DNA from: Candidatus Bathyarchaeota archaeon B24 | GTDB taxonomy: Archaea > Thermoproteota > CALKCG01 > B24 | NCBI GenBank assembly: GCA_001593865.1 | Contig: LUCB01000002.1 | Span: 25,277 to 89,276 of the forward strand | Reading direction: 5' to 3' | Length of the DNA: 64,000 bases | Shown: in pieces, positions 1 through 64,000 of the stretch | Position numbering within the stretch: the first letter of the stretch is position 1 | Layout of the letters: each line of letters opens with the position of its first letter | Position numbers and translations under genes: made by a program | The notes under the pieces: generated by a model | What the model was told of the DNA's origin: nothing | Databases searched by the model: none | Seen by the model: the letters and a program-made list of their open reading frames with translations, nothing else

Positions 1-1321
1 GCTTATCTACGCCGTCTATAAGGAGTTTTTCCCAGACCTACAGTATAAGCCGAGCGATGAGGAGCTAGATATACTTGGGAGGCTTCTAGCCGAGATCTTC
101 AGACCCCCGAGGTCTTGGGTGAGCAAGGTTAGAGCCGTTGCGTCTATACTTTTAAGAGCTAAGAGGCAGGGACGTAAAAAGTTGCTTAAGGAGCCGTATA
201 GGAGCCCTATAGGCTTCGGCTTCATCCCGCTGATCGAAGACGCGTACCCCGATTCCATCAGGAGAATAAGTCAGGTCTTAGGGACGATCGAGGACCGTAA
301 GGAGGCTAAGGTTTTCTACGAGATGTGGATAAGGCCTAGGTCCGATGAAAAACGCTTGAAAAAAGCGTTAAGAAAGCTCGATGACAAGCGTAAGACTAGA
401 GAGCCTACCGAGGAGACTAGCGTAGAAGACAGTAGACCCGGTAAAACGGTGGCCGGTAAGGGTCTGAGAAGGATTCGCTTACCCACCGAGTTGAGTAAGC
501 TTCTGAAAGGCTCGGCTTTGAAAGACGACGACATCTTGTGGAGAAGGCTATGGTATAGGTCTAGGGCTGAGAACATAATAATCGCTTACTTAGCCTCCCG
601 CGGAGAAGTCAAGCCGACTTGGGCTATAGCGAGCTATCCTGAGGAGTGGTATGTCGAAGACGACATAGAGGTGTTGGACTTAGAGGCGAGTCTGGATGAG
701 GGGCCGCTGATACCTGAGGTCACGACGGTTAAGTGGCATATGAGGTCTGTGGGGAAGGGGCTCGAAGTCTATACGGGTTTTGTACCCTCCGTCCTCGTGG
801 TCTTAGATTCAAGCTACAGTATGACCAGGGTTTTCGATAAGGCGGCTACCGCGGCTTTCATAGCATATCTCAGCGCTAAATGGGCCGGTGGAAACACGGC
901 TGTCATAAACTTCTCGGCCAAACACCTCGTAGCCGGTTGGGATGCCGAGGATGAGCTTAAGGAGATCGTTCTATCGAACCGTTTCGGCGAGCTTACGATA
1001 ATGCCTACCCATTCGATAGCAGAGCTTCTGAAAGAGCTTAGGGAGCCTTGCTTCATAGTCATCATAACGGATGGAGGATGGCAGAACTTTAAACCGGCTC
1101 TTAAAGACCTAGAAAGGCTTGGCGGTAAAGGGTATAAGATAACGGTCTTCTATATAAGAGACTGGAAATACCCCGATGAGGTTAAGATGCTTGTGAAAAG
1201 CCCATACATAACTCTGTACCCTGTCGAAGACCCGGTCAGAGACTTGGAAGGATTAGTTTTATCGGAAACCATGGGTATCTACGAGGGTAAGCTTAGACCG
1301 CTAACCCTAGCCGCCGGTTGA
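1..1321 (+). CDS. von Willebrand factor type A (vWA) domain protein, 5'-truncated by the window edge; charged K/R/E-rich N-terminal region
   Basis: The reading frame is open from nucleotide 2 with no stop before the annotated GTG at 119, so the gene starts upstream of the window. MIDAS-like DxSxS motif (VLVVLDSSYSMTR) in the C-terminal half. Confidence 0.6.
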   Translation, partial: LIYAVYKEFFPDLQYKPSDEELDILGRLLAEIFRPPRSWVSKVRAVASILLRAKRQGRKKLLKEPYRSPIGFGFIPLIEDAYPDSIRRISQVLGTIEDRKEAKVFYEMWIRPRSDEKRLKKALRKLDDKRKTREPTEETSVEDSRPGKTVAGKGLRRIRLPTELSKLLKGSALKDDDILWRRLWYRSRAENIIIAYLASRGEVKPTWAIASYPEEWYVEDDIEVLDLEASLDEGPLIPEVTTVKWHMRSVGKGLEVYTGFVPSVLVVLDSSYSMTRVFDKAATAAFIAYLSAKWAGGNTAVINFSAKHLVAGWDAEDELKEIVLSNRFGELTIMPTHSIAELLKELREPCFIVIITDGGWQNFKPALKDLERLGGKGYKITVFYIRDWKYPDEVKMLVKSPYITLYPVEDPVRDLEGLVLSETMGIYEGKLRPLTLAAG

Positions 1322-1382
1322 GGGTTTCCGAACGGTGAAGGATATAAACGGTCCCGGCTAGAAGTATCTGCTTGGTGGTCGA

Positions 1383-2510
1383 ATGTCTATCATAAAGGAA
1401 GTCGAAGCCATACCCCTGAAGATACCCTATGTAAGACCCTTCGTACTCTCCAGGGGGCTCGTGGGGAAGCCTGGTGTGCCGGGAGACCACATATACGTCA
1501 AGATAGAGACTTCCGACGGTGTCGTCGGATGGGGCGAAGCCAGACCCATGCATACCTGGATGTATGAAACCCTCGAAACCGCGTATACTTCCTTAAAACG
1601 GTATATAGCTCCGGCTATCAAAGGTATGGACGCGTTTAGCCTGAACAAGATACTGAAGACGCTAGATAGGGTTTTAACGCCTGTCGTAAGCTCAGGCCAG
1701 CCTTTCATAAAATCGGCCGTCGAGACCGCCTTATATGACATAATAGGTAAGGTAACAGGCCAACCTCTTCATAGGCTTATAGGAGGTAAGACCACCGACC
1801 ACATAGAGCTTTCCGCAATGATGAGCGGAGAGCCTGAGGCCATGGCGGAATACGCGAGAGAAATGGCTTCGAAGGGCTATAGGTGCTTCAAGGTTAAGAT
1901 CATGGGAGACCCGGAGGAGGATGCTAGGAGACTTAGAGCGGTCGGGGATGCTGTACCGGGGGCGGATATATGGGCTGACGCGAACCAAGCGTATACTAGC
2001 TACTCTGTCAGGAGGCTTCTGGAGCTGATAAAAGACATACGAGGTATCATCTGTCTCGAGCAGCCGGTCCCCACGTGGGATTATGATGGGCTTAGACGGA
2101 TAGTTTCGATGAGTCCGATACCTGTAGCGGTCGACGAGTCTGTGTTCAGCCACTACGACCTGCTCAAATTGATATCCATGGATGCGCTCGACCTCGTAGT
2201 GCTTAAACTAGCTAAATCCGGCATCGTCGGGAACCTTAAGATAGCGGCTTTAGCCGAGGCTGCGGGGATAGACCTTTTCGCAAGCGGTATGACGGAGAGC
2301 GGTGTAGGGTTCGCGGCGTCGTTACATCTATACTCGACACTGCCGATAGTAGCGCCCATAGATATAAACGGTCCACAGTTCCTCGAAGACCTCTTGGTAG
2401 ACGGCTTGGAATTCGAAGGAGCTAAAGTCAAGGTTCCAGACAAGCCGGGTTTAGGAGTCGAGGTTAAAGAGGAAAAGCTCGAGGAATACAGGGTTAAGAT
2501 AGAACTCTAG
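1383..2510 (+). CDS. Enolase-superfamily enzyme, mandelate racemase/muconate lactonizing enzyme family (dipeptide epimerase or o-succinylbenzoate-synthase-like)
   Basis: KxK catalytic motif (FKVKI). Metal ligands in expected order (DANQAY, LEQP, VDES). Late lysine (LKLAKSG). Length 375 aa. Confidence 0.8.
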   Translation: MSIIKEVEAIPLKIPYVRPFVLSRGLVGKPGVPGDHIYVKIETSDGVVGWGEARPMHTWMYETLETAYTSLKRYIAPAIKGMDAFSLNKILKTLDRVLTPVVSSGQPFIKSAVETALYDIIGKVTGQPLHRLIGGKTTDHIELSAMMSGEPEAMAEYAREMASKGYRCFKVKIMGDPEEDARRLRAVGDAVPGADIWADANQAYTSYSVRRLLELIKDIRGIICLEQPVPTWDYDGLRRIVSMSPIPVAVDESVFSHYDLLKLISMDALDLVVLKLAKSGIVGNLKIAALAEAAGIDLFASGMTESGVGFAASLHLYSTLPIVAPIDINGPQFLEDLLVDGLEFEGAKVKVPDKPGLGVEVKEEKLEEYRVKIEL

Positions 2511-2540
2511 TATCGTGTTTTCCCCGGTAGGTTAAAACCT

Positions 2541-3350
2541 ATGGTCTTCCTGGGTCGACGGTTTAAGATAGCATGCGTCCAATTCGATTCCGTGGGTAAA
2601 GCTAAAGACCAAATACTCGCAGAAGCTGAGGAGTACGTATCCGAGGCCTCTGCAGAAGGCTGCAGACTCATATGCTTTCCCGAATACTTCCCAGGCTTCG
2701 GGTCGATCGGAGAACTCCGTAGGTTAGCCGAACCGATCCCAGGTCCTTTGACAGATGCTATGTCCAATCTGGCAAAGAAGTATAGGGTCTACCTAGCCTT
2801 CGGTGTGGTCGAAGAATCTGATGGGAAACTCTACGATACCGCGGTCATCCTGGATAACGAGGGGAAGATCGTTCTGAAATACCGTAAAATCCATCTATTC
2901 GACGCCTTAAACGTGAAGGAGTCTCAAGTCTTCGAAGCAGGTGATTCTCCATCCACCATTTTGGAAGTGAACGGTTGGCATATAGCCGTGTCCATATGCT
3001 ACGATATACGGTTTCCCGAACTTCCCAGGCTTCTAGCGGTTAGGGGGATGAACCTCCTACTAGTGCCCACGGCCTGGTTCAGCGGACCGTTTAAAGAGGC
3101 TCACTTGGAAACGATCCTGAAGACTAGAGCCCTAGAGAACGGAATCTACGTAGCCGCGTCTTGCCAAATAGGAGGACCCTTCACGGGTGGAACCTGTATA
3201 GTGGATCCCTTTGGAGTAGTGGTGGCTAGGGGGTTAGAGAAGCCCTGCCTAGTAACGGCCTGGATAAGCTTAGATAGAGTCGACCATGTTAGAGAGGCTC
3301 TTCCCATGCTTAAACATAGAAGACCAGAGGTCTATGAGGGGCTCATATAA
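2541..3350 (+). CDS. Carbon-nitrogen hydrolase (nitrilase superfamily amidase)
   Basis: E-K-C triad context: FPEYF, YRKIHLFD, SICYDIRFPE. 269 aa. Confidence 0.8.
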   Translation: MVFLGRRFKIACVQFDSVGKAKDQILAEAEEYVSEASAEGCRLICFPEYFPGFGSIGELRRLAEPIPGPLTDAMSNLAKKYRVYLAFGVVEESDGKLYDTAVILDNEGKIVLKYRKIHLFDALNVKESQVFEAGDSPSTILEVNGWHIAVSICYDIRFPELPRLLAVRGMNLLLVPTAWFSGPFKEAHLETILKTRALENGIYVAASCQIGGPFTGGTCIVDPFGVVVARGLEKPCLVTAWISLDRVDHVREALPMLKHRRPEVYEGLI

Positions 3351-3356
3351 TGGCTC

Positions 3357-3737
3357 TCACGTTTTAGCCTTTACATATGAATATCCAAAGAGCATGAGGT
3401 AGACCCCTGCGGCTATCATACCCAACCCTACGAACTGGACCGCATACCTTTTAAGCAACTCTGGTGCCGCTATGGCTAACCCCCCTCCAGCTATGAATAG
3501 GGCTCCGATCAACATCGATACCAATCCCCCGGCCTTGATAGGGATCTTCACGGCTATTCTGCGTTTCTCCACGGCTATTAGTGCGTCTAAAAGGAAGCCG
3601 ACGCCCATACCTATGAACATGGAAGCCACAAACCCTAAGCCTCCGAGCTGTTCGATGAGTATGAACCCTATACCCATACCTACGAACATGCAGAAGACTA
3701 GGAAAACTCCCTTCCTACGTCTTTCAGCCTCGCTCAA
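3357..3737 (-). CDS. Small glycine-rich integral membrane protein (about 4 TM)
   Basis: Hydrophobic G-rich helices (GMGIGFILIEQLGGLGF, LIGALFIAGGGLAIAA). Confidence 0.45.
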   Translation of the reverse strand: MSEAERRRKGVFLVFCMFVGMGIGFILIEQLGGLGFVASMFIGMGVGFLLDALIAVEKRRIAVKIPIKAGGLVSMLIGALFIAGGGLAIAAPELLKRYAVQFVGLGMIAAGVYLMLFGYSYVKAKT

Positions 3738-3845
3738 AAGTCGCCACCAACCATGACCCCCATAGGGTCGGTTCGTTATTAAGGATTTCCCTTCTTCAAG
3801 GGTTAACCTTTTAACTTCGAGACCTCAGCTATCTAGCTGGTCTCT

Positions 3846-4844
3846 ATGTCTAGACGTTTAGCCGTCGGGTTTATAGGATGCGGAGGTATAGCCAGAGCCC
3901 ACGTCGATAACCTCGCAAGACTTAATAGGGTGGAGCTTAAGGCGTTCAGCGATATATCCATCGATAGGGCTAAGGCCCTAGCCTCAACCTACGGTGGAGA
4001 GGCCTACGCAGATTGGAGGGAGATGCTTGAAAAATCTAAGCTCGACCTCGTCTTTATATGCCTACCCCCGTTTGCGCATAGGGACGAGGTGATGGTTGCG
4101 GCCGAGAAGGGAATACACATATACATCGAGAAGCCCATAGCCCTAGACATCGAGCTTGCTAGGGAGATGGCTAGGGCCGTCGAGAAGTATGGGGTTAAAA
4201 GCCAAGTAGGCTACCAACTGAGGTTTGCAGCCGGGGTGGAGAGAGCGAAGAGGATCATAGAATCCGGCGAGGCCGGCGCCATAGGGTTGGTTAACGGGGT
4301 CTATTGGTGTAGGTTTATCAGACGAGACTGGTGGATCGACAGGTCTAAGAGCGGGGGTCAGATAGTCGAGCAGTCTACCCACCTATACGACATTTTGAGG
4401 TGGCTATGCGGAGACGTGGAGAGGGTCTATGCGGAAATGGATAGACGATTCTACACCGATGTAGAGGGTATGACCATAGAAGACGTGAGCAGTGTGATGA
4501 TGAGGTTTAAATCCGGAGCCATCGGAGTCGTCTCTTCGACCATAGGAGCCGCCCCGGGATACTGGTGGCTGAGATGGAGCATAGTAGGACGTGACGCTAT
4601 GCTGGAGTCAGAAGACCCCAACCATCTGAGAATCTACTGGAGCGGTAAAACACCATTCACCATTGAGGAGCATAAGGAGCCTTCAAGAGCGCCTATGGCT
4701 CTGGCGGAATTGGACCTCGTGAACGCGATCCTAGAGGATAGAGATACGAGAACGCCGATATCTGAAGGGGTGAAAACCCTAGAGTTAACGCTTGCCGCCG
4801 TAAAATCGGCTGAGACAGGTAAACCGGTTACGCTACCTCTTTGA
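3846..4844 (+). CDS. Gfo/Idh/MocA family NAD(P)-dependent oxidoreductase
   Basis: N-terminal Rossmann motif GFIGCGGIARAHV, EKP motif, 332 aa. Confidence 0.8.
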   Translation: MSRRLAVGFIGCGGIARAHVDNLARLNRVELKAFSDISIDRAKALASTYGGEAYADWREMLEKSKLDLVFICLPPFAHRDEVMVAAEKGIHIYIEKPIALDIELAREMARAVEKYGVKSQVGYQLRFAAGVERAKRIIESGEAGAIGLVNGVYWCRFIRRDWWIDRSKSGGQIVEQSTHLYDILRWLCGDVERVYAEMDRRFYTDVEGMTIEDVSSVMMRFKSGAIGVVSSTIGAAPGYWWLRWSIVGRDAMLESEDPNHLRIYWSGKTPFTIEEHKEPSRAPMALAELDLVNAILEDRDTRTPISEGVKTLELTLAAVKSAETGKPVTLPL

Positions 4845-6384
4845 CCTCATCCTCCGTCGAACGGCCTACCAACCCCATCCTTTCCCAAGCGACTTTAGCT
4901 ACTACGCTTGTTTTAGCCGGGTAATCCCTCACGTCGACTTCGACTGTGACCGGGAACGGGACGGGGGACGCCATACCCCATATCAAAGCTTCATGGTCTG
5001 CTAAACCGGGGAGATAATCAGCCATCCGCTCGCTACCATACTCGGAGTATTTTATTATGGCCTCCTGGTCGTTACCGGCCATAAGCCTGAACGCGGCTAT
5101 CGTGTTACACTGCGAGATCACGGATTTAGAGACATAAGCAGGTCTCTGGGTAACCAGTATGAAGCCTACGTTGTATCCTCCTGCTTGACTTATGGCCTCT
5201 ATTATCTGCTTATCCACACCCGTCTTCTCCGGGCTTCCGACCTCTATCTTAAGACCCCTCTCAGGTATGAAATACTGAGCCTCCTCTATGACGAATATAA
5301 CCGCGAAGTCCCCGGCTCTCCTATGCTCTACAGCATAATGCATTACGTTCCTTATGATATACTTAGCCGCAAGCTGCTGATCCTCTATGTTCGCGTCGAC
5401 GGAGAAGTCCACTATAACCGCAGGATTCCGGTAGACCGTTTCTATTATGTTTAACGGCTTATGCTCTATCCCGAACAATTGACTCCCACGCTTATCGAGA
5501 ACCCACCTGATCTTCGCGAGCACAGAGTCCCTCCCCCTAGAGAGAAGATAAGGCGAGATCTCGACGCATTTCCTAAGGACGTTTTTAACCGTAAGCTCCA
5601 GCCCCTCCGCCCTTATGGAGTTCAAAGCCTCGCATAAAAGCCTACCATCGCTCCTCCGAGGGTCCAAACCCAGCCTGGAAGCGACAAGCTCAGGAGACAC
5701 AAGCTCCGCCCTAGGCACAAACCTGAAATAAGGAAGCATAACCGCACCATACTTAGTCAACAAGCTATACTCACACCGCCTATCGAAAACTATAAACCTA
5801 GGCTTAGGCTCCTGCTCCAACGACCTAGCCATAAGGTTCAACACAAAAGTGCTCTTCCCTGACCTTGTCATTCCTGCGACGAACATATGTCCCTTTGCTA
5901 TCGCGTTTAGGTCTAAGTAGAAGGGCATGTCTAGTCCCCTATGCCGTCCTATCTTCACCGGGAAGTCTGTTCTATCGATCAAACGTCTACCTGAGAGTTT
6001 CAGGAAGAAGCCTTTCAACTCCTCCTGGTTCGGTTCGTATACCGAGTCCCATGTATTCGGGCTGCATTCGAGCCTCCTCCATTTCCCATCCCAGGAGATG
6101 TAGCCTAAGACCTCCGCCCAGGCCACCAGGTATTCGAGCTTCTTCCCATAGTATGCTTTCTCACCCTTCTTACCGGCTATGGGTCCGAAGCTTCCCACGG
6201 TCATCTCAGGATTATAAGGCGTTATCTTGTGAACCCTCAGCAAGACGGGGTTGAATTCTCCTACAGGGCTTAAGGGGTGGTTGATGAAGTAGTAGCCGTT
6301 TACATAGACCTCCGCGTCCTCCATGACGACGAAGGAGACTCTGTTTTGATTGCAGCCAGATAACACATAGCCTATCTGCCTCAA
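4828..6384 (-). CDS. herA: HerA-like FtsK/HerA-superfamily ATPase
   Basis: Walker A GMTRSGKST. Walker B FVIEEAQYF. VTQRP sensor motif. N-terminal beta-rich (HAS-barrel-like) region. 4-nt overlap with the upstream NurA-like gene. Confidence 0.75.
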   Translation of the reverse strand: MRQIGYVLSGCNQNRVSFVVMEDAEVYVNGYYFINHPLSPVGEFNPVLLRVHKITPYNPEMTVGSFGPIAGKKGEKAYYGKKLEYLVAWAEVLGYISWDGKWRRLECSPNTWDSVYEPNQEELKGFFLKLSGRRLIDRTDFPVKIGRHRGLDMPFYLDLNAIAKGHMFVAGMTRSGKSTFVLNLMARSLEQEPKPRFIVFDRRCEYSLLTKYGAVMLPYFRFVPRAELVSPELVASRLGLDPRRSDGRLLCEALNSIRAEGLELTVKNVLRKCVEISPYLLSRGRDSVLAKIRWVLDKRGSQLFGIEHKPLNIIETVYRNPAVIVDFSVDANIEDQQLAAKYIIRNVMHYAVEHRRAGDFAVIFVIEEAQYFIPERGLKIEVGSPEKTGVDKQIIEAISQAGGYNVGFILVTQRPAYVSKSVISQCNTIAAFRLMAGNDQEAIIKYSEYGSERMADYLPGLADHEALIWGMASPVPFPVTVEVDVRDYPAKTSVVAKVAWERMGLVGRSTEDEVKEVA

Positions 6385-7529
6385 ACGCCCTCACCCTCAA
6401 GACCGTCGAGCCCGCTGTTCAAAACCCAGCTCTCCCCGTACTCTAAGAGAAGCAGGTCTAGGTCCTTGAGCTCCATCTCCCCTCTTTTGACGAGCTCTAA
6501 GGCTTTAGAATAGAGTACGAGTGAATGTACGTTAGACGTCGGACGCGTTATCCTCGAAAGCCTATCTGCTTCATGAATCGGATACGGTATACCGTTTAGA
6601 CCAGCCATGGTCCATACGATCGACATCAGCTCCTCAATCTTGTCCAAGCAGAACAGTGGAATTTCGACCCTAAACGGCATAGACCCTGTCTTGACGTAGC
6701 TGGAGTATATCACCGGTAGAGTGGAGCTGTAGCCTAGGTCCTCGGCGACCGCTTTGTAGGACTGTGTGATCTCGTTCTCGACCCTAAACGGCTCCGAGTA
6801 CTCTCCCTCTCGGAGTATAAAGTTCATCAATATAGAGTCTCTTATCTGAGGGTTCTTGGTATACGACGTGTAGAAGCTCATATGCGTGCGTTTCACAAAC
6901 CCTAGGACCGGCACCTTGAACTTTCTACAGTTCTCTAGAAGCTCAAGCACCGTTATGACCGTGAAGTAGAAGTCCCCTTCATACTGAGGTGAGGTTTTAA
7001 ACCCGGGGTATAACCTCGGGTTGAGGACTATCCCCCCGTCCAGCAGCAGGTAGTCCGGCTTCCACCTTTCGACGGCTTTAGACGCCACGTGGTATTCCAA
7101 GGCCATGTGAAGCAGGCTTTCACGCTTATCAGGGTCGACTTCAGACGTCCATAGATCAGGTGGACCGGTTACGCATAGAGGCTCCTCTACTATGCTCCAG
7201 TTTTCAACCAGAACCGCTACCGCACCGTATAGAGGGATGTATGCGAACTTATACTCTGTCCCGTTTCTACCAGCGTCTACACCCACTATCCTAGACGATG
7301 CCGGTCCATCCTCGTCATACATGGCTTTGTAAACCTTAACCCTGCCTCTGAGGTCGTCTATAAGTCTATGTATCTCCTTCCTATACCTCCTCAGCCTGTC
7401 TAGGAGAAGTTCCGTTCCCTTGTCGATAAGCTCTTGGTACAGCTTGATGTAGGGCATCTCCTTGAGCCATAAGGCTGCCCTCAAATTATCTTGGTCATTG
7501 CTTGTTGAGGGGGAAACGCTTATATCCAT
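6381..7529 (-). CDS. nurA: NurA-like nuclease
   Basis: Acidic motifs spaced as NurA D/E/D catalytic residues (GVDAGR ... HMALEYH ... LLLDGG). Gene order nurA-herA with overlapping stop/start. Confidence 0.6.
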   Translation of the reverse strand: MDISVSPSTSNDQDNLRAALWLKEMPYIKLYQELIDKGTELLLDRLRRYRKEIHRLIDDLRGRVKVYKAMYDEDGPASSRIVGVDAGRNGTEYKFAYIPLYGAVAVLVENWSIVEEPLCVTGPPDLWTSEVDPDKRESLLHMALEYHVASKAVERWKPDYLLLDGGIVLNPRLYPGFKTSPQYEGDFYFTVITVLELLENCRKFKVPVLGFVKRTHMSFYTSYTKNPQIRDSILMNFILREGEYSEPFRVENEITQSYKAVAEDLGYSSTLPVIYSSYVKTGSMPFRVEIPLFCLDKIEELMSIVWTMAGLNGIPYPIHEADRLSRITRPTSNVHSLVLYSKALELVKRGEMELKDLDLLLLEYGESWVLNSGLDGLEGEGV

Positions 7530-7574
7530 GCAATCACCAACGTTAGTTAGGGAGGAACCACCTTATAAGTGTTG

Positions 7575-7596
7575 TTGTTGATTGTTCAATCAACAA
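7575..7596. promoter_or_regulatory. Perfect 22-bp palindrome TTGTTGATTG-TT-CAATCAACAA in the divergent promoter region between nurA-herA and the wHTH paralogue array
   Basis: Read directly: 10-bp arms are exact reverse complements. Sits 12 bp upstream of the 7608 start. Confidence 0.7.
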
Positions 7597-7607
7597 AGTG
7601 AGTACAG

Positions 7608-8006
7608 ATGGAAAATAGGAAGGTTAAGATACGGTTGAAATACCGTGGAGTAGAGGCGGAGATAGAGTGTGAAGAAGACCAGCTTAGAAAAGCCGTGGAG
7701 GAATTTCTCACAGCCTTCCAGAACGTCCCTATCAGCGAACGTGAGCCTGTTAAGCCGGAGGGTAAGGAGGTTAGGGAAATACCCTCTACTTGCAGAGGGG
7801 TGATTCTCAGCCTATGGCGGGAAGGCTGGTTTAGCGTAGGAAGGACTTTAGCCGAAACCCATGAGGAGATGAGTAAACGTGGATTCCACTACGATAGGAC
7901 AGCGGTGGCTCACATGCTAGCAGACCTCGTCAGAAGCGGGATACTCTACCGGGAAGGTAAGAAAGGTAAGTATAGGTATTACCAGAAACGCCCTCCCGTT
8001 ATGTGA
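7608..8006 (+). CDS. Small putative DNA-binding protein with C-terminal winged-helix; shortest member of a 4-gene paralogue array
   Basis: N-terminal strand motif KVKIRLKYRGVEAEIECEED shared with the three downstream paralogues. C-terminal wHTH-like AVAHMLADLVRSGILYREGKKGKYRYY. Confidence 0.5.
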   Translation: MENRKVKIRLKYRGVEAEIECEEDQLRKAVEEFLTAFQNVPISEREPVKPEGKEVREIPSTCRGVILSLWREGWFSVGRTLAETHEEMSKRGFHYDRTAVAHMLADLVRSGILYREGKKGKYRYYQKRPPVM

Positions 8007-8046
8007 AGATGGAAAGGAGCCTTTATCGGGAATATTGAAAAAATTC

Positions 8047-8137
8047 ATGGAAAAATCCATAGAATTCGCTCGCTTGTGTTTACCCTGTTATTCCCACGGA
8101 TTTATACCACGGATTTCTTCCATAGATTTTTATGGAA
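8047..8137. repeat. Cluster of short inverted and direct repeats in the 219-bp intergenic region upstream of the 8226 operon
   Basis: ATGGA-AAAA-TCCAT (8047-8060). Direct repeat CCACGGATTT x2 (8094-8103, 8107-8116). TTCCATA-GATTTT-TATGGAA (8118-8137). TCCATAGA and ATGGAAAA each occur twice. Confidence 0.6.
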
Positions 8138-8225
8138 AATATCTGGGTTAAGAGTTTTTATGTTTGGGAACCTGAGGGAATAGGTATAAGCTTATATACA
8201 AGTTGGTCTAAATTCTTTTACTAGA

Positions 8226-8768
8226 ATGAGCGGTGTTAAAGCGGTTTTTCAGACGTGGTTCGGTTCGCTAGAGTTCGAGTTTTCAGATTCTGAGGAGCTT
8301 AAGAGAAAGCTTAGACTCGTCAAGGCCATAGTGGAAGAGGCTTCTGCGATGGGTCTCGAAGGAATGTTGAGGGTTAAACAGGTTCTGGAGGCTGACCGTA
8401 GGTCGAGGGTTCTATACATTCCGGAGAAGGGATCTGAGGTGCCCAACCTCTTAGAAGGAATAGTTGAGCTAAGCGTCGACGGTCCTGTGATAGTCGCTCC
8501 TGAGAAGGCTAAGTTGAGCCAGTATGAGGCTATAGGTCTCGTGTTGTATGCTTCTGAGGGACAGATATCCGACCCTAAAACGATAACTTTACTACTCCGT
8601 AACTCTGGAATCAAGGTCTCGAACACCTCAGCTAGGCTTAAAGAGATGGCTAAAACCGGCAAGGTGTTCAAACCCAACCCGAAGGAGGCTCTATGGAAGC
8701 TTTCAGCCCAAGGCCAGCTTTGGGTCGAGAAAACGATACTTCCCAAGCTTAGGGAGGCCACCTTATGA
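8226..8768 (+). CDS. Paralogue 2 of the small wHTH family
   Basis: VKAVFQTWFGSLEFEFSDSEEL N-terminal motif. C-terminal region alignable to paralogues 3 and 4. Stop overlaps the next start. Confidence 0.5.
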   Translation: MSGVKAVFQTWFGSLEFEFSDSEELKRKLRLVKAIVEEASAMGLEGMLRVKQVLEADRRSRVLYIPEKGSEVPNLLEGIVELSVDGPVIVAPEKAKLSQYEAIGLVLYASEGQISDPKTITLLLRNSGIKVSNTSARLKEMAKTGKVFKPNPKEALWKLSAQGQLWVEKTILPKLREATL

Positions 8769-9253
8769 GCCAGCTGAGGGTTAAAGTCTTCTTCGAGGGG
8801 GGAGCGGCTGAATTCTCAGGGACGGTCGAAGACGTCGCAAGGGGATTTCTGAAATTTCTCATGGAGCTATATCCAGAGATTAAGCTCGTTAGGAACTTGA
8901 GCTTAAGTCTAGACCTTGAGGAGGTTTCAGAAGCCCTTAAGGGCTTAATCGCTATTCATCCGGAGCCTGTTATACTGGTCGATACCGGTAGCTTAACCGT
9001 TTCAGAGAGTTGTCTCTTAGCGTTGATAACTAAGTATCTGGCCTATATGTTCGGTAAATCTGATAAGCCCTCGGCGTCTCTGGAGGAGCTGTCTAAACAG
9101 CTAGCTAAGTCTAGGAAAACGCTTAGCGCTAGGTTAAGTGAGCTTCTAAACAGGCAGCTGGTCGAGAAGCTCGAGAGAGGAGAGTATAAGATTACTTTGA
9201 AAGGGTTGAATACCTTCATCTCAGATGTCGTCCCGAAGTTCAGGGGTGGGTAG
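8765..9253 (+). CDS. Paralogue 3 of the small wHTH family
   Basis: VKVFFEGGAAEFSGTVEDV N-terminal motif. wHTH LSKQLAKSRKTLSARLSELLNRQLVEKLERGEYKITLKGL. Clear pairwise similarity to the 9256 gene. Confidence 0.55.
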   Translation: MSQLRVKVFFEGGAAEFSGTVEDVARGFLKFLMELYPEIKLVRNLSLSLDLEEVSEALKGLIAIHPEPVILVDTGSLTVSESCLLALITKYLAYMFGKSDKPSASLEELSKQLAKSRKTLSARLSELLNRQLVEKLERGEYKITLKGLNTFISDVVPKFRGG

Positions 9254-9255
9254 TA

Positions 9256-9735
9256 TTGAGCGAAATAGAGGTTAGGGTCAAGTTAGGTGAGATGGAAACG
9301 TCGTTTACAGGTAAGTTGGATGACGTTATGGAAGCCGTCTTTGAGTGGCTTAGCAAGGTGTACCCGGCTTACGAAGCCATTTCCAAGATAGTGTATGAGC
9401 CGAATCTCGATAGGCTTATGAGAGAATGTTCAGACCTCTTGACGATAACGGAGGGGGGTATAATACTTAGGAAAACGGGTTTAACCGCAGAGGAGGCGAT
9501 AACGCTGAGCCTGGTGGGTGCTTATATAGGGTTCAGGATAGGGAAGTTAGAGAAGGAGTGTATGACACCGGCTGAGCTTTCTAGGACCACGGGTAAGGCT
9601 TTGAAGACGATATACAACACTTTAGCCTCCATGGTGAAACAGGGACGAGTGGTGAGGGAGAGTGGAGAATATAAGCTTACAAAGCTTCATATCGCGAAGT
9701 TCGTCTTCGACCTACTGCCTAGGCTTAAGGAGTAG
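9256..9735 (+). CDS. Paralogue 4 of the small wHTH family
   Basis: VRVKLGEMETSFTGKLDDV N-terminal motif. wHTH LSRTTGKALKTIYNTLASMVKQGRVVRESGEYKLTKL. Confidence 0.55.
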   Translation: MSEIEVRVKLGEMETSFTGKLDDVMEAVFEWLSKVYPAYEAISKIVYEPNLDRLMRECSDLLTITEGGIILRKTGLTAEEAITLSLVGAYIGFRIGKLEKECMTPAELSRTTGKALKTIYNTLASMVKQGRVVRESGEYKLTKLHIAKFVFDLLPRLKE

Positions 9736-10462
9736 ACGACTGCCCTATCTGACGGATAACCTTCATCGTCTTCCTCCTTATAACCGTGTGTATGGTATTG
9801 AGAAGCCGCATGATATCGTCGCGCTCCTTCTTTATACCGATCCATCTGTTGAACATCTTACTCAGCGTCACCATCCAGGTGATGCTCTCAGGCTCCTCGT
9901 AAAACGAAGCCATCCCTTTAAGCAAAGCCGCCTCCTGAGATGCGAAAGGCTGAAACATGACAGGTACAGATAACAGAGATATGGTGAGTGACCCAGGTTT
10001 AACAGACCTCACAAGCTCCATCACACGCTTACTCCTGTTAAGCTCCTTAGAGAGACTATCGGATATCTTGAAACCCGGTATTACCTTCTCGAGCTTGCTT
10101 AGGATGGGTTCCGGAGCGAAGTAGAACCTTTTACGTATAATTCCCTTACTATAGAGCCTACACTCCATAGGCTTAAGTTCTCTATAGACCTTGGCATACA
10201 ACTCGTTCATATCACCCTGGGTAACACAGTCCCAAACAGCCGTCATGATCCATACCCTGTCGAAGAAGCCCACGACCCTAGATTGGAATATTATCCTGTC
10301 AAACCTCGTCTTAGTTTTCTTAGGCTCGCAAACTATGACGCCGCCGCTATATCGCTTCCACTTCTTCATATAGTCCTCGAATAATTTAAGCGGGAAGGGG
10401 TCTCCTAGGGAAAACGTACTCTTTCTCCTACGTTTTTTCTTCTTAGCCTGGGTCAAACCCAT
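9725..10462 (-). CDS. Hypothetical protein, basic N-terminus
   Basis: Long ORF with no internal stops and no recognisable motif. Co-directional with the upstream Zn-ribbon gene. Confidence 0.4.
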   Translation of the reverse strand: MGLTQAKKKKRRRKSTFSLGDPFPLKLFEDYMKKWKRYSGGVIVCEPKKTKTRFDRIIFQSRVVGFFDRVWIMTAVWDCVTQGDMNELYAKVYRELKPMECRLYSKGIIRKRFYFAPEPILSKLEKVIPGFKISDSLSKELNRSKRVMELVRSVKPGSLTISLLSVPVMFQPFASQEAALLKGMASFYEEPESITWMVTLSKMFNRWIGIKKERDDIMRLLNTIHTVIRRKTMKVIRQIGQSSTP

Positions 10463-10474
10463 ACCCCCTTATGC

Positions 10475-10714
10475 TTAGCCCCCGAGCATTTGGAATAGAT
10501 ACGGCACGATCATCAACGCTATGAATATGATTATCATAGCTATCCAAACCTTCCTAAGCCTCTCCATACTCTGCCGCTCTTTAGCAGCCTTCTCCTCACA
10601 CTTCGGAGAACAGTACTTCTCACCTGGGGGAATGACCTTTCCACAGACCTCGCAGTGCCTATGATCGGCGATGTTCAGCTCGACCCGCGCCTTCTTCCTA
10701 GACCTTCTTGGCAA
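10475..10714 (-). CDS. Small zinc-ribbon protein with C-terminal transmembrane helix
   Basis: CEVCG...CSPKC four-Cys ribbon. C-terminal hydrophobic IAMIIIFIALMIVPYLF. Confidence 0.5.
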   Translation of the reverse strand: MPRRSRKKARVELNIADHRHCEVCGKVIPPGEKYCSPKCEEKAAKERQSMERLRKVWIAMIIIFIALMIVPYLFQMLGG

Positions 10715-10766
10715 GAACTACACCTAAAAGCTTATTCTCAACTTTCTTTAATTAAAGTTTAGGTGG

Positions 10767-11684
10767 ATGGTCTTCAAGACTTTCGGATGGAACGGCTTCG
10801 AGCTTAAAGTACCTAAAGACTGGGACATGAGCATAGATAGAGGGGGCTTCGATAAGGGATACATTAGGCTAGACGGGTTGAAATTTCCAAGGTTGGAGGT
10901 TTCATGGGAGCAGTATAAGGAAGATAAGGTTAAACCTTTGAACGATATCGTGGAGGCAGCGAAGAAACATCTGAGGAAGAAGGATAAAAACGTGCGGTTT
11001 ATAGGTAAAGATAGGTCTATTAGAATTTATAGGCACCCAGCGAAGCGAATCCGTTGGAGAATCGACGGCGACGAGGGTTACTTGATAATTTGGTATTGTG
11101 ATAAAAGTCAGAGACTCTATAGACTGCAGATTTTCTTCAAACAAGACGAATACTGGAGTTTTAAGAACGTTATCACGGAGATTTTGAAGTCTTTCAAATG
11201 CCACGTCGGAGGAAACTTGTATACATGGACGGCTTTGGACTTCACCCTGAAACTTCCTAAGATATTCAGGTTAGAACATAGGATCTATAAAGTCGGTAAA
11301 ATCGCCCTCTTGTTTGAATCTAAGGATTCGGCTATCTTTATAAACAGGATAGGTATGGCTAATGTGGTGCTTTCAGAGAAGTATGACGACGACCTCAGAA
11401 AGTTGTTGGAAGAGGAGCATCTGCCCGATATCCGGAAGAGGTTTAAAATACCCAAGTTTAAACGCGTTAGAAGGTTTAGCGATGAACGTCATGAGGGCTT
11501 TATCATGACTACATCCTATAAATCAGGGATTTTTATGCCTAAAGAGTTTTTCGTTAAAACCAGGGTTTGGACTTGTGAGCCGTCTAATAAAATCTACGCA
11601 GTTACCATGGTTATCCGTAAGGGTTCCGAAGCCGAGAAGATGAGGAGTAGGTTGGAAAGATTATTATTCTCGATATGCCCATAA
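10767..11684 (+). CDS. Hypothetical protein
   Basis: 305-aa ORF with a TATA-like TTTAATTAAA about 20 bp upstream. No family recognised. Confidence 0.4.
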   Translation: MVFKTFGWNGFELKVPKDWDMSIDRGGFDKGYIRLDGLKFPRLEVSWEQYKEDKVKPLNDIVEAAKKHLRKKDKNVRFIGKDRSIRIYRHPAKRIRWRIDGDEGYLIIWYCDKSQRLYRLQIFFKQDEYWSFKNVITEILKSFKCHVGGNLYTWTALDFTLKLPKIFRLEHRIYKVGKIALLFESKDSAIFINRIGMANVVLSEKYDDDLRKLLEEEHLPDIRKRFKIPKFKRVRRFSDERHEGFIMTTSYKSGIFMPKEFFVKTRVWTCEPSNKIYAVTMVIRKGSEAEKMRSRLERLLFSICP

Positions 11685-11706
11685 CGTATTATCCGGAGGT
11701 TTAGGT

Positions 11707-12156
11707 TTGAAAATACCTGAGGCATTATCTAAGCTATTCGGTAGGAAGAAGGCTAGGGCTCCCCCGTCGATCGATAGAGATGTCGTATTAGGGCTGGTTC
11801 CCATTAGAAACCCGGCTATAGAGTGGCGTAGGTATAAAAGCGGCGAGGTGGCTATCATAGTAACCGTTAAACGAAGGGGTCTGATGGCGCGTATAGATAA
11901 AGGTGAGAAAAAGAAGAAGATAATACTCGATAAGATGGGTTCTCATGTGTGGAACCTATGCGACGGCGAGCACACGTTCGGAGACATAGTCGAAGACCTC
12001 GTGAAGACCTATAAAATGCATAGGAGAGAGGCGGAGCTTTCCCTCGCAAGCTATTTCGACACTCTGATGAAGAAAGGTCTCATAAGCTTTATCCCAGGAA
12101 AGCTTTCGACGCTAAGGGAGCGTGGAGAAGTTAAGCAGGAAACCCCGCAGACGTAA
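11707..12156 (+). CDS. PqqD-like (RiPP-recognition-element-like) small protein
   Basis: PqqD signature LDKMGSHVWNLCDGEHTFGDIVEDLVKTY...YFDTLMKKGLI. Paralogue of the 18760 gene. Confidence 0.55.
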   Translation: MKIPEALSKLFGRKKARAPPSIDRDVVLGLVPIRNPAIEWRRYKSGEVAIIVTVKRRGLMARIDKGEKKKKIILDKMGSHVWNLCDGEHTFGDIVEDLVKTYKMHRREAELSLASYFDTLMKKGLISFIPGKLSTLRERGEVKQETPQT

Positions 12157-12955
12157 GCGGCCGTCTAGGGGTAGGAGCTTCTTCATACTTCAGGCGATCG
12201 GGATTTGGTTTAAAGAGGTATCTAGGAGAATCGGGCTAGTCATAGTGCATCCCTTCCGGGCGTTCAGCGAGATAGCGGAAAACCCCGACCTAGGGGGCCC
12301 TATACTCGTATTGTCCCTCGTAACGGCCCTCGACCTAGTAAACAGGTATATTCTCTATACCTACAAGACAAAGCTTTACATCGTGAAGAACCCAGGGTGG
12401 TATCAGCCTCAGCCAGGTCTTCCCCCGATGAACGTTTACACCCTATACACGCTTGCGATGACTTTCCTAATCTACATGGCTTATATGGTGTTGAAGAGCG
12501 TGTTAATCTACTATCTATCCGCATGGCTCTTAAGGGGGGAGAGAAGCTTCACAAGCCTACTGATAGCCACTATCTACTCCTTCAGCGTCTACATCCTCCG
12601 AAAAACCGTGGAGATCGTGTTCGCACTGTATATTCTTCCCCCCGTCGACATATATACGACCGTTAGAGACGACCTTCTCGCGTTAAGCTCCTCTACAACG
12701 CTTCTATTGCTTAATGAGGATTATAAGCGTATAGCCTTAGCCCTCAGTGAAGCTAGCAGAAAGGCATGGGAAAACCTACCGGTCTCTAAGGTCATGACGT
12801 ATGTTGTCTATGGATTCGACCTGTGGGTATACCTAATCGGAATACTGATAGTGTACTATATAACGGAGTTACCTAAGGATAAAGCGGTTATAGTGGGAGT
12901 GCTTCCCCTAGTTTTAGACGTGTTTTTAAGAATGGTCTTCACGAGACCTTCCTAA
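12122..12955 (+). CDS. Yip1-like multi-pass membrane protein
   Basis: NPDLGGPIL motif preceding the first TM. At least 5 hydrophobic helices. The first 35 nt overlap the PqqD-like gene, so the true start may be downstream. Confidence 0.45.
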   Translation: MEKLSRKPRRRKRPSRGRSFFILQAIGIWFKEVSRRIGLVIVHPFRAFSEIAENPDLGGPILVLSLVTALDLVNRYILYTYKTKLYIVKNPGWYQPQPGLPPMNVYTLYTLAMTFLIYMAYMVLKSVLIYYLSAWLLRGERSFTSLLIATIYSFSVYILRKTVEIVFALYILPPVDIYTTVRDDLLALSSSTTLLLLNEDYKRIALALSEASRKAWENLPVSKVMTYVVYGFDLWVYLIGILIVYYITELPKDKAVIVGVLPLVLDVFLRMVFTRPS

Positions 12956-13688
12956 AGAGGATGTAAACCATCAGCATAAGCAACGTGAGCAAGCTCAGCG
13001 TTTTAGCAAGCCTCTCCGGCAGACCATCGCTGCGTTGGAATCTCGGGATGTTCGACTCTTCAAGGACTATGTCGGCGTGGCATTCGTGGTCGACCTCGCC
13101 GTTTACACTTAGATATCGGATATGCGATTCGGCGTAGATTAAGATCCCTGTGTCTGCGTCGTAGGCTCTCTCTATGTAACCCGTTACGTTCGCCGTTTCG
13201 AAAGTCACATTCATGACATAGCATTCTACTTCGACCCCCATCAAATCTCGCCTATCGACGTTCACGGCCTTAGCCGTCAGGTTTTCCAGCTGGTAAACCT
13301 GCCCTATCGATGGCTTAAAGTTTATCCATAGATAGTTGGTGACGTTGAACACTTTTCTACCGTCTACTTCAACTATCATGTTTCTCTCGAGGTCTATTTT
13401 GATAGTGGTTAACGACTCGGCTTCATCTTTGAGAACCTTTAAAGTCACGTTTACCATCGCGTAGTTATCAGCCGTCACCTGGGTTATCTCCCACCTCATG
13501 TAGCCCTCTGAGGTTAAAACCCCCTGCTGAGTCGCGTAGGTCACGTTTCCAACATATTCAGCGTATACTCCTTCCTTTATCCAACCATCGTAAACGTCGT
13601 CTCCGACGGTCGATACGGTAAACGCTTGAAACACCAACGCCATTATGAGCAGGGCTAAGGCTTTACCGCTAGGTCGCATAAGTTCCAA
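12939..13688 (-). CDS. Secreted/surface glycoprotein with N-terminal signal peptide and C-terminal membrane anchor
   Basis: Signal-like N-terminus KALALLIMALVFQAFTVSTVG. C-terminal TM LSLLTLLMLMVYILF. At least six N-x-T sequons (NVTYA, NVTLK, NVTNY, NLTAK, NVTFE, NVTGY). Confidence 0.55.
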   Translation of the reverse strand: MELMRPSGKALALLIMALVFQAFTVSTVGDDVYDGWIKEGVYAEYVGNVTYATQQGVLTSEGYMRWEITQVTADNYAMVNVTLKVLKDEAESLTTIKIDLERNMIVEVDGRKVFNVTNYLWINFKPSIGQVYQLENLTAKAVNVDRRDLMGVEVECYVMNVTFETANVTGYIERAYDADTGILIYAESHIRYLSVNGEVDHECHADIVLEESNIPRFQRSDGLPERLAKTLSLLTLLMLMVYILFRKVS

Positions 13689-13692
13689 AGGA

Positions 13693-14589
13693 TTAGACGA
13701 GAGTACAGCTATAAAGCGTTTTCCTTATGAGCCCTGTACCATCGCATATGTCCGTGTTCAGACAGGCTAGGTTCTCCCTACACGATGCAAAGCTCATCCC
13801 ATATCCTAAAACCAGGGACCTCAGCGTCTTAACTATTCTATGACGGTAGTCCTCTGGGAGATACTTGTATCCGTGTATCCATCTCCCTCTTGAGTAGATG
13901 TTTCTAAGCCTATAGTATAGGTCTAGGTTAATCCTCTTAAGAGTCTTGAAGAAGCCTCTTACAGGTTTAAGCGTCGAAACAGTCACATGTCTGACACCTG
14001 AAGAAGCTAGGGTCTCGACTAATTCTTTAAGCCCCTCGGGGTCGTCGTTTAAACCCGGTATTATCGGGTCTATCCTAGCCCCGACCGGTATGCCTGCTTT
14101 CGACAGCCTCCTCAAAGCCTCGATCCTCTTCGAGGGGTTGGGTGCCCCGGGTTCCATGAACGACGTGAACTCCTCATCTAGGGAGGTGACCGTGAGCGTA
14201 ACCACAGCGGATGTCTTAGCCAACAAGTCCAGATCCCTAACCACTAGGTCGGACTTCGACACTATCAGGATGGGGAAACCGCCGTCGACCAAGACCTCTA
14301 GTATCTTCCTTGTCAACATGGTCCTTCTTTCGATAGGCTGGTATGGGTCTGTACAGTCGCTGAGCATGACCGGTAGCTTAACCGCAGCTAGACGCCTCTT
14401 ACGTTTAAGCTTCTCCAAAAGCTCAAACCTAGGTTTAACCTCCCCCCTGAAGGCTGGGAATTTAACCGAGTAGCAGTATAGACAGCCATGCCCACATCTG
14501 CCGAGATACGGGTTTATGTTAAACTTAGGGGGACATGTACAGTAAGCCTCGGGTGGAGACCTGAATCTGGGAAGGGCCACGAGCATCAC
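13693..14589 (-). CDS. Radical SAM protein, spore-photoproduct-lyase/DNA-photolyase-like subfamily
   Basis: CGHGCLYC (CxxxCxxC) near the N-terminus. About 300 aa with no SPASM tail. Start overlaps the mtrH stop by 4 nt. Confidence 0.6.
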   Translation of the reverse strand: MMLVALPRFRSPPEAYCTCPPKFNINPYLGRCGHGCLYCYSVKFPAFRGEVKPRFELLEKLKRKRRLAAVKLPVMLSDCTDPYQPIERRTMLTRKILEVLVDGGFPILIVSKSDLVVRDLDLLAKTSAVVTLTVTSLDEEFTSFMEPGAPNPSKRIEALRRLSKAGIPVGARIDPIIPGLNDDPEGLKELVETLASSGVRHVTVSTLKPVRGFFKTLKRINLDLYYRLRNIYSRGRWIHGYKYLPEDYRHRIVKTLRSLVLGYGMSFASCRENLACLNTDICDGTGLIRKTLYSCTLV

Positions 14590-15506
14590 CTGAACATCCT
14601 AAACAGCGGATGCCCCCTATCGACCTTAACACCTTTGAAACGCATATTATATGCCACATAGCTTGCGGCTAATGCGCAGGCCGGGTAGATGTATCTCGCA
14701 TGTGAGATGGGGCCATAAAGTATGAAGTTCGCCCCCAACATTATCGGTAGGGCCTGCGATACGGAGTTACAGCATCTGAAAACATACGGTTCTAGCGTCT
14801 TACGCCGCTTCCACATCGATATGGCGTTGGCCGGCCCGCAGCCGGCTGGGAGACCGGTCTCAGCCTTGACCTCGTAGACCGTTTGAGACGCAAGCCCTAT
14901 GTCAGGCATATCTAAGACGCACACATCTACCAGAGGCTTCTCGACTCCGGCGGCTTTAGCCGCCTCCAGTAGACCAGGCTTACCGTCCAACTCTTTCAGC
15001 ACTTTTAAACGGCCTTTAGGTGTCGGGTTTCTGGGGTTGTAAAGCTGGAGAACCGCTGCTTTCAGACCGGCTTCCCTTATGGTCTCTATCTCCTCCCGCC
15101 GGTAGTTTATGTCTATCGAGTTGTAGATAGCTCTGTCGGACAGCCCCGCCTCGGCTATATGCCTGACGACGGGTATTCTAACGTCTGCAGTAACCCCGTC
15201 TACCAGGAAGGGGCTATCGGTCTTATCGGCTACGAAGTCTACGAACTTTATCAGCGCTTCGGCTGTGTGCCCTACGACATCTATTATCCTCGGTAGACCC
15301 GTCTCCTCTGATATCTCCTCCTCTTTGTTGAGGAGCCTTTCAGCCTTAGCCTTGTCGAAAACTCCACGGGACTCATCCAGAACGATCTTATGCCCCTTAT
15401 AGAATATGCTACCTATCATGACGGGTGGTAGTTGACCGGGTTGACCTCCGACTTTGACGCCTGCTATCTCGAATATAGCTTGGTCTTTATCGAACTTAAA
15501 CATCAT
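14586..15506 (-). CDS. mtrH: Tetrahydromethanopterin S-methyltransferase subunit H (MtrH) family methyltransferase, stand-alone
   Basis: N-terminus MMFKFDKDQAIFEIAGVKVGGQPGQLPPVMIGSIFYKGHKIV plus DRAIYNSI match the canonical MtrH N-terminus almost residue for residue. Confidence 0.85.
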   Translation of the reverse strand: MMFKFDKDQAIFEIAGVKVGGQPGQLPPVMIGSIFYKGHKIVLDESRGVFDKAKAERLLNKEEEISEETGLPRIIDVVGHTAEALIKFVDFVADKTDSPFLVDGVTADVRIPVVRHIAEAGLSDRAIYNSIDINYRREEIETIREAGLKAAVLQLYNPRNPTPKGRLKVLKELDGKPGLLEAAKAAGVEKPLVDVCVLDMPDIGLASQTVYEVKAETGLPAGCGPANAISMWKRRKTLEPYVFRCCNSVSQALPIMLGANFILYGPISHARYIYPACALAASYVAYNMRFKGVKVDRGHPLFRMFR

Positions 15507-15588
15507 GATACCTCCCTGTGGCTTGAACCGCTAGGGTAAAACACTTTAAGGTGTATAAATGTTTTAAACGTAAGTTGGTCTACATCGG

Positions 15589-15912
15589 TTGGGGTTGGTA
15601 GAGATGTCGGACATGCGTGCAAAGGTTAGGAAGCTTCAGGGTATAGTGGAGTCGGTCGAGAGAACAGGGGAGAAGATGGTCGATGAAAACGGTATCGAAT
15701 GGGAGAAGTGTATATACACCGTTAGGCTCGTAGGTTTTTCTAAGAGAACTCCTGAGGAGAGGTTGCCTAAGGAGCTTGAGGGTAAGCGGGTTAAGCTTGT
15801 TAGGTGGGCTGCCTTCGACTGGCACTTTAAGCTGGGTGTCAGGAAGACCCTTGAACCCGACGAGACCGAGGCTGTCTTAAGGGGGGAGAAGACCGAGACG
15901 GTGTTCTGGTAG
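15589..15912 (+). CDS. Hypothetical protein
   Basis: 107-aa ORF with a TATA-like box upstream. Confidence 0.35.
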   Translation: MGLVEMSDMRAKVRKLQGIVESVERTGEKMVDENGIEWEKCIYTVRLVGFSKRTPEERLPKELEGKRVKLVRWAAFDWHFKLGVRKTLEPDETEAVLRGEKTETVFW

Positions 15913-16013
15913 CTTCTAAAAATATTTCCAACCAACCTAGACCTTTTTAAACGGATATCGTGATCCCATAGATAAGGCTTATATCGGTTTTAAAGTCCTC
16001 TCCTTAAGGGAGC

Positions 16014-16481
16014 ATGTCGGTCTCCGCCTTTGAGAAGGTGTTTTTAAACGCGCTGAGGAGGACGCTTAGGGAACTCATGGAGTATGATGAGGGGTTCAAG
16101 AACGTTAGGGATGAGCTTAGGAGTCTCATGAGGAGGAGAGGCATAGGGGAGGATGAGGTGAGAAGGCTTATGGATCAGATACCACCCTACGTCTTCGGGT
16201 CTCTAGTAGCCGACATAGCCATAGGCGCGATATTAGAGGGGGCTTCTAGGGAGCTTATGATCCAGAAGATGATCGCGGATGTGGTCGTCAAAGCCTTCAG
16301 CGAGAAGGGAATCCAAACTCTGCTGGAACGCTGCAACATAGAGGCGGCTAAGAACATGCTGGGTGAGGAGAAGGTGGAGGAGGTAGCCGAGAGGATAACG
16401 ACCGAGGACATATTCCAGACAGACGAATACGAGGAGTTCTGCAAAACCATAGCCAAGCTTCTAGAGGAAACCCTAAAATAA
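16014..16481 (+). CDS. Hypothetical acidic helical protein
   Basis: 155-aa ORF ending 32 nt before the tRNA. Confidence 0.4.
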   Translation: MSVSAFEKVFLNALRRTLRELMEYDEGFKNVRDELRSLMRRRGIGEDEVRRLMDQIPPYVFGSLVADIAIGAILEGASRELMIQKMIADVVVKAFSEKGIQTLLERCNIEAAKNMLGEEKVEEVAERITTEDIFQTDEYEEFCKTIAKLLEETLK

Positions 16482-16512
16482 ACGGCAAACACGGATCAAA
16501 TCGTCTAATAAA

Positions 16513-16599
16513 GCCGGGGTTGCGGAGCGGACAAACGCGCAGGCCTTGAGAGCCTGTGGGCCCTCCGGGCCCTCGTGGGTTCGAATCCCACCCCCGGCG
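16513..16599 (+). tRNA. tRNA-Ser (anticodon TGA), class II with long variable arm
   Basis: Acceptor stem GCCGGGG/CCCCGGC. Anticodon stem CAGGC/GCCTG with loop CTTGAGA (anticodon TGA). Long variable hairpin GGGCCCTCCGGGCCC. T-loop GTGGGTTCGAATCCCAC. Discriminator G. CCA not encoded. Confidence 0.85.
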
Positions 16600-16720
16600 C
16601 ATCTCTGTGAACCCGCGGTCTCTTTTAAAAACTTAGAGCCTTAGAAGCCTTGTGGGACGGCGTTCATGACTATTTAATGCTTGGGTAGGCTTATATCTAT
16701 CCCGTCGAATACTTTACGTT

Positions 16721-17032
16721 GTGGTTCCCATGGAGGCTATAGAGGAGCTCCTGTCCGAGAACCCTGTCCTAGCCAAAGCCGTAGCCTTAGAGGTCGTCGC
16801 GAGACGTAGGAGACAGCTTCTCGGCGAGCTTAGGAGGATCGAGGAGAGGATAAGGGAGTTCGAGTCCAAGCATGGTGCGTCTATCGAGGAGTACGAGCGG
16901 ACGATGGGGGACTCCTTCGAGGCGCATGAGGTATGGTTCGAGTGGAAGGCGCTGGTAGAGGTGAGGAAGTCTGTCGAGGAGGAGCTCAAGGGGCTTGAGA
17001 GAACGCTTAGAAAGCTTACTGGAAAGGTATAG
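16721..17032 (+). CDS. Small coiled-coil protein, first gene of a two-gene cassette (antitoxin-like?)
   Basis: Helical, charged repeats (RRRRQLLGELRRIEERIREFE). 38-nt overlap with the downstream gene. Confidence 0.4.
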   Translation: MVPMEAIEELLSENPVLAKAVALEVVARRRRQLLGELRRIEERIREFESKHGASIEEYERTMGDSFEAHEVWFEWKALVEVRKSVEEELKGLERTLRKLTGKV

Positions 17033-17372
17033 CGATATAATCGCTTCTGTCGAGGAGTTCAGCCTCGTCGAGAGGCCCGGAGTCGCCGTACTCAGGCTTA
17101 AGCTGAACCTCAGGGATGCGAGCACACTCTACATCCGCGAGATCTGGGTTCGCGGGAGGCTCGAAGCCTACAGCTACTACCGCATCGTGGAGGGAGAGGT
17201 ATCGGAAGGATGGAACAACGCTCGACATCATCCAGACATCCGAACCTTCCCCCACCACAAACACGTAGGTGGAAGAGTCGAACCCCTGGAAACTCCTTCG
17301 CTAGAAGCCTTCCTAGAGGCTGTGAGAAGAGCCTTAGAAGATCAGGCTGGAGAAGTAAGGGATCGAAGTTAG
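16995..17372 (+). CDS. Small protein with conserved His cluster (toxin-like?), second gene of the cassette
   Basis: WNNARHHPDIRTFPHHKHVGGRVEP histidine-rich motif (HEPN-like Rx4-6H possible). Confidence 0.4.
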   Translation: MRERLESLLERYSDIIASVEEFSLVERPGVAVLRLKLNLRDASTLYIREIWVRGRLEAYSYYRIVEGEVSEGWNNARHHPDIRTFPHHKHVGGRVEPLETPSLEAFLEAVRRALEDQAGEVRDRS

Positions 17373-17676
17373 AGACTGCACATATATATCCTTATCCAAC
17401 TTGCGGAGACTCGCAGAACCGAAGCATAGATGATGGAATTGTATGGGTCAGGCATCGTCGAGGTCTATGAGGAGTCGCTCGGTCTACACGGTGCTGCCTA
17501 TCACTTCATTAAGGAAGGAAAAGGGTAGCTACTTAATAGCTGGACGTAGAGTCGTTCAACTCGTTGAGCATCGAATACTGATGAACCAGAGGTTATGTTG
17601 GTTCTATGGTCGGAATGGCTGTTGAGATTGTTCTCTGCCGGGGATTTTTTGTTTATAAATGGATGAATAAAATTGT

Positions 17677-17686
17677 ACGTTAACGT
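17677..17686. promoter_or_regulatory. Perfect 10-bp palindrome ACGTTAACGT in a 420-bp non-coding region
   Basis: Read directly. Lies just downstream of a T-tract (GGGGATTTTTTGTTTAT, archaeal terminator-like). Confidence 0.5.
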
Positions 17687-17755
17687 TCCCGATGTCGGTA
17701 GATTGGATTACATGGGGGGTGATTTTTGTGTGTTTCGATCGAAGAGTGTAGAGGT

Positions 17756-17775
17756 GTGACGTCACAGTTATATAG
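17756..17775. promoter_or_regulatory. Perfect 10-bp palindrome GTGACGTCAC abutting a TATA-like box (AGTTATATAG) about 25 nt upstream of the V4R gene
   Basis: Read directly. Spacing fits an archaeal BRE/TATA for a leaderless transcript starting near 17792. Confidence 0.5.
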
Positions 17776-17791
17776 TGTGGTCGTCGTTTAA

Positions 17792-18628
17792 TTGGTAATG
17801 GGTCACGAGGCTTTTTCTAGGCTTAAACCTTTCGACGTCGGGAGGTTTCTACACCTACCTGGAAGAAAGATTTACGGAATTTCTATAGAGGTTTCTACAC
17901 CTACTCCCGGGATGCTTGAGAGGATGGCGGCGATAGCTAGGGAGCTTAACACGATAATCGTTTACATTTCTTACTCAACCCCAAGGGAGATCGACTCTAT
18001 AAGGGGCGTGGCCTTCATAGATTTTACGGAGTCCAAAACGAGGCCGGAGGAACTTTTGGAAAGGCTTCGGAGGCTACCTTTTGTTAAAAAGATGACGGTG
18101 ATTCCGCCTGTGTCGAATAGTTTCGTGGTAGACCTATCTAGTTTTCCCATAACGATAGGCGAGGAGAGGCTTGTGATATTCAGAGAATCCGGTTACAGAG
18201 CGCTTTTCGAGGAGATTCGGAGAAGAATAGGCGATGAGGCTGGAAGCGCCTTGCTCTATCATGTGGGGTTCAACATAGGTCTAGGGTATGGGCAAAGTCA
18301 TAGAAAACTGGCCGAGATGCTCGGTCTCAGCAGGCCTAAAGAGGTCTTCGAGACTGTGACGGTGCCGCTTGCTCAAGCTCTAGGCTTCAGTCTCATAGAG
18401 GTTCTTGATATGAGGGATGAGCCACCCTATCTTCGTGCCAGGTTCTACAGAGGGTTTGAATGCGAAGCGATGAAGGCCAGGGGGAAGCCCTCTAGTTTCA
18501 TGCTACGCGGGATGCTGGACGGCATTTTAACAACCCTATACGGCGTCAGGATGAGCAGTATAGAGCTTAAATGTATAGCTGCGGGAGATCCATACTGTGA
18601 ATACGAAGCGAAGCCGCTGAAGAAATAG
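17792..18628 (+). CDS. V4R (4-vinyl reductase) domain protein
   Basis: C-terminal V4R signature ...LKCIAAGDPYCEYEA, and GxG-rich small-molecule-binding core. Confidence 0.65.
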   Translation: MVMGHEAFSRLKPFDVGRFLHLPGRKIYGISIEVSTPTPGMLERMAAIARELNTIIVYISYSTPREIDSIRGVAFIDFTESKTRPEELLERLRRLPFVKKMTVIPPVSNSFVVDLSSFPITIGEERLVIFRESGYRALFEEIRRRIGDEAGSALLYHVGFNIGLGYGQSHRKLAEMLGLSRPKEVFETVTVPLAQALGFSLIEVLDMRDEPPYLRARFYRGFECEAMKARGKPSSFMLRGMLDGILTTLYGVRMSSIELKCIAAGDPYCEYEAKPLKK

Positions 18629-18759
18629 CCTGAAAGCGGAAAAGAGAAAAATCGTGTAATGAGTGCTTAGTCGAAATCTTCGCTGTGTATGAATCGACTG
18701 CGTGGATCAGAAGCGAAACTGTTAAATCGTAGACTTCGATTTAAGTTATCAAAAATCGC

Positions 18760-19164
18760 TTGGTGAACCTGTTGAGTAGGGATGTCCTCGACTACGTGGC
18801 TGTGAGGAACCCCGAGTTGGAGTGGGGGTATGAGCCTACAGGAGAGATGAGTGTCGTCATTAGGAAAAGGGGGCTTCTGGGCTCTAGGGCTAAAAAATAT
18901 ATTTTCGACGAGATAGGCTCTTACGTCTTGAGGCTTCTCGACGGTAAGAGAACCCTCAGAGAGGTCGCACATATGCTGGCTTCCACAAGGGGTATGAATA
19001 TCGAGGAGGCTGAACGTGCGCTAGTTAAATACGTCGAGAAGCTTAAAGAACGAGGGTTGATCTCTCTTCTACCGCATAAAGCGGTTAAAACCTGTGTGAG
19101 CTGTGGGGCTGAGATACCTTCCAACGCGTTCTACTGCCCCTACTGCGGTGCAAAACAGCCTTAG
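18760..19164 (+). CDS. PqqD-like small protein fused to a C-terminal zinc ribbon
   Basis: FDEIGSYVLRLLDGKRTLREVAHML...YVEKLKERGLISL (PqqD-like). C-terminal CVSCG...CPYCG. Paralogue of the 11707 gene. Confidence 0.55.
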   Translation: MVNLLSRDVLDYVAVRNPELEWGYEPTGEMSVVIRKRGLLGSRAKKYIFDEIGSYVLRLLDGKRTLREVAHMLASTRGMNIEEAERALVKYVEKLKERGLISLLPHKAVKTCVSCGAEIPSNAFYCPYCGAKQP

Positions 19165-19182
19165 CCTCTTCGGCAAATCTGT

Positions 19183-19842
19183 TTAAGCACGTTTTTCAGA
19201 CCCGCTATATATCCACACAGGCTGCTTGTAGGATTTCTCTAGGAAGGTTTTCAAAGCCTTTAGTATGAGGAGCGCCGGCACGACCGCTACGACGGTGTTC
19301 AACAAGTTGTATAGTCCCGTGAATGCTAGGGCGTAGTAGAGAGCCTCCAGGTCTGACGTTATCTCCAAGCCGAAGGCTTCAAGCGTCTTCTCAGCGAAGA
19401 CGAGGTAGTTTGGAAAGAGAACCGTGAACATCAACAAGTTTAAGACCGTCATGACCGCTACTCTAGATACTGAGGCTAGGCTTAAGCCGGCTACTACCAG
19501 GTTCTTAGGGTTCCCTCTTAAACCAATCTTTCCCACAAGCGGTCTGGCGACTATGAATCCCACCATCGTCGATAGCACGGCTATGTACTTCATAGAGGCG
19601 CTGAAGAGGTTTCCAGACCTAGCCAAGATAACCGCGAAGTGTACGGTAGCCGTTAACCCCCCTCCGACAGGTCCCATGACCATGAGCGCTAGGAAATCAG
19701 GTATCTCTGCGAAGTCTATCTTGAGATAGGGTAGTATCGGAAAGGGTATCGATACTTTCATCAGCGAAAGTAGACCGGAGACCGCTCCCAATATGGAGGC
19801 CGTGGCGACCATTATACTTTTAGCTCTCCGCAACCTTAGCAC
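19183..19842 (-). CDS. ECF-transporter S-component-like membrane protein
   Basis: 6 TM. IPFPILPYLKIDFAEIPDFLA...GPVGG motif resembles the ECF substrate-capture subunit. Confidence 0.45.
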   Translation of the reverse strand: MLRLRRAKSIMVATASILGAVSGLLSLMKVSIPFPILPYLKIDFAEIPDFLALMVMGPVGGGLTATVHFAVILARSGNLFSASMKYIAVLSTMVGFIVARPLVGKIGLRGNPKNLVVAGLSLASVSRVAVMTVLNLLMFTVLFPNYLVFAEKTLEAFGLEITSDLEALYYALAFTGLYNLLNTVVAVVPALLILKALKTFLEKSYKQPVWIYSGSEKRA

Positions 19843-19894
19843 CCCTTGGTCGACATCTAGAGAATAGCGAATTCTTACAGTTAAAAACCTGTCT

Positions 19895-20950
19895 CTAGCA
19901 TACTTTACCGTCGACTGCTACGTGGTATCTCCTAGGTGAGACCTCTCTAACTATTCTAGTCTCGGCAGATTCTACAAGCCTACCGGCTTCCAAGACGCCT
20001 CGACGGAAATCCCTCAAAGCCTGGTCCTCGGGGTTAGGCTCAGGATAGAACCCATAATAGTGGATAACGCCACCTGACGGCTTCAGGGCCTGACAGGCTG
20101 TTTTAAGGAAAAACTTGGCTCTAGACGGGTTATCCATTATAACCCTGTCGAAAACTCCTTTAAGCCCTTCATCCACCACCTTCACCACGTCGCCTTGAAC
20201 CGGTATAACCCTTCCCTGAACCTTATTCATAGCGATGTTACGCTTGAGGTATTTCACGGCCACGGGGTTGATATCCACGGCGTAGACCACGCAGTCGGTC
20301 ACCTTCTTAGCGATCAATATGGCATAGCAGCCCACGCCGGTGAACATATCGAGCACCCTTTCACCTGGCTTAACCATGGAGGCGACCCTGAAACGTTCAT
20401 AGCTGAGCCTGGGGCTGAAGTAGACCTTGACTGGGTCTACGGCGTATAGGCAGCCATACTCCTTGTGGACGGTTTCGGTCTCTCCTGAACCAGCCACTAC
20501 CGTATAATCTCCGACCCTGAAGTCTCCCGATATAGGACCTGTCTTAACCAGCACACTCTTAACCCGGGGGTAAACCTTCATAACGGCTTCACCGACCGCT
20601 TTGAGATACGGCTCGAGCTCCCTGCGATACTGGATTATGGCTACGTCGCCTACGAGGTCTAGGGAGGAGGGTATCGAACTTAGAACATCCTCTGGAACCA
20701 TATCCTCTAGAGCCTCTCTTATACTCCTCGGCCTAAGCCTAGGCTCGAACTCCTCCACGTAGACGAGAGGGTTCAAGCGTCTTAAGGCGTTGAACTCCTC
20801 CTCGGTGGGGTTTCTGACGAGGGGTATGGCTATATAGCCGTCGAGCCGTTTAACCTTGAAACCCCTATCTAGAAGACCAAGCTTAGAAACCGCTTTGAGA
20901 GCTTCTTCTCCAAGACGTTTTTCGACTTTTAAAGCGGGCTTCTCCAACAC
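19895..20950 (-). CDS. trm5: tRNA (guanine37-N1)-methyltransferase Trm5 / Taw2-family class I SAM MTase
   Basis: VLDMFTGVGCYAI SAM motif I. VYAVDINP. NPS motif region. 351 aa. Confidence 0.7.
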   Translation of the reverse strand: MLEKPALKVEKRLGEEALKAVSKLGLLDRGFKVKRLDGYIAIPLVRNPTEEEFNALRRLNPLVYVEEFEPRLRPRSIREALEDMVPEDVLSSIPSSLDLVGDVAIIQYRRELEPYLKAVGEAVMKVYPRVKSVLVKTGPISGDFRVGDYTVVAGSGETETVHKEYGCLYAVDPVKVYFSPRLSYERFRVASMVKPGERVLDMFTGVGCYAILIAKKVTDCVVYAVDINPVAVKYLKRNIAMNKVQGRVIPVQGDVVKVVDEGLKGVFDRVIMDNPSRAKFFLKTACQALKPSGGVIHYYGFYPEPNPEDQALRDFRRGVLEAGRLVESAETRIVREVSPRRYHVAVDGKVC

Positions 20951-21020
20951 TCCATAATATTTAGAGGAAGCTCGACTTAAACAAGTTGTGATAGAAAATT
21001 GGGAAGTATTTCCGGAAAAA

Positions 21021-22010
21021 TTACTTCTCTATCCCAGCCATTTTACGTATCTTCTTCCCGACTATCTCGAGCGGATGCTTCTCTATCTCGGCTAGGAGCT
21101 TCTTAAGAGTCGGCCTACCGGAGGCATCCTCCTTGATCCACTCCTCAGCGTATTTACCGCTCCTAACCTCCTCCGCGACCTTACGCATGTTCTCCTTAAC
21201 CCTGTCGTCGATCACCCTGGGGCCCCTAGTGAGCCCCCCATGTTTAGCCGTATCTGAAACCGCGTAGAGCATGCCCGTTAACCCCCTCTCGTATATAAGG
21301 TCCATTATGAGCTTAGCCTCGTTGCAAGCTTCAAAGTAGGCTAATTCAGGTGGGTAACCCAACTCGACGAGCACCTCGAACCCCTTCTTGATAAGCTCGA
21401 TCAAGCCTCCTACGAGGACGCACTGCTCACCTATAAGGTCGCTCTCCGTCTCGTCCTTGAAAGTCGTCTCTATGACCCCGGCCCTAGTGCAACCCAAGGC
21501 CTTAGCCATAGCTAAGACCGTGTCCTTAGCCTTACCGGTGTAGTCTTGATGAACCGCTATCAGAGCTGGAACACCGAAGCCGTCGAGGTACATACGACGT
21601 ACCAGGAAGCCGGGTCCCTTGGGGGCTACCATGATCACGTCCACGTCCGGCGGTGGAATTATCTGCTTGAAGTGTATGTTAAAGCCGTGGCTGAACCCAA
21701 GGGCCTTACCCTCAGAGAGGTGGGTGACTATGTGCTTCACGTACACCTCAGGCTGAACCGGGTCCGGTATGAGTATGTGGATTATGTCGCCGCGTTTAGC
21801 CGCCTCGCTTATCGTATACACCTCGAACCCCTCCTCCGAGGCAAGCCTCCAGGACCTACCGCCTTCTCTAGCACCTATGATGACCTTCACCCCGGAGTCC
21901 CGGAAGTTCAAAGCCTGGTTTCTACCCTGATTCCCATAGCCTATGACGGCGATAACCCTATCCTTCAACGGGTCGAGGGATACGTCTTTATCGTAGAACA
22001 CCTTAACCAA
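21021..22010 (-). CDS. ilvC: Ketol-acid reductoisomerase
   Basis: [20 protein letters not shown]-terminus. 329 aa. Confidence 0.9.
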
Positions 22011-22027
22011 CGAGGATGCACCTCCGA

Positions 22028-22540
22028 CTATTCTTCGACCTTAAGCGATTTAAGCCCTCTGGACATGGCCACGACCCCTGTCCGGGCAAGTTCCTTGATG
22101 CCGTAGGACCTCATGAGTTCGACGAACGCATCGATCTTATCAGGCGAGCCTGTGATCTCGACTATCATAGAGTCCCTAGACACGTCTACGATCCTTCCTC
22201 TGAATATATTCGCGTAGTTCACCACGTCGCCCTTAGCCTTCGAGTCGGAGGTGTGAATCTTGATCAGCGCCAGCTCCCTGACGACGCTTCTATCCGGGTT
22301 AAGCCTGCTTACTTTGATAACGTCCACGAGCTTCTGAAGCTGCTTTATAACCTGCTCGACCGTCAGCTCATCCCCTCTAACAGTTATAGTCATCCTAGCT
22401 AGGTCCTTAACCTCGCTCACACCGACCGTTATGCTCTCTATGTTGAAGTTCCTCCTCCTGAACATGTTCGAGACCCTGTACAAAACCCCAGGCTTATGCT
22501 CGACAAGAGCCGCCAGAATATGCTCTGCCAAAAGAGACAC
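22028..22540 (-). CDS. ilvN: Acetolactate synthase small (regulatory, ACT) subunit
   Basis: Begins directly after ilvB. ACT-domain-like N-terminus ([21 protein letters not shown]). Confidence 0.85.
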
Positions 22541-22543
22541 CTC

Positions 22544-24244
22544 CTAGATTATCATCTCTCTCAAGCTCTTACCAGGGGGTACGAACGGTAGAACGTTCTC
22601 CTCCCTCGGTATCGGGACATCTATGACGACCGTCACATCGGCCCTTACGGCCTCTTTAAGGACCTGCTCGAGTTCGTTTAAAGAGTGTACCCTAACCCCT
22701 CTGGCTCCAAAGGCCTCTGCGAGCCTGGCGAAGTCTGGTATACCCTTCAGGTCCGTATGGGAGTACCGTCTACCGAAGAATAGCCTCTGCCACTGAGCAA
22801 CCATACCTAGGCTTGAGTTGTTCAACACCATGACTATGACCGGAAGGTCTTCTGTCACGCTGGTAGCTAAGTCCTGCTCGGTCATCAGGAAGCTTCCGTC
22901 GCCCGCTATATCGACGACAGGTACGTCCGGTCTAGCGGCTTTAGCGCCTAGGGATGCAGGGAACCCGAAGCCCATGGTTCCCAGACCGCCTGAAGATATG
23001 AACGTCCTAGGCTTTAGGACCTTGAAGTGTAGAGATGCCCACATCTGGTTCTGACCGACCTCCGTAGCCACTATAGCGTTCTCGGGGAGAACCTTACGCA
23101 AAACCTTAACCGCGTTCGCTCCCGTAAGCTCACCCTTGGGCTCGGTGTCGGCATACTCTTTCTTAAGCGTCTCAACCCTCTTAAGCCACTCAGACTTCTC
23201 CCGTTTCAAACCCCTACGGGTGAGCTCGTCTATGATGGCATTTAAAGCCCTCTTAGCATCGGCTACTATCGGCAGATGCACGGAGACGTTCTTCCTTATC
23301 TCAGACGGGTCTATGTCGATGTGGATTATCTTAGCCTCTGTGCAGAACTCATCCACTTTACCCGTGCTTCTATCAGAGAACCTGACGCCGACCGCTAGGA
23401 CGACGTCAGCCATCATTATCGACTTGTTAGCCTCTACCCTACCGTGCATGCCGATGCATCCGAGACACAGCGGATGATTCTCAGGTATAACGCCTTTACC
23501 CATGAACGTAGTGACCACAGGAGCCATCAGAAGCTCAGCCAACCTAAGGAGCTCTCCGTAAGCGTTAGACCAGTGGATCCCTCCACCAGCTAGGATTATC
23601 GGACGCTCAGCCTCGACAAGCAGGTCTACAGCCCTCTTAACCTGGAGCGGGTGAGGATCCAAGTTAGGCCTATACCCCCTTATTTCGACGTCGACGTCGA
23701 AGTCTATATCATCCACCCCTGTCTGCATGTCTTTAGGCAGGTCTATCAAAACCGGCCCCGGCCTTCCGGCCGTAGCGATATAGAAGGCCTCTTTAACTAT
23801 CCTAGGAATATCTCGAACACTCCTAACCTGGTAGTTGTATTTGGTTATAGGGGTCGTTATGCCGATTATGTCGGTTTCTTGGAAGGCATCTTTACCTATC
23901 AGGCTCGTCGGAACCTGCCCGGTTATAGCGATGACAGGGCTTGAATCCATGTAAGCCGTAGCTATACCGGTGACAAGGTTCGTAGCACCTGGCCCTGAGG
24001 TAGCCATACATACGCCGGGGCCACCTGTAACCCTGGCATACGCGTCGGCCGCATGCGCGGCGCACTGTTCGTGACGCATTAGTATGTGTCTTATCTCCTT
24101 TTCATCGTAGAGAACATCGTAGACAGGCATTATGGCTCCGCCAGGTATCCCGAATATCGTTTTAACGCCTTCCCGCTTCAGAGCCTCTACAATAGCCTGA
24201 CTACCGCTCATCTTCAACCCTACCACCCTCCATAAGCTTCTCAT
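22544..24244 (-). CDS. ilvB: Acetolactate synthase large subunit (ThDP-dependent)
   Basis: ThDP motif GDGSF...NN. Typical N-terminus SGSQAIVEALKREGV. The true start is likely the internal Met near 24211, since the annotated start overlaps leuA by 44 nt. Confidence 0.9.
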   Translation of the reverse strand: MRSLWRVVGLKMSGSQAIVEALKREGVKTIFGIPGGAIMPVYDVLYDEKEIRHILMRHEQCAAHAADAYARVTGGPGVCMATSGPGATNLVTGIATAYMDSSPVIAITGQVPTSLIGKDAFQETDIIGITTPITKYNYQVRSVRDIPRIVKEAFYIATAGRPGPVLIDLPKDMQTGVDDIDFDVDVEIRGYRPNLDPHPLQVKRAVDLLVEAERPIILAGGGIHWSNAYGELLRLAELLMAPVVTTFMGKGVIPENHPLCLGCIGMHGRVEANKSIMMADVVLAVGVRFSDRSTGKVDEFCTEAKIIHIDIDPSEIRKNVSVHLPIVADAKRALNAIIDELTRRGLKREKSEWLKRVETLKKEYADTEPKGELTGANAVKVLRKVLPENAIVATEVGQNQMWASLHFKVLKPRTFISSGGLGTMGFGFPASLGAKAARPDVPVVDIAGDGSFLMTEQDLATSVTEDLPVIVMVLNNSSLGMVAQWQRLFFGRRYSHTDLKGIPDFARLAEAFGARGVRVHSLNELEQVLKEAVRADVTVVIDVPIPREENVLPFVPPGKSLREMII

Positions 24245-25757
24245 AATCCACCAGTAAGGCGTTCATGCCGCTTAAAACTGCTTCGACGCTCGCCATGACT
24301 ATATCCCCCCTAGCACCCATGGCTGTGACCACCCTATCACCCCTCCTGAGTCTAACCATAACCTCGACGACCGCATCCGTCCCACCGGTGATCGCTTTGA
24401 CATGATATTCTTCAAGCTGCACAGGCTCTACGGCCGAGACAGCCTTTCTGATCGCGTTTATAGCCGCGTCCACCGGTCCGACCCCGGTAGCAGCCTCCGT
24501 GATAGACCTACCGTTTAGGCTAAGCCTTACAGAGGCCATAGGGGTGACTCTATTGCCCGTCACGACCGTAAGCTCCTCGAGCATTATGGGTCTAACCCTT
24601 GGAAGCCCTAAAACGGCCTCGGCTATCGCCTGGAGGTCCGCCTCCGTGACCTGCTTACCGCGGTCGCCTAAGGCTTTTACACGCCTTAAGATCTCTGTAA
24701 GCTGCTCCTTACTGACTTCAAGCCCCATACTTCTGAGGACTGCCTCCACGCCGTGGGAGCCCGCGTGTTTACCTACAGCTATCCTCCGAGACGCCCCTAC
24801 AAGCTCGGGTGATATAGGCTCATACGTCGCCGGGTGGGAGAGAACACCATGGGTATGTATACCCGACTCATGGGTGAAGGCGTTATCGCCCACTATGGCC
24901 TTATTCGGCTGGAGGAATATCCCCGTAAGCCTGGCCACGAGCCTAGAGGTCTCGTAGAGAAGCTTAGTCTTGACGTTAAGCTTACAGCCGTATAGCACGG
25001 TTAAGGCTACCACAAGCTCCTCCAGAGCCGCGTTACCAGCCCTCTCCCCGAGACCGTTAACGGTCACGTGAACCTCCTGCGCACCGTTCTTAAGAGCGGT
25101 TATCGAGTTCGATACAGCCAACCCGAAGTCGTTGTGGCAGTGGACGGCGAGGGGAACCGTTACGCTATCCGAGAGCCTCCGAACCATCTCTGCGGTCTTT
25201 TCCGACGTTAAGACACCCACCGTGTCGCATAGGCAGACCCTATCGGCTCCGCATTCGACGGCCTTCTTAAAGACTTTTTCGAGGAAATCTATGTCGCTCC
25301 GGCTTCCGTCCTCGGCTAGAAACTCGACTGTCAAGCCTCTAGTCTTCGCATATTCCACACACTCCTCGGTCCTCTCCAAGACGAAGCCCCTGTCCTTATT
25401 AAGCTTATACTTCAGGTGTAGGTCTGACGTAGGTATGGTCAGGGCCACGCCGTCTACTCCGGCGTCCGCGGCTGAGTCTATGTCGGATTTAACGCATCTG
25501 CTGAAGCTGTAGACGTCGGCTCTAAGCCCCTGTTCGGATATGAGCTTTAAGGCCTCAAACTCTCCCTTAGACGCGGCTGCGAAGCCGGCTTCTATGAAGT
25601 CGACCCCGAGTTCGTCGAGTTTTAACGCGATCCTAAGCTTCTTCTCAGGTGTCAATGATACCCCAGGTGTCTGTTCACCGTCTCTTAAAGTGGTATCTAG
25701 AAGGAGTATTCTAGACGGGAACTCGCAATCCGATGATAAAATACCACCCCACTTCAC
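24201..25757 (-). CDS. leuA: 2-isopropylmalate synthase / (R)-citramalate synthase family
   Basis: LLDTTLRDGEQTPGVSLT active-site motif. HxH. C-terminal LeuA-dimer regulatory domain. 518 aa. Confidence 0.85.
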   Translation of the reverse strand: MKWGGILSSDCEFPSRILLLDTTLRDGEQTPGVSLTPEKKLRIALKLDELGVDFIEAGFAAASKGEFEALKLISEQGLRADVYSFSRCVKSDIDSAADAGVDGVALTIPTSDLHLKYKLNKDRGFVLERTEECVEYAKTRGLTVEFLAEDGSRSDIDFLEKVFKKAVECGADRVCLCDTVGVLTSEKTAEMVRRLSDSVTVPLAVHCHNDFGLAVSNSITALKNGAQEVHVTVNGLGERAGNAALEELVVALTVLYGCKLNVKTKLLYETSRLVARLTGIFLQPNKAIVGDNAFTHESGIHTHGVLSHPATYEPISPELVGASRRIAVGKHAGSHGVEAVLRSMGLEVSKEQLTEILRRVKALGDRGKQVTEADLQAIAEAVLGLPRVRPIMLEELTVVTGNRVTPMASVRLSLNGRSITEAATGVGPVDAAINAIRKAVSAVEPVQLEEYHVKAITGGTDAVVEVMVRLRRGDRVVTAMGARGDIVMASVEAVLSGMNALLVDYEKLMEGGRVEDER

Positions 25758-25899
25758 ATCCCCCTGGATGAGGTAAAGCGCAAGCCTATTTTAAACCGGC
25801 TACACACATATAAGCTTTACCTTAGAAAGGCTAAGTTCAGAGCAAGACTTAACTAAGGATTTTCGAGTATTTTCAACGTATCGTTTAGGGTGTTTAACC

Positions 25900-27558
25900 T
25901 TGACCGGGTTCAGAAGTGAAGAAGTAAAAAGGGGTTTAGATAGAGCGCATCATAGGGGGCTACTCTTCTCCCTAGGCATAGGGAGGAAGGACTTAGACAA
26001 GCCGTTCATAGGCGTGGCCAGTAGCTACACCGACATCGTCCCCGGACACATGCACCTAAGACGCTTAGCCGAAGCCGTTAAAGAAGGTGTCTGGAGGGGT
26101 GGGGGAGTCCCGTTCGAGTTTAACACTGTAGCCGTATGCGACGGTATAGCGATGGGTCATAGAGGTATGAAATACTCCCTACCCTCTAGGGAGCTGATAG
26201 CCGATAGCGTGGAGGTCATGGCTGAGGCGCATAGGCTAGACGGGCTAGTACTGCTGACGAACTGCGATAAGATAACACCTGGGATGCTCATGGCCGCTGC
26301 TAGGCTCGACATACCCTGCATAGTCGTAACCGGTGGCCCGATGGGCTCCGGCAGGTGGAGGGGTGAAAAGACGGGGATACTTACGGTCGTGGAGGCCGTG
26401 GGTAAGGTGTTGGCCGGCCAGATGACCGAGGAGGAGCTTAGAAGACTCGAGGACATAGCATGTCCGACCTGTGGGGCTTGTAACGGCCTCTTCACGGCTA
26501 ACACGATGGCCTGCCTCTCGGAGGCGTTGGGCATGGCTTTACCCTACACGGCGACGATCCCGGCGTATTACTCCAGCAAGCTCTCTAAGGCTAGGGAAGC
26601 CGGTGAACAAGCGGTTAGGCTCGTCGAAAAGGGGTTGACTCCTTCTAAGATTTTGACGGCTGAGGCTTTCGAGAACGCCATCGTGGTGGACATGGCCCTC
26701 GGGGGCTCTACGAACACGATACTCCACCTACCAGCCATAGCGGAGGAGCTTGGCATAGAGATCCCCCTAGACCTCTTCGACAAGATAAGCCGTAGGGTTC
26801 CGCATCTGGCAAACCTGATAGGTGTCGGAGGGGATATGGACATGGAGGACTTCCATAGAGCGGGAGGCGTCCCCGCCCTGATGAACGAGCTTAGAGAGCT
26901 ACTACACCTAGACGCGTTAACCGTTACCGGTAGGACCCTGAGAGAGAACATAGCCGGGGCTCAGGTTCTGGATAGGCGTGTGATAAGACCCCTAAGTAAG
27001 CCCTTAAGGAAGGAGGGGGGTATAGCCATACTGAAGGGTACATTAGCCCCTGAGGGCGCGGTCGTCAAGGCGGCTGCGGTCTCAGATAGGGTTAAGGTGT
27101 TTAAGGGGCCTGCTAGGGTCTTCGACAGCCATGAGGATGCTTTGAAGGCGATAGAGGAACATGCGATCGAGGAGGGGGAGGTCGTGGTCATAAGGTATGA
27201 GGGGCCTATGGGTGGACCTGGCATGCAGGAGATGCTGATACCTACGGCTCTGATATACGGTATGGGTCTATCGGAAAACATAGCCCTCGTTACAGACGGT
27301 AGGTTCTCCGGGGCGACCCGAGGACCCTGTATAGGCCATGTCTCTCCTGAGGCCTATGAGGGGGGACCGATAGCGCTGGTCGAAGACGGGGATGAGATAG
27401 AGATAGACATCCCAAGGAGAATTCTAAACCTAAATGTTGACCGTGAGGTCTTAGAGGATAGAAAGGCTAGGTGGAGGAGGCCTGAGAGGAGGCTTAAGGG
27501 ATTCCTAGCTAAATACGTGAAGGTTCAAATGGCCAAAAGGGCTAAAGAGCCGTTATAG
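25900..27558 (+). CDS. ilvD: Dihydroxy-acid dehydratase
   Basis: [15 protein letters not shown] and SGGP motifs. 552 aa. Divergent from the ilv operon. Confidence 0.9.
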
Positions 27559-28786
27559 TCTCCCTTATCGCCTTTTTAAGGTACTCCTCTACGGCCTTAG
27601 GGAGACCTACGATACCGGACTCGAGGAATCCTCGGACTATCATAGATACGGCCTCCTCTTCCGTGAAGCCCCTAGCCTGGAGGTAGAAGACCTCTTCCTC
27701 GGATATACGTCCTATAGCCGCCTCGTGGGTGAGTTCCACGTCCTTCGCCTTAGCCACAAGCTCAGGTATAGCAGATATTACGGCTTTCTCGGACACTAGG
27801 ATGCCGTTACACTCAGTATGCCCCCTGACGCCGTCCATAAAGCCGACTATCCTACTCCTAACCACGGTCTCAGAGGAGTCTCCTCCGACGACTTTAGACA
27901 CGGCTTCGCCGCTCGTCTGGGGAGCCTCCAAGCGTATACAGGAACCGATATCCATTTTCGAGGATCCCGAGGCTAGGAGTATAGACGTCGTGAGCGCGCT
28001 CGACTCCTTCCCGATGAGCCTTACGACTGGATACGCTTGTATCGTATTCGCAGGTTTGAGTACGACGTAGTTGCTTATGAAGCGTCCTCCCTCTTTGACG
28101 ATCACGCCGGTCCTAGGTCTTATGTGAGAGCCCCGGCTCCAGCTATGTATCATCGTGAAGGTTACCGTGGCGTTCCTTCCAACGTAGAACTCAGAGATAC
28201 CTGCGTGTAACCCGAAGCTCTCGGGAGCCTGTGTGCATCCGGTTATAACGTGGAGCGTCGACCCCTCCTCCGCGACCACTATGTTGTGGGTCGTCTGAAG
28301 ACTCCGCGGACTCTTCATAAGCAAACAAGTCTGAACCGGCATCTCGGTTTTCACGCCTTTCTCAGCCACTACGACGTATCCCCCTTCCTCGTAGAGAGCC
28401 GCCACGGCTGTGAACTTGTCCAAGTCGACAGGAACGGCTTTCCAGTAGAGACCCCTTAACCAGTCTAAGCTCTTCAAAGCCTCTTTGAGGCTTAAAACCT
28501 TCACACCCTTCTTATGGCTTCGGCTGTACGCTACCCTCTGGTCGACCTGCAGATAACTTCCCAGAACGCTTTTTTCACCCGTATCGAGGCCTATGGACTT
28601 TACGATATTTCTCAGTCGTTCAGAGAGGTCTCTTAGGCTTTCAGCTTCTAAACCCGTATAGTCGGGGGTGAACTCGGAGGTCTCTAGGTCTAACCCGTAT
28701 CTAGGAGGTTTATCTAAGGCTTTCTCAGCCCTACGTTTGAGCTCATCTGTCAGAACCAAACTCTTCTCCTCGCCTTCTCGAAGCAT
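27542..28786 (-). CDS. sufB: Fe-S cluster assembly protein SufB (short archaeal form)
   Basis: [17 protein letters not shown]-terminal [25 protein letters not shown]. Confidence 0.8.
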
Positions 28787-29514
28787 GCTTTACACTTCTC
28801 GAAGCCGCTTTCTAGGATTTGGCTAACCACGTCCTCACCTTTTCCATAGCAGAATATCTCACCGTTCATCATGACGTATGCCCTGGAGGGTTTCAGATAC
28901 TTAGCTATGGCGCCTACATGGGTGATTATCAAAACAGCTCTCCTCGTGCTCACAAGCTGCCCATCACCCTGTAAGAACCGGTTTAACGCTTCACCCATTA
29001 TGGCTAGGTTTTCCACATCCACCCCCGAGTCTGGCTCATCTAACAAGACGAGTCTAGGATTCTGTAACAGCGTTAGGAGAAGCTCGAACCTTTTAACCTC
29101 ACCGCCGCTGAAGCCCACATAGAGCTCTCTATCCATGAATTTCTCCAGCCTAAGAAGCGATACGAGCTTTTCCACGTATTCGTCGGAAACCCCGAACCTA
29201 CTCGCCACCTCCTCTACGAGATAGCCGGCTTTAAGACCCCGTATCTTAGGAGGCATCTGGAAAGAGGCCGCTATGCCGAGCTTAACCCTATCCTCCGGTT
29301 CAAGACCCGTTATATCGGTGCCCCGGAAAAATATCCGGCCGGATACGATTCTATAAGAGGGGTTACCGAGTATCGCCTGGATCAAGGAGGTTTTACCCGA
29401 GCCGTTAGGGCCGAGTAGAAATATGGTCTCCCCATACCCTACGGAGAGGCTGACCCCGTTTAGAACCCTCTTACCTGAAACCTCGACGTGTAGGTCCCTA
29501 ACCTCTAGGATCAT
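28750..29514 (-). CDS. sufC: Fe-S cluster assembly ATPase SufC
   Basis: Walker A GPNGSGKT. ABC signature FSGGE. Walker B LLDEPDSG. Confidence 0.85.
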   Translation of the reverse strand: MILEVRDLHVEVSGKRVLNGVSLSVGYGETIFLLGPNGSGKTSLIQAILGNPSYRIVSGRIFFRGTDITGLEPEDRVKLGIAASFQMPPKIRGLKAGYLVEEVASRFGVSDEYVEKLVSLLRLEKFMDRELYVGFSGGEVKRFELLLTLLQNPRLVLLDEPDSGVDVENLAIMGEALNRFLQGDGQLVSTRRAVLIITHVGAIAKYLKPSRAYVMMNGEIFCYGKGEDVVSQILESGFEKCKACFEKARRRVWF

Positions 29515-29681
29515 GAATTCCTCAGATTTCTGGAGCAGGGGCTGGCTATTAATCCTTACGGTCTATCGATGGAAAATTTATATCCGAGACCTCCTATCGT
29601 TAAGACTGCTACTACAAGGCTTGTTCAGACCATAGCCATACGCTTCCTTCGCAAGAATATCCGCCTACTCAGTTTAAGGGG

Positions 29682-31013
29682 GTGTCTCCTATGGAGCTTA
29701 GGCTCCCCTATGACCTCGCGAGACGTCAGGTGTGTGTCGAGATACCCGACGAGAAGGTAGCCGGAGTGGTCAAGCCTGGAAGAGCCAAGACTCTGAACCC
29801 TGAGACCGTCAAGAGGCTTGTGAGAGAGAACCCCTACCTTAGGAGGCTCATAGGAGAGGTCAAGAAGCGTAGGGGAAGACTTTCGATACTCGTAGACGAC
29901 CATACAAGACCTACACCCGTCAAAGATATACTACCCGTTCTTCTAGATATGGCCGGTGACGAAGTCGACGTGAGGATTCTGTACGCGAAGGGGACTCACG
30001 ACATCCCTCCTAGATGGCTTTTAGAGAGAAAACTAGGTAGAGACGTTTTAAACGATACTCGGCTTATCATGCATGACGCCTATAAATTTGAAGACCACAT
30101 CTTCAAAGGCGTTACGAGGTATGGAACGCCCGTATGGATAAATCGAGAAGCGGCAGAAGCGGATGCTATGATAGGCATAGGCTCGATATTTCCATCCGAG
30201 GTCGCCGGGTTCACAGGAGGATGCAAGATAGTCCTACCGGGCATAGCATTTTGGAGCAGTATAAATAAGAATCACATGCTTTTCATATCGCCGTCCGTCG
30301 GGGTCGGAAGACTCGAGGGAAACATCCTGAGAATGGACATAGACGAAGCGGGTTTGATAGCCGGCTTAGACGCCGTGGTAGACTTCGTCATGGGAGTCGA
30401 CGACGGGATTCTAGGAGTCTTCATAGGAAAACCGGTCGAAACCCACAGGAGGGGAGTTAAGCTCTGTGAGAAGCTGTATAAGACCTCCGTAGCCGAGAAG
30501 GCTAAGGTTGTCTTGGTATCACCCGGCGGGACAGAGGATTTGGACCTCGTTCAGGCGTTTAAAGCCGTCTTCACGGCCGACCGTGTCTGCGAGGACGGTG
30601 GGGTGATAGTTCTCGTAGCCGCATGTCCTCTGGGAACCCAGTGGAGTGAGCTGGAGGAGTTTATGGAAACCGTTAGGGTGAAAAAGCTGGATAGAGCCGA
30701 CATCCTCAGGATGGTCGTCGACTCCAGGGTCGAGGCTCTGGCAGGTGGGTTCGTCTATAGGCTTTACCACATCCTCGTGGAGGGTAGGAAGAAACTCTAC
30801 CTGGTCTCGGATAACATATCTTGGAAAACCGCCGAGACGCTGGGCTTCAAACCGTTCAGAGACGTTCAAGAGGCTGTGGACGAGGCTATAGAGGAGACTA
30901 AAGGCAGGGTCTTAGCTATACCTTACGCGGCCTACAACTGGGTCGAGAAGCCTCCAGACGGTTATTTTCTGACAGCCACTACCTCGTCTGTACTCCTTAG
31001 AGCGCAGCCATAG
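29682..31013 (+). CDS. LarA-like (nickel-pincer-nucleotide-dependent racemase/epimerase family, DUF2088) protein
   Basis: ILVDDHTRPTP and YAKGTHD motifs characteristic of the LarA N-domain. 443 aa. Confidence 0.6.
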   Translation: MSPMELRLPYDLARRQVCVEIPDEKVAGVVKPGRAKTLNPETVKRLVRENPYLRRLIGEVKKRRGRLSILVDDHTRPTPVKDILPVLLDMAGDEVDVRILYAKGTHDIPPRWLLERKLGRDVLNDTRLIMHDAYKFEDHIFKGVTRYGTPVWINREAAEADAMIGIGSIFPSEVAGFTGGCKIVLPGIAFWSSINKNHMLFISPSVGVGRLEGNILRMDIDEAGLIAGLDAVVDFVMGVDDGILGVFIGKPVETHRRGVKLCEKLYKTSVAEKAKVVLVSPGGTEDLDLVQAFKAVFTADRVCEDGGVIVLVAACPLGTQWSELEEFMETVRVKKLDRADILRMVVDSRVEALAGGFVYRLYHILVEGRKKLYLVSDNISWKTAETLGFKPFRDVQEAVDEAIEETKGRVLAIPYAAYNWVEKPPDGYFLTATTSSVLLRAQP

Positions 31014-31243
31014 TCTTCAAGCGTCTTATACAGCTCGTCGCAGTCTATACTGTTACCCGCCACCGTTATCTTCATAGTCTCGGTCTTAACGTCGACCTCG
31101 CTCACTATTATGTGAACCTCGTCGACCCCATCTACTAAGCACAACGCCGAGGCTAGGTCTATCAAAGGAAGCTCCCTAGGCTTCATGACATCTATCACGA
31201 CACGCGTTATTACCGCTTCACCCTCTTCATACTCCTCCGTCAT
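30962..31243 (-). CDS. DUF211-family small archaeal protein
   Basis: About 93 aa with acidic N-terminus and conserved Cys pair. 4-nt coupling to the upstream VIT gene. Confidence 0.4.
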   Translation of the reverse strand: MTEEYEEGEAVITRVVIDVMKPRELPLIDLASALCLVDGVDEVHIIVSEVDVKTETMKITVAGNSIDCDELYKTLEDYGCALRSTDEVVAVRK

Positions 31244-31836
31244 GAATGAAACGCTCCCTCAAGCATGAGACTTAGGGCGGCTGTCAACAGACCCGCACCT
31301 ACCATAGCCGCCGTGTAGAGCCAAACCCTAGTCTTCGAGATCCTACCTAGATAAAAGCCCAGCAGGGCTGTGAATGTAAGGGTGATCAGTATGGATGCCT
31401 TAAAGGCGTCGGCCATAACCATGATACCCATATAGGCTAGGATAAACGGGACAGTAGCCGTTAAAGCCACGACGGCAGGAGATAATGCATCCACTAAAGC
31501 CGCCACCAGCGATGCGAAGTTATGCGCCTCCGTGATCAGCGAGTTATCGAGTTTACGGAAAAGTCTCTTCTCCAACTCCTTAACCTCACCGCCCCTCTCA
31601 GCCAGCTCCATAAGGAGGCTTCCCGTGAAGCCTGACATGGCAAGGGCTATGCTGACGGAGAAGCCCATGTTGATAAGAGCCTTAGGAGTGTTTATCCCGC
31701 TTATGTAGGCGCCCATGACAGCTCCGAGTATCGTCACCGCTCCGTCGAACGCGTTTATCACGAAGTATCTCCTCACGATCTCAAGAGCGTTGGAAATCTC
31801 AATATATTGTCTAACCCTCTCTAAGATATACCCCAA
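31240..31836 (-). CDS. VIT1/CCC1-family membrane protein (putative Fe/Mn transporter)
   Basis: E-rich cytoplasmic loop (ELAERGGEVKELEKRLFRKL) between TM bundles. 5 TM. Confidence 0.5.
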   Translation of the reverse strand: MGYILERVRQYIEISNALEIVRRYFVINAFDGAVTILGAVMGAYISGINTPKALINMGFSVSIALAMSGFTGSLLMELAERGGEVKELEKRLFRKLDNSLITEAHNFASLVAALVDALSPAVVALTATVPFILAYMGIMVMADAFKASILITLTFTALLGFYLGRISKTRVWLYTAAMVGAGLLTAALSLMLEGAFHS

Positions 31837-31894
31837 TCTTAAGCGAACCCCCCAGCCGAGCCTAAAGCCCGGCTAAACAGATCGTTCAACTAAA

Positions 31895-31918
31895 CTCCAG
31901 TATAGGAGTTTACTGGAG
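31895..31918. promoter_or_regulatory. Hairpin CTCCAGTA-(8 nt)-TACTGGAG in the divergent VIT/DegT intergenic region
   Basis: Perfect 8-bp arms read directly. Confidence 0.4.
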
Positions 31919-32007
31919 GTGGATTTAAGCTTTGCTAAACACGTATCTCATCCAGAGGGATAGTTAAATAATCAAACCGACATACTTTAAACTCTAGGTG
32001 AGTTTAA

Positions 32008-33234
32008 GTGCCTAAACTTGCCATCAGAGGTGGTAAACCGGTCAGAGATCGACCATATCCGAAGTGGCCGATATTCGACGAGAGGGAACTCGAGGCTTTG
32101 AAAGAGGTTCTCTACAGCGGATTATGGGGGATCGGAGGCTCTAAGAAGCCCGAGTTTGAGAAGAAGTTCGCAGAGTACCAGCATGCCAAATATGGGGTTG
32201 CCGTTACCAACGGGACTGCGGCTTTGATGATCGCTCTTAAGGCGTGTGGCGTAGGGTGTGGAGATGAGGTCATAATACCGCCCTACACGTTCATGGCCAC
32301 CGCTACCGCCGTGTTGGACGTAAACGCTATACCCGTTTTCGTAGACATAGAGCCTGACACGTATAACATAGACCCTAAGAAGGTTGAAGAGGCTATAACC
32401 GATAAGACGAAAGCCATCATACCGGTTCACATAGGCGGTAGACCAGCGGATATGGATGCGCTAACCCGCATAGCCGACAAGTACGGGCTTAGCATAATCG
32501 AAGACGCCTGCCAAGCATGGGGTTCCGAGTGGCGCGGCCAGAGGGTGGGTGCCATAGGAGCACTCGGAGCTTTCAGCTTCCAGTCTAGCAAAAACATAAC
32601 GAGCGGTGAGGGAGGCATCATAGTCACGAACGACGAGGAACTCTATCAGAAGGCTTGGAGCCTCCACAATTGCGGACGCAAACTGAAGGGTGAATGGTAT
32701 ATGCACTATCTTCCAGGCGGAAACTTCAGGATGACTGAGTTTCAAGCTGCCATACTCCTAGTTCAGCTTTCTCGATATGATGAATATCTTAAACGTAGGA
32801 TGGAGAACGCCGCTTATCTAGACGCAAAACTCTCCAAGATAGACGGATTGAGACCTATGAGGAGGGACGAGAGGGTTACGAGGTGTTCTTATCACCTGTA
32901 TATAATGAGATACGACCCTGAGGCTTTCGGAGGGCTACCGAAGAATAAGCTTGCTGAAGCTATGCGGGCGGAGGGAATACCGCTTAGTCCAGGCTACTCC
33001 CGCCCGCTCTATAGAGAACCCTACCTGAGCTACTACGCTAAGTGTCCACTCTCATGCCCGTATTATGGTAAGAAAGTGGACTACTCTAAACTGAAACTCC
33101 CGGTGACCGAGAGGGCATGCTACGTTGAAGGAGTGTGGCTACCGCAGTATGTCCTGCTAGGCTCTAAGGATGATATGGACGACATAGTCGCGGCCTTCGA
33201 AAAGATCAAAGATAACATAAATGAACTTACGTAG
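32008..33234 (+). CDS. DegT/DnrJ/EryC1/StrS-family PLP-dependent (sugar) aminotransferase
   Basis: Family-typical N-terminus and lysine region (FSFQSSKNITSGEGG). 408 aa. Confidence 0.8.
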   Translation: MPKLAIRGGKPVRDRPYPKWPIFDERELEALKEVLYSGLWGIGGSKKPEFEKKFAEYQHAKYGVAVTNGTAALMIALKACGVGCGDEVIIPPYTFMATATAVLDVNAIPVFVDIEPDTYNIDPKKVEEAITDKTKAIIPVHIGGRPADMDALTRIADKYGLSIIEDACQAWGSEWRGQRVGAIGALGAFSFQSSKNITSGEGGIIVTNDEELYQKAWSLHNCGRKLKGEWYMHYLPGGNFRMTEFQAAILLVQLSRYDEYLKRRMENAAYLDAKLSKIDGLRPMRRDERVTRCSYHLYIMRYDPEAFGGLPKNKLAEAMRAEGIPLSPGYSRPLYREPYLSYYAKCPLSCPYYGKKVDYSKLKLPVTERACYVEGVWLPQYVLLGSKDDMDDIVAAFEKIKDNINELT

Positions 33235-33268
33235 TAATCCTACCAGGTAAATGTTTAAGTGAGACAAC

Positions 33269-34033
33269 GTGTCCGGTTTGGATGAATTAAGTAAAAGGCT
33301 AGAAGCCTTAAGAGAGGCAAGTCAACGGGTTTGTAGACGTCTCTTAAAAACCAGGTCTGATATCGTAGCTATCATGGTCGTCGGTTCGGTGGCTAGGGGA
33401 AACATACATGAAAACTCAGACGTCGACCTGTGTGTTCTAGTTAAGTACGGGGAGCATCCTGAGAGGGAACGTATTCGGGAGTTAGACTGCGATGTGGAGG
33501 TGGTCTACACCCCGCTCCGCTTATGGAGGGAGAGGCTATACCGTGGTATAGGAAGCATGTGGGAAATCGATGTATCAAACGTCGTGGATTCTCTCGTCTT
33601 GTACGACCCCTACGGGGTCGTCAGGGAGATTAAGCGGATGTTTAAAGTGTATCCCGAGGAAAAGAGGAGGATGAATATTTTAGAGATTTTTCATAGAATG
33701 GGCTGGTACGAGGAGGCCGTGAGGTATCATTATCTTAAGAAGAACTATGATGTTCAATCTGTTTTCAGCAAGATGTACGTTATGGAGGCGCTTAAAATAC
33801 TGTTTCCGTTGAATCGGGTATACTTAAGGGGGGAGAAGCATATGTTTGAGCAGCTGAAGGAGCTGAGGGAGATACCACCAGGTCTTCTAGAGAGGTGTCT
33901 AAGCCTACTGTGGTTTAAGAGCCGGGGTGTAAAACATGAGGAGGCGACCTGGATTCTCGAAACCGTTTCAGATATTTGGAGGCTCATAAAGGATAAGATT
34001 CGCTCGTCGGAACCAGGTCTCCTCAGGCAGTGA
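33269..34033 (+). CDS. Minimal nucleotidyltransferase (Pol-beta superfamily) domain protein with helical C-domain
   Basis: GSVARGNIHENSDVDLCVLV (GS...D.D NTase motif). Confidence 0.6.
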   Translation: MSGLDELSKRLEALREASQRVCRRLLKTRSDIVAIMVVGSVARGNIHENSDVDLCVLVKYGEHPERERIRELDCDVEVVYTPLRLWRERLYRGIGSMWEIDVSNVVDSLVLYDPYGVVREIKRMFKVYPEEKRRMNILEIFHRMGWYEEAVRYHYLKKNYDVQSVFSKMYVMEALKILFPLNRVYLRGEKHMFEQLKELREIPPGLLERCLSLLWFKSRGVKHEEATWILETVSDIWRLIKDKIRSSEPGLLRQ

Positions 34034-35298
34034 TGAAACCAACCTTTAAATCCTCAACGCGTGGATGCATATATGTGGAATCTGTAGACTTGAAGTTTTT
34101 CGAAGGCGTCGCAGATATGCATGTCGTGGATACGCATGAACACACTTACCCTTATGAAGTTCTAACCAGTAAGGGGTTATCCATAATAGATATTCTCGAG
34201 GGGTCCTACGTCTTCTGGGTGACCGAGTCTCCCGAGGATAGAAGCGACTACAGGAGTCTTGTAGAACGTCTTAGGAGAATATCAGGAAGCGCCTTCTATA
34301 AAGCGTGTAGCATCGCGGTTAAGGAGCTCTACGGGGTCGACATAGACCCTCCGACCGTGGAGGCTTTAGAAGAGGCTTCTAGGCGGGTACGCGAGGCGTA
34401 TAGGGACCCACGTTGGATCAGAGAGGTTTTTAAGGAGAAAAGCCTGATCGACACGGCTCTCCTCGACCCATACTGGGATGTCTGGGGAGGAAGCTTCGAC
34501 CCCGACCTTTTCAAACCCGTCTTCAGGATAAACATGTTTCTCTTCGGCTACAGTAGAGAGGCTAGGGATCATAACGGAAACACACCCTACCTACTCGAAA
34601 AACCGTTAAACCTAGAAGTCCATAGTTTCGACGACTACCTCGAGCTGGTAGATAGGGCCTTGAAGGAGGCTAAGAGAAGGGGATATGTCGCCCTCAAGTC
34701 GGCTTTGGCGTACGATAGACCCATACGTTTCGAAGAGGTAGACGAAGACGAGGCCAGGAGGGTGTTCGAGAAGAAGGGGGTAGATGTCACGTCTAGGGAT
34801 GTCAGAGCGTTCGGGGACTTTATGCTTCACTATATCCTCGGTAAAGCCGAGGATATGGGTTTTCCCGTTCAGTTTCACACAGGACTAGCGCTCATAGAGG
34901 GGTCGAACCCGATGAACCTAGTGAACCTCCTTCGTAAATACGTGAACGTGAAATTCATACTCTTCCACGGAGGATACCCGTGGATAAGAGAAACCCTAGC
35001 TTTAGCCCTTAGCTTCAGAAACGTCTACCTAGACCTTTGCTGGCTCCCGATAATATCGCCGTCGGCCTGCAGAATCATGTTGAGAGAAGCTATAGAGCTA
35101 GGGTTTTCTGGAAGGCTTATGTGGGGCGGGGATTGCTGGGTAGCGGAGGCGACCTACGGCGCCTTAAAGATGTTCAAATCCGTCCTATCAGACGTTTTAA
35201 AGGATATGGTCGAGAAAGACCATCTAACCTTTGACGAAGCGTTAGACATAGCCTCCAAGATACTAAAATGGAACGCAGTCGAGCTCTTTAACCTCTGA
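34030..35298 (+). CDS. Amidohydrolase-2 (TIM-barrel metal-dependent hydrolase) family protein
   Basis: N-terminal HVVDTHEHTY (HxH metal site). Late FHGGYPW. 4-nt overlap with the upstream NTase gene. Confidence 0.55.
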   Translation: MMKPTFKSSTRGCIYVESVDLKFFEGVADMHVVDTHEHTYPYEVLTSKGLSIIDILEGSYVFWVTESPEDRSDYRSLVERLRRISGSAFYKACSIAVKELYGVDIDPPTVEALEEASRRVREAYRDPRWIREVFKEKSLIDTALLDPYWDVWGGSFDPDLFKPVFRINMFLFGYSREARDHNGNTPYLLEKPLNLEVHSFDDYLELVDRALKEAKRRGYVALKSALAYDRPIRFEEVDEDEARRVFEKKGVDVTSRDVRAFGDFMLHYILGKAEDMGFPVQFHTGLALIEGSNPMNLVNLLRKYVNVKFILFHGGYPWIRETLALALSFRNVYLDLCWLPIISPSACRIMLREAIELGFSGRLMWGGDCWVAEATYGALKMFKSVLSDVLKDMVEKDHLTFDEALDIASKILKWNAVELFNL

Positions 35299-35347
35299 AG
35301 GATCGGTTCGACGTAGAGACCTCACCAAAAGGGTCTTCGCAGGAGCA

Positions 35348-35890
35348 TTAATGGGTTATCCCTATACGCGTATAAATCTCCCTAGGGGCCTTAACCTCGA
35401 CTATCATATTGACCACGTCAGCCCTATCGACGAGTTCAGGTGGACAGTATCTTCCGGTCAACACGACATCCGTCTCTTCAGGAACCTCGTCTAGAAGGTT
35501 TAAGACCTCTTGAACATCGACCAGGCCTATGTACGCGGCTAGGCATATCTCATCCAGTACAAGTAGATGCGGTTTACTCTTCAGAACCTCCCTGGCCTTT
35601 TCAAGAGCCTTCTTCGCCAGAGCCTTATCGGTCTCGGATGGGTTTCTTAGGTCCACCCACCCCCTCCTACCGAACTGGTATATCTCGTAGTACGGTTTAA
35701 GCTTCTCCATGACCTTATACTCCCCTATGTCCTTACGGCCCTTCATGAACTGGATGATCACAGCCTTCAAGCCATGGCCTACACACCTTAAAGCCAACCC
35801 GAGCGCGTTCGTAGTTTTACCGGCTCCGGTCCCGTAGTATAGGAATATCTTACCCAAGGCTACTCCACCTCGCAGCTTTCCCTCGGGCAT
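35348..35890 (-). CDS. cobO: Cob(I)yrinic acid a,c-diamide adenosyltransferase (CobO/BtuR/CobA type)
   Basis: P-loop YGTGAGKTTNALGLALR. 180 aa. Confidence 0.8.
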   Translation of the reverse strand: MPEGKLRGGVALGKIFLYYGTGAGKTTNALGLALRCVGHGLKAVIIQFMKGRKDIGEYKVMEKLKPYYEIYQFGRRGWVDLRNPSETDKALAKKALEKAREVLKSKPHLLVLDEICLAAYIGLVDVQEVLNLLDEVPEETDVVLTGRYCPPELVDRADVVNMIVEVKAPREIYTRIGITH

Positions 35891-38247
35891 CCCTCCGGCG
35901 GCTTAACACCGACGGGAAGAACCCTCTCGGTGGTTCTTCTACGGGGTTTAACCCCTAGCTCCAAGACCTGCTCACCCTTACTACCATACCGGTAGACCGT
36001 TATACCCTTACAACCGAGCCGATAAGCCAATAAGAACGCCTTCTTAACGTCTTCAGGTGAAGCGTCGGGTCTCAGGTTTATCGTCTTCGACACTGCGTTG
36101 TCGGTGAATTCTTGGAACGCAGCCTGCATCTTAACATGCCAATCCACGTCTACTTCCAAAGCCGTTACGAAAACTCTTCGAATATCCTCCGGAAGCCCCT
36201 CTATGTGGGAGAGCATACCCGTCTTAGATATCTCAGCCATAACCTCGTCGCTGTAAACGCCCCTCTCCTTAAGAACCTCCTCGAGAACCGTGTTTACTTC
36301 GAACAACCTCACGCCCCCGAGAACCGTCCTAGAGTATACGAGGGCGAAGACCGGCTCTATACCGCTCGAGGTGCCGGCTATTATGCTTATGGTTCCGGTC
36401 GGAGCCACGGTGGTCGTGGTAGCGTTCCGTATACCATGCTTCTTAACGGCTTCCCTCACCCTACTCCAGTCTAGCGTGTAATGTTTCACCTCACCCTCGG
36501 CTTCGAAGGGCATACGGGGATTCTCGGAGTCATATATAGAGCCCTTGAAGGCAGGAAAGCTACCTCTCGCCTCAGCAAGCTCGGCCGACATGAGCTTGCT
36601 ATGGTAGTTGATATACTCCATAATCCTCCTGGCGAGCTCGATAGCCTCCTCGGAGTCGTAGGGGATTCCAAGTCTGAAGAGCATGTTGGCCCATCCCATG
36701 ACCCCTAAACCTATCTTACGCGTTCTAAGGGTTGTTTCCTCGATCTCAGGTATCGGGAAGTGGTTAGCGTCTATGACGTTGTCCAAGAAGTGGGTAGCAA
36801 CTCTGACAACTTCTCTGAGCTTCTTCCAGTCGACAACCCATCTACCCCTTTCAAACTTGACCATACGCTCCAGGTTTATAGAGCCCAAGTTACATGACTC
36901 GTAAGGAAGAAGCGGCTGTTCGCCGCAGGGGTTGGTGGCTTCGATCGTTCCTAAGCGGGGGGTTGGATTGTGTCTGTTAACCGTGTCTAGGAATATTATA
37001 CCTGGGTCTCCCGACCTCCACGCGTTGTAGACGATCATGTCGAAGAGGTATCTTGCGTTAACCTCTTGAACAGGTTTACCGGTTCTCGGGTTTACGAGCT
37101 TAAACTCAGCACCCTTCTCCACGGCCTCCATGAACTCATCGGTCACGGCGACGGATATGTTGAAGTTCCTCAGAGCCCCCTCCTCGCTTTTAGCGTAGAC
37201 GAAGTCTATTATATCGGGGTGGTCGACCCTGAGGATCCCCATGTTAGCGCCTCGACGTTTCCCACCCTGCTTGATGACATCGGTAGCTACGTCGTAGATG
37301 CGCATAAAACTGACAGGGCCGGAGGCCACGCCGCTCGTAGACCTTACTACATCGCCTTTAGGCCTGAGCTTCGAGAAGTTGAAGCCTGTGCCTCCACCGC
37401 TCTTATGGATCAGAGCCGTGTTTTTCAGAGATTCGAATATGCTCTCTATCGAGTCGTGAACCGGTAATACGAAGCACGCGGAGAGCTGGCCCAGAGGGGC
37501 GTTAGCGTTCATGAGGGTCGGTGAGTTAGGTAGAAAGTATCTGTTCGCCATTACTTGGAAGAAGACGTCGATCACGTTCTCGTAAAGCGTATCCCACCGC
37601 TCCTCTACAAGCGATAAAAGCTCTTCGAAGCTCACCCTCATCTTACCCTCTTTACCGAGCCTGTTGTAGAGCCTCTTCATCATCTCAAGCTCGTAGCTCG
37701 TCAAACCTGCTTTACCGGGTTTGTACTCAAACTTCTCGACCTGCCTTACGGGTTGCCGTCCATCCTTATCGTATACGTCGCTCCAGTAGAAGGCGTCTAC
37801 GAGACCTATATACCTCGATACCCTCATCAGCATCTGCTTAGGCGTCTCGACTATGTTTCCACGCTCATCCTTCAGAAGGTATCGGCTCTTCAACACGGTG
37901 ACTGCGTTTAAGGTGAGCTTCATATCGTCTACAACGCCTAGCATACGTTTGATCTCCCTGATCTCAGACCGTCTACGCCTGTAGAGGATGTAGGCCTTAG
38001 CAGCCTCGTAAAGCCCGTTTCTAACCAGAACCTTCTCGACTATATCCTGAATCTGCTCGACATGAGGAGTCGAACCCACACCGAATGTGTCGTCGAGGAT
38101 CTTAACTACCTCGTCTCCGAGCCTCTCGGCTAGAGACCTATCCTTCAAGCCTGTGGCTTGGAAAGCCTTCCAGATAGCCTCGACTATCCGGTTTTTATCA
38201 AAATCTACTATACGACCGTCACGTTTAATCACTTTAGACGGAGGCAA
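35860..38247 (-). CDS. nrdJ: Class II (adenosylcobalamin-dependent) ribonucleoside reductase with N-terminal ATP-cone
   Basis: ATP-cone VIKRDGRIVDFDKNRIVEAI. Active-site region NPCGEQPL. C-terminal Cys pair. 795 aa. Confidence 0.85.
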   Translation of the reverse strand: MPPSKVIKRDGRIVDFDKNRIVEAIWKAFQATGLKDRSLAERLGDEVVKILDDTFGVGSTPHVEQIQDIVEKVLVRNGLYEAAKAYILYRRRRSEIREIKRMLGVVDDMKLTLNAVTVLKSRYLLKDERGNIVETPKQMLMRVSRYIGLVDAFYWSDVYDKDGRQPVRQVEKFEYKPGKAGLTSYELEMMKRLYNRLGKEGKMRVSFEELLSLVEERWDTLYENVIDVFFQVMANRYFLPNSPTLMNANAPLGQLSACFVLPVHDSIESIFESLKNTALIHKSGGGTGFNFSKLRPKGDVVRSTSGVASGPVSFMRIYDVATDVIKQGGKRRGANMGILRVDHPDIIDFVYAKSEEGALRNFNISVAVTDEFMEAVEKGAEFKLVNPRTGKPVQEVNARYLFDMIVYNAWRSGDPGIIFLDTVNRHNPTPRLGTIEATNPCGEQPLLPYESCNLGSINLERMVKFERGRWVVDWKKLREVVRVATHFLDNVIDANHFPIPEIEETTLRTRKIGLGVMGWANMLFRLGIPYDSEEAIELARRIMEYINYHSKLMSAELAEARGSFPAFKGSIYDSENPRMPFEAEGEVKHYTLDWSRVREAVKKHGIRNATTTTVAPTGTISIIAGTSSGIEPVFALVYSRTVLGGVRLFEVNTVLEEVLKERGVYSDEVMAEISKTGMLSHIEGLPEDIRRVFVTALEVDVDWHVKMQAAFQEFTDNAVSKTINLRPDASPEDVKKAFLLAYRLGCKGITVYRYGSKGEQVLELGVKPRRRTTERVLPVGVKPPEGCPRESCEVE

Positions 38248-38390
38248 GATAATCGTAAACTAGTCTCTATGAACCATGTCTTAAACTTTTATGTACATTC
38301 AACTCTAGAGGAGTATACTTCATAGCTCGTAGGGATGGAGACGCTGAGGCTTGGAAACTGTTTTAAGAATGTTCGGCTTTGATAAAGTTG

Positions 38391-38402
38391 GGTTGATCAA
38401 CC
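38391..38402. promoter_or_regulatory. Perfect 12-bp palindrome GGTTGATCAACC ending immediately before the pta ATG
   Basis: Read directly. Confidence 0.4.
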
Positions 38403-39410
38403 ATGACAGTTATGGAAACTATCATAGAGAGGTCTAAAAAGAGACCTGGTAGAATAGTCTTACCCGAAGGCACTGACGAGAGGATTTTGAAAGCAGCCAG
38501 CGTAGCGGCGGAGACGGGTATAGCTAAGCCCGTGCTTCTGGGAAGAGAGGAAGACGTCAGAGACTTAGCGTCTAAACTGAACGTGAGCCTCGACGGTGTG
38601 GAGATCTTGAACCCTGAAACTTCTCCTAAACTCGGTGAATATGTCAAGCGTTATTTAGCCATAAGAAAGGGTAAACGTGTTACCGAAGCCATAGCCAGAA
38701 GGATCCTCAGAAAACCTCTCTTTTACGGTGCTATGATGGTCGGTGTAGGAGACGCGGACGGTATGGTAGCCGGAGCCGTGTCTCTGACGGCTAACGTCAT
38801 AAGAGCTGGACTGCTTTTGATAGGACTTGAGAAAGACATCTCGGTGCCTTCAAGCTTCTTTATAATGGAAACAAACAACAGGAACGTCGGAGAAGACGGT
38901 GTCCTCATATTCGCCGACGCCGCTGTGAACCCAGACCCGACTCCTGAACAGTTAGCCGACATAGCGGTGGCCTCTGCCAGGAGCGCACGAAGGCTTCTGG
39001 GATGGGAGCCTAGGGTAGCTCTACTATCCTTCTCGACTAAGGGCAGCGCGGCTCACCCGATGGTCGACAAAGTGGCCGAAGCCGTCAAGATAGCTAAATC
39101 CAAAGCACCTGACTTGGCGATAGATGGAGAGATGCAGGCCGACGCGGCTTTGATACCTGAGGTCGCGCGAAGGAAGATCAAGACAGGTCTTGGACCAGTC
39201 GCCGGGAGGGCTAACGTGTTGATATTTCCAGACCTCGATGCCGGCAATATCGCGTACAAGCTTGTCCAACACGTCTGCGGAGCTAAGGCATACGGTCCGA
39301 TACTCCAAGGGTTCTCAAAGCCTATCAGCGACCTCTCGAGGGGTGCTAAGGCCGACGAGATAGTAGGTGTCATAGCCGTGGTGAACCTCTTATCCATGAC
39401 GGAACACTAG
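38403..39410 (+). CDS. pta: Phosphate acetyltransferase (Pta/PtaB, phosphotransacylase)
   Basis: [17 protein letters not shown]-terminus. [10 protein letters not shown]. Confidence 0.85.
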
Positions 39411-39438
39411 GTTCACACTGGTCCGGGGTGTAGCATAG

Positions 39439-40650
39439 TTGAAGGTGTTGGTGATAAACTGCGGAAGTTCTACGATAAAGTATAAGGTCTTCCAGGTTCA
39501 AGACGGTTCTACGCTTAAGGAGCTTGCATCGGGGCTTTTAGAGAGGATAGGGTCGGATAAATCCACGTTGACCCACCGTCGAGACGGAGAAACTTACAAG
39601 TTCGAACTCGAAGCTAAAGACCACAGAGAGGGCTTAGAGTCTATACTGAAGATCTTAACGAGCAAGGAGCACGGTGTTATAGAGGATCCTTCCGAAGTCT
39701 TCGCCGTAGGACATAGGGTCGTCCACGGTGGAGATTCCGTGTTTCAGCCGACCGTCATCACGGAAGACCTCCTTAACGTCATAAGACGGTGGAGCGATAT
39801 GGCACCACTGCATAATCCTGCGAACCTAGCGGGGATCGAAGCGGCGATCTCCCTACTTCCCGGAGCTCATCAGGTAGCCGTTTTCGATACTGCGTTTCAC
39901 CAGACGATGCCCGCAGAGGCTTATCTCTACGCGATACCGTACGAGTACTACGAGCGTTACAGGATACGACGATACGGTTTCCACGGCACCTCGCATAGGT
40001 ATGTGGCTTATAAAGCCGCCGAGGTTTTGAATAGAGACATCTCAGAACTTAAAATGGTCACATGCCACTTAGGGGCTGGATGCAGCATCACGGCCGTCTG
40101 CGGGGGTAAATCCATCGATACGAGTATGGGATTCACACCGCTCGAGGGACTTGTGATGGCTACCAGGTCTGGGGATATAGACCCATCTCTCATATTCTTC
40201 CTAGTTAGAAAAGAGGGATTAAACGTTGAGGAGGTGGAGAATCTACTGAACCGCAAGAGCGGGCTTCTAGGGCTTTCAGGGGTAAGCGGGGATGTACGGG
40301 ATATATGGAGGGAAGTCGAGAAGGGAAACCAAAGAGCGGAGCTGGCCATGAGGGTGTTCGCGTATAGGGTGAAGAAATACATAGGCGCCTACGCCGCCGC
40401 GATGGGAGGGCTCGACGCGATAGTGTTCACGGCGGGCATAGGTGAGAACGACTGGAGGACCAGGGAGCTCATATGCGAGGGACTTGAATATCTAGGCGTC
40501 AGACTCGATAAAAGGCTTAACCGTATGACATCTAAGGAGCCCAGGATCATAAGTAGTGACGACTCGAAGGTCAAGGTTCTAGTGATCCCGACAGACGAGG
40601 AGCTGGCTATAGCCTTAGAGACCTTAAACCTCCTGCTTAGAAAGAGATAA
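39439..40650 (+). CDS. ackA: Acetate kinase
   Basis: MKVLVINCGSSTIKYKVF. VVHGG. FHGTSH. 403 aa. Confidence 0.9.
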   Translation: MKVLVINCGSSTIKYKVFQVQDGSTLKELASGLLERIGSDKSTLTHRRDGETYKFELEAKDHREGLESILKILTSKEHGVIEDPSEVFAVGHRVVHGGDSVFQPTVITEDLLNVIRRWSDMAPLHNPANLAGIEAAISLLPGAHQVAVFDTAFHQTMPAEAYLYAIPYEYYERYRIRRYGFHGTSHRYVAYKAAEVLNRDISELKMVTCHLGAGCSITAVCGGKSIDTSMGFTPLEGLVMATRSGDIDPSLIFFLVRKEGLNVEEVENLLNRKSGLLGLSGVSGDVRDIWREVEKGNQRAELAMRVFAYRVKKYIGAYAAAMGGLDAIVFTAGIGENDWRTRELICEGLEYLGVRLDKRLNRMTSKEPRIISSDDSKVKVLVIPTDEELAIALETLNLLLRKR

Positions 40651-40687
40651 ATTGTATGCTTTATGTCTAAATAGATGGTGAGCCGAA

Positions 40688-41950
40688 GTGAAGCTATGCA
40701 TTTTCGAAGATAGGAAGTACGATAACCTGTACCCGCTGACCCTTACGAGAACGGTTTTCGAGCTTAGATGCGGTGCGACGTCTCTTATGGATAAAATCGA
40801 ACGAAGCGCCCCGAACGTCGACGTCGTGTACTTCATGCGCGACTATCTCGTAGAGATTTTCAAGGAGAGATACGGGGAACGGTGCGTGAACGACTTGAAC
40901 ACCCTGAAAGATGATGTCCTTCTCGTCAACGGTCGGTTACTCACTAAAACAGGCGACCTAAGTCTAGAGGGAGACGAGGAAGTAGCCGTTAAAGATGGAG
41001 ACGTCGTCTATGTAAGGGCTAAGAAAGGGACCATGGAGAAGCTTCTCGCAGATAGCCTGGAGAAAACGCTTGAGAACCTTAAGGAGGAACTCAGCGTTAA
41101 AGAAGTAGATGCGACGCTGATAGAGTATCCGTGGGACCTAGTCAATAACAACTCCAAGGCTATAGTCGAGGATTTCAAGCATATAGGTAGCGGCATACAT
41201 GGTGAGCTGCATCCACAAGCTGTCGTAGTAGGGGATAAAGAGAACCTGTACATCGCTAAGACTGCTAGGGTGCATCCATACACGGTTATAGATGTCGAGA
41301 ACGGGCCGGTCATCATCGACGAAGGGAGTATAGTGTACCCGTTTAGCAGGATAGAGGGGCCTACTTACGTGGGTAAGAACTGCTGGATCCTTAGAGGCAA
41401 CATCAGGGAAGGTGTAAGCCTTGGGCCTGTATGTAGGGTAGGCGGTGAGGTCGAGGAGTCTATAATACACGGGTACTCTAATAAGTACCATACCGGTTTC
41501 CTCGGCCACTCGTACGTGGGAGAGTGGGTTAACATAGGTGCCCTAACGACGAATAGTGATATTAAGAATGACTATACGTCTGTTAAAGTCTATATCAAAG
41601 GGGAATTCGTGGATACTAAGACCCAGAAAGTCGGCTCGTTCATCGGAGACCACACCAAGTTCAGCATAGGGTGCCTACTGAACACGGGTAGCCACATCGG
41701 CGTCGCATGTAACCTACTGGCCTCTGGTGAGCCGCTTCCGAAGTATATTCCAAGCTTCTGTTGGTACTTCAGAGGGAGATTTAGCCGGGGCTGGGGCTTC
41801 AGGAGGACCATAAAGTCTGAGAGCGCCATGATGGCTAGGAGAAAAGTCGAGATGACCGAGGCTAGGGTTAAGCTTCTGAGACGCATATACGATGAGACTA
41901 AGGAGGAGAGGGAAACCCTAATTAGAATGAGTAGGAGGAGAGTTAGGTAG
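40688..41950 (+). CDS. Hexapeptide-repeat (left-handed beta-helix) protein with a degenerate sugar-nucleotidyltransferase-like N-domain (GlmU/eIF2B-gamma-epsilon-like architecture)
   Basis: N-terminus KLCIFEDRKYDNLYPLTLTR resembles the NTP-transferase LYPxT region but lacks the GxGxR loop. C-terminal half has about 8 hexapeptide repeats (VIDVENGPVIIDEGSIVYP...). Confidence 0.5.
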   Translation: MKLCIFEDRKYDNLYPLTLTRTVFELRCGATSLMDKIERSAPNVDVVYFMRDYLVEIFKERYGERCVNDLNTLKDDVLLVNGRLLTKTGDLSLEGDEEVAVKDGDVVYVRAKKGTMEKLLADSLEKTLENLKEELSVKEVDATLIEYPWDLVNNNSKAIVEDFKHIGSGIHGELHPQAVVVGDKENLYIAKTARVHPYTVIDVENGPVIIDEGSIVYPFSRIEGPTYVGKNCWILRGNIREGVSLGPVCRVGGEVEESIIHGYSNKYHTGFLGHSYVGEWVNIGALTTNSDIKNDYTSVKVYIKGEFVDTKTQKVGSFIGDHTKFSIGCLLNTGSHIGVACNLLASGEPLPKYIPSFCWYFRGRFSRGWGFRRTIKSESAMMARRKVEMTEARVKLLRRIYDETKEERETLIRMSRRRVR

Positions 41951-41963
41951 TTTAAGGGGAGGG

Positions 41964-42215
41964 TTGGAGATGTCGGAGAGCATCGAGGCTCGGGCTAAGA
42001 GGCTTATAGCCGAGCAGTTTGGAGTAGACCCGGAGGAGCTTAAGCCTGAAACCCATCTGGTCAAAGACCTCAAGATGGAGTCTCTGGATAAGATAGAGCT
42101 CATAGCAGCCTTTGAAGAGGAGTTTGACATAGAGATTCCGGAAGAAGAAGCCGAGAGAAACGTCACGGTGGGGCAAGTAATCGAATACGTCAAAGCCAAG
42201 CTAGGCGTCAAATAA
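41964..42215 (+). CDS. acpP: Acyl carrier protein, bacterial AcpP-type
   Basis: RAKRLIAEQFGV...DLKMESLDKIELIAAFEEEFDIEIPEEEAE. Ppant-Ser motif (D/E)SLD and helix-II acidic patch align closely with canonical bacterial ACP. Probable start at the third residue, Met (41970). Confidence 0.85.
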   Translation: MEMSESIEARAKRLIAEQFGVDPEELKPETHLVKDLKMESLDKIELIAAFEEEFDIEIPEEEAERNVTVGQVIEYVKAKLGVK

Positions 42216-42254
42216 CATTCTAGGGTCTAAAATTTTTAACTATCTCTTTTTCTC

Positions 42255-42668
42255 TTGGAAAATAGGGGATTCTTATTGGGTTTAGATACTGGTATCAAGG
42301 GATTGGGCGTAGACCTGATGGAGATAGAGAGGCTTAAACGTAGCGTCGAGAGGAGGGGTAGACGTCTTTTAGAGAAGATATTCACCGAGGAGGAGATAAG
42401 ATACTGCTTCTCTATGGGAGAGCCTTATCAACATCTCGCCGCGAGGTTCTGTCTTAAGGAAGCCGTCTTGAAGGCTTTTGGACTCGGATTAGGTAGAGGT
42501 GTAACCCTGAGAGATATAGAGGTTAAGCTCAACGAGCTGGGTAAACCCTACGTGGAGATACATGGTCGATTAAAGGAGAAAGCCGAAAAATCCGGGGTCT
42601 CGCGTATAATCGTAAGTATGAGTCACAGCGGAGAATATGCGATAGCGGTAGCCATACTCACCGGGTAG
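42255..42668 (+). CDS. acpS: Holo-[acyl-carrier-protein] synthase (AcpS-type 4'-phosphopantetheinyl transferase)
   Basis: GLGVDLMEIERL...ARFCLKEAVLKAFG...LGKPYV matches AcpS G(I/V)D..EI / AKEA..KA / LGKP motifs. The TTG start is uncertain. Confidence 0.8.
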   Translation: MENRGFLLGLDTGIKGLGVDLMEIERLKRSVERRGRRLLEKIFTEEEIRYCFSMGEPYQHLAARFCLKEAVLKAFGLGLGRGVTLRDIEVKLNELGKPYVEIHGRLKEKAEKSGVSRIIVSMSHSGEYAIAVAILTG

Positions 42669-43380
42669 GGTTTTCAGCCCGCTCCAGTCTCTTACGGTGT
42701 AGGTCGAGGTTTTTCTCCACTTCGTAGACGAGTCTTGCGACCACAACCCACGTGTTTAAAGATTCAGGGTCTATAGAATAGCATACGTCAAAGAGTCTCA
42801 TATTCTCCTCTTCGAAGTCACCATGTGGGAAGCCTCCGACGACCGCCATAGCCACCTCTACGTTAACCATCTCAGAGACCACCACGTCTAAGGGTTTAGG
42901 CTCTCCAGAAGTCGAGAAGCCTATGGTGATAGCCGGTTTAACCTCGTTCTTCAACTCGGCTAGAGAGCCGTCTCTAAGCGTTATAAGAGGCTCACCGTCT
43001 GGCGGAACTCTGCCGAGCTTAAAGAGCTGTTCGATGAGACCCTTGAACCGCATGTAGTTACGTGGAAGCCTGACCTCTGGGTTGAATTCGAGAACCTTAT
43101 CGTTAACCGTGTGGACGTAGACATCTAAGAGACCCTCTCTAGCCAAGGGTGTTTCCAACGCGTTTAACAGCGAGAAGTGGACGATGTCAGGTCTACCACG
43201 TTTATGAGCGTTTCTCAACCCCCTCATAGCCCTATGGTGGTAAGAACGGTCTAGGAGTACTTCACCGGGTTTCAACCCTCTATCACGTGCATATCTCCTA
43301 ACCTCAGGATGCCACCACAGGGCTTCAGGCACTGTTTCCAAGGCAGACTCGGCGATCACAAGTACTAAACGCTTCAACAT
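42658..43380 (-). CDS. nep1: Ribosome biogenesis protein Nep1/Emg1 (SPOUT pseudouridine-N1 methyltransferase)
   Basis: RPDIVHFSLLNALETPLAREGLLDVYVHT. Confidence 0.75.
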   Translation of the reverse strand: MLKRLVLVIAESALETVPEALWWHPEVRRYARDRGLKPGEVLLDRSYHHRAMRGLRNAHKRGRPDIVHFSLLNALETPLAREGLLDVYVHTVNDKVLEFNPEVRLPRNYMRFKGLIEQLFKLGRVPPDGEPLITLRDGSLAELKNEVKPAITIGFSTSGEPKPLDVVVSEMVNVEVAMAVVGGFPHGDFEEENMRLFDVCYSIDPESLNTWVVVARLVYEVEKNLDLHRKRLERAENPTR

Positions 43381-43473
43381 ATAACACTAACAAGCCATAT
43401 GTCTTTCAAAGCTTTAAGCCTTTAAAGGACTGGAAGTCTTTAATAACCGCTTGACCTAGCTGTAGATGAGGGA

Positions 43474-43788
43474 ATGGTTAGAAGGGCCACCATCAGACGG
43501 ATAGCTAGAGAACGTATGGAGATACTCTTCGAGAAAGCCATAAAGATACATGAGAGAGAGCCTGAGCTCGCTATGAGGTATGTCCAGATAGCCAGACGTA
43601 TAGGTATGAAGACACGCGTTAGGATCCCACGTAAATACAGGAGACTTGTATGTAGAGGCTGTAAGCAATTCGTACACCCGGGTTGTACGTTAAGGGTTAG
43701 AGTCAAACCCGGAGGGCAGCCGCACATAACCTATACTTGCCTAAGATGTGGGCATATAACCAGGATTCCTATAAAAAAGACGGATTAA
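43474..43788 (+). CDS. rnp4: RNase P protein component 4 (Rpp21/Rnp4), zinc ribbon
   Basis: YVQIARRIGMKTRVRIPRKYRRLVCRGCKQF...CLRCGH. Confidence 0.75.
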   Translation: MVRRATIRRIARERMEILFEKAIKIHEREPELAMRYVQIARRIGMKTRVRIPRKYRRLVCRGCKQFVHPGCTLRVRVKPGGQPHITYTCLRCGHITRIPIKKTD

Positions 43789-43799
43789 AGGGGCTTTCA

Positions 43800-44141
43800 T
43801 CAGCCGAATAACGCACTCAGCCCCTCTAAAGCCTCCTCCTCTTCCTCCTCCTTCTTCTCCTCCACTTTCTCCTCTTCCTTCTTCTCCTCCGCGGGCGTAG
43901 GTGCTGCCGCAGGAGCCGCCGGTGCCATAGGCATAGCAGCCGCACTCTTCAAAGCCTCTTCGAGGTCTATCTCAGATAGAGCCGCTAGAAGAGATTTTAT
44001 CTTAACCTCGTCGGGTTCGATGTTAGCCGCCTTTAAGACTTTCCTCAGGTTCTCCTCGTTTATCTCCTGCCCGGCATGGTGGAGGAGGAGGGTCGCATAT
44101 ATACACTCCATCTCTCTCAACCTCCCGTAACCGTTAACCAA
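43800..44141 (-). CDS. rpl12: Ribosomal stalk protein P1 (aL12/L12e)
   Basis: [18 protein letters not shown]. Ala/Pro hinge. Acidic tail ending GLSALFG. Confidence 0.9.
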
Positions 44142-45084
44142 ATAAAGCTGCTAAACCTAATTCTTCTTCCTCCTCTTTCTTCTCCTCCTTCTTAGGAGGT
44201 TCTTCCTTTTCAACTTTCCGCTCCTCGGTTTTAGACGTAAGGGAGCTTAGCAGGGATGCCTCGGAAAGAGCCCTCTGTACGAGTAGCGGCAACGTCTCGG
44301 CTGAGATATACTCGGCCGCCGTCGCTAAAGCCAGAGCCGTCCTATAGCTTTTAACGAGGAGCACGGGCAGCGTTTCGACGGTCATGTACTCCAGCGTTAA
44401 AGCAAGCTTAAACGCCTCCTCCCAGGCCTTGGATAAATCGCTCTTAAAGGCTTCGACGTCTATTCTCAAGACGTCAGCCGGAAATATAAGCCCGTCACTG
44501 TATATGGCTTTAAGGTTCAAACCGATCTTGATCGGTTTGATGCCCAGCCTGGCGAGCACAGAGGCAAGCTTATCCGATATGACGTCACCCTTCTTAGCCA
44601 CGACTGTCGTCTTATTTATCCATATGCTTCCCGAGGATATCCTAGCCGGAATTCCGACATCGCTGAAGTCGCTGATTATAGGTCCAGGCGGTAGACCCGT
44701 GTTGCCTTCGGGAATCACTATATCCTCCGGCGCTATATCGCCTGGTCTCGCGAAGCTCGGGACCTTGGCTTCATCGAGCATCTTAGCAAGCTTAAACGGG
44801 TCTTCCTTAGAGAATATCAGAATGTTTTGGCCTTCAAAGTACTTCGACAACCTCTCTAAGTCGCCTCCGAGCTCCTTCAAAGCAATCCTAACTAAGGTGT
44901 TTTTAGCCACCCTAAGTAAGGCTATACCCCTGAACTTCCTACGTATCTCATGCAACTGGCTCGCACCGACCTTATAGAGGTCGGCAACCCCTATAGTGGG
45001 GTATTCTTTGAAAAGTTGCTTAAGCTCCTCGACGGTCCTCCGCTTCATAAGCCTACTCTTACTCATCTTAGCCATCGAAATCAC
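44134..45084 (-). CDS. rpl10: Ribosomal protein uL10 (P0)
   Basis: Stalk-base protein of 316 aa with the same acidic C-terminus (GLAALFG), immediately upstream of P1. Confidence 0.9.
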
Positions 45085-45740
45085 CTTCTTCTAAGCTCTA
45101 CTCTAAAGCTAGGCGTCATAGTCCCCTTAAGGTATACGTCTTTGATGTTTGTCAAGCCTTTAGGAAGCCTATCTATTATCCAGTTTAAAGCCGCGTTTAC
45201 GTTTTCAGCTATCAGTTTACTATCCATGTCCTCTGTCCCCACTCTGAGCTGGACAACCGGTTGATTCCTAACCCTTATACGGACAGTTCTCCTAAGCCTC
45301 TCTAGTATACTTTCGATATCGGCCGTAGGTGGAACGGGGGTAGGCATCTTCCCTCTAGGACCTAGGTAGACACCCCACGTCCTACCTATAAGCGGCATCA
45401 GGGAAGCCTCGGCTACGAAGAAGTCGTGGTTTTTAGCTATCTTCTTAGCCTGCCTCTTATCCTTCGCGATTCTCTCCAAGTCGTCTCTCGCAAGTATTAA
45501 GTCTACACCAAGCTTCTTAGCCTTAGTATACAGCTCACCAGAGGCGAACACGCAGACCTTAACCGGCTTGTTAGGCGGATGCGGAAGCTCCAGCAATCCT
45601 ATTATCCTATTCTCAGGTCTCCGAAGGTCTAGGTCCCTAAGGTTCACTATCAACTCTATAGACTGTTTAAATCCTTTACCTTTGCAACTCTTCTTAACCT
45701 CTTCGATGACTTCTGTGAGGTTCCTAAGCTCGAAGCTCAA
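45081..45740 (-). CDS. rpl1: Ribosomal protein uL1
   Basis: 219 aa. Conserved L11-L1-L10-P1 order. KGFKQSIELIVNLRDLD. Confidence 0.85.
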   Translation of the reverse strand: MSFELRNLTEVIEEVKKSCKGKGFKQSIELIVNLRDLDLRRPENRIIGLLELPHPPNKPVKVCVFASGELYTKAKKLGVDLILARDDLERIAKDKRQAKKIAKNHDFFVAEASLMPLIGRTWGVYLGPRGKMPTPVPPTADIESILERLRRTVRIRVRNQPVVQLRVGTEDMDSKLIAENVNAALNWIIDRLPKGLTNIKDVYLKGTMTPSFRVELRRR

Positions 45741-45817
45741 CCCTCATCAACCCTGCCAAATTCAACCATTCTGAAAACGCGGTGGAACAAAAACTTTTCG
45801 ACCTAAACGAACACCTA

Positions 45818-46306
45818 TTATTCTTCAGCTATGAACTTATCGTAAACTCCCTGGTCGACTTCACGTATGACCTCTTTAGGGTTCTTACCTTCCACTGTGA
45901 CACCCATGCTTAAACATGTACCTAAAACCTCTTTGACGACCCCTTTAAGCGTCTTGGCCAAGCTCTTAGGTCTCCTTATCTTAGCTATCCTGACGACTGC
46001 TTCGAAGCTCAGGTCGCCTATAGCCTCAAGCCCCGCCTTACCAGACCCCTTCTCGGCTTTAAGCTCCTTAAGTATAAGCGCCGCGGTAGTAGGGATTCCT
46101 ACCTCGATCTCAAACTCCTTAGTCTCAACGTCGACCGTGATCTTCACGGGAACCCTCATACCCGCGTACTCCTTAGTAGCCTCGTTTATCGCCTTAACTA
46201 TAGCCGGGACGTTTACACCGAGCGGGCCTAAAGCCGGTCCTATGGGCGGACCTGCGGTGGCTTCCCCTCCCCTTACTAAGACATCTATCGTCTTTTTCTC
46301 ACCCAA
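45818..46306 (-). CDS. rpl11: Ribosomal protein uL11
   Basis: GGEATAGPPIGPALGPLGVN (L11 N-terminal domain). Confidence 0.9.
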   Translation of the reverse strand: MGEKKTIDVLVRGGEATAGPPIGPALGPLGVNVPAIVKAINEATKEYAGMRVPVKITVDVETKEFEIEVGIPTTAALILKELKAEKGSGKAGLEAIGDLSFEAVVRIAKIRRPKSLAKTLKGVVKEVLGTCLSMGVTVEGKNPKEVIREVDQGVYDKFIAEE

Positions 46307-46309
46307 GGC

Positions 46310-46792
46310 TTATGCGCCCCCTTCGATCTTCCTGAGGTACTCGGCATATATCGTTATCGGGAATGGGGATGCGGATTCCAGGAGTTCTATCGTGACTTCG
46401 CTTTTCTGCCTATCGACCGCTACGACCCTGGCTTTCATAGACCTAAACGGGCCGCCTATCACCTCGACCATATCCCCGACCTGTAGAGACTCTATAACCG
46501 GTTTAACCACTAGGTACCTGTCGACCTCAGAGGGGTTTACGAAGCCTGAGACCCGACCCTTAACATGCCTCAGACCCTGTATCAGCTCGTCTATCAGAGC
46601 GGGGTTATCGGCCTCGACCAATATGTAGCCTTTAAGGTCCTTACTCCACATAACTGCTTTAATGGAAGAAGTATAGCCCTTGGCCTTAACCCTTCTTTCG
46701 AGCATCTCTAAGACCTGCTTCTCTTGACCTACAGTCGTCTTAACGGCGTATATCCTAGACGGTCTCCTCAACCCATCTCCCCCTCCGGTCAA
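46310..46792 (-). CDS. spt5: Transcription elongation factor Spt5 (NusG homologue)
   Basis: IYAVKTTVGQEKQV NGN domain and KOW (GDMVEVIGGPFRSMKARV). The ORF track extends to 46891. A TTG at 46792 overlapping the SecE stop is the more likely start. Confidence 0.7.
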   Translation of the reverse strand: MTGGGDGLRRPSRIYAVKTTVGQEKQVLEMLERRVKAKGYTSSIKAVMWSKDLKGYILVEADNPALIDELIQGLRHVKGRVSGFVNPSEVDRYLVVKPVIESLQVGDMVEVIGGPFRSMKARVVAVDRQKSEVTIELLESASPFPITIYAEYLRKIEGGA

Positions 46793-46965
46793 CCCGCGGT
46801 TACAGCCAGCAAGGACGATATAAGCCTGACTATAAACCCGATTATCCCAACGACTCCTATACCTAGGAAGGATATCTTCAGAGATAACCAAAGCTCTTTC
46901 TTACTCGGTTTGGACGACAACTTGAGCGTTCTGATACATGAGTTCAGGAATGACCTTAAACCCAT
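46789..46965 (-). CDS. secE: Preprotein translocase subunit SecE (Sec61-gamma), 58 aa, missing from the ORF track
   Basis: Hand translation of the minus strand: MGLRSFLNSCIRTLKLSSKPSKKELWLSLKISFLGIGVVGIIGFIVRLISSLLAVTAG*. A single C-terminal TM and the conserved position upstream of spt5. Confidence 0.75.
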   Translation of the reverse strand: MGLRSFLNSCIRTLKLSSKPSKKELWLSLKISFLGIGVVGIIGFIVRLISSLLAVTAG

Positions 46966-47012
46966 ACGATCACTTCCTAAAAGATGGGGATGGAAGATAA
47001 AGGTTTCGGAGA

Positions 47013-47831
47013 CTAGACTCGGACTATGTCTAAACCCATGTTTCTAAGGCGTCTGATAAGCTCTGAACGTAGCTTACCTGGAACACCTTTCCAGTCGATC
47101 ACAGCCATGCAAACTTTTTCAAGAGTCCTCTCGACGCAGTTTCTCAGGAGAGAGGGGTCCTCTACATACGTGAGGCTATACTTCGATACGATATGCGCAG
47201 GGGCTATGTCCTCCCATAAACCTAAGCTCGTAAACTTCGGGTTGTAATGCGGCCCACCCAAGGCTAACGCAGCTGGATAGTTCGTGTCGCAGGATACCGC
47301 AGCCATAGCGGCCTCCGCAACGACCTCTCCGGCCTCAGGGTTTCCCCACTCTCTCTCCGTGCTACCTATCTCGACGAACATAGACGGTAGGTTAAGCGAT
47401 GGACCGTGATGCGTAGCCTCATAGGAGACCTTAAACCCTAGCCCTTTAGACTCGTTAAGTTCGTTCATCTTCCTCAAAGCGGCTTTCATAGCGTTAGCCG
47501 GTGCTATAGAGACCTTGTATGGCAACCCACCATAGGTTTCAGCCCCCAGGTTTCCAGGCACATGGACGGATAGAGTGGACATCCTGCTTGAGCTTGCATG
47601 CCTCGAGAGGAAGACCACAAGGCTTGCCTTGAAGTCCTTCTCCAGATACTGGGCTTCGACGAGTTCTCCGGGTACGGAGACGAGTAGAATTTCTTCGCCT
47701 TCAAGCTCGAGTCTATAGATGGGTTTACCCCTGTATAGCCTATCGGTCCTCTCGAAACGGTAGAGGCTCATCAGCTTCTCGGCTATGTTTAAGCTGGCCT
47801 TATCGCTTTCTGAGAATACCAGAAGCTTCAA
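47013..47831 (-). CDS. dtdA: Archaeal-type D-aminoacyl-tRNA deacylase (DTD2)
   Basis: About 270 aa. SYEATHHGPS and IDWKG motifs. Confidence 0.65.
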   Translation of the reverse strand: MKLLVFSESDKASLNIAEKLMSLYRFERTDRLYRGKPIYRLELEGEEILLVSVPGELVEAQYLEKDFKASLVVFLSRHASSSRMSTLSVHVPGNLGAETYGGLPYKVSIAPANAMKAALRKMNELNESKGLGFKVSYEATHHGPSLNLPSMFVEIGSTEREWGNPEAGEVVAEAAMAAVSCDTNYPAALALGGPHYNPKFTSLGLWEDIAPAHIVSKYSLTYVEDPSLLRNCVERTLEKVCMAVIDWKGVPGKLRSELIRRLRNMGLDIVRV

Positions 47832-47844
47832 GACTCTTCATCCT

Positions 47845-48771
47845 CTAACCTAGCATAAGATACAACAAGGCTTTCTGAGAGTGAAGCCTGTTCTCGGCCT
47901 GGTCGAGCACTATCGACTGAGGACCGTCAAGCACATCATCTGTAACTTCTTCACCCCTCCTCGCCGGTAGACAATGCATGAACACCGCGTCCTTCTTAGC
48001 CATACCCATAAGCCTACTGTTCACCTGGTATCTAGGAAGAAAAGCCTTGAGCCTTTTCGCTCTCTCGGCCTCGAAACCCATCGATACGAATACGTCTGTA
48101 TAGATTATATCAGCGTCTCTGACCGCTTCCTCCGGGCTTCTGAGGACCTCTATCTTAGAGCCCGTTTCCTCCGCGTTTCTACGTGCCCATTCGACGGCTT
48201 CAGGCAACGGCTCGTAGCCCTCTGGACAGGCTACAGATACGTTCATACCGACTTTACTACATCCGACTAGGAGGGTGTTGCATACGTTATTTCCATCGCC
48301 TACATAAGCCAGTTTTAAACCTTCGAGACCGCCTTTAACCTCTTTCACCGTCAGGAGGTCTCCGAGTATCTGGCATGGATGCCACTTATCCGATAAACCG
48401 TTTATGACGGGTATCGGAGACCATCTGGCGTACTCGTCGAGGTCGTCTTGCCTGAGAACCCTAGCCATAACCACGTCTACGTATCTGGCTAGAACCCTGG
48501 CCGTGTCCTTCAAGGCTTCACCTCTCCCAAGCTGGAGGTCGTCCCACCTAAGGTACAGCGCGTAACCTCCAAGCTGACGCATAGCGACCTCAAACGAGAC
48601 CCTGGTCCTAGTCGAGGGTTTCTGGAATATCATAGCCAAAACCTTACCCTTCAAAGCATTCGCATAATGTCCAGGGTTTCGCTTCATATCTATGGCCGTG
48701 TCGATCACTTTAAGAACCTCATCCCTTGTAAGCTCCTGTAGGGTTAGCAAGTGTCTAGACCCAAGCGGCAA
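47845..48771 (-). CDS. argF: Ornithine carbamoyltransferase
   Basis: STRTRVSFE. HCLPARRGEEV (HCLP, not the HPLP of ATCase). VFVSMG. Confidence 0.85.
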   Translation of the reverse strand: MPLGSRHLLTLQELTRDEVLKVIDTAIDMKRNPGHYANALKGKVLAMIFQKPSTRTRVSFEVAMRQLGGYALYLRWDDLQLGRGEALKDTARVLARYVDVVMARVLRQDDLDEYARWSPIPVINGLSDKWHPCQILGDLLTVKEVKGGLEGLKLAYVGDGNNVCNTLLVGCSKVGMNVSVACPEGYEPLPEAVEWARRNAEETGSKIEVLRSPEEAVRDADIIYTDVFVSMGFEAERAKRLKAFLPRYQVNSRLMGMAKKDAVFMHCLPARRGEEVTDDVLDGPQSIVLDQAENRLHSQKALLYLMLG

Positions 48772-48833
48772 GGTTTCTATGCACCTAAACGGCTAGATTT
48801 CGCCAGCAAGTTTATAAGAGTTTCTTCATACGT

Positions 48834-49748
48834 TCACACGACTATCTTGTCCACAAACCTTTCCGGGTCGAAAGGTTCTAGGTCTTCAAGGTCTTGACCG
48901 GTTCCTATGTACGCGACCGGCCTGCCTATGAGCTTCGAGATCGATATGGCAGCTCCTCCCTTGGCGTCAGCGTCCATCTTAGTCAGGATGACAAAGTCTA
49001 TACCGACGTACTTCATAAACTCCTCCGCCTGGTTAACGGCGTCGTTGCCTGTCAGAGAATCTCCTACAAACACGACGAGGTCTGGGTTTGTTACCCTAGC
49101 TATTTTACGCATCTCCTCCATGAGGTTCCTCCTAGTCTGCATACGTCCAGCCGTATCTATGAGAACGACGTTAATGCCATGAGCTCGAGCATACTGCACG
49201 GCGTCGTATGCCACCGCAGCCGCATCGCTTCCGTACGTCTGTTTTATCGCCCTAACACCTAGACGCTTAGCCAATATCTCGACCTGCTCTATAGCCCCGG
49301 CTCTGAACGTGTCGCTACACGCGATACATACGGTAAACCCGTTTCTGAGAAGCATTCTACCCACCTTAGCTATGGTCAGGGTTTTACCAGAGCCGTTAAC
49401 CCCGACAAACAGTATAACCGCGGGTTCACCTTTAGAGACTTTAGCCTTAACCGTTTCGAGAAAGCCCTTCTCATACGAGGTTTTCAGGGTTTCCAGAAGA
49501 ACTTGCCTCAGGGTCTTCTTGACTAGAGGCCTAACGTCTTCAAACCTTCCGACCTTAACGCCTGAAAGCTTCTCGGCTATCTCGCTACATATCTCCTCGG
49601 CCACCGTATAGGCGACATCGTTTCTTACAAGCGATAGCTTAAGTTCCTCTAATACCGGTTGAAGCTCCTTTGAACTCAACTCCTTAGAGCCGAGCTTCTC
49701 TATGAACGAGGAGAACGCCTTTCTAAGACCTTCCAGCAGGGCTCCCAA
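48834..49748 (-). CDS. ftsY: Signal recognition particle receptor FtsY
   Basis: GVNGSGKTLTIAKV. DTAGR. SRP-GTPase family. 304 aa. Confidence 0.9.
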   Translation of the reverse strand: MGALLEGLRKAFSSFIEKLGSKELSSKELQPVLEELKLSLVRNDVAYTVAEEICSEIAEKLSGVKVGRFEDVRPLVKKTLRQVLLETLKTSYEKGFLETVKAKVSKGEPAVILFVGVNGSGKTLTIAKVGRMLLRNGFTVCIACSDTFRAGAIEQVEILAKRLGVRAIKQTYGSDAAAVAYDAVQYARAHGINVVLIDTAGRMQTRRNLMEEMRKIARVTNPDLVVFVGDSLTGNDAVNQAEEFMKYVGIDFVILTKMDADAKGGAAISISKLIGRPVAYIGTGQDLEDLEPFDPERFVDKIVV

Positions 49749-50169
49749 CCTCCCTAGCTCTTATCAAGCGTTCGAGTCTTTCCCTAGCCTCTCCGAGCCT
49801 CTGAGAAGCCTGAATAAGCTGTTGTTCGAGAGCCTTCCGGATTTGTTCAAGCCGGTTTATACGTTGATCGACCATCTCGATCGAGCTTTCGATGCTCTTT
49901 TCTACACGGACGTTAGCCCCTACTCCAACTATAACTTTCTCCGTACTATCGACCTTAGCGAATATGTAAGAATCCGCACCTATGGGCACGAGTATGCTAT
50001 CGCCCTCCTTAGCATCCTTAATAGCCTTAAGCGTCTCAAGAGCCATCCTAGATTCGTTTAAAGCAGCTTCTGTAAGCTCGAGCCTAGAGTTGAGGGCGTT
50101 TATGGTGGCTTCTAGAAGCTGGATCTCCGCTACGAGCCTATTAACCTCCTCGTCAGAAGATGCAGTCAA
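49723..50169 (-). CDS. pfdA: Prefoldin alpha subunit
   Basis: Two coiled coils flanking a beta-hairpin region (ILVPIGADSYIFAKV...VIVGVGANVRVE). Confidence 0.8.
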   Translation of the reverse strand: MTASSDEEVNRLVAEIQLLEATINALNSRLELTEAALNESRMALETLKAIKDAKEGDSILVPIGADSYIFAKVDSTEKVIVGVGANVRVEKSIESSIEMVDQRINRLEQIRKALEQQLIQASQRLGEARERLERLIRAREVGSPAGRS

Positions 50170-50217
50170 CCGAAACCCTGTAACCCCATAAACCGCATAA
50201 GACTATATAAAAGCTTT

Positions 50218-51234
50218 CTAATAACCCATTTGACCATAGACCACTTCATCGATGCGCTTGAGAACCTCACCGCTGAGCTTCACGTCTAACGCTTCGAGGT
50301 CCTCTTGAACATGCTCAAACCTAGTAGCACCGATTATCGGAATAACCGTCACACCGAGCCTTTCCTGCATATGAAGAAGCCAAGCGATAGCTAGCTGAGG
50401 GAGCGTCACGTCGATCTCCATGGCTATTTCAAGAAGCCTTGAAACCTTATCCAGAGACTCTTTCGTGATCGACTCTTTAAACGCCCTGAAATACGTCGCT
50501 CTTGAACCTTCGGGAATTCCTTTAAGGTATTTACCAGAGAGTAAGCCCTGTGCGAGGGGTGAGTAAGCCATAACCGCTAGGCCATAGCGTCTCGCAACCG
50601 GGACTTTAGCTTTCTCTATATCCCTCCTGAGGATATTATAGCCCTCCTGTATCGTAACCGGCTGGTGAAGCCTATACTCCCTAGCAGTCTCCATGTACTC
50701 GATTACGTCTTCTGGAGGAGTGTTCGAGAGACCCATGTACAATACTTTACCTTGGCATATAAGGTCGTTAAACGCCCTTAGCGTCTCGAGCTTAGGGGTC
50801 TCAGGGTCGACGGTATGCGTCAGATACACGTCTATGTAATCCGTCTGAAGCCTCCTAAGACTCTCCCCAACCTGCCACATTACATGTTTTCTAGATAGCC
50901 CCTTTCCATTCGGCCAAGGAGCCATCTCAAGACCCACCTTAGTAGCTATAACAAACTGCTCGCGGCCGAGTTTATTTACCAATTTACCGAGAACCTTTTC
51001 CGAGTTCCCTCTATGCGGAAGGTCTACCGGAGACATCGCTCCGTGATATCGGTTAGCCGTGTCTATGAAGTTCAACCCCTTGTCCAACGCATATTTTAGA
51101 ATTCTCTCAAACTCGTCTAGATTTACCTTTGGGATCCCATACTCGTCCCTCTCGGCGGAACGTGGTAGAAACCACGTCCCCAGACATATCTGAGACACCT
51201 TTAAGCCGCTCGGCCCAAGCCGGACATAACGCAT
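50218..51234 (-). CDS. Aldo/keto reductase
   Basis: AKR motifs (LGTW, IDTANRYHG). 338 aa. Confidence 0.8.
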   Translation of the reverse strand: MRYVRLGPSGLKVSQICLGTWFLPRSAERDEYGIPKVNLDEFERILKYALDKGLNFIDTANRYHGAMSPVDLPHRGNSEKVLGKLVNKLGREQFVIATKVGLEMAPWPNGKGLSRKHVMWQVGESLRRLQTDYIDVYLTHTVDPETPKLETLRAFNDLICQGKVLYMGLSNTPPEDVIEYMETAREYRLHQPVTIQEGYNILRRDIEKAKVPVARRYGLAVMAYSPLAQGLLSGKYLKGIPEGSRATYFRAFKESITKESLDKVSRLLEIAMEIDVTLPQLAIAWLLHMQERLGVTVIPIIGATRFEHVQEDLEALDVKLSGEVLKRIDEVVYGQMGY

Positions 51235-51296
51235 AAAACCACCGTGGGAATATATATAGAACTCGGGTTAAGAAACTTTTTGAAAGCCGGGAGGAG

Positions 51297-52562
51297 GTGA
51301 CCGTTCTGGATAAGTTAGGCGTCGGGTTCATAGGCTCAGGTTTCGCGACTAGATTCCATATACTCGGGTGGGTAGGGGTTAGAAACGCCGAGATAACTGC
51401 AATATATAATATTAGAGAGAGAAGCGCTCGTGAATTGGCTTCCTTAGCTGAACAGCTCGGAGTCGGTAAGCCCAAGGTTTATACAGACCTACACGCTATG
51501 CTCTCCGATAAGTCGGTCAACGCCGTTTGGATAGCTAACCCAAACTTCGTCAGGCTAGAGGTTGTGAAAGCTATAGCCGAGGAGGCTAAGCAAGGTAAAA
51601 CCGAGCTTGTCGGCGTATGCTGCGAAAAGCCTCTAGCTAGGAACGTGGACGAGGCTGAGGAGATGGTTAGACTGATCGAAGACTCAGGTCTGCTACACGG
51701 GTACCTCGAGAACCAGGTCTTCATGCCCTCGGTGGTTAAGGGTCGAGATATCTTATGGAGATACGGCGCCAAGTATACGGGTAGGCCTTACCTCGCTAGG
51801 GCTGCTGAGGAACACGGCGGTCCTCACTCAGCGTGGTTCTGGATACCGAGGCTTTCCGGCGGAGGTGTCATGCTTGACATGATGTGTCACAGCCTCGAGG
51901 CGGCTAGGTTCATACTCAGCGACCCTGATAAACCCAAGACCGCTCTTAAACCCAAGACCGTTTACGCGGAGATAGCGTCGCTTAAATGGGCCTGGGAGCC
52001 ATACCGGACTATGCTTAAAGACCGGTTTAAAGGGGAGGTCGACTACTCTAAGGAGCCTGCGGAGGATTACGCCATGGCCGTCGTCACCTATGAGGATGAA
52101 GACGGGAACTTAGTCGTTTCCGAGACCAGAACCTCTTGGAGCTTCACGGGACCGGGTTTAAGGCTGAGCTTCGAGGCCTTAGGCCCAGAATATTATATGT
52201 CTATCAACACCTTACAGCCTGAGCTCTTCACGTTCTTCAGCAGAAACGTTAAGATTCCGCCTTCGGAGGAGTTCGTCGAGAAGCAGGCCGCCGAGCAAGG
52301 TTTGATGCCGACTATACCGAACGAGGCATTCACATATGGCTACATGGATGAGGACCGTTATATGGTAGAGTGCTTCCTTAAGAGAGAGAAACCTAGAGAA
52401 GATTGGAGAGACGGTCTATTAATCGTTCAGCTCATGATGGCATGCTACATGTCCGCCGAGAAAGGCAGGAAGATACGGTTTAACCCTGAGGCTCTCAAAG
52501 GGTTTAAACCGGCCGTAGCTAAGGGACAGTGGAAACCTAAGTCTCTTGTAGAGGCTCCTTAG
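51297..52562 (+). CDS. Gfo/Idh/MocA family oxidoreductase (long form)
   Basis: GVGFIGSGFATRFH Rossmann N-terminus. EKP. 421 aa. Confidence 0.75.
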   Translation: MTVLDKLGVGFIGSGFATRFHILGWVGVRNAEITAIYNIRERSARELASLAEQLGVGKPKVYTDLHAMLSDKSVNAVWIANPNFVRLEVVKAIAEEAKQGKTELVGVCCEKPLARNVDEAEEMVRLIEDSGLLHGYLENQVFMPSVVKGRDILWRYGAKYTGRPYLARAAEEHGGPHSAWFWIPRLSGGGVMLDMMCHSLEAARFILSDPDKPKTALKPKTVYAEIASLKWAWEPYRTMLKDRFKGEVDYSKEPAEDYAMAVVTYEDEDGNLVVSETRTSWSFTGPGLRLSFEALGPEYYMSINTLQPELFTFFSRNVKIPPSEEFVEKQAAEQGLMPTIPNEAFTYGYMDEDRYMVECFLKREKPREDWRDGLLIVQLMMACYMSAEKGRKIRFNPEALKGFKPAVAKGQWKPKSLVEAP

Positions 52563-52758
52563 AGACCTCCTCGATAGCCAATATCTTTATTCTCTTTCTT
52601 TTCAACTTATGACGGCTTCCAAGCTCGGAGTATATCTTCTCCAGGGCGTGTTCAGGCTTTAGGGCTCTAACTTCTTTAACGAAAGTAGACCTTAGGAAGC
52701 CCATCGGCATTACTCCTTTAACCCGATACGTCTTAACCTCACTCATAACTCTCACCAA
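52537..52758 (-). CDS. rplX: Ribosomal protein LX (eL20/L18Ae family)
   Basis: KTYRVKGVM...VKEVRALKPEHALEKIYSELGSRHKLKRKRIKI matches the LX consensus (FRVKG...ALKPEDA...GSKHRVKR). Confidence 0.65.
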   Translation of the reverse strand: MVRVMSEVKTYRVKGVMPMGFLRSTFVKEVRALKPEHALEKIYSELGSRHKLKRKRIKILAIEEVSKEPLQET

Positions 52759-53416
52759 ACCCGAACGCCTGAGATATGGCTAACAACTCATCACCTAGAG
52801 TCCCCCTACCCACTACCCCACCTCTACTATTCACGACAAGCCCGACCTTCACATAAGGAAGACCGTTTACGACAGTTCCAGTGTGAACAGGGACTTTTAA
52901 AACCTTCTCTATGAGAGAGAGTTCGTCGCTTCTTATACCGGGGTGGGCATAGACCGCCTTGTTGGATGCCACCGCGGAGGAACCCACATACGGTAAGCCA
53001 GCGATCGTAGAGTATTCAACCTCGACATCTAAAACGTCCTCTATAGCCTCGGCTATAGACTCAGGCATCTTAAGGTCCACGACAGCGCCTCTATCGTTCG
53101 TCAAGACCCTGTTACCTAGGGCGATGTATGTCGGTAGCGACACAGCCTCGACGCCAAGTTGCTCCCTTATAAACCTAGCCTCATGCTCGCAACCTTCAGG
53201 TAACACTACACCGTTCGAGTTGGCTATAGATAACACCCCTAAGAGCTTAGACCCTCTGATCCTGATCCGTAGAGCGTCTTCAACCTCGAAACATCTTTTC
53301 AGAAACTTCACCTTGCTATCGCTCATCCCCTCAGGCACAAGTATGAAGCGGTCTGTAGCCACGATATACAACCCTACGTTAGGGTTACTCAAATACTGGA
53401 AATACTCCAGGGGCAT
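52739..53416 (-). CDS. eif6: Translation initiation factor 6 (aIF6)
   Basis: About 225 aa. Pentein repeats. N-terminus NPNVGLYIVATDRFILVP. Confidence 0.8.
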   Translation of the reverse strand: MPLEYFQYLSNPNVGLYIVATDRFILVPEGMSDSKVKFLKRCFEVEDALRIRIRGSKLLGVLSIANSNGVVLPEGCEHEARFIREQLGVEAVSLPTYIALGNRVLTNDRGAVVDLKMPESIAEAIEDVLDVEVEYSTIAGLPYVGSSAVASNKAVYAHPGIRSDELSLIEKVLKVPVHTGTVVNGLPYVKVGLVVNSRGGVVGRGTLGDELLAISQAFGFGESYE

Positions 53417-53429
53417 ACTAGGGACCCCT

Positions 53430-53702
53430 CTAACCCGCCAGCTTAAGCACGTACATGTCCTCCTCGGTCCTCTCAGCCTTAACCCTAACCTTCCTAGGCG
53501 GGTGTTTCAAACCTCTAGACCAGATGTACCTGTTTAACTCCTCATCTATCTTAACGTTTTCAGGATTAGTCTTAAGATGCCTCGCAGCCTGCTCCCTAAC
53601 AAACCTCACCGCTTTAGGAGCCCTAACGCGTCCAGAGTACTCCCAGATCCTTTTCAGATTTATGGTTATAACCCTTTCCTCAGAGGTCTCCTCACCACTC
53701 AA
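53430..53702 (-). CDS. rpl31e: Ribosomal protein eL31
   Basis: EERVITINLKR...RAPKAVRFVREQAARHL...NRYIWSRGLKHPPRKVRVK. Confidence 0.85.
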   Translation of the reverse strand: MSGEETSEERVITINLKRIWEYSGRVRAPKAVRFVREQAARHLKTNPENVKIDEELNRYIWSRGLKHPPRKVRVKAERTEEDMYVLKLAG

Positions 53703-53718
53703 GACCTAACACCCTCTC

Positions 53719-53880
53719 CTAAAGCTTGAGCTTTACGGCTCTCCAGTGCCTTCTCTTGGGGCTGGTTCTGACTCTACCCCTTGTCTTCAGAAAGACCCAG
53801 GTCGGTACAGGCCTATTCTGCTTAAGAGCCCTGGCGAGTCTCCTCTTCTTACCTGCAGGCTTACGAGTAGCCAATTTCAA
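53719..53880 (-). CDS. rpl39e: Ribosomal protein eL39 (53 aa), missing from the ORF track
   Basis: Hand translation: (M)[55 protein letters not shown] start 4 nt after a GGAGGG Shine-Dalgarno-like element. Confidence 0.7.
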
Positions 53881-54227
53881 ACCCTCCTGATCCGAATATC
53901 CCTCCTCTGAGACTTCTGTAGCAACACGAGGATCCTCTTAAGCTGTGCATCCGTTATAGGTGGGGTTATACGCCCCGTCTGGACGGCTTGAATAAGCTCA
54001 AGTTCAAGCTTCTCGACGAACTCAGGTCTAACCATCCGGAGGTTATTAAGCCTCTGCCTAGCCTCCGGTGTGAGTATGATGCGTAAGGCCGCCTGTTTTC
54101 TGGCTTCAAAGGCTTTCCTAGCCTCTGCCGCCCTACGTTCCTCCTCAAGCCTTCTTTGAAGCTCGATAAGTCTCCTACGCTTAAGTTCCTCAAGCTCCTC
54201 GTCGTATCCATAACCTTCAGCCGTCAC
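53877..54227 (-). CDS. PDCD5/TFAR19-like dsDNA-binding protein
   Basis: About 116 aa. Charged N-terminal helix and C-terminal helical bundle. Conserved position between S19e and L39e. Confidence 0.6.
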
Positions 54228-54238
54228 GAAAGCTCACC

Positions 54239-54694
54239 TCAAGCTAAAGCAGCTAGACCACCGCTCGTCTTAAGCTTTCTTAGTATGTCTGCGGCTAGGC
54301 TATCTAGGAGACTTCGACCTTTACTCGTTAAGACTCTACCTTTCTTATCTAGTTTGGTCACTAAACCGGCCTCCTCAAGCTGCTGAAGTATCTTCCTTAT
54401 ATGGTTTCTCCCGGCTTTTCTGAAGTGCGGTGGTTTACGCCCCCTCCTCTGCCTACCACCATATATCGTGGCCAACCTAGAGACACCGAGTGGGCCTTTA
54501 ACATAGAGTTTACGCAGGATCGACGCGGCTCTAACATACCACCAGTCGGGATTGTCGGGATTTCTCTCCCTATGACACCCAGTCTTAACGAACAAAGCCC
54601 AAGGAGGCGGATTAACCTCGGGAAAGCTTACCTTGAGCTCCTCAGCTAGCCTATTTATCAACACATCGGCCGGAACCTCGTAGACGGTCGGCAA
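54239..54694 (-). CDS. rps19e: Ribosomal protein eS19
   Basis: PPWALFVKTGCHRERNPDNPDWWYVRAASILRKLY...TIYGGRQRRG. Confidence 0.9.
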   Translation of the reverse strand: MPTVYEVPADVLINRLAEELKVSFPEVNPPPWALFVKTGCHRERNPDNPDWWYVRAASILRKLYVKGPLGVSRLATIYGGRQRRGRKPPHFRKAGRNHIRKILQQLEEAGLVTKLDKKGRVLTSKGRSLLDSLAADILRKLKTSGGLAALA

Positions 54695-54980
54695 GCTTCA
54701 ACACCCCATGAAATTTCTCCCTATACTGCTCTCAGGGATAACGAATAACCAGACGGTTCGATTTAAACCTTTACTATAAATTCGCTACCAGTCTTTTAGA
54801 CTATGTAGTAGGCTTTTTCTAGAAACGCCTCCGAAAATTTCAGAGCAGGGATAAGCCTGACAGTGACCGTTAGAGGATATATTTTTAAATACCATTAATC
54901 GTCGAGGTTCAAAGAATAAAAGGTATAGGAATTCATCATCTTCGAAGAGAGGGACTATGGTAAAAATCTCCTAAGGAGAG

Positions 54981-55910
54981 TTAAAGTTCTATCAGTTTCT
55001 CAACGTTCTTCCAAGCATCTCTAATGGTCGAAACGCCTTCTAAGAACTTACGCGTCTCCCAGTCGTCCATAGACCACTCAACTATCTTTCTAACCGCTCC
55101 ACGTCCTGCTTCGAAGGGAACACCTATGCTCACGTCTTGGACCCCGTATTCGCCGTCTAAAACCAACGACGCTAAGCCTAGTCCCTCACCTTTAACTAGA
55201 GACCTTATCAGCGCCACCGTACAGTTCGCAGGAGCATACACGGTTGCACCCTTCCGTGATATAACATCCAAAGCCTTGCCCCTGAGTTCCTCGACGACCC
55301 TCGTCTTCTCTGTTTGAGACAGGTCGACTGGTTTGCCCATGATTTTAAGCCTACTGAACAACGGAACCTGGTTTCGCCCATGTTCTCCTATGACGTATCC
55401 ATCGACGTCTTTAGGCTTAACGTTGAATTTTTTGGCGATTATAATCCTGAACCTAGACGTATCCAACAGGCTTGAACTTCCCAAAACCCTGAAACGGTCT
55501 AGACCCGTAACCCTCCAGGTTATCAGGTTCATCAAATCCACCGGGTTAGTGACCGTAACCACAAACCCTTCGAAACCAGAATCTCTGAGCCTCTGGGCAA
55601 TATCGGCGATTATCTTAGCATTCACGCGAGCCAGCTCGAGCCTACTCTTCATGGAAGGCGTCCTAGGTTTTCCAGCGGTTACGACCACGAAATCGGCGTC
55701 TGCTATGTCCTCATAGTCTCCCACTCTAACCTCCGTATCGGATACCATAGCCGAGGCTTGTCGAATATCCATAGCCTGGCCCTCTGCGAGATGTTTGACT
55801 ATATCTACGAGAATAAGCTCGTCCACAAGCCCTTCTACGGCAAGTTTAAACGCTATACAGGAGCCTACGTTGCCTACACCTATCACAGCCGCTTTAACCA
55901 TATCGACCAA
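54981..55910 (-). CDS. mdh: Malate dehydrogenase (LDH-like family)
   Basis: KAAVIGVGNVGS Rossmann N-terminus. 309 aa. Confidence 0.8.
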   Translation of the reverse strand: MVDMVKAAVIGVGNVGSCIAFKLAVEGLVDELILVDIVKHLAEGQAMDIRQASAMVSDTEVRVGDYEDIADADFVVVTAGKPRTPSMKSRLELARVNAKIIADIAQRLRDSGFEGFVVTVTNPVDLMNLITWRVTGLDRFRVLGSSSLLDTSRFRIIIAKKFNVKPKDVDGYVIGEHGRNQVPLFSRLKIMGKPVDLSQTEKTRVVEELRGKALDVISRKGATVYAPANCTVALIRSLVKGEGLGLASLVLDGEYGVQDVSIGVPFEAGRGAVRKIVEWSMDDWETRKFLEGVSTIRDAWKNVEKLIEL

Positions 55911-55991
55911 CTCAACTTTTATTATACACCCCTAGATATTCATTTTTAACCCAGAGACGCAGTTGGATTAGATAAGGCTCGGTGGTAATAC

Positions 55992-58733
55992 TTGGACGAA
56001 AGCCTATTCGAGGTCGAGGTCTTCAGACGAGAAGGGTTCGTTAGAAAGACCTGTAAACGGTGCGGTAGAAGGTTCTGGACCTTAAACCCTGATCAAGAAC
56101 TCTGCGGGGACCAGCCTTGTGTGGAGTACGGTTTCATAGGAAACCCGCCTAAGGCAAATAGCTTCGATAAGAGAAGCCTAAGAGAGGCCTTCCTTGGCTT
56201 TTTCGAGAGGAACGGACATGGTAGAGTCAGGAGATACCCCGTCGTGGCCAGATGGAGGGAGGACGTATACCTAGTAGGTGCTTCCATATACGACTTCCAG
56301 CCGTGGGTTACCAGCGGCGTGGTCCCCCCACCTGCGAACCCCCTCACGATCTCGCAGCCCTCGATAAGGTTCACAGACCTCGAAAACGTAGGCCGAACAG
56401 GACGTCACCTCACAGGGTTCGAGATGATGGCTCACCACGCGTTTAACATAGGGGGAAGACGAGTATACTGGAACGATGAGACGGTCGACTACTGCTTCAG
56501 GTTTTACAGAGATGTCGTAGGCCTGAACCCAGAGGAGCTGACTTTCATAGAGGATTTCTGGTCTGGGGGCGGTAACGCGGGTGAAGACTTCGAGGTCGTA
56601 GTTAGAGGAGGCGAGGTCGCTACACTAGTGTTCATGCACTATAAAGTAGGTGAAGACGGTTCGCTGAGACCTATGGAGAACATGATAGTCGATACCGGCT
56701 ATGGGCTTGAGAGAAACCTATGGATACTTCAAGGGAAACCCAACATATATGAAACCGTCTACGGGGAACTCGTAGAAAAGCTTAGAGCCGAAGCCGGTGT
56801 AGAGAAAGTCGATGAGCGGATTCTATTAGAGGTATCGAAGGTCGCCGGGATGATGGATGTTAAAGAAGAGAAAGCTCTAGAAGAAGTTAAGTCGAGAGTT
56901 GCCTCCAAGGTGGGTTTAACGCTTGAAGATGTCGAGAAACTCCTTAGGCCATACGAGTTGATCTATAGGATAGCGGATCACAGCTATACGCTTGCTTGGA
57001 TGCTCGGAGACGGGGTCGTACCGTCTAACACGGGTGCAGGCTACTTGGCCAGACTCTTGATAAGGAGATGTCTAAGAGCCATGGACGAGCTGGGTTTGAA
57101 GATCGACCTAGGTTGGATAGTAAGTTATCAGCTTAAAGAGCTAGCTCCAGATTTCCCAGAACTTCTGGAGGCCGAGGATAACATCGTCGAGATGCTTGAG
57201 CTTGAGGCTAAGCGATATCGGGAGAGTCTCGATAGGGCTTTGAAGATCGCCGTGAGAATCGTGAAAAGTGGTAAGAAGAGCCTCACTGTGGACGACCTCA
57301 TAATGCTCTACGACTCCCACGGACTCCCACCGGAACTTCTTAAAGATAGGTTATCCCCTCTGGGAGTGAAAGTGAGTGTGCCACGGAACTTCTACGAGCT
57401 TGTGGCCAAGATCCATGAAAGACCTGAGCGGAGGAGGGTTGAAGAAGAGCACATACTTAGAAAGGTCTTAGAGAACTTGCCTAAGACCAGGCGGATATAC
57501 CTCGAAGACGGGAAGATTAGGAGGTTTAAAGCTAGGGTTTTAAGGGTTTTAGGAGACTGGGTTGTATTGGATGGGACGGCGTTTTATCCGACCAGTGGAG
57601 GACAGCTACACGATACAGGTGTCTTGAGATGCGGCGGAGGGGCTGGGAAGATCGTGGACGTGAGGGACGTGGATGGGGTCATAGTTCACAAGGTTAAAGG
57701 AGTGAAGCCTAGCGTCGGTGAGCAGGTTGAGTGCGAGATAGACTGGGATAGAAGAATGGCTTTAACTAGGCATCATACTGCGACCCACATATTGATGGGT
57801 GCGGCTAGAAGGGTTTTAGGCCCTCACGTCTGGCAAACCGGCGCAGAAAAAACAGCCGAGAAAGCTAGACTCGATATAACCCATTATAAAAGCATCACCC
57901 GCGAGGAGCTGGAGCAGATAGAGCTACTAGCCAATAAGGTGGTGGTCGAAAATAGGCCTGTGAAAACCTTTATGATTCCGAGGGATGAGGCTGAAAAGAG
58001 GTATGGGTTTAGGCTCTACCAGGGAGGGGTTTATCCGGGTAGGGTTATACGGGTCGTCGAGATAGAGGGTTGGGACGCCGAGGCGTGCGGTGGAACCCAC
58101 TGCGAGAGGACGGGAGAAGTCGGGTTGATAAAAATCATAGGTGTGGATAGAATTCAGGATGGGGTTGAACGGCTTGAATACGTCGCAGGCGAGCAGGCGC
58201 TTAGATACCTACAAACGAGGCTCAGGGCTTTAGAGGAGGCCTCGAACCTTCTCAGAAGCCCCGCAGATAAGCTTAAAGAGTCTGTTACGAAACTACTGGA
58301 GGAGCTTAAAGCCGAGAGAAGAAGAGTCGAAAACCTGAGAAGACGGCTCGTGGAAGCTAGGATTAGCTCCGTCGTCGAGAATCTTCTAGAGGTGGATGGA
58401 GTTAAACTCGCCATTCAGAGGAGGGTCGACGAAGAAACGGACACCGTGATAGCTGAAGCAAATACCTTGGTCAACCGGTTTCCCGAGACCGTAGCGATAT
58501 ACTTCTTGGTCAGGAGGGGAAAGGCTAGGATCGTAGTGATGGTCGGTGACAAGGCTAAAGAAGCCGGTTTAAACGCCGGGATAATTGCCCGCAGACTAGC
58601 CACCATATGCGGAGGCAAGGCAGGAGGCTCCATAAGGCTGGGCCAAGGAGGAGGGCTAGACGCTTCTAGAATACCTAGTGAAAAGGAAATTTTAGAGGAA
58701 GTGTTGAAAACTAAAGCTGGAACGCCTTCCTGA
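55992..58733 (+). CDS. alaS: Alanine--tRNA ligase
   Basis: 913 aa. Editing-domain HxxxH...CGGTH motifs (HHTATH, CGGTHC). Archaeal N-terminal Zn-finger-like CKRCGRRFW. Confidence 0.9.
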   Translation: MDESLFEVEVFRREGFVRKTCKRCGRRFWTLNPDQELCGDQPCVEYGFIGNPPKANSFDKRSLREAFLGFFERNGHGRVRRYPVVARWREDVYLVGASIYDFQPWVTSGVVPPPANPLTISQPSIRFTDLENVGRTGRHLTGFEMMAHHAFNIGGRRVYWNDETVDYCFRFYRDVVGLNPEELTFIEDFWSGGGNAGEDFEVVVRGGEVATLVFMHYKVGEDGSLRPMENMIVDTGYGLERNLWILQGKPNIYETVYGELVEKLRAEAGVEKVDERILLEVSKVAGMMDVKEEKALEEVKSRVASKVGLTLEDVEKLLRPYELIYRIADHSYTLAWMLGDGVVPSNTGAGYLARLLIRRCLRAMDELGLKIDLGWIVSYQLKELAPDFPELLEAEDNIVEMLELEAKRYRESLDRALKIAVRIVKSGKKSLTVDDLIMLYDSHGLPPELLKDRLSPLGVKVSVPRNFYELVAKIHERPERRRVEEEHILRKVLENLPKTRRIYLEDGKIRRFKARVLRVLGDWVVLDGTAFYPTSGGQLHDTGVLRCGGGAGKIVDVRDVDGVIVHKVKGVKPSVGEQVECEIDWDRRMALTRHHTATHILMGAARRVLGPHVWQTGAEKTAEKARLDITHYKSITREELEQIELLANKVVVENRPVKTFMIPRDEAEKRYGFRLYQGGVYPGRVIRVVEIEGWDAEACGGTHCERTGEVGLIKIIGVDRIQDGVERLEYVAGEQALRYLQTRLRALEEASNLLRSPADKLKESVTKLLEELKAERRRVENLRRRLVEARISSVVENLLEVDGVKLAIQRRVDEETDTVIAEANTLVNRFPETVAIYFLVRRGKARIVVMVGDKAKEAGLNAGIIARRLATICGGKAGGSIRLGQGGGLDASRIPSEKEILEEVLKTKAGTPS

Positions 58734-59154
58734 TTTTGTACTCTATGAACCTCCTAGGTAAGGCTCCTATGATCCTGTCTACTTCTATGCCATCTTTAAA
58801 CATTATGAGAGTCGGTATACTCATCACCCCGAACTTAGCGGCTGTCGCAGGGTTCTCGTCGACGTTAAGTCTACCGAAAGACACCACACCAGCATAAGCT
58901 TCCGCAAGTTCGTGGAAGATGGGCTCTATCATCCTACATGGAGCACACCACGGAGCCCAAAAATCTACGACAAGCCTACTATGCTCTTTAACCACCGAGT
59001 TGAAGTTACTGTCGTTAACCTTTAAAACCTTAGGTTTCGATGGTTTGCCCCCCTTCTCCCTCAAAACCTTTTTAAGAAGCTCCTTCAGCTTCTTCTCCTT
59101 AATTCTCTCAAGCTCCTCGTCGGACATACGAATCAGCATACAGACGACTTTCAC
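58711..59154 (-). CDS. trx: Thioredoxin with charged N-terminal extension
   Basis: WAPWCAPCR active site. Confidence 0.85.
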   Translation of the reverse strand: MKVVCMLIRMSDEELERIKEKKLKELLKKVLREKGGKPSKPKVLKVNDSNFNSVVKEHSRLVVDFWAPWCAPCRMIEPIFHELAEAYAGVVSFGRLNVDENPATAAKFGVMSIPTLIMFKDGIEVDRIIGALPRRFIEYKIRKAFQL

Positions 59155-59261
59155 ATAAAGATATCGCTTGAGCGACCAGGAAAGTCTCAGAGAGAAGACC
59201 GGGGGTTCAGCCAGTATGCCCTTTCATCCTTCTTCCCAGGAGCGCTTTCAGGCGGAAGTCA

Positions 59262-59283
59262 GATGAGAGGAGCTCCTCTCATC
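59262..59283. promoter_or_regulatory. Perfect 22-bp palindrome GATGAGAGGAG|CTCCTCTCATC between the transporter 3' end and the thioredoxin promoter
   Basis: Read directly: 11-bp arms with no spacer. Confidence 0.6.
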
Positions 59284-59334
59284 ACCCATATTGATCAGAT
59301 GGGAAAGGACTAAGGGTTAAAGTTTACTACGTCG

Positions 59335-60744
59335 TCACATTAGGGGGGCTTGAAGTATGAGCAGGACGATAGCCAACGTTATGGTTAGAAGCGTTATTAA
59401 ACTTCCGTATTTAATCCAATCCTTGAAAGATATCGTTTGAATACCGCGTTTTTCGAGTATCCCCATGGCCACTATGTTGGCGGTGCTTCCGATCAGGGTT
59501 AGGTTTCCGAAGTAGGTACCGGCGAAAAGCACACCCCACCATAATAGATTCTCTTTGAAACCGACGTTGCCGAAAGCTTCGACTATAGGAGCTATCGTAG
59601 CTACGGCTAGAACGTTATCTAGGAAAGCGCTCAGAATCCCAGTCATAGCTATGAGCGTGATAAGAACCGTAACTTCGCCACCTGGTACGTGAGATAAGGC
59701 TTCGGCTACGACCTCCGTAATACCTACATATTCTAACGCTCCGACCGAGGCGAAGAGCATGATAAAGAACACCATATCCGCCCATTCGACCCTATGCTCT
59801 ATTATCTCCCGTACCCTACCACGCTCTATGAGCAACGCCAACCCAGCCATAGACAAGACCACGCCTAACAGTAAACTGTTTTTCTTTAGACCTAACAGGT
59901 TTTCTAGAGGGCTATAGAGGGCTAAACCGATTACCGTGCCAAAGAAAACTATCCCCGACTCCATAAGTTCTCTGGAGGTTATCTCAAGCCCCCCACCGAC
60001 CTCCCTATCCTCAGCCTTAAGCTTTATAGACTTATCGAGCTGTTCAATCTCTTTTTTAAAAACTCGCAAACAAACCTCTATGCACAGAATTAGGCTTAGG
60101 AGGGAGATGGGAGTAGCCCATCTTATGAAGTCATTGAAGGTTAACCCGCTTTTTAAGGCTATAAGGACGCCTACCGGATTGCCCATAACAGTCGCGCTGC
60201 TTCCTATGTTGGAGGCAAAGACGCTCATAACCACGTAGGGGACGGGGTTTAGCTTGTAGTATCTTGCTATGCTGAGTATAGATACGGTCATGAATAATGC
60301 AGAGGATATGGTGCCAACCAGAGCCGAGAATATGCCTGAGATTAGCATTAGAATCCTGATTAGTCTTCTAGCGTCGGAGCCGAATTTGGCGACTATCAGG
60401 TTCATTAGATACCCGAAAAAATGCCGCTCCTCTAAGAACCCCACGATTATCATCGTGGCGACTAAGAATAACACTACATCTATGTTTGCGAATTTTATAA
60501 GACTTGGAACATCTATTAAACCGAACGAAAGGAGTAAAAATACTCCGAGCATAGCTATAGGAATTCTGATGGACCAAAATAGTATGATCGACGAAATCAC
60601 CGTTGAGAATATCGTTATCGTAAGGATTTGACGGTAGTTTAAACCGGCTAGAGCCGATAGGGCCAAGAGCACCATCATCGAGCCTATCAGGACGCTTAGC
60701 TTAACCTTACCCTCCATAGAGGACCTCCTGGACGATATCGACAC
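59335..60744 (-). CDS. ArsB/NhaD (CitMHS/DASS-like) superfamily ion transporter
   Basis: 469 aa. Two repeated 5-6-TM halves. Anion-permease-like. Confidence 0.6.
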   Translation of the reverse strand: MSISSRRSSMEGKVKLSVLIGSMMVLLALSALAGLNYRQILTITIFSTVISSIILFWSIRIPIAMLGVFLLLSFGLIDVPSLIKFANIDVVLFLVATMIIVGFLEERHFFGYLMNLIVAKFGSDARRLIRILMLISGIFSALVGTISSALFMTVSILSIARYYKLNPVPYVVMSVFASNIGSSATVMGNPVGVLIALKSGLTFNDFIRWATPISLLSLILCIEVCLRVFKKEIEQLDKSIKLKAEDREVGGGLEITSRELMESGIVFFGTVIGLALYSPLENLLGLKKNSLLLGVVLSMAGLALLIERGRVREIIEHRVEWADMVFFIMLFASVGALEYVGITEVVAEALSHVPGGEVTVLITLIAMTGILSAFLDNVLAVATIAPIVEAFGNVGFKENLLWWGVLFAGTYFGNLTLIGSTANIVAMGILEKRGIQTISFKDWIKYGSLITLLTITLAIVLLILQAPLM

Positions 60745-60846
60745 GATAAATTGTGAGGGCTGAATTAAATGTTACCCTTCGGTATAATATGCAAAAACCT
60801 TCGGGCGAAAGTCTTATAGTTAAGCTGTCTAGCCTATAGAATTGGC

Positions 60847-61590
60847 TTGAAGCTTCTAGTCAGCGTCGTAGACGAGGAGGAGGCCTACGAGGCTGTTAGA
60901 GGTGGATGCGATATTCTGGATATTAAGAACCCCAGGGAGGGCTCTCTAGGGGCAAACCATCCATCCGTTATAAAACGGATAGTCGAGAGGTTTAACGGTG
61001 AGGTGGAGGTCAGTGCAACTATAGGGGACCTGCCGAACCTGCCTGGTACTGCTTCTCTTGCGGCTTTAGGAGCTGCGTCGCTCGGTGTGGATTACATAAA
61101 GGCGGGGTTGTACGGCGTTAAGGAGCCTGAAGATGCTTTGAATCTCATGAGCTGGGTTGTGAAGTCTGTCAAAGAAACCTATCCAAACGTTAGGGTTATA
61201 GCGTGCGGCTACGCCGACTACTATAACATCGGCTCTCTAAACCCAGCTTATCTTCCGTCGGTAGCGTGGAGAAGCAGGGCAGATGGAATACTCATAGACG
61301 TTAAAGGTAAGGGTCACGGAAACGTGTTCGACCACTTAGACGTGGAAGAACTCACTCGGATATTCTCGGAGGCTAGACGTCTGGGTTTGATAACGGCTTT
61401 AGCCGGTGGATTGGAGGCTGAAGACGTAGCCGTAGTCGATAAGGTCGGTGTAGACGTGTTGGGTGTTAGGAGAGGTGTATGCGATACCAGGAGCTGGATA
61501 GGTGGAAGGGTGAGGTCTGAGAAAGTTATAGTTCTTAAAAGGTTGCTAAAAGAGCTTAGGCATGGACCAGTATCGCGTCCTCGCCCATAA
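60847..61590 (+). CDS. mfnB: (5-formylfuran-3-yl)methyl phosphate synthase MfnB-like (methanofuran biosynthesis)
   Basis: KLLVSVVDEEEAYEAVRGGCDILDIKNPREGSLGANHPSVI...TIGDLP...SLAALGAA...DYIKAGLYGV is collinear with characterised MfnB. Confidence 0.75.
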   Translation: MKLLVSVVDEEEAYEAVRGGCDILDIKNPREGSLGANHPSVIKRIVERFNGEVEVSATIGDLPNLPGTASLAALGAASLGVDYIKAGLYGVKEPEDALNLMSWVVKSVKETYPNVRVIACGYADYYNIGSLNPAYLPSVAWRSRADGILIDVKGKGHGNVFDHLDVEELTRIFSEARRLGLITALAGGLEAEDVAVVDKVGVDVLGVRRGVCDTRSWIGGRVRSEKVIVLKRLLKELRHGPVSRPRP

Positions 61591-62116
61591 GGTTCTCGGC
61601 TAAAGTCTTCGCTGTCTCTCTGATTACCATCCCCTCTGGATTTGGTCGAGAAGCTTCGACATCTAACATGGTAAACTGGAGGAGGTCTATAGAAGACCTC
61701 TGTACATCTTCTACGATGTTTAAGCTCGTCTTCAAGGTGAAGTCCATGAGCTTTTCGATTTCATCCATGCCCTCCTCCATAGACCCGACCGGTAAAAACT
61801 CGCGAATCTCTGATAGGGTCGTAAGACGTATTATCGACCTTTCGAGCGATAGACAGGCTCTCGACATGAGTTTGAGTATGCGTTCAACCTCTACGATCTC
61901 AGAGACGTACATGGAGGCTCTGAACCCATCACCCGCGGCATAGGCTACTAAGTACCGAGCGTAGAGCCGTTTCCTATAGCGTTTAGCTTTATAAATCAAA
62001 TACTCCAGCCGTTCTAAACCCTCATCGAGCTTAGAGATCAATTCTTTAAAGCCGACCTTTAACCATCTCCTGGCGGCTCTAAAAAACATCGTGTTCAAGA
62101 ATTGGAAATCATACAC
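61556..62116 (-). CDS. Hypothetical helical protein (possible Snf7/ESCRT-III-like)
   Basis: All-helical. Basic N-terminal half and acidic C-terminal half. Weak call. Confidence 0.25.
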   Translation of the reverse strand: MYDFQFLNTMFFRAARRWLKVGFKELISKLDEGLERLEYLIYKAKRYRKRLYARYLVAYAAGDGFRASMYVSEIVEVERILKLMSRACLSLERSIIRLTTLSEIREFLPVGSMEEGMDEIEKLMDFTLKTSLNIVEDVQRSSIDLLQFTMLDVEASRPNPEGMVIRETAKTLAENLMGEDAILVHA

Positions 62117-62277
62117 AATATATAGAATTGTTTAGCGACGCCAGCGAAATCTAGTCTAACATCTGCCATGTTATTTAAAGAGTATTGAGCTTGAACACCC
62201 GTAGGGTAATATCGACAAAACATCTGGGATATACGCTGAACTCTAGAAAAGTTGAACACGTTTATAAGTAAACTCTT

Positions 62278-62925
62278 TCAGTTTAGAAGAACCTCGGTGC
62301 ATATCGTTTCGATGTCTCTTAAGACTTCTTCGACCCTCTGCGGTTTAAACCCGTTAACCACGTAGCACCTCATCGTTAATCCCTCAGCGACCTCCGGGAA
62401 GTAGCTGTCTAAACAAGAGCGGTTCCTCCTAAGCCAGTCCAAGTCTACGGTTTTCATAAGCCTACCTTGTCCATCGTAAATACCGTCGACATCCTTGACC
62501 AGTATGAGCTTCTTAGCCTTAAGAAGCCATGCAATATAGACCGAGATGCTATCCGAGGTTACGTCCCATGACGGAGGAAAGGGGTCCTTCAGCTCTAAAA
62601 GCCTATGCGGGATCAGCACGGGTAAAAAACCCTTATGATGAACTACTAAACACTCCTCGATCGCATAGACAGGAATTGCTCTAGGAGTTATGTCTGCTAT
62701 AAGTAGCCCATACTGAGACATGGCCAATATAGCCATCTTATGAGCCGCCAACTCAGAAAGCCTGAAGACCCTATAGCACATCCTCACGCTATCTGCGAAC
62801 GAACCCCCACCTGGTACGATCACAAACTCATAGTTCGAAGCTAACGCGCTTAGCCTGAGACATAGCCTTTTAAAAGCGGTGGGTCTCCGGCTTAAGCTTC
62901 CCCCGACTTTCACGACAACCTCCAA
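62278..62925 (-). CDS. Amino-acid-kinase-fold small kinase, MfnE-like ([5-(aminomethyl)furan-3-yl]methyl phosphate kinase) or IPK-like
   Basis: VVKVGGS N-terminus. VPGGGSF. VKDVDGIYDG (AAK-fold nucleotide-site motifs). 215 aa. Overlaps the next gene by 16 nt. Confidence 0.5.
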   Translation of the reverse strand: MEVVVKVGGSLSRRPTAFKRLCLRLSALASNYEFVIVPGGGSFADSVRMCYRVFRLSELAAHKMAILAMSQYGLLIADITPRAIPVYAIEECLVVHHKGFLPVLIPHRLLELKDPFPPSWDVTSDSISVYIAWLLKAKKLILVKDVDGIYDGQGRLMKTVDLDWLRRNRSCLDSYFPEVAEGLTMRCYVVNGFKPQRVEEVLRDIETICTEVLLN

Positions 62926-63986
62926 TTTCTAAGCTCCCTCCCCTTCAGAAACTCAGCCGCCATGAGTGCCAACGCATAGGAGGGTGTGGCCTTAGCCGCC
63001 TCAGACCCTATAAACCGCGATAACGGCTTAACGTCTTTAAACCCGAACATCTTCAGAGCCTTACCGGCTATGAACTCTCCACCGACCCCTGCGACATAGG
63101 CTGGACTAGTTTTCAGGTCGACCTTGAGGCTGTTTGTTAATCTCTTCAATGCCTCTAATATTTGACCCAATTGAGCTTCGTAGACGTAGGAAGCTATGGT
63201 CTTGACCTCTTCCATCGATAATAGGTCAAGGTCGGCGCACACAACCCTAGCCACCCTAGCGGCCGCCTCGACCATTGAAACACCCCTACCGTCTGGTGTA
63301 TCGACCGTGTAGTCTTCGGCGGTGATGTGCCCGAGGAGCAGATGGATGTCGCCTGATTGGGCGAAGAACTCTGAGGAAACCGGTGTGGAAACACCTCTAA
63401 CAGGTACGTGGGACACTATGGCTGCGACGTTCGTCCTTAACGCGCCGGTATACACGAGTTCTCCAGCCATAAGCTTCTCCAGGTCGTTAAGACCTTTGGC
63501 AGCGACCTTGCCTTCGACCACGGGGACTATCGAGGTCGAGGTGCTACCCGTGTCTACTAGGAGGCATGTGTCAGATAGCTTAGAGGCAAGCCATCCCGAC
63601 GCATACCAGTTAGCCGCGGCGACCTCTAGAGGATGTTTTCTAGCCTCGTCTGGAGTCAAAAGCCTACCGTGGACATCTAGAAACCTAAGGTCCAGGGTGG
63701 GCATGGCCTTCTCGACCGAGTCTATTATATGGTTAACGCCCTCTCTCTTCGAGAAATAGACGTCGGATAGTTCAGCCGTCATCGTTATGGCAGCTAGATC
63801 AGGTCTGGTAGACCCAACCCGTTCGACCATGGACTTAAGCTTATAGGGAAGCTTCTCCCGACCTCTCTTCCATACCGGGAAGTACTCTGCGAATATCTTG
63901 ACATCCGATACGGCATATCCTCTACATCGTATGACCGTTAGCTTTATGTTTGCTCCTCCGATATCCCATCCCAGGACAACCGTCAT
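62910..63986 (-). CDS. Hydantoinase/oxoprolinase-related ASKHA-fold protein of the H4MPT-linked C1-transfer-pathway type (MfnF-like)
   Basis: LGWDIGGANIKL N-terminus (ASKHA phosphate-1 motif). 358 aa. Operonic with the MfnE-like gene and next to mfnB. Confidence 0.5.
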   Translation of the reverse strand: MTVVLGWDIGGANIKLTVIRCRGYAVSDVKIFAEYFPVWKRGREKLPYKLKSMVERVGSTRPDLAAITMTAELSDVYFSKREGVNHIIDSVEKAMPTLDLRFLDVHGRLLTPDEARKHPLEVAAANWYASGWLASKLSDTCLLVDTGSTSTSIVPVVEGKVAAKGLNDLEKLMAGELVYTGALRTNVAAIVSHVPVRGVSTPVSSEFFAQSGDIHLLLGHITAEDYTVDTPDGRGVSMVEAAARVARVVCADLDLLSMEEVKTIASYVYEAQLGQILEALKRLTNSLKVDLKTSPAYVAGVGGEFIAGKALKMFGFKDVKPLSRFIGSEAAKATPSYALALMAAEFLKGRELRNWRLS

Positions 63987-64000
63987 GAGACTTCACACCC

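Follow-up and report, generated by a model that had tools for sequence, protein, structure and literature searches.

What does a nurA–herA pair do when it is encoded away from mre11 and rad50, behind a conspicuous inverted repeat? The question is raised by a locus in the window, the whole stretch of 64,000 nucleotides analysed here, which comes from a hydrothermal Bathyarchaeia MAG and not from the Thermoprotei, whose operons served as the comparison in the original prediction. There, the pair was described as accessory-looking, tightly regulated, and reminiscent of the stand-alone modules of defence islands.

The downstream gene, herA (4828..6384, minus strand), encodes a protein of 518 aa matching the Pfam DUF87/HerA central domain (E = 8.5e-13). 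It holds a Walker A (AGMTRSGKST), a Walker B (IFVIEEAQYF), and a TQRPAY motif, and an alignment of 22 homologues (A1) shows G171–S178 of Walker A, E367/E368 of Walker B, and Q413-R414-P415 to be invariant. The A1 profile matches HerA from Sulfolobus solfataricus (4D2I) at 6.7e-19 over residues 99–469, nearly the full length, and HerA from Thermococcus kodakarensis (9X1L) at 7e-19. The HerA identity proposed earlier is therefore correct and, judged by its sequence, the product is a hexameric-type ATPase of the FtsK/HerA superfamily. Its N-terminal region is strongly conserved and distinctive (PYNPEM and other motifs), and its scores against the NCBIfam equivalogs for repair HerA are far below the cutoffs (47 bits against 970 and 43 bits against 800). 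In both single-sequence and profile searches, the best PDB matches include HerA-named or ATP-binding chains alongside the two repair HerAs.

The upstream gene, nurA (6381..7529, minus strand; 382 aa as called), matches Pfam NurA at 3.1e-19 (69.9 bits, cutoff 21). Among its homologues D85 and D164 do not vary and E137 hardly does, and the profile of a second alignment (A2) finds NurA from S. solfataricus (2YGK) at 1.9e-5, with the VGVDAG and LLLDGG motifs aligned. The AlphaFold2 (AF2) model (pLDDT 83, pTM 0.80) recovers solved NurA structures as all of the top ten Foldseek matches, 2YGK among them at 2.9e-12. The domain match, catalytic residues, and predicted fold all bear out the identity first suggested by the spacing of the D/E/D residues. 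The annotated start is less secure: residues 1–27 are modelled with a pLDDT below 50 and lack conservation, and codons 1–24 lack third-position bias, so that translation may actually begin at Met25 (7457). The TTG start of herA lies on the TGA stop of nurA, giving the 4-nt overlap (6381–6384) that had been reported, and the translational coupling read from it is judged right. Taken together, these features indicate genuine NurA–HerA nuclease–motor genes with intact catalytic motifs.

Their family, here called type 1, was surveyed in 74 related loci, almost all from Bathyarchaeia MAGs. Wherever the upstream flank is available, nurA directly precedes herA. The neighbours are mostly housekeeping genes, with GFO and CN-hydrolase recurring, and none of the relatives was found on IMG/VR viral contigs; the accessory or defence-island setting originally suggested is not supported for such a conserved family. 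Several HerA orthologues carry inteins (PF14890) at around residues 165–173, in the Walker A region or P-loop; in one MAG, one locus (L066) matches residues 1–173 and another (L017) residues 165–503. From its sequences and distribution, type 1 appears to be a second, ancient NurA–HerA family, conserved in Bathyarchaeia at large and in some neighbouring lineages.

Mre11 and Rad50 are indeed missing beside the pair, as had been claimed: neither is found among the large open reading frames of the 64-kb window, nor in the flanks reached from matching contigs, about 8.6 kb to the left and 10 kb to the right of the window. The suspicion of a second nurA–herA proves right for the class as a whole. 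Bathyarchaeia also carry a widespread and very divergent type-2 pair, whose HerA shares 19% identity with type 1 (hhalign probability 96%), and in one MAG a type-1 herA and a type-2 pair lie on the same contig. Of 80 type-2 metagenome loci, 20 have mre11(-rad50) downstream, as does one further locus (L087). Type 1 adjoins these genes in only one of the 74 loci fetched (L079), where herA is followed by mre11 after 12 nt and then by rad50.

The link between the two types is the gene divergent from nurA. It encodes wH1 (7608..8006, plus strand), a winged-helix protein of 132 aa and the candidate regulator of the operator. Its AF2 model comprises a beta-hairpin (5–22), a helix (23–38), a disordered linker, and a wHTH domain (62–126; pLDDT about 90), and yields only generic wHTH matches in Foldseek. 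There are 1571 homologues; the 120 of them that were listed bear no Pfam domain, those named by their source are hypothetical proteins, and nearly all come from Bathyarchaeia. wH1 is adjacent to and divergent from a nurA–herA pair in 7/7 look-ups, and divergent from type-2 nurA–herA in all 58 loci with room upstream. The type-1 loci next to wH1, including that of the window, form one monophyletic clade, in which type 1 occupies the position held elsewhere by type 2. Most lineages have type 1 behind a plain promoter and without wH1, and type-1 loci lacking wH1 also lack the palindrome and operator elements.

Beyond wH1 follow three paralogous plus-strand genes, wH2 (8226-8768), wH3 (8765-9253), and wH4 (9256-9735), with weak wHTH matches to TrmB, HTH_24, and the Csa3 C-terminal domain; within the set, wH3 and wH4 are paralogues of each other. 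In at least 34 type-2 loci, wH1 has homologues of wH2 and wH3/4 beside it, and this synteny is kept on the wH1 side whether the nurA–herA pair is of type 1 or type 2. The array, previously taken for accessory, is instead conserved next to the break-repair cluster of Bathyarchaeia.

The inverted repeat (TTGTTGATTG-TT-CAATCAACAA; 7575..7596, no strand assigned) consists of two perfectly complementary 10-nt arms (7575-7584 and 7587-7596). The perfect 22-bp palindrome of the original prediction thus stands as far as the arms are concerned, and fails at the 2-nt TT spacer, which is not symmetric. Even when three mismatches are tolerated, the element matches only once in 64 kb, and 100 shuffles give no match, which is far beyond chance. 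Nor is it simply part of the nurA promoter: the repeat sits in a 78-nt gap shared with the divergent wH1 gene and therefore belongs to a common control region. Both arms are fully conserved in six relatives, with a variable spacer (AA/TT/AG), and the motif TTG[GT]TGATTGNNCAA[TC] is matched 48 times in 83 loci, each time in the wH1–nurA intergenic zone, which makes up 2.3% of the sequence searched. These observations support the dedicated transcriptional control that had been proposed. The operator motif TTGKTGATTGNNCAAY is common to the window's type-1 clade and type-2 loci. Another subclade has a different perfect palindrome at the same place, and in type-2 loci the TATA box is bordered by perfect palindromes of 13-2-13 and of 28 bp. 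Operator sequences vary between clades even though the recognition helix of wH1 hardly changes, so the specificity of wH1 for the motif is not straightforward.

Next to the repeat lies the element CTTATAAG (7562..7569, no strand assigned), preceded on the nurA strand by an invariant CAACA(C/T); from what is known of archaeal promoters, we take this block to be the TATA box and its BRE. An alignment of 13 loci with 55–80% HerA identity shows CAACA-Y-TTATA without variation, and type-2 loci carry CAACATTTA(A/T)ATA. Some 23 nt past the TATA box in the direction of nurA, abutting the nurA start, is an operator half-site (TTGGTGATTG; 7531..7540, minus strand), one of only three matches to TTGTTGATTG with at most one mismatch in 64 kb and conserved in clade A; type-2 loci have TTGGTGA(A/T)T elements at the corresponding position. 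The half-site also includes a GGTGAT Shine-Dalgarno-like core. A second TATA-like element (GATATAAG; 7519..7526, minus strand) overlaps the annotated nurA start codon region. The DNA of six close relatives preserves its block, GGTGATTGCATGGATATAA, clade-B relatives have a comparable AATATAAG element upstream of nurA, and it may be a promoter element in its own right, which makes the geometry of the predicted repression uncertain.

A type-1 pair behind an operator and a wH1 gene that otherwise flank the Mre11–Rad50-linked cluster looks like regulated DNA-end processing. The reading favoured here, with a probability of roughly 0.6, is that the pair is a DNA-end-processing NurA–HerA machine repressed by wH1, and not an anti-virus module. 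By homology with characterised NurA–HerA, the HerA ring would drive the ends of duplex DNA into a NurA dimer that degrades them, the gene overlap coupling the translation of both. In the window's clade, the operon would be transcribed from the compact divergent promoter shared with wH1. A wH1 dimer most likely binds the 10-2-10 inverted repeat abutting the BRE/TATA, and also the half-site near the predicted nurA transcription start, repressing both nurA–herA and its own gene until a signal, plausibly DNA damage, releases it.

One point against this reading is that the palindrome could serve wH1 autoregulation only. The repeat would then be the operator of wH1, or of wH1–wH4, and nurA–herA would be transcribed independently, for instance from the element at 7519-7526. 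A repeat between a TATA box and a start codon occupies the classic position for archaeal autorepression, and here it lies in that interval, 11 nt before the wH1 ATG; the TATA-like element over the nurA start and the first 24 nurA codons, which look non-coding, fit the same idea. The invariable divergence of wH1 from nurA–herA of either type is nevertheless hard to explain without a functional link, copies of the motif stand between the TATA box and nurA with either type, and the right arm borders on or overlaps the BRE-like CAACA, itself invariant, on the nurA-facing side. Autoregulation alone is rather unlikely.

It is also improbable, if conceivable, that type 1 is a DNA-pumping or chromosome-resolution system, leaving end resection to the canonical type 2. 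HerA and FtsK belong to one family, archaea lack FtsK, and an FtsK-like role for archaeal HerA has been raised in discussion (PMC12977600). The presence of two so deeply divergent pairs on one contig suggests different jobs, and the distinctive type-1 N-terminal region and plain promoter in most lineages point the same way. Against it, NurA keeps all of its catalytic residues, type 1 forms an apparent operon with mre11-rad50 in L079, and the window's clade has type 1 at a wH1-controlled position that is otherwise that of type 2.

Like the canonical archaeal end-resection complex (S. solfataricus 2YGK/4D2I, T. kodakarensis 9X1L-9X1P, and Pyrococcus furiosus NurA 3TAI/3TAL/3TAZ), the window pair has two components from adjacent, translationally coupled genes, with the NurA fold, the acidic residues, and an alignable HerA core. 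It differs in the low identity of its NurA (12–15%), the HerA scores and N-terminal region described above, its place outside a herA-mre11-rad50-nurA operon, and the order nurA then herA. The bacterial NurA–HerA of Deinococcus radiodurans (7F6D) and Thermus thermophilus, a minimal resection machine thought to have been acquired from archaea, likewise forms an operon without adjacent mre11/rad50, but neither a divergent wHTH regulator nor an operator is described for it in the literature consulted. A further parallel is SiRe_0094/0095 of Sulfolobus islandicus, a second, stand-alone nurA-herA operon in a genome that also has a canonical Mre11-Rad50-linked set; the CARF-wHTH regulator Csa3a binds imperfect palindromes upstream of its promoter and activates it (PMC5587795). 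Both cases combine an extra pair with a winged-helix regulator and a promoter palindrome. Unlike Csa3a, wH1 lacks a CARF domain and is encoded divergently beside its presumed target, and the geometry of its operator suggests repression.

The defence-island reading is not supported. It would make the pair a stand-alone anti-virus module, in which a defence-type HerA and a NurA effector degrade invading DNA and are kept tightly repressed because they are toxic. As in anti-phage systems (NF042943/NF042944 and the PADLOC HerA models), a HerA-family ATPase core is joined to an enzyme partner; PADLOC HerA models match the ATPase (best 3e-31), HerA_antiphage is its top-scoring named HerA model in NCBIfam, the PDB matches extend beyond the repair HerAs, and a defence role has been suggested for some archaeal NurA–HerA (the Csa3a-bound promoters and the Pyrobaculum nurA-csm6-herA cluster). 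Such a module is very unlikely here, since the HerA matches are largely confined to the C-terminal part of the ATPase and all score far below the curated cutoffs (about 10-fold for the equivalogs, with 74 bits against 800 for HerA_antiphage), the partner is NurA, with no PADLOC hit, instead of a PADLOC effector, the Pfam-annotated genes up to 10 kb from the pair include no cas gene and the window has no CRISPR-like array, and the family, with its inteins, housekeeping contexts, absence from viral contigs, and mre11-rad50 link in L079, looks conserved and not sporadic.

The nearest relative of the control region is the type-2 cluster defined in this analysis, laid out as wH2-wH3/4, wH1, divergent nurA-herA, and then mre11-rad50. 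The window shares its divergent wH1, its wH2-4 neighbours, and the CAACA-YTTAWATA, TTGGTGA(A/T)T, and TTGKTGATTGNNCAAY elements, while its NurA and HerA are only remote paralogues. The arrangement of sites differs as well: type-2 loci have a TTGKTGATTGAACAAT element on the nurA side of the TATA box, 25–45 nt downstream, and the window has the full palindrome upstream of the TATA box and only a half-site downstream. The paralogous type-2 nurA-herA(-mre11-rad50) of other Bathyarchaeia would be controlled by this regulator and motif, and in the lineage of the window type 1 would have been placed under this break-repair control switch.

The nurA gene (6381-7529, minus strand) encodes a protein of 382 aa that is matched by positions 3-254 of the 254-position Pfam NurA profile PF09376 (E = 3.1e-19; 69.9 bits, cutoff 21), and herA (4828-6384, minus strand) encodes a protein of 518 aa matched by the DUF87/HerA central domain PF01935 (49.3 bits, cutoff 23.2, 8.5e-13). 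Both genes are adjacent and co-oriented, and the predicted overlap of 4 nt is seen in the reading frames at 6381-6384, where the herA TTG start lies over the nurA TGA stop. The acidic residues expected to bind metal are conserved among 20 NurA homologues, invariantly at D85, D164, and E320 and almost so at E137 and D322, and the C-terminal (H)EAD motif is likewise invariant or nearly so. The HerA motifs GMTRSGKS(T) (Walker A), VIEEAQYF (Walker B), and QRP, with its conserved Arg, are invariant among 22 homologues. A search of the PDB with the single NurA sequence gave no match, so that profile and fold searches were needed. The NurA-family profile finds the S. solfataricus NurA structure 2YGK, aligning the D85 and D164 motifs with its VAIDGG and ILMDGS, and the top 10 Foldseek matches of the AF2 model (pLDDT 83, pTM 0.80) in the PDB are all NurA structures, led by 2YGK (2.9e-12, TM 0.61/0.72) and followed by chain G of 9X1L/M/N and then by 3TAI/3TAL/3TAZ. 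The modelled protein has, by this comparison, the RNase-H-like NurA fold. The HerA profile, in turn, aligns residues 99-469 to S. solfataricus HerA (4D2I, 6.7e-19), and matches 9X1L equally well. The latter has been identified as T. kodakarensis HerA (PMC12977600). Judged by profiles, motifs, and modelled structure, the original prediction of these two identities is correct and the pair is a bona fide NurA-HerA.

This pair is nevertheless not the usual Mre11-Rad50-linked one. The HerA stays far below the cutoffs of the repair equivalogs (47.2 bits against 970 for NF040819, helicase_HerA, and 43.2 against 800 for NF040937, HerA_Thermprot), scores by which it is a divergent subfamily and not the repair equivalog. 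Neither Mre11 nor Rad50 was found among the large ORFs of the window or, as followed through matching contigs, in about 8.6 kb to its left and 10 kb to its right, which agrees with the predicted lack of both genes and places the pair, as far as gene content tells, outside the canonical herA-mre11-rad50-nurA operon.

A defensive role had been suggested for such a stand-alone, tightly regulated pair. The tight regulation gains from the conserved and specific dyad described below; the reading as part of a defence island finds no support. PADLOC does match the HerA, mostly partially and in the C-terminal part of the ATPase, and its scores against the anti-phage equivalogs NF042943 and NF042944 (74.3 bits against 800 and 55.1 against 850) fall short of equivalog level; NurA has no PADLOC match, so that the partner is not one of the defence effectors in PADLOC. 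Altogether, the PADLOC and NCBIfam scans gave no equivalog-level assignment to either defence or repair. No relatives of this HerA family were found on IMG/VR viral contigs, and the neighbours of the pair are housekeeping genes in recurrent synteny, with no variable-island or mobile context. Nor does the pair look CRISPR-associated in the manner of nurA-csm6-herA in Pyrobaculum: the Pfam-annotated genes up to 10 kb away from it include no cas family, and the 64 kb contain no CRISPR-like tandem array.

The surroundings had been described as an accessory-looking region, a description that finds no support. The remainder of the window has ordinary chromosomal content, with genes for AlaRS, ribonucleotide reductase, ilv/leu, pta-ack, ribosomal protein L10, and MtrH. 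Two PqqD-like genes (11707-12156 and 18760-19164, about 7 kb apart) are accompanied by a Yip1-family membrane protein and a radical-SAM gene (12122-12955, 13693-14589), and the block o245/DUF2116/o305/PqqD/Yip1 is syntenic in the related locus L016, which marks it as conserved rather than as an island. The vWA protein is the ORF at the left edge of the window (119-1321; L171:6989-9939 on a matching contig). It is the C-terminal end of a protein of 585 aa whose vWA match is weak, and a 400-aa AAA_5 (MoxR-like) ATPase precedes it, which indicates a MoxR-vWA-type pair outside the NurA-HerA system. Further out, about 10-14 kb beyond herA and roughly 5-9 kb past the left end of the window, L171:1-3263 carries a DHH/DHHA1 (RecJ-like) gene, a 583-aa zinc-ribbon protein, and an HhH-GPD glycosylase, with an AP_endonuc_2-fold gene nearer; these may form a loose cluster of DNA-repair functions. 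The only tandem repeat of the window is a (CCT) run of about 20 copies at 43832-43890.

The family to which the pair belongs, here called type-1, was surveyed by scanning one genome per species, which yielded 74 loci. Almost all of them are in Bathyarchaeia MAGs, with a few in Korarchaeia-like, Nitrososphaerota, and Hermodarchaeota MAGs, and nurA lies directly upstream of herA wherever the upstream flank is available. GFO-type oxidoreductase and CN-hydrolase genes are recurrent neighbours. Type-1 has the look of a core gene pair, a divergent but stable subfamily and not a sporadic island gene. The window proteins themselves have identical copies on hydrothermal-vent metagenome contigs and in the Bathyarchaeota MAG GCA_003662455.1, and their source-named homologues are labelled nearly all Bathyarchaeia. 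One locus on DATKLC010000096.1, labelled Candidatus Krumholzibacteriaceae bacterium, holds a typical Bathyarchaeial type-1 nurA-herA with 48% identity and is probably a mis-binned archaeal contig. Only one MAG (CAYYPV01) has two separate complete type-1 loci, L015 and L046. They fall into different subclades, sharing 56% and 50% identity with the window, and reflect either mixing in the bin or a true duplication.

Several type-1 HerA orthologues carry an intein (PF14890), namely those at L018:7922-11077, L058:8615-11209, L061:8594-11104, L067:9995-14194, and L065:8603-11056, as well as the proteins P0008, P0012, and P0116-P0119, with lengths of 800-1400 aa; the length of L067 would accommodate two. 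In one MAG, two contigs match HerA residues 1-173 and 165-503, which places the insertion in the Walker A region (about residues 165-173).

Bathyarchaeia also hold a second, very divergent family, type-2, made of a NurA-like protein of 310-365 aa and a DUF87 protein of 492-505 aa, with more than 538 relatives in a metagenome scan with the type-2 profile. Type-2 HerAs are 46-83% identical to one another and barely detectable by BLAST against type-1, whereas profile-profile comparison reveals full-length homology at 19% identity (probability 96%). The contig JAWBXL010000009.1 carries a type-1 herA (L059) and, about 30 kb off, wH1 with a type-2 pair (L083), so that both families coexist in one genome. 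In L087, Mre11 and Rad50 come after the type-2 pair, and Mre11, usually with Rad50, lies downstream in 20 of the 80 type-2 loci fetched from the metagenome scan. A phmmer search of the type-1 relatives, with the Mre11 and Rad50 of L087 as queries, found such an arrangement in a single locus, L079, where mre11 starts 12 nt past the end of herA and is directly followed by rad50, which ties type-1 to break repair as well. In L083:3908-5293 and L088:1709-3094, a TIP49/RuvB-like AAA+ gene stands convergent to and directly beside the type-2 herA.

What type-2 and the type-1 clade of the window share is a neighbour. Divergent from nurA lies wH1 (7608-8006), a gene for a 132-aa winged-helix protein, and after it come the three paralogous genes wH2-wH4 (8226-9735). 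A divergent wH1 is found in 58 of the 58 type-2 loci with room upstream, and at least 34 type-2 loci have wH2 and wH3/4 homologues beside it. All seven wH1 homologues that were looked up are divergent from a nurA-herA pair, of type-2 in five cases. In an NJ tree, those type-1 loci that have wH1 next to them group as a single clade. In this clade, which includes the window and to which the MAGs GCA_003662455.1, JAVZJD01, JAWBRB01, and JAGTQM01 belong, type-1 holds the position beside wH1 and the wH2-4 array. Elsewhere in type-1, L015 has the array directly upstream of nurA without wH1.

In the AF2 model of wH1, the C-terminal part (pLDDT ~90) is a confident winged helix, with a three-helix bundle (62-71, 81-90, 97-109) and a beta-hairpin wing (113-116, 123-126), preceded by an N-terminal beta-hairpin and one helix and by a disordered linker. 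Its Foldseek matches are generic wHTH DNA-binding domains only (Fur, RTP, Zalpha, and RosR; TM up to 0.83 on the target, E 0.015 or weaker). The protein has 1571 homologues. Among the 120 listed, those with source names are hypothetical proteins, nearly all of them from Bathyarchaeia, and none of the 120 has a Pfam domain; locus-tag prefixes are unique among these 120 of the 1571 matches, by which wH1 looks, tentatively, single-copy per genome. Scans of IMG/VR viral contigs for wH1 were negative.

The gap of 78 nt between nurA and wH1 contains the inverted repeat TTGTTGATTG-TT-CAATCAACAA (7575-7596), which had been reported as a perfect 22-bp palindrome. Its two 10-nt arms are indeed perfectly complementary and unique in the window, but they are separated by a 2-nt TT spacer that is not self-complementary, so that the element is a 10-2-10 repeat and not a perfect 22-mer. 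It occurs once in 64 kb even at 3 mismatches, and in 0 of 100 shuffles. The TATA box CTTATAAG lies at 7562-7569, and the sole other near-copy of an arm in the window, TTGGTGATTG (7531-7540), directly before the nurA start. In the alignment of 13 type-1 promoters with wH1, the TTGATTG and CAACA-Y-TTATA blocks are invariant and the CAA just upstream nearly so. The six closest relatives keep both arms identical, with AA, TT, or AG as spacer and diverged flanks, and a further subclade carries at that place a perfect palindrome of other sequence, TTGTTGAA-CA-TTCAACAA. Type-1 loci outside the wH1 clade have a plain TTTAAA-type promoter without repeat elements. In type-2 loci, the element that abuts CAACATTTA(A/T)ATA is a perfect palindrome (13-2-13 or 28 bp) or TTGTGCA-N9-TGCACAA, and ATTGGTGAAT-NN-TTGKTGATTGAACAAT follows about 25-45 nt further towards nurA. 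The motif TTG[GT]TGATTGNNCAA[TC] has 48 matches in 83 loci, and all 48 are in the wH1-nurA intergenic zone, which makes up 2.3% of the sequence. A conserved, highly specific dyad stands beside a conserved TATA box and is strictly tied to a conserved wHTH gene and a nurA-herA operon.

The half-site at 7531-7540 could be taken for a mere Shine-Dalgarno sequence. In type-2 loci it keeps its place relative to the promoter but is too far from the start codon, which argues for more than that. The first 24 codons of nurA (7457-7529) show no third-position codon bias, are not conserved, and are disordered in the model (pLDDT <50); the first 27 nt of this stretch are highly conserved as DNA and include a second TATA-like element, GATATAAG (7519-7526), over which the annotated start lies. 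The true start may be Met25 (7457), in which case 7457-7529 may be promoter or 5' UTR. A scan for sigma-70 promoters and terminators gave nothing above chance and is irrelevant for an archaeon. The 219 nt that separate wH1 from wH2 contain an imperfect inverted repeat of 20 nt (8105-8150, 75% complementary, 6-nt loop), which could act on the wH2-wH4 genes as a control site or as a terminator.

Going by what is generally known of archaeal promoters, the TATA box and the A-rich block upstream of it would face nurA, and transcription is predicted to start at about the TTGGTGATTG half-site. The dyad would abut or overlap the BRE and, on the wH1 side, fall in the stretch from the TATA box to the ATG; a dimer bound at that position would repress both directions. 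The boldest reading, less likely than not (probability about 0.3), takes wH1 for a repressor dedicated, across the class, to the genes of double-strand-break end resection in Bathyarchaeia and acting as a local damage-response switch; in the window's clade, the non-orthologous type-1 pair would have displaced the canonical type-2 pair behind the same operator.

Stand-alone nurA-herA operons are known from Deinococcus and Thermus, and a CRISPR-linked nurA-csm6-herA cluster from Pyrobaculum (PMC12977600). A comparable case of regulation is that of S. islandicus, where the two genes occur in a nurA-mre11-rad50-herA operon and again in a nurA-herA operon of their own (SiRe_0094/0095), with Csa3a binding imperfect palindromes in both promoters (PMC5587795). 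Csa3-type regulators combine a CARF domain with a wHTH, whereas wH1 has no N-terminal CARF domain and no Csa3 or CARF match in Pfam, PADLOC, or NCBIfam; only wH3 and wH4 show weak similarity to the Csa3 models, in their C-terminal wHTH portion. The literature searched gave no account of the organisation of HerA, NurA, Mre11, or Rad50 in Bathyarchaeia, nor of wH1, its operator, or the family exchange. Two things appear to be new: a class-wide, uncharacterised wHTH family divergent from resection genes and associated with a specific operator motif, and two ancient NurA-HerA families in Bathyarchaeia that were exchanged at a regulated locus in one clade.

Little has been described of the regulation of double-strand-break repair in archaea outside the Sulfolobales, and these archaea are not known to have LexA. 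The locus offers a concrete candidate regulator-operator pair, in which the candidate regulator is a protein of 132 aa with 1571 uncharacterised homologues, tied to nurA-herA(-mre11-rad50) across an ecologically abundant class. The exchange of place between the two families bears on whether the extra NurA-HerA pairs of archaea are redundant, specialised, or defensive. If the boldest reading above is true, the type-1 and type-2 motor-nuclease machines, only 19% identical, would be functionally interchangeable.

Follow-up and report, generated by a model that had tools for sequence, protein, structure and literature searches.

Four small open reading frames (ORFs) follow one another on the plus strand of the stretch of DNA analysed here (64 kb in full, hereafter the window): g1 (7608..8006, 132 aa), g2 (8226..8768, 180 aa), g3 (8765..9253, 162 aa) and g4 (9256..9735, 159 aa, with a TTG start). 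An initial annotation of the locus had reported them with these lengths, within 7608-9735. Judging by their substitution pattern, the four ORFs are real genes, because each is under purifying selection, with dN/dS values of 0.06-0.08 relative to the orthologous locus L008 (0.08 for g1). An antisense ORF of 170 aa within g2 (8249-8761) was rejected as a shadow ORF; it is the plus-strand frame that is conserved as protein and under purifying selection.

A spacer of 219 bp separates g1, which forms its own transcription unit, from the g2-g3-g4 operon, of which g2 is the leading gene. Stop/start overlaps had been described at both junctions of this operon. This holds for g2/g3, where an ATGA sequence (8765-8768) places the g3 start over the g2 stop, but not for g3/g4, where the TAG stop (9251-9253) and the TTG start (9256) are 2 nt apart in the window; the orthologous g3 and g4 genes of relatives such as L008 overlap by 8 nt. 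A Shine-Dalgarno-like GGGAGG (8752..8757, plus strand), read from the sequence, lies 7 nt before the g3 ATG and is the basis on which g2 and g3 are predicted to be translationally coupled. A similar element, AGGGGTGG (9242..9249, plus strand), precedes the g4 start and was likewise read from the sequence.

Divergently from g1, on the minus strand, lies a nurA-like nuclease gene (6381..7529, 382 aa as called; Pfam NurA, 3.1e-19), followed downstream by a herA-like ATPase gene (4828..6384, 518 aa; Pfam DUF87/HerA, 8.5e-13) that overlaps it by 4 nt. The array had been placed directly downstream of nurA-herA, a description that the opposite orientation of the pair contradicts.

A paralogous two-domain protein family

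Profile comparison identifies the products of g1-g4 as true paralogues, in agreement with the initial annotation, which had noted a shared N-terminal motif and a C-terminal winged helix-turn-helix (wHTH) segment; the resemblance goes beyond chance. In pairwise comparisons, BLASTP connected g3 with g4 (E 3e-20, 28% identity over the full length; profile comparison, probability 98.9%), while g1 against g2, g3 and g4, and g2 against g3, were not significant. With broad profiles, hhalign aligned the g2 type with the family over its full length (99.7%, E 6e-27) and the g1 type (96.3%, E 1.8e-9) collinearly across the N-terminal hairpin/helix and the wHTH, the two parts by which alone g1 matches the family. 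When the family HMM was run on 316 ORFs of the window, these four genes were the only matches (4e-55 for g4, 3e-54 for g3 and 8e-26 for g2). The non-significant BLASTP pairs could suggest that the N-terminal similarity is spurious and that four unrelated families have only a generic wHTH in common. We regard this as hardly credible, as the collinear profile-profile alignments, the reciprocal matches of the g1 and g4 HMMs within the window and the presence of intermediate sequences (P0143 and the g1-like proteins of L037 and L012) all argue against it.

Each of the four proteins combines an acidic N-terminal beta-hairpin/helix module, with a strand-turn-strand-helix motif common to all, and a basic, PadR/MarR-like C-terminal winged helix. 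The charge split occurs in 4/4 proteins (pI 4.6-5.5 for the N-module and 9.6-10 for the wHTH half), whole-protein values being 6.6-9.3. An AlphaFold2 model of g3 (pLDDT 92.5, from a 106-sequence alignment) has beta strands at residues 4-10 and 13-19, three helices, further strands at 62-65 and 67-70, and a wHTH at 79-160. The N-module comprises ~75 residues in the order beta-beta-alpha-alpha-alpha-beta-beta; the C-terminal half is a wHTH domain, with a three-helix bundle and a beta-hairpin wing that can be superposed on solved wHTH domains. In g1, a beta-hairpin and helix (~residues 5-36) are joined by a linker to a strongly conserved basic wHTH (~residues 60-125) bearing the motif GFHYDRTAVAH, and the middle segment of g2-g4 is missing; g2 carries an additional insertion following the N-terminal hairpin. 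Proteins of the g2/g3/g4 type (~160-180 aa) match the family profile over their full length. The profile is marked by an N-terminal hairpin with F-x-G-x-P-[DE]-E-V, a Y-P helix end, an E-G hairpin, the wHTH and a C-terminal I-L-P-K-L-K helix. No solved structure, Pfam model or curated relative matched the N-module. We also considered that it might be a degenerate wHTH duplicate and rejected this on sequence grounds (N half against C half, hhalign probability 1%).

The family had gone unrecognized in the initial annotation, and indeed no curated family in Pfam, NCBIfam or PADLOC covers g1-g4. All Pfam wHTH matches of g1 were sub-threshold, and none of the Pfam MarR, PadR and TrmB models was matched at its cut-off. 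None of the four proteins matches MarR (PF01047/PF12802) at E<=1; of 64 family members, 5 reach E<=1e-3 with MarR_2, the best of them with E 2.3e-5. Scores below cut-off were obtained for g4 against TrmB (20.8 bits; cut-off 25.6) and for g3 against HVO_A0261_N (19.5 bits; cut-off 35) and HTH_24 (17.1 bits; cut-off 21.9). The closest known proteins are PadR-s2/AspA-type and MarR-type regulators (AF_1382, 2qvo; SSO2273, 2x4h; AspA, 5k5o; MarR, 5h3r). Unlike MarR, the present family lacks the N-terminal dimerisation helix (alpha1) and has a beta-hairpin/three-helix/beta-hairpin module in its stead, and it differs from all of these regulators in occurring as four fixed paralogues rather than as a single homodimer. 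The Csa3/CARF-wHTH CRISPR-associated regulators are likewise built of an N-terminal module that does not bind DNA and a wHTH at the C terminus, and it is the wHTH of Csa3/CARF3/CasR that g3 and g4 match best in PADLOC and NCBIfam. However, the match covers the wHTH only (model positions ~146-216), the N-module is half the size of the Rossmann-like CARF domain and does not match it, and no CRISPR-cas genes were found near the array.

Conservation across Bathyarchaeia

The four genes belong to an undescribed two-domain protein family found across Bathyarchaeia, for which we infer DNA binding. The set had been thought specific to this locus, yet its four orthologous groups are found again across 56 Bathyarchaeia loci (51 from species-representative genomes), which were gathered with a 4-sequence alignment and are biased towards g3-type relatives. 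When 175 proteins were clustered, the g1, g2, first-of-pair and second-of-pair proteins fell into exactly separated groups; g3 groups with every first-of-pair gene and g4 with every second-of-pair gene, the two being core members of the family and g2 a divergent full-length paralogue, present in 33 of the 56 loci. By these criteria of sequence, the four groups appear to be ancient, non-redundant and vertically inherited. The g3-to-g4 order is fixed and the pair is adjacent in 55/56 loci, while 71 of 79 junctions between family genes (58 of 62 between core, F-type genes) overlap or are <=10 nt apart. An exhaustive HMMER search (E<=1e-3) yielded 348 representatives of the core type at 50% identity, mostly full length. 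The short g1 type has 1912 relatives (clusters at 90% identity), essentially all from Bathyarchaeia, and a Pfam domain was found in 0/1912.

The wider neighbourhood has a housekeeping character (gatD-gatE, purA). In about half of the related loci, g2/g3/g4 occur without NurA-HerA in the fetched flank (<=8 kb) and follow gatD-gatE instead. A conserved gene of ~240 aa lies between g2 and g3 elsewhere; no homologue of it was found within the 64-kb window, and jackhmmer gave no link between it and the 245-aa gene after g4. Fusions of family modules with a Ser/Thr kinase and with DUF488 occur elsewhere, and at locus L065 such modules stand beside an XPB-like helicase, fused to unassigned domains. 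With the search pattern used, viral contigs yielded no relatives.

The nurA-herA pair and its control region

The products of the window's nurA and herA score far below the NCBIfam equivalog cut-offs. NurA scored 17 bits against NCBIfam NurA_Sulf (cut-off 400) and HerA 43-74 bits against the NCBIfam HerA equivalogs (cut-offs 800-970). Among the models of canonical double-strand break repair (NF040819, NF040937, NF041033), HerA reached 47 bits for one (cut-off 970) and 43 bits for another (cut-off 800). HerA also matched the PADLOC models HerA PDLC04105 (3e-31) and mad8, but its score against HerA_antiphage was 74 bits (cut-off 800), and its partner is a NurA-domain protein, not the effector of a Sir2-HerA or DUF4297-HerA anti-phage system. 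The pair resembles the canonical archaeal HerA-NurA end-resection system in being an overlapping gene pair for a NurA-domain nuclease and a HerA/DUF87 ATPase. It departs from the canonical herA-mre11-rad50-nurA operon in its scores (17-74 bits against equivalog cut-offs of 400-970) and in its neighbours, which are an oxidoreductase gene and g1, not mre11/rad50; a scan of large ORFs in the window found no Mre11/Rad50 genes.

A further difference from the canonical system is the constant presence of g1, the only one of the paralogues that is strictly tied to NurA-HerA. In 25/25 loci that show NurA, g1 adjoins it, divergently in 18 and co-directionally in 7, the latter with g1 just upstream of nurA and after the other paralogues. 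This adjacency is kept even though the NurA/HerA proteins of the window's clade can hardly be aligned with those of other clades; the place by g1 is taken by two very different subtypes of NurA-HerA. We know of no description of a g1-like companion for the canonical HerA-NurA system, and a search of the literature on NurA/HerA with Bathyarchaeota or winged helix found nothing relevant.

The control region shared by nurA and g1 (7530..7607) contains a TATA-like TTATAA (7563-7568). Between this box and the ATG of g1 lies a perfect 10+10 palindrome, TTGTTGATTG-tt-CAATCAACAA (7575-7596), while a third half-site, CAATCACCAA (7531-7540), adjoins the nurA start. With one mismatch allowed, CAATCAACAA has three matches in the 64-kb window, all within the 66 bp of 7531-7596. 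L006, L007 and L008 have an identical palindrome, apart from the two bases of its central spacer. In many other divergent loci the same place after the TATA box is taken by GTTGCGCATGCGCAAC, perfect or imperfect (the perfect 16-nt form in five loci, a 14-nt core in three more), and most have a palindrome at this position whose sequence differs between clades; copies resembling CAATCAACAA are found downstream in other clades as well. Since the g1 recognition helix is nearly invariant while the palindrome varies by clade, g1 may read a shared sub-motif only, or another factor may bind.

With its divergent gene pair, short common control region and a palindrome that directly follows the TATA box, the arrangement recalls the divergently transcribed local repressors of archaea whose operator overlaps the stretch from TATA box to start, textbook examples being MDR1, Phr and TrmB. 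Here, by contrast, the regulator family would be new, the target a nuclease/ATPase pair and the operator a putative one. Upstream of the g3-g4 pair in other loci we found no conserved palindrome, just an ordinary BRE/TATA element, which leaves autoregulation of that operon unsupported.

Candidate roles and a conserved g1-g2 spacer

Bathyarchaeia rank with the most abundant of the uncultured archaea that live in sediments, and to our knowledge almost nothing is known of their gene regulation and DNA repair. The present analysis defines a protein family that lacks a curated model and has a confidently predicted N-terminal fold, with four apparently ancient paralogues in fixed gene order, one of them, g1, strictly tied to a divergent NurA-HerA pair. 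The reading that we prefer, and to which we give about an even chance, is that g1 is an autoregulated local regulator of the non-canonical nurA-herA and that the coupled g2-g3-g4 operon specifies a hetero-oligomeric DNA-binding complex. As a dedicated partner of the NurA-HerA nuclease/ATPase pair, g1 would most likely act as a dimeric, autoregulated repressor that binds its own promoter at the palindrome lying between TATA box and start. It would also bind the related half-site at the divergent nurA promoter, and its binding would couple nurA-herA expression to some signal. The g2, g3 and g4 genes are read as one translationally coupled operon whose products would most likely assemble in fixed stoichiometry; either the N-terminal modules or the C-terminal helices would make the contacts, and a g3-g4 heterodimer would be the core of the DNA-binding complex. 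This offers three things for experiment: a putative operator sequence, a candidate repressor and a candidate heteromer. DNA-binding regulators, as suggested in the initial annotation, are the most economical reading, although four class-wide paralogues would be unusual for ordinary local regulators and a structural complex fits at least as well. The loci, roughly half, in which g2/g3/g4 lie away from NurA-HerA count against our preferred explanation.

Some of the same observations could be read in favour of accessory subunits. The proteins, g1 and perhaps g2-g4, would then not be transcription factors; their wHTH would recognise DNA ends or sites while the acidic N-module docks on NurA or HerA, making them loader or targeting factors in a role taken elsewhere by Mre11-Rad50. 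The unbroken adjacency of g1 and NurA across two subtypes that share almost no sequence is consistent with this, as are the seven co-directional loci, class-wide conservation under strong purifying selection and the lack of Mre11/Rad50 genes among the large ORFs scanned. We nevertheless consider it rather unlikely: a divergent orientation with an operator-like palindrome over the promoter, as seen for g1, is classic for local regulators, g1 is served by a promoter of its own and lacks translational coupling to nurA, and g2-g4 are often far from NurA-HerA. Distinctly unlikely, in our estimate, is an extended form, in which all four proteins are DNA-recognition subunits of a Bathyarchaeia-specific nuclease/translocase machine, docked via their acidic N-modules on the non-canonical NurA-HerA. 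A four-paralogue hetero-oligomer would direct NurA-HerA to DNA ends or specific sites, as Mre11-Rad50 does elsewhere. This would account for g1 staying by NurA-HerA even after an exchange of subtype, for the class-wide retention of all four paralogues and for the N-module having no known relative, and, if true, would represent a new way of targeting a HerA-type motor.

The chromatin-like role raised in the initial annotation, in which lineage-specific nucleoid-architecture proteins coat or bridge DNA as hetero-oligomers in the style of AspA-wHTH filaments, seems improbable to us. It would accord with several paralogues conserved across the class and with the housekeeping neighbourhood, but the overall pI is just 6.6-9.3, the AspA likeness is confined to the generic wHTH, and the tight g1-NurA linkage is left unexplained. 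We give a similarly low estimate to a defence or conflict system, with the wHTH paralogues as sensor or adaptor modules of a HerA-type ATPase and NurA nuclease effector. The best matches of HerA are to anti-phage models, the NurA/HerA by g1 differ drastically between clades, and the kinase and DUF488 fusions and the helicase neighbour at L065 would suit such a role. These scores are all far under the curated cut-offs, however, and the genes keep a fixed order and a fixed place in the chromosome, by gatD-gatE, throughout the 56 loci; the apparently vertical inheritance of the four groups, the low dN/dS and the lack of relatives in viral contigs with the pattern used also speak against it.

The g1-g2 spacer (8007..8225) is itself conserved and was aligned with four orthologous loci; the spacer of the window is 74% identical to that of L008, compared with only ~35% identity at synonymous sites of the flanking genes. 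It contains the inverted repeats ATGG-N6-CCAT (8047-8060) and CCATA-N6-TATGG (8120-8135), direct repeats of CCACGGATTT (8094-8103 and 8107-8116) and, ~30 nt before the g2 ATG, a TATA box (TTATATA, 8192-8198). A search for known RNAs in the spacer gave no Rfam match; its RNA fold has a z-score of -1.25, and RNAalifold, on five sequences only, predicted some wobble-compatible hairpins.

Paralogy and layout of the array

The array comes from B24, a hydrothermal-vent metagenome bin, and the same locus is also present on several public contigs. The ORF list returned four plus-strand genes with the coordinates and sizes of the initial annotation: g1 (7608-8006, 132 aa), g2 (8226-8768, 180 aa), g3 (8765-9253, 162 aa) and g4 (9256-9735, 159 aa, with a TTG start). 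Shine-Dalgarno-like sequences lie on the plus strand ahead of g3 (GGGAGG, 8752-8757) and g4 (AGGGGTGG, 9242-9249). Stop/start overlaps had been proposed at both junctions among g2-g4; that of g2 with g3 is an ATGA, whereas the g3 stop (TAG, 9251-9253) and the g4 TTG at 9256 do not overlap in the window, and g3/g4 orthologues elsewhere overlap by 8 nt. The array had also been placed directly downstream of the nuclease/ATPase gene pair beside g1, but nurA (6381-7529) and herA (4828-6384) both lie on the minus strand, which makes pair and array divergent. A 170-aa antisense ORF wholly within g2 (8249-8761, minus strand) is most likely a shadow ORF without coding function. At the 3' end of g4, a convergent 245-aa ORF (9725-10462, minus strand) overlaps by 11 nt; it has no family match in Pfam, NCBIfam or PADLOC, and both the window clade and the related locus L022 keep it together with a DUF2116 gene and a 305-aa ORF.

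Compared with their orthologues in locus L008, the four genes each have a dN/dS of 0.06-0.08; synonymous sites are close to saturated. Using BLASTP, g3 and g4 are 28% identical over their full length (E 3e-20) and the g2-g4 match is marginal, while no significant match was obtained for g1 against g2-g4 or for g2 against g3. Five-sequence orthologue profiles gave paralogue signals that were weak, yet collinear. With broader profiles drawn from 56 loci, the g2-type matched the family profile over its full length (99.7% probability, E 6e-27), and the g1-type matched it (96.3% probability, E 1.8e-9) across the N-terminal hairpin and helix and the C-terminal winged helix (wHTH), the middle segment being missing in g1. 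Among the 316 ORFs of the 64-kb window, the family HMM matched only g1-g4, and the g1 HMM reciprocally matched g4. The N-terminal motif and wHTH reported as common to all four genes thus mark true paralogues, and we rejected a reading of the similarity as spurious on the strength of these profile alignments.

Domain architecture and distribution of the family

An AlphaFold2 model of g3, built from a 106-sequence alignment, was confident (pLDDT 92.5). Its N-terminal module consists of strands 4-10 and 13-19, helices 21-35, 38-45 and 51-58, and strands 62-65 and 67-70; it is followed by a wHTH (helix 79-95, strand 103-105, helices 106-113 and 117-129, wing 133-143) and a C-terminal helix (145-160). 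A search of PDB sequences with the family-profile HMM gave the same picture, whereas an HMM of the N-module alone found no credible match, and the N and C halves share no sequence similarity. Charge is split in the same way in all four: an acidic N-module (pI 4.6-5.5) precedes a basic wHTH half (pI 9.6-10). The conserved N-module residues G19, P37 and G68 are located at turns in the model, which suggests that the module may serve structure or interaction rather than catalysis. No Pfam, NCBIfam or PADLOC model reached threshold for any of g1-g4, and in 64 family members the matches were confined to generic wHTH models, scattered and each present in at most nine. The family is undescribed; its DNA-binding half, by contrast, belongs to a very well known type.

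Searched exhaustively with HMMER, a set of 1.84 billion representatives yielded 348 relatives of the g2-g4 type (E<=1e-3), most of them 160-175 aa long and matched over their full length. The g1-type profile recovered 1912 clusters, essentially all from Bathyarchaeia, all annotated as hypothetical and none with a Pfam domain. The array had been thought specific to its locus; scanning a single genome for each GTDB species instead gave 51 loci, all in Bathyarchaeia, with a search pattern biased by its derivation from four close sequences. The same four-sequence pattern found no relatives in viral contigs. One family member is a singleton in Nitrososphaerales, beside a HEPN/nucleotidyltransferase pair.

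We also observed family modules in other architectures. Protein P0012 is a Ser/Thr protein kinase followed by two partial modules, each lacking the N-terminal hairpin, and P0065 is a module followed by DUF488. A metagenomic island (L065:1094-5592) carries several modules: a 141-aa short form; a 376-aa fusion of a ~200-aa N-terminal domain (no Pfam match, with a PDG...YELK stretch) to a full module; then an XPB/ERCC3-like helicase; and then a 258-aa protein with an unassigned N-terminal domain and a g2-like C-terminus.

Gene order, the NurA-HerA pair and control regions

The g3-type and g4-type genes are adjacent in 55 of the 56 loci, 58 of 62 junctions between core (F-type) genes overlap or are <=10 nt apart, and g2-type genes are present in 33 loci. 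Average-linkage clustering of 175 family proteins separated g1-type, g2-type, first-of-pair (g3-type) and second-of-pair (g4-type) sequences with zero exceptions, and the four paralogues must therefore predate the radiation of these lineages. That each is kept, in a fixed order, speaks for roles that are not redundant and is consistent with a hetero-oligomer. Recurrent neighbours include gatD-gatE upstream of g2 and a ~180-aa protein that weakly resembles DUF523 (2-thiouracil desulfurase family, Pfam PF04463). Between g2 and g3, 32 loci (e.g., L017:4756-5475) encode on the opposite strand a ~240-aa protein that starts with a wHTH-like region and belongs to no Pfam family; it occurs in most Bathyarchaeia. 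In L022 (~6600-7300) its gene lies between g1 and g2; it is absent from the window, which has a repeat-rich spacer at that position instead.

The g1-type gene directly adjoins NurA in all 25 loci with a visible NurA (18 divergent, as in the window, and seven co-directional), and an additional look-up gave the same layout. About half of the loci have no NurA-HerA within the fetched flank (<=8 kb) around g2/g3/g4; strict linkage to NurA-HerA belongs to g1 only. Window HerA scored 43-74 bits against NCBIfam HerA equivalogs with cut-offs of 800-970, and NurA 17 bits against a cut-off of 400; other-clade pairs beside g1 are equally remote from these models. Judged by sequence, the pair is non-canonical. 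The window pair (4828-7529) and that of other clades (L017:7776-10348) can barely be aligned: between them, HerA is 20% identical over 162 aa (E 1e-5) and NurA gave no significant match, yet the adjoining g1 proteins are 41-52% identical. Such a contrast points to either much faster evolution of NurA-HerA than of g1 or subtype exchange at the same position, and the g1-NurA-HerA association is maintained under both alternatives.

The 78-bp nurA-g1 spacer contains a TATA-like TTATAA (7563-7568) followed, 12 nt before the g1 ATG, by a perfect palindrome, TTGTTGATTG-tt-CAATCAACAA (7575-7596). Right beside the nurA start lies a third half-site, CAATCACCAA (7531-7540); when one mismatch to the 10-mer was allowed, all three matches in the 64-kb window fell within one 66-bp stretch. 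The palindrome arms are unchanged in L006, L007 and L008, where only the two central spacer bases vary. Other divergent loci have a different element, GTTGCGCATGCGCAAC, at the same position after the TATA box (perfect in five loci, with a perfect 14-nt core in three more and imperfect copies in several others), often followed by CAATAA/CAACAA-type repeats. A palindrome between TATA box and start is the usual site of an archaeal repressor. The promoter palindrome may be bound by g1; however, the palindromes differ, in contrast to an almost unvarying g1 recognition helix. A TATA-like TTATAT that L006-L008 conserve overlaps the annotated nurA start (ATG GAT ATA AGC, minus strand; 7520-7529). The nurA start or promoter layout as assigned is provisional; a candidate for the nurA TATA box is an A/T-rich box at about 7541-7552.

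The 219-bp g1-g2 spacer (8007-8225) is 74% identical between the window and L008, against ~35% at synonymous sites. It holds inverted and direct repeats and, about 30 nt before the g2 ATG, a TATA box (8192-8198). It had no Rfam match, and its predicted RNA stability was not significant (fold z-score only -1.25). Its plus-strand hairpins keep their pairing through G-U-compatible changes. The spacer could be an operator array, a g1 3'UTR or a small RNA.

Functional interpretation and surrounding genes

In the best-supported reading, to which we give about an even chance of holding jointly, g1-g4 would represent a new family of DNA-binding proteins in which a wHTH is one of two domains, with g1 acting as an autoregulated local regulator of the non-canonical nurA-herA pair, and g2-g3-g4 forming a translationally coupled operon whose products would assemble into a hetero-oligomeric DNA-binding complex. 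The initial observation was largely right, and its interpretation as locus-specific regulators or chromatin-like proteins partly so. That the four proteins instead serve as accessory or targeting subunits of a NurA-HerA machine seems considerably less probable, and a chromatin-like role is unlikely. We regard membership of a conflict system as equally doubtful: the weak anti-phage HerA similarity, the fusions to a Ser/Thr kinase and DUF488, and the L065 fusions, where the partner domains are unassigned and an XPB-like helicase lies alongside, would favour it, but it is at odds with a synteny that is fixed, with vertical inheritance and with the strong purifying selection on the array.

The rest of the window is housekeeping (alaS, a class II/III-type RNR large subunit, ilv/leu genes and malate/lactate dehydrogenase), and this gene content indicates that the setting is chromosomal and not mobile. 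A single tRNA is present, tRNA-Ser (anticodon TGA; 16513-16600, plus strand). A 400-aa ORF (119-1321, plus strand) has no Pfam match at E<=1e-3 and includes the residues VLDSSYSM, which recall a vWA MIDAS motif. Frame and start at this site differ between the ORF list and the gene calls of public contigs (L001, L002), which give a 400-aa product with a weak AAA_5 match and then a 585-aa gene, suggesting a MoxR-type ATPase/vWA pair.

Follow-up and report, generated by a model that had tools for sequence, protein, structure and literature searches.

An mtrH gene and an SPL-like radical SAM gene are neighbours in one shallow clade around Bathyarchaeota archaeon B24

Main

Methanogens carry MtrH as a subunit of the methyl-H4MPT:coenzyme M methyltransferase, MtrA–H (8z9u and 9qtp), and proteins of the same family are also encoded apart from that complex. 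One such protein is MtgA of Desulfitobacterium hafniense (PDB 6sj8), a methylcorrinoid:tetrahydrofolate methyltransferase, and the isolated MtrH of Bathyarchaeia has been interpreted as a corrinoid:H4MPT methyltransferase (PMC7886697). Among radical SAM enzymes, spore photoproduct lyase (SPL, the product of splB) is grouped with the COG1533 ‘DNA repair photolyase’ proteins, and in several bacterial phyla the splB-like genes of COG1533 are reported to be under LexA control (PMC4951493). Literature searches on COG1533 with radical SAM found only papers on bacterial SOS regulons, and those that combined spore photoproduct lyase, archaea and XPF found only general DNA-repair reviews.

Here we describe a locus of Candidatus Bathyarchaeota archaeon B24 at which a gene of each kind stands in tandem, within a stretch of 64,000 nucleotides that we refer to throughout as the window. 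GenBank already carries annotations of both genes for the B24 genome, and stand-alone MtrH in Bathyarchaeia is already in the literature; the original prediction went further, proposing that a radical SAM partner of MtrH could indicate a different methyl-transfer or repair chemistry. We conclude instead, with a probability of about 85%, that a rearrangement specific to the B24 lineage of Bathyarchaeia made neighbours of two functionally unrelated genes.

Results

A stand-alone MtrH homologue

The mtrH gene (14586..15506, minus strand) encodes a 306-aa protein that matches GenBank KYH37965.1 exactly. Pfam MtrH (PF02007) matched the protein in full length, over residues 7–293 and well above its gathering score (E = 2.1e-88; 296.8 bits against a cut-off of 22.8). 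The NCBIfam MtrH-family model PRK00979 was also exceeded (311 bits against 287), and TIGR01114 was just passed (275.7 bits against 271.4). The best sequence match in the PDB was D. hafniense MtgA (6sj8; E = 1.5e-81, full length), ahead of the MtrH chains of Mtr complexes (8z9u, 2.5e-67; 9qtp, 9e-60). With the MtgA equivalog NF047990 the protein scored 315.1 bits against a curated cut-off of 550, and by this measure it is not an MtgA orthologue. We predict that it is a methyl-corrinoid:pterin methyltransferase. The pterin is probably H4MPT rather than THF, because this archaeal host has methanofuran-type cofactor genes in the window (MfnB).

The gene does not belong to an mtrEDCBAFGH operon, as its upstream neighbour, 82 nt away, is a divergent and unrelated 107-aa ORF (p107; 15589..15912, plus strand). 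In the divergent intergenic region (15507..15588, 82 nt), read directly, an A/T-rich TTTATA box lies about 45 nt and a GGGAGG 5 nt upstream of the mtrH ATG, and we assign a putative mtrH promoter to this region. Pfam scans of 53 window ORFs, all but three of which are 150 aa or longer, detected neither an Mtr subunit nor a corrinoid protein; the long ORFs outside these scans were named by synteny with a relative’s annotation or lie antisense to a scanned gene. Representatives of corrinoid proteins, RACo, MttB and MtaA gave no tblastn match below E 0.5 within the 64-kb window. The claims of a stand-alone MtrH homologue and of missing mtrA–G genes are thus both borne out, and within the window mtrH has no adjoining gene for a corrinoid protein, RACo or a substrate methyltransferase with which it could form a CoP–MtrH system.

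A radical SAM protein with an SPL-like fold

Downstream of mtrH lies an SPL-like (COG1533/DUF1848-type) radical SAM gene (13693..14589, minus strand; 298 aa when read from a GTG at 14589; GenBank KYH37964.1). Its product, here called the rSAM protein, carries the CxxxCxxC motif and matches Pfam Radical_SAM (PF04055; 1.9e-15, 57.9 bits against a cut-off of 29.5), as well as DUF1848 over residues 116–283 (PF08902; 37.1 bits against 30.5). The match to Pfam SPL (PF20903) was partial, over residues 77–197, and below the cut-off (18.1 bits against 27), and the protein is related to the NCBIfam families PA0069 (143.2 bits against 360) and Rv2578c (114.6 bits against 430) without being a member of either.

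The relationship to SPL emerged at the level of the fold. With an AlphaFold model (pLDDT 88.9) as the query, Foldseek ranked spore photoproduct lyase structures first to sixth in the PDB, including 4fhc and 4fhg (E from 5e-10 to 1e-9; query-normalised TM 0.63–0.65; 16–17% identity), so that SPL is the nearest solved fold; the best of these matches, at 17% identity, had a query-normalised TM of 0.64 and a target-normalised TM of 0.57. LipA followed (7.6e-8), and SuiB and SkfB appeared further down as weaker matches. PDB sequence searches with the rSAM protein and with its 18-sequence profile returned nothing meaningful and no SPL match; of the PDB searches, only the one by structure tied the protein to SPL. 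Homologues of the protein bear the NCBI and JGI names ‘SPL family radical SAM protein’ or ‘DNA repair photolyase’. The original description of an SPL-like CxxxCxxC radical SAM gene downstream of mtrH thus stood, through PF04055 and the fold.

The cluster motif C32xxxC36xxC39 is invariant across 71 rSAM homologues. Four additional cysteines (C17, C19, C270 and C282) are also invariant in this alignment, suggesting that the protein may hold a further metal site, and the window copy keeps all 50 residues that are invariant in the family. The protein begins 31 residues ahead of the cluster motif and has no match to the B12-binding models PF02310 and PF02607; assignment as a class B (cobalamin-dependent) radical SAM methyltransferase was rejected for want of an N-terminal B12-binding domain. 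Pfam detected no SPASM or twitch domain in it.

The junction of the two genes

The mtrH stop and the rSAM start meet at 14578..14592 (minus strand), in the sequence ...TTC AGG TGA TGC TCG TGG..., which we aligned for four members of the clade described below. A start at GTG 14589 would overlap the mtrH stop codon TGA as GTGA, in keeping with the stop/start overlap that had been proposed; a likelier start is the in-frame GTG 14580, which would give a protein of 295 aa and a 5-nt gap in place of the 4-nt overlap. This downstream GTG is invariant in the alignment, as is the AGGTGA ahead of it, and it fits the MxLPxF N-termini of homologues, whereas the ATG at 14586 is variable (ACG or ACA in relatives). 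AGGTGA combines the TGA stop with an overlapping GTG and with a Shine–Dalgarno-like sequence for GTG 14580. As both spacings imply co-transcription, mtrH and the rSAM gene are very probably transcribed together.

A third gene follows in the same unit, p249 (12939..13688, minus strand; 249 aa), starting 4 nt after the rSAM stop. Its translation shows a signal-like hydrophobic stretch at the N-terminus, many N-x-T sequons and a hydrophobic anchor at the C-terminus, with neither a Pfam nor an NCBIfam match, as for a membrane or secreted protein unconnected to either chemistry.

The pairing is confined to a shallow clade

The pair was present on contigs L008 (MtrH 99% and rSAM 98% identical to the window proteins), L013 and L014 (91% and 89%) and L012 (84% and 80%), and nine contigs seem to be common to the 90% protein clusters of MtrH and rSAM. 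It is limited to a shallow clade with MtrH at least 84% identical, represented by at least four assemblies. Within this clade the two genes held together while their proteins diverged to 80–84% identity, and the AGGTGA junction was kept in all four aligned members; for these reasons some selection on co-expression is possible inside the B24-lineage clade.

The sister clade (ten contigs, L001–L007 and L009–L011; MtrH 73–75% identical, range 73.5–74.8%) has the same gene order as the window, p155, p107, mtrH, PqqD, p305 and DUF2116, but despite these common flanks it lacks the rSAM, p249 and Yip1 genes at the mtrH locus. There the PqqD gene lies some 65–90 nt past the mtrH stop and is convergent with mtrH. 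Three conserved ORFs mark the flanks. The 305-aa p305 (10767..11684, plus strand; function unassigned, no Pfam match) is 57.7–59% identical and in the same relative position in all ten contigs; p107 is 74–80% identical in the sister-clade loci and also occurs in L155 and L172, at a distance of some 2 kb from mtrH; and the 155-aa p155 (16014..16481, plus strand) is followed by a tRNA-Ser (16513–16600).

Beyond these clades, we compared two sets of loci. A profile scan of GTDB species representatives gave 80 loci with rSAM orthologues (47–63% identity, nearly all from Bathyarchaeia), and none had an MtrH match (E<=1e-5) within 6 kb. Conversely, an MtrH-profile scan of metagenomes gave 80 other mtrH loci (40–75% identity), with an rSAM protein match in none. 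Adjacency is thus not conserved over divergent lineages. At 5 of the 80 metagenome loci, a different 319-aa radical SAM gene outside the SPL-like family lies near mtrH; it was set aside as support for an MtrH–rSAM module, being too rare and too variable in its placement.

These distributions weigh directly on the idea that MtrH and rSAM form a functional two-enzyme module in the clade, with rSAM acting, for example, on a methylated substrate or DNA and MtrH supplying or removing the methyl group via H4MPT. Such a module would account for the tight spacing with its conserved junction, for the survival of the pair in at least four assemblies at 80–84% protein identity, and for an MtrH without an adjoining corrinoid protein gene. 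It is largely refuted by the empty reciprocal scans and by the sister clade, where MtrH exists alone between identical flanks. The third gene of the operon encodes an unrelated membrane protein, and the rSAM protein has no cobalamin-binding domain and keeps every invariant residue of a family found by XPF, RadB and EndoIII genes, all of which makes a shared module very improbable. We give as little credence to an adaptive recruitment of rSAM into the mtrH unit that created a real functional link in the B24 lineage, whether DNA or cofactor repair co-regulated with methyl-H4MPT turnover, or an rSAM activity on a methylated substrate from which the methyl group would pass to H4MPT through MtrH. 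The original prediction had itself taken a lack of co-conservation in relatives as the mark of a fortuitous adjacency, which is what the ten sister-clade contigs and both sets of 80 loci revealed; together with the missing B12 domain and the repair-gene neighbours elsewhere, this leaves the proposed partnership and its new methyl-transfer chemistry without support.

Each gene has other neighbours elsewhere

All nine of the nearest rSAM orthologues (L015–L023) have an ERCC4+HHH_5 (XPF/ERCC4 nuclease) gene as their immediate upstream neighbour, on the same strand. Across 81 rSAM loci, XPF was found at 22, RadB/Rad51 at 22 and an HhH-GPD EndoIII at 16, with at least one of these repair genes at 41. 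The window itself has no XPF, RadB, EndoIII, CarS or EF-2 homologue and no second rSAM copy. From the conserved neighbours elsewhere and a fold shared with SPL at 17% identity, the rSAM enzyme most likely processes or reverses a DNA lesion via a 5'-deoxyadenosyl radical. The neighbours at the 80 other mtrH loci were of another kind, namely a B12-binding corrinoid protein (25 loci), RACo (23), MTTB (9) and a URO-D/MtaA-like protein (8), in agreement with the CoP–MtrH model for Bathyarchaeia (PMC7886697).

The rSAM gene, p249 and a Yip1-domain membrane protein gene (12122..12955, plus strand; 277 aa; Pfam Yip1, 7.7e-11), the last convergent with the mtrH–rSAM–p249 unit, make up a clade-specific three-gene block; p249 and Yip1 were found only in L008, L013 and L014. 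The XPF-linked position of the rSAM gene in outgroups suggests that the block was inserted in the B24 clade rather than deleted from its sister. An ancestral block, lost in the sister clade, would make the pairing older and possibly once functional, and an MtrH relative of 59% identity (L098) shares none of the flanking genes, so that it offers no syntenic outgroup for polarity. Since, however, all nine nearest rSAM orthologues stand behind XPF and not mtrH, and p249 and Yip1 are linked to an rSAM gene nowhere else, we consider an ancestral block improbable, and even if it were real it would leave the adjacency restricted to a single small lineage. We also looked for a foreign origin of the block by base composition and saw no anomaly (GC 0.48–0.50, with 0.50 for the rSAM gene, against 0.50 for the window). 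With this GC content, all 50 invariant residues in place and neither a B12-binding nor a SPASM domain, there is no hint of a new function or of a foreign source.

Beyond Yip1 lies a gene for a PqqD-like small protein (11707..12156, plus strand; Pfam PqqD, 1.3e-09), and a second PqqD-like gene occupies 18760–19164. PqqD-like domains are common partners of radical SAM peptide maturases. The rSAM protein could on this ground be a RiPP maturase served by the first PqqD-like protein, with MtrH a bystander; the PqqD-like genes, the first only 1.5 kb away, and the presence of SuiB and SkfB among the weaker Foldseek matches would agree with such a role. The first PqqD gene is, however, on the other strand with two genes between it and the rSAM gene, and the sister clade keeps PqqD and p305 as a pair with no radical SAM gene beside them. 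Window PqqD matches occurred at none of the 80 rSAM-orthologue loci (tblastn, E<=1e-5), and SPL structures matched with an E-value about 100-fold better than RiPP maturases. As the protein has no SPASM or twitch domain and the PqqD linkage is not conserved, we rejected the maturase role, which we regard as scarcely credible.

Discussion

Taken as a chance juxtaposition of unrelated genes, the locus can be given a simple history. In the clade ancestor, the rSAM gene would have left its usual site directly downstream of the XPF/ERCC4 nuclease gene and landed in the space that separates mtrH from the convergent PqqD-like gene, accompanied by the membrane glycoprotein-like and Yip1 genes; it would now be read from the mtrH promoter as mtrH–rSAM–p249. 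The B24 MtrH, an MtrH/MtgA-type enzyme by homology, would meanwhile catalyse methyl transfer between a methyl-Co(III) corrinoid protein and a pterin, most likely H4MPT, and so feed or drain the methyl branch of the archaeal Wood–Ljungdahl pathway. Its corrinoid-protein partner would have to be encoded elsewhere in the genome.

The adjacency offers no evidence of shared function, and the lesson is that a close or overlapping pair of genes in a single genome should be taken for a functional module only once its conservation is established. A side result may be of greater value: in Bathyarchaeia, genes of the SPL-like rSAM family are consistently associated with those for XPF, RadB and EndoIII, which suggests that these strictly anaerobic archaea, which do not sporulate, have a radical-based DNA-repair activity that is still uncharacterised.

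Set beside the described systems, the window MtrH most resembles MtgA, which is likewise soluble, about 306 aa long and encoded without mtrA–G, and which is its nearest solved structure, yet it misses the MtgA equivalog cut-off. It is of the same stand-alone type as the isolated MtrH of Bathyarchaeia (BA1/BA2 and Bathy-6) and Methanomethylicia; unlike the published Bathy-6 case and 25 of the 80 other loci, it has no adjoining corrinoid protein gene. Methanogen MtrA–H shares the Pfam family, but here mtrA–G are missing, the upstream gene is divergent and complex-type MtrH is less similar than MtgA.

For the rSAM protein, spore photoproduct itself is an unlikely substrate, since the host is a non-sporulating anaerobic archaeon. 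The protein is about 40 residues shorter than SPL at 17% identity, and the extra metal site suggested by C17, C19, C270 and C282 would set it apart further, since SPL is not known to have such a site. What it has in common with SplB (4fhc) and the COG1533 ‘DNA repair photolyase’ group is the CxxxCxxC radical SAM core, which here reads C-L-Y-C-Y, with invariant tyrosines flanking the third cysteine in what we take to be the same arrangement as in SPL.

Gene organization at the mtrH locus

Three minus-strand ORFs lie head to tail: an MtrH-family ORF of 306 amino acids (14586–15506; exact match to KYH37965.1), a radical SAM ORF of 298 amino acids (13693–14589; exact match to KYH37964.1) and a 249-amino-acid ORF, p249 (12939–13688), which begins 4 nt past the radical SAM stop. 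Both mtrH and the radical SAM gene are of known kinds and already annotated. At their junction (TTC AGG TGA TGC TCG TGG), a GTG overlapping the mtrH TGA stop is conserved, and the ATG one codon past it is ACG or ACA in relatives. The original prediction that the mtrH stop overlaps the radical SAM start agrees with this GTG, but the start may instead be an in-frame GTG at 14580, which is invariant, 5 nt past the mtrH stop and preceded by AGGTGA; starting there gives an N-terminus, M-A-L-P-R-F, that fits the family consensus MxLPxF. The two genes thus overlap by 4 nt or are separated by 5 nt, and both arrangements make their co-transcription very likely.

The MtrH ORF is a full-length family member (Pfam PF02007, 2.1e-88, residues 7–293), scoring 311 bits against NCBIfam PRK00979 ‘MtrH family’ (cut-off 287) and 275.7, barely above the cut-off of 271.4, against TIGR01114; with the NCBIfam MtgA equivalog model it scored 315, under the cut-off of 550. 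In a PDB sequence search the closest solved structure was MtgA, the Desulfitobacterium hafniense methylcorrinoid:tetrahydrofolate methyltransferase (6sj8, 1.5e-81), and MtrH subunits of Mtr complexes ranked behind it (8z9u, 2.5e-67; 9qtp, 9e-60). Upstream, an A/T-rich 82-nt spacer is followed by a divergent 107-amino-acid ORF, p107 (15589–15912), so there is no mtr operon here, and the Pfam scan of 53 window ORFs (50 of them at least 150 amino acids) found no Mtr subunit, bearing out the proposal of a stand-alone MtrH, and no corrinoid protein. Searching the window by tblastn with representatives of corrinoid protein, RACo, MttB and MtaA returned nothing below E 0.5.

Stand-alone mtrH genes elsewhere neighbour B12-binding corrinoid proteins (25/80 loci), the corrinoid activator RACo (23/80), MttB-family methyltransferases (9/80) and MtaA/URO-D-type methyltransferases (8/80), in agreement with published work on isolated MtrH from Bathyarchaeia and Methanomethylicia (PMC7886697). 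Judged by its sequence, the window MtrH should transfer methyl groups between a corrinoid protein and a pterin, probably H4MPT, as the host is archaeal and the window holds a methanofuran gene; its partners must be encoded outside the window.

Copies of p107, which has no Pfam family, are 74–80% identical in the sister clade. The ORF is also found some 2 kb away from mtrH at L155:3631–3918 and L172:3651–3938, distant loci whose MtrH is 44–46% identical; p107 may be linked to stand-alone mtrH.

The mtrH–radical SAM pairing is confined to a shallow clade

The pair is also present in L008 (MtrH 99%, radical SAM protein 98% identical), L013 and L014 (GCA_021161255.1; 91% and 89%) and L012 (84% and 80%). 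As it recurs in these, and as nine contig sizes are common to the 90%-identity protein clusters of MtrH and the radical SAM protein, the adjacency is genuine, not produced by assembly. Next in similarity come the ten contigs of the sister clade (L001–L007 and L009–L011), with MtrH 73.5–74.8% identical. These keep the order and orientation of p155 (16014–16481 in the window), p107, mtrH, a PqqD-like gene, p305 and a DUF2116 gene, with the convergent PqqD-like gene only ~65–90 nt past mtrH; the radical SAM gene, the 249-amino-acid gene and the Yip1 gene (12122–12955) are all absent from them.

Reciprocal scans gave the same result. A radical SAM subfamily profile found 80 loci in species-representative genomes (47–63% identical; almost all Bathyarchaeia or Hecatellales), none with an MtrH match (E ≤ 1e-5) within 6 kb. 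The 80 metagenome loci found with an MtrH profile (40–75% identical; at least 1 kb of downstream sequence in 59) included none matching the radical SAM protein. The pairing is therefore not conserved beyond the window's clade. Functional coupling of the two proteins, as first proposed, is not supported by the sister clade or either scan, and the co-conservation in relatives named as its check is limited to the shallow clade. A genuine module restricted to the window's clade would account for the pair and its junction being kept down to 80–84% protein identity, but nothing positively supports it and we consider it very unlikely.

Another radical SAM gene, of 319 amino acids, lies 0.1–5 kb from stand-alone mtrH in 5/80 metagenome loci (L113, L134, L148, L149 and L170), directly 3′ on the same strand in L170. 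It carries the motif CSYSCVYC, matches generic PF04055 only and does not belong to the SPL-like family.

Other features of the window

The remainder is ordinary chromosome (ilv and leu genes, SufBD, ribosomal proteins, FtsY, AlaRS). Pta and Ack genes lie side by side (38403–40650; 5.8e-117 and 7.5e-154); a later paper points to this pair in the Bathyarchaeia groups B24 and B26-1 as indicating an ability for acetogenesis (PMC11631310). The gene for CobA/BtuR, an ATP:corrinoid adenosyltransferase, runs into the end of an ATP-cone-containing class II-type ribonucleotide reductase gene (35348–38247); the organism thus handles corrinoids, yet the window encodes no corrinoid methyltransferase protein. 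The gene for MfnB (4-HFC-P synthase, methanofuran biosynthesis) adjoins amino-acid-kinase-family and hydantoinase_A-like genes (60847–63986), possibly forming a cluster for cofactor biosynthesis, as would fit a C1 pathway based on methanofuran and H4MPT. A minus-strand pair (4828–7529) would encode a NurA nuclease and a HerA/FtsK-type ATPase, names taken over from the syntenic, Pfam-annotated genes of L013.

The stretch beside tRNA-Ser (16513–17700) differs from its counterpart in the 99% relative (L008:2400–6200): L008 has seven small HTH-type genes there, and the window and L013 two small genes each, one in L013 matching the TumE family. Integrase fragments lie nearby in sister-clade locus L002, and the stretch is probably an integration hot spot.

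Two genes encode small PqqD-like proteins (11707–12156, and 18760–19164 with a C-terminal zinc ribbon), with no SPASM radical SAM partner present; the first is always paired with p305 (10767–11684, family unassigned) and the DUF2116 gene. That the radical SAM protein is a RiPP enzyme acting with the nearby PqqD-like protein is highly improbable: the sister clade has the PqqD–p305 pair without the radical SAM gene, the two genes lie on opposite strands, two genes apart, and the radical SAM protein has no SPASM domain.

An SPL-like radical SAM family linked to DNA-repair genes

The radical SAM ORF matched PF04055 (1.9e-15) and DUF1848 (37.1; cut-off 30.5) in Pfam, scored 18.1 with the Pfam SPL model (threshold 27) and fell far under both cut-offs of the NCBIfam PA0069 and Rv2578c models. 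An AlphaFold model built from 71 homologue sequences (pLDDT 88.9) was compared with the PDB using Foldseek: ranks 1–6 were all spore photoproduct lyase entries (E ~5e-10; TM 0.64 to query and 0.57 to target, 17% identity), followed by lipoyl synthase (7.6e-8). With these top six matches and a sub-threshold SPL score, ‘SPL-type’ is a correct label for the fold and for the name given to the protein, which nevertheless falls outside the SPL family proper. We know of no characterised member of this subfamily.

Outside the window's clade, each of the nine closest orthologues (L015–L023, 56–63% identical) lies immediately downstream, on the same strand, of a gene for an ERCC4+HhH (XPF/Hef-type) nuclease; in L015 the end of the nuclease gene coincides with the start of the radical SAM gene, and an AlkA-like glycosylase gene lies before the nuclease gene, with an Ogg gene nearby. 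Some 20 further loci show the order EndoIII ... RadB, CarS, radical SAM, and aEF-2 follows in convergent orientation. In 81 radical SAM loci, with neighbour identities backed by Pfam, XPF occurs in 22, RadB in 22, EndoIII in 16 and any of these in 41 (repair-linked loci are L015:7312–8894, L016–L023, L024, L026, L034, L048, L053, L054, L061–L065, L072, L075, L084, L094 and L095). For bacterial members of the same COG (COG1533, splB-like), LexA control has been reported from several phyla (PMC4951493). This steady XPF, RadB and EndoIII linkage is the chief lead from our analysis, and suggests that the Bathyarchaeia family is an uncharacterised radical-based DNA-repair enzyme of anaerobic, non-sporulating archaea; fold and gene context make a DNA-lesion lyase its most likely identity.

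On the simplest account, a rearrangement joined two unrelated genes in the common ancestor of the B24-like clade. As all the nearest outgroups carry the radical SAM gene behind XPF, it would have left that position for one beside mtrH; that the block was instead lost by deletion in the sister clade, and not relocated here, seems unlikely. Relocation would leave the same enzyme at a new site, since the window protein retains all 50 family-invariant residues and has no cobalamin-binding or SPASM domain (Pfam), and its gene equals the remaining window in GC content. It would be read from the mtrH promoter along with p249, a membrane or secreted protein unconnected with either chemistry.

Across the 71 homologues C32xxxC36xxC39 is invariant, as are C17, C19, C270 and C282, which could bind a second Fe–S cluster or serve as metal ligands. 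To our knowledge SPL has no such second cluster or metal site, and these four additional invariant cysteines suggest a feature of the subfamily that SPL is without.
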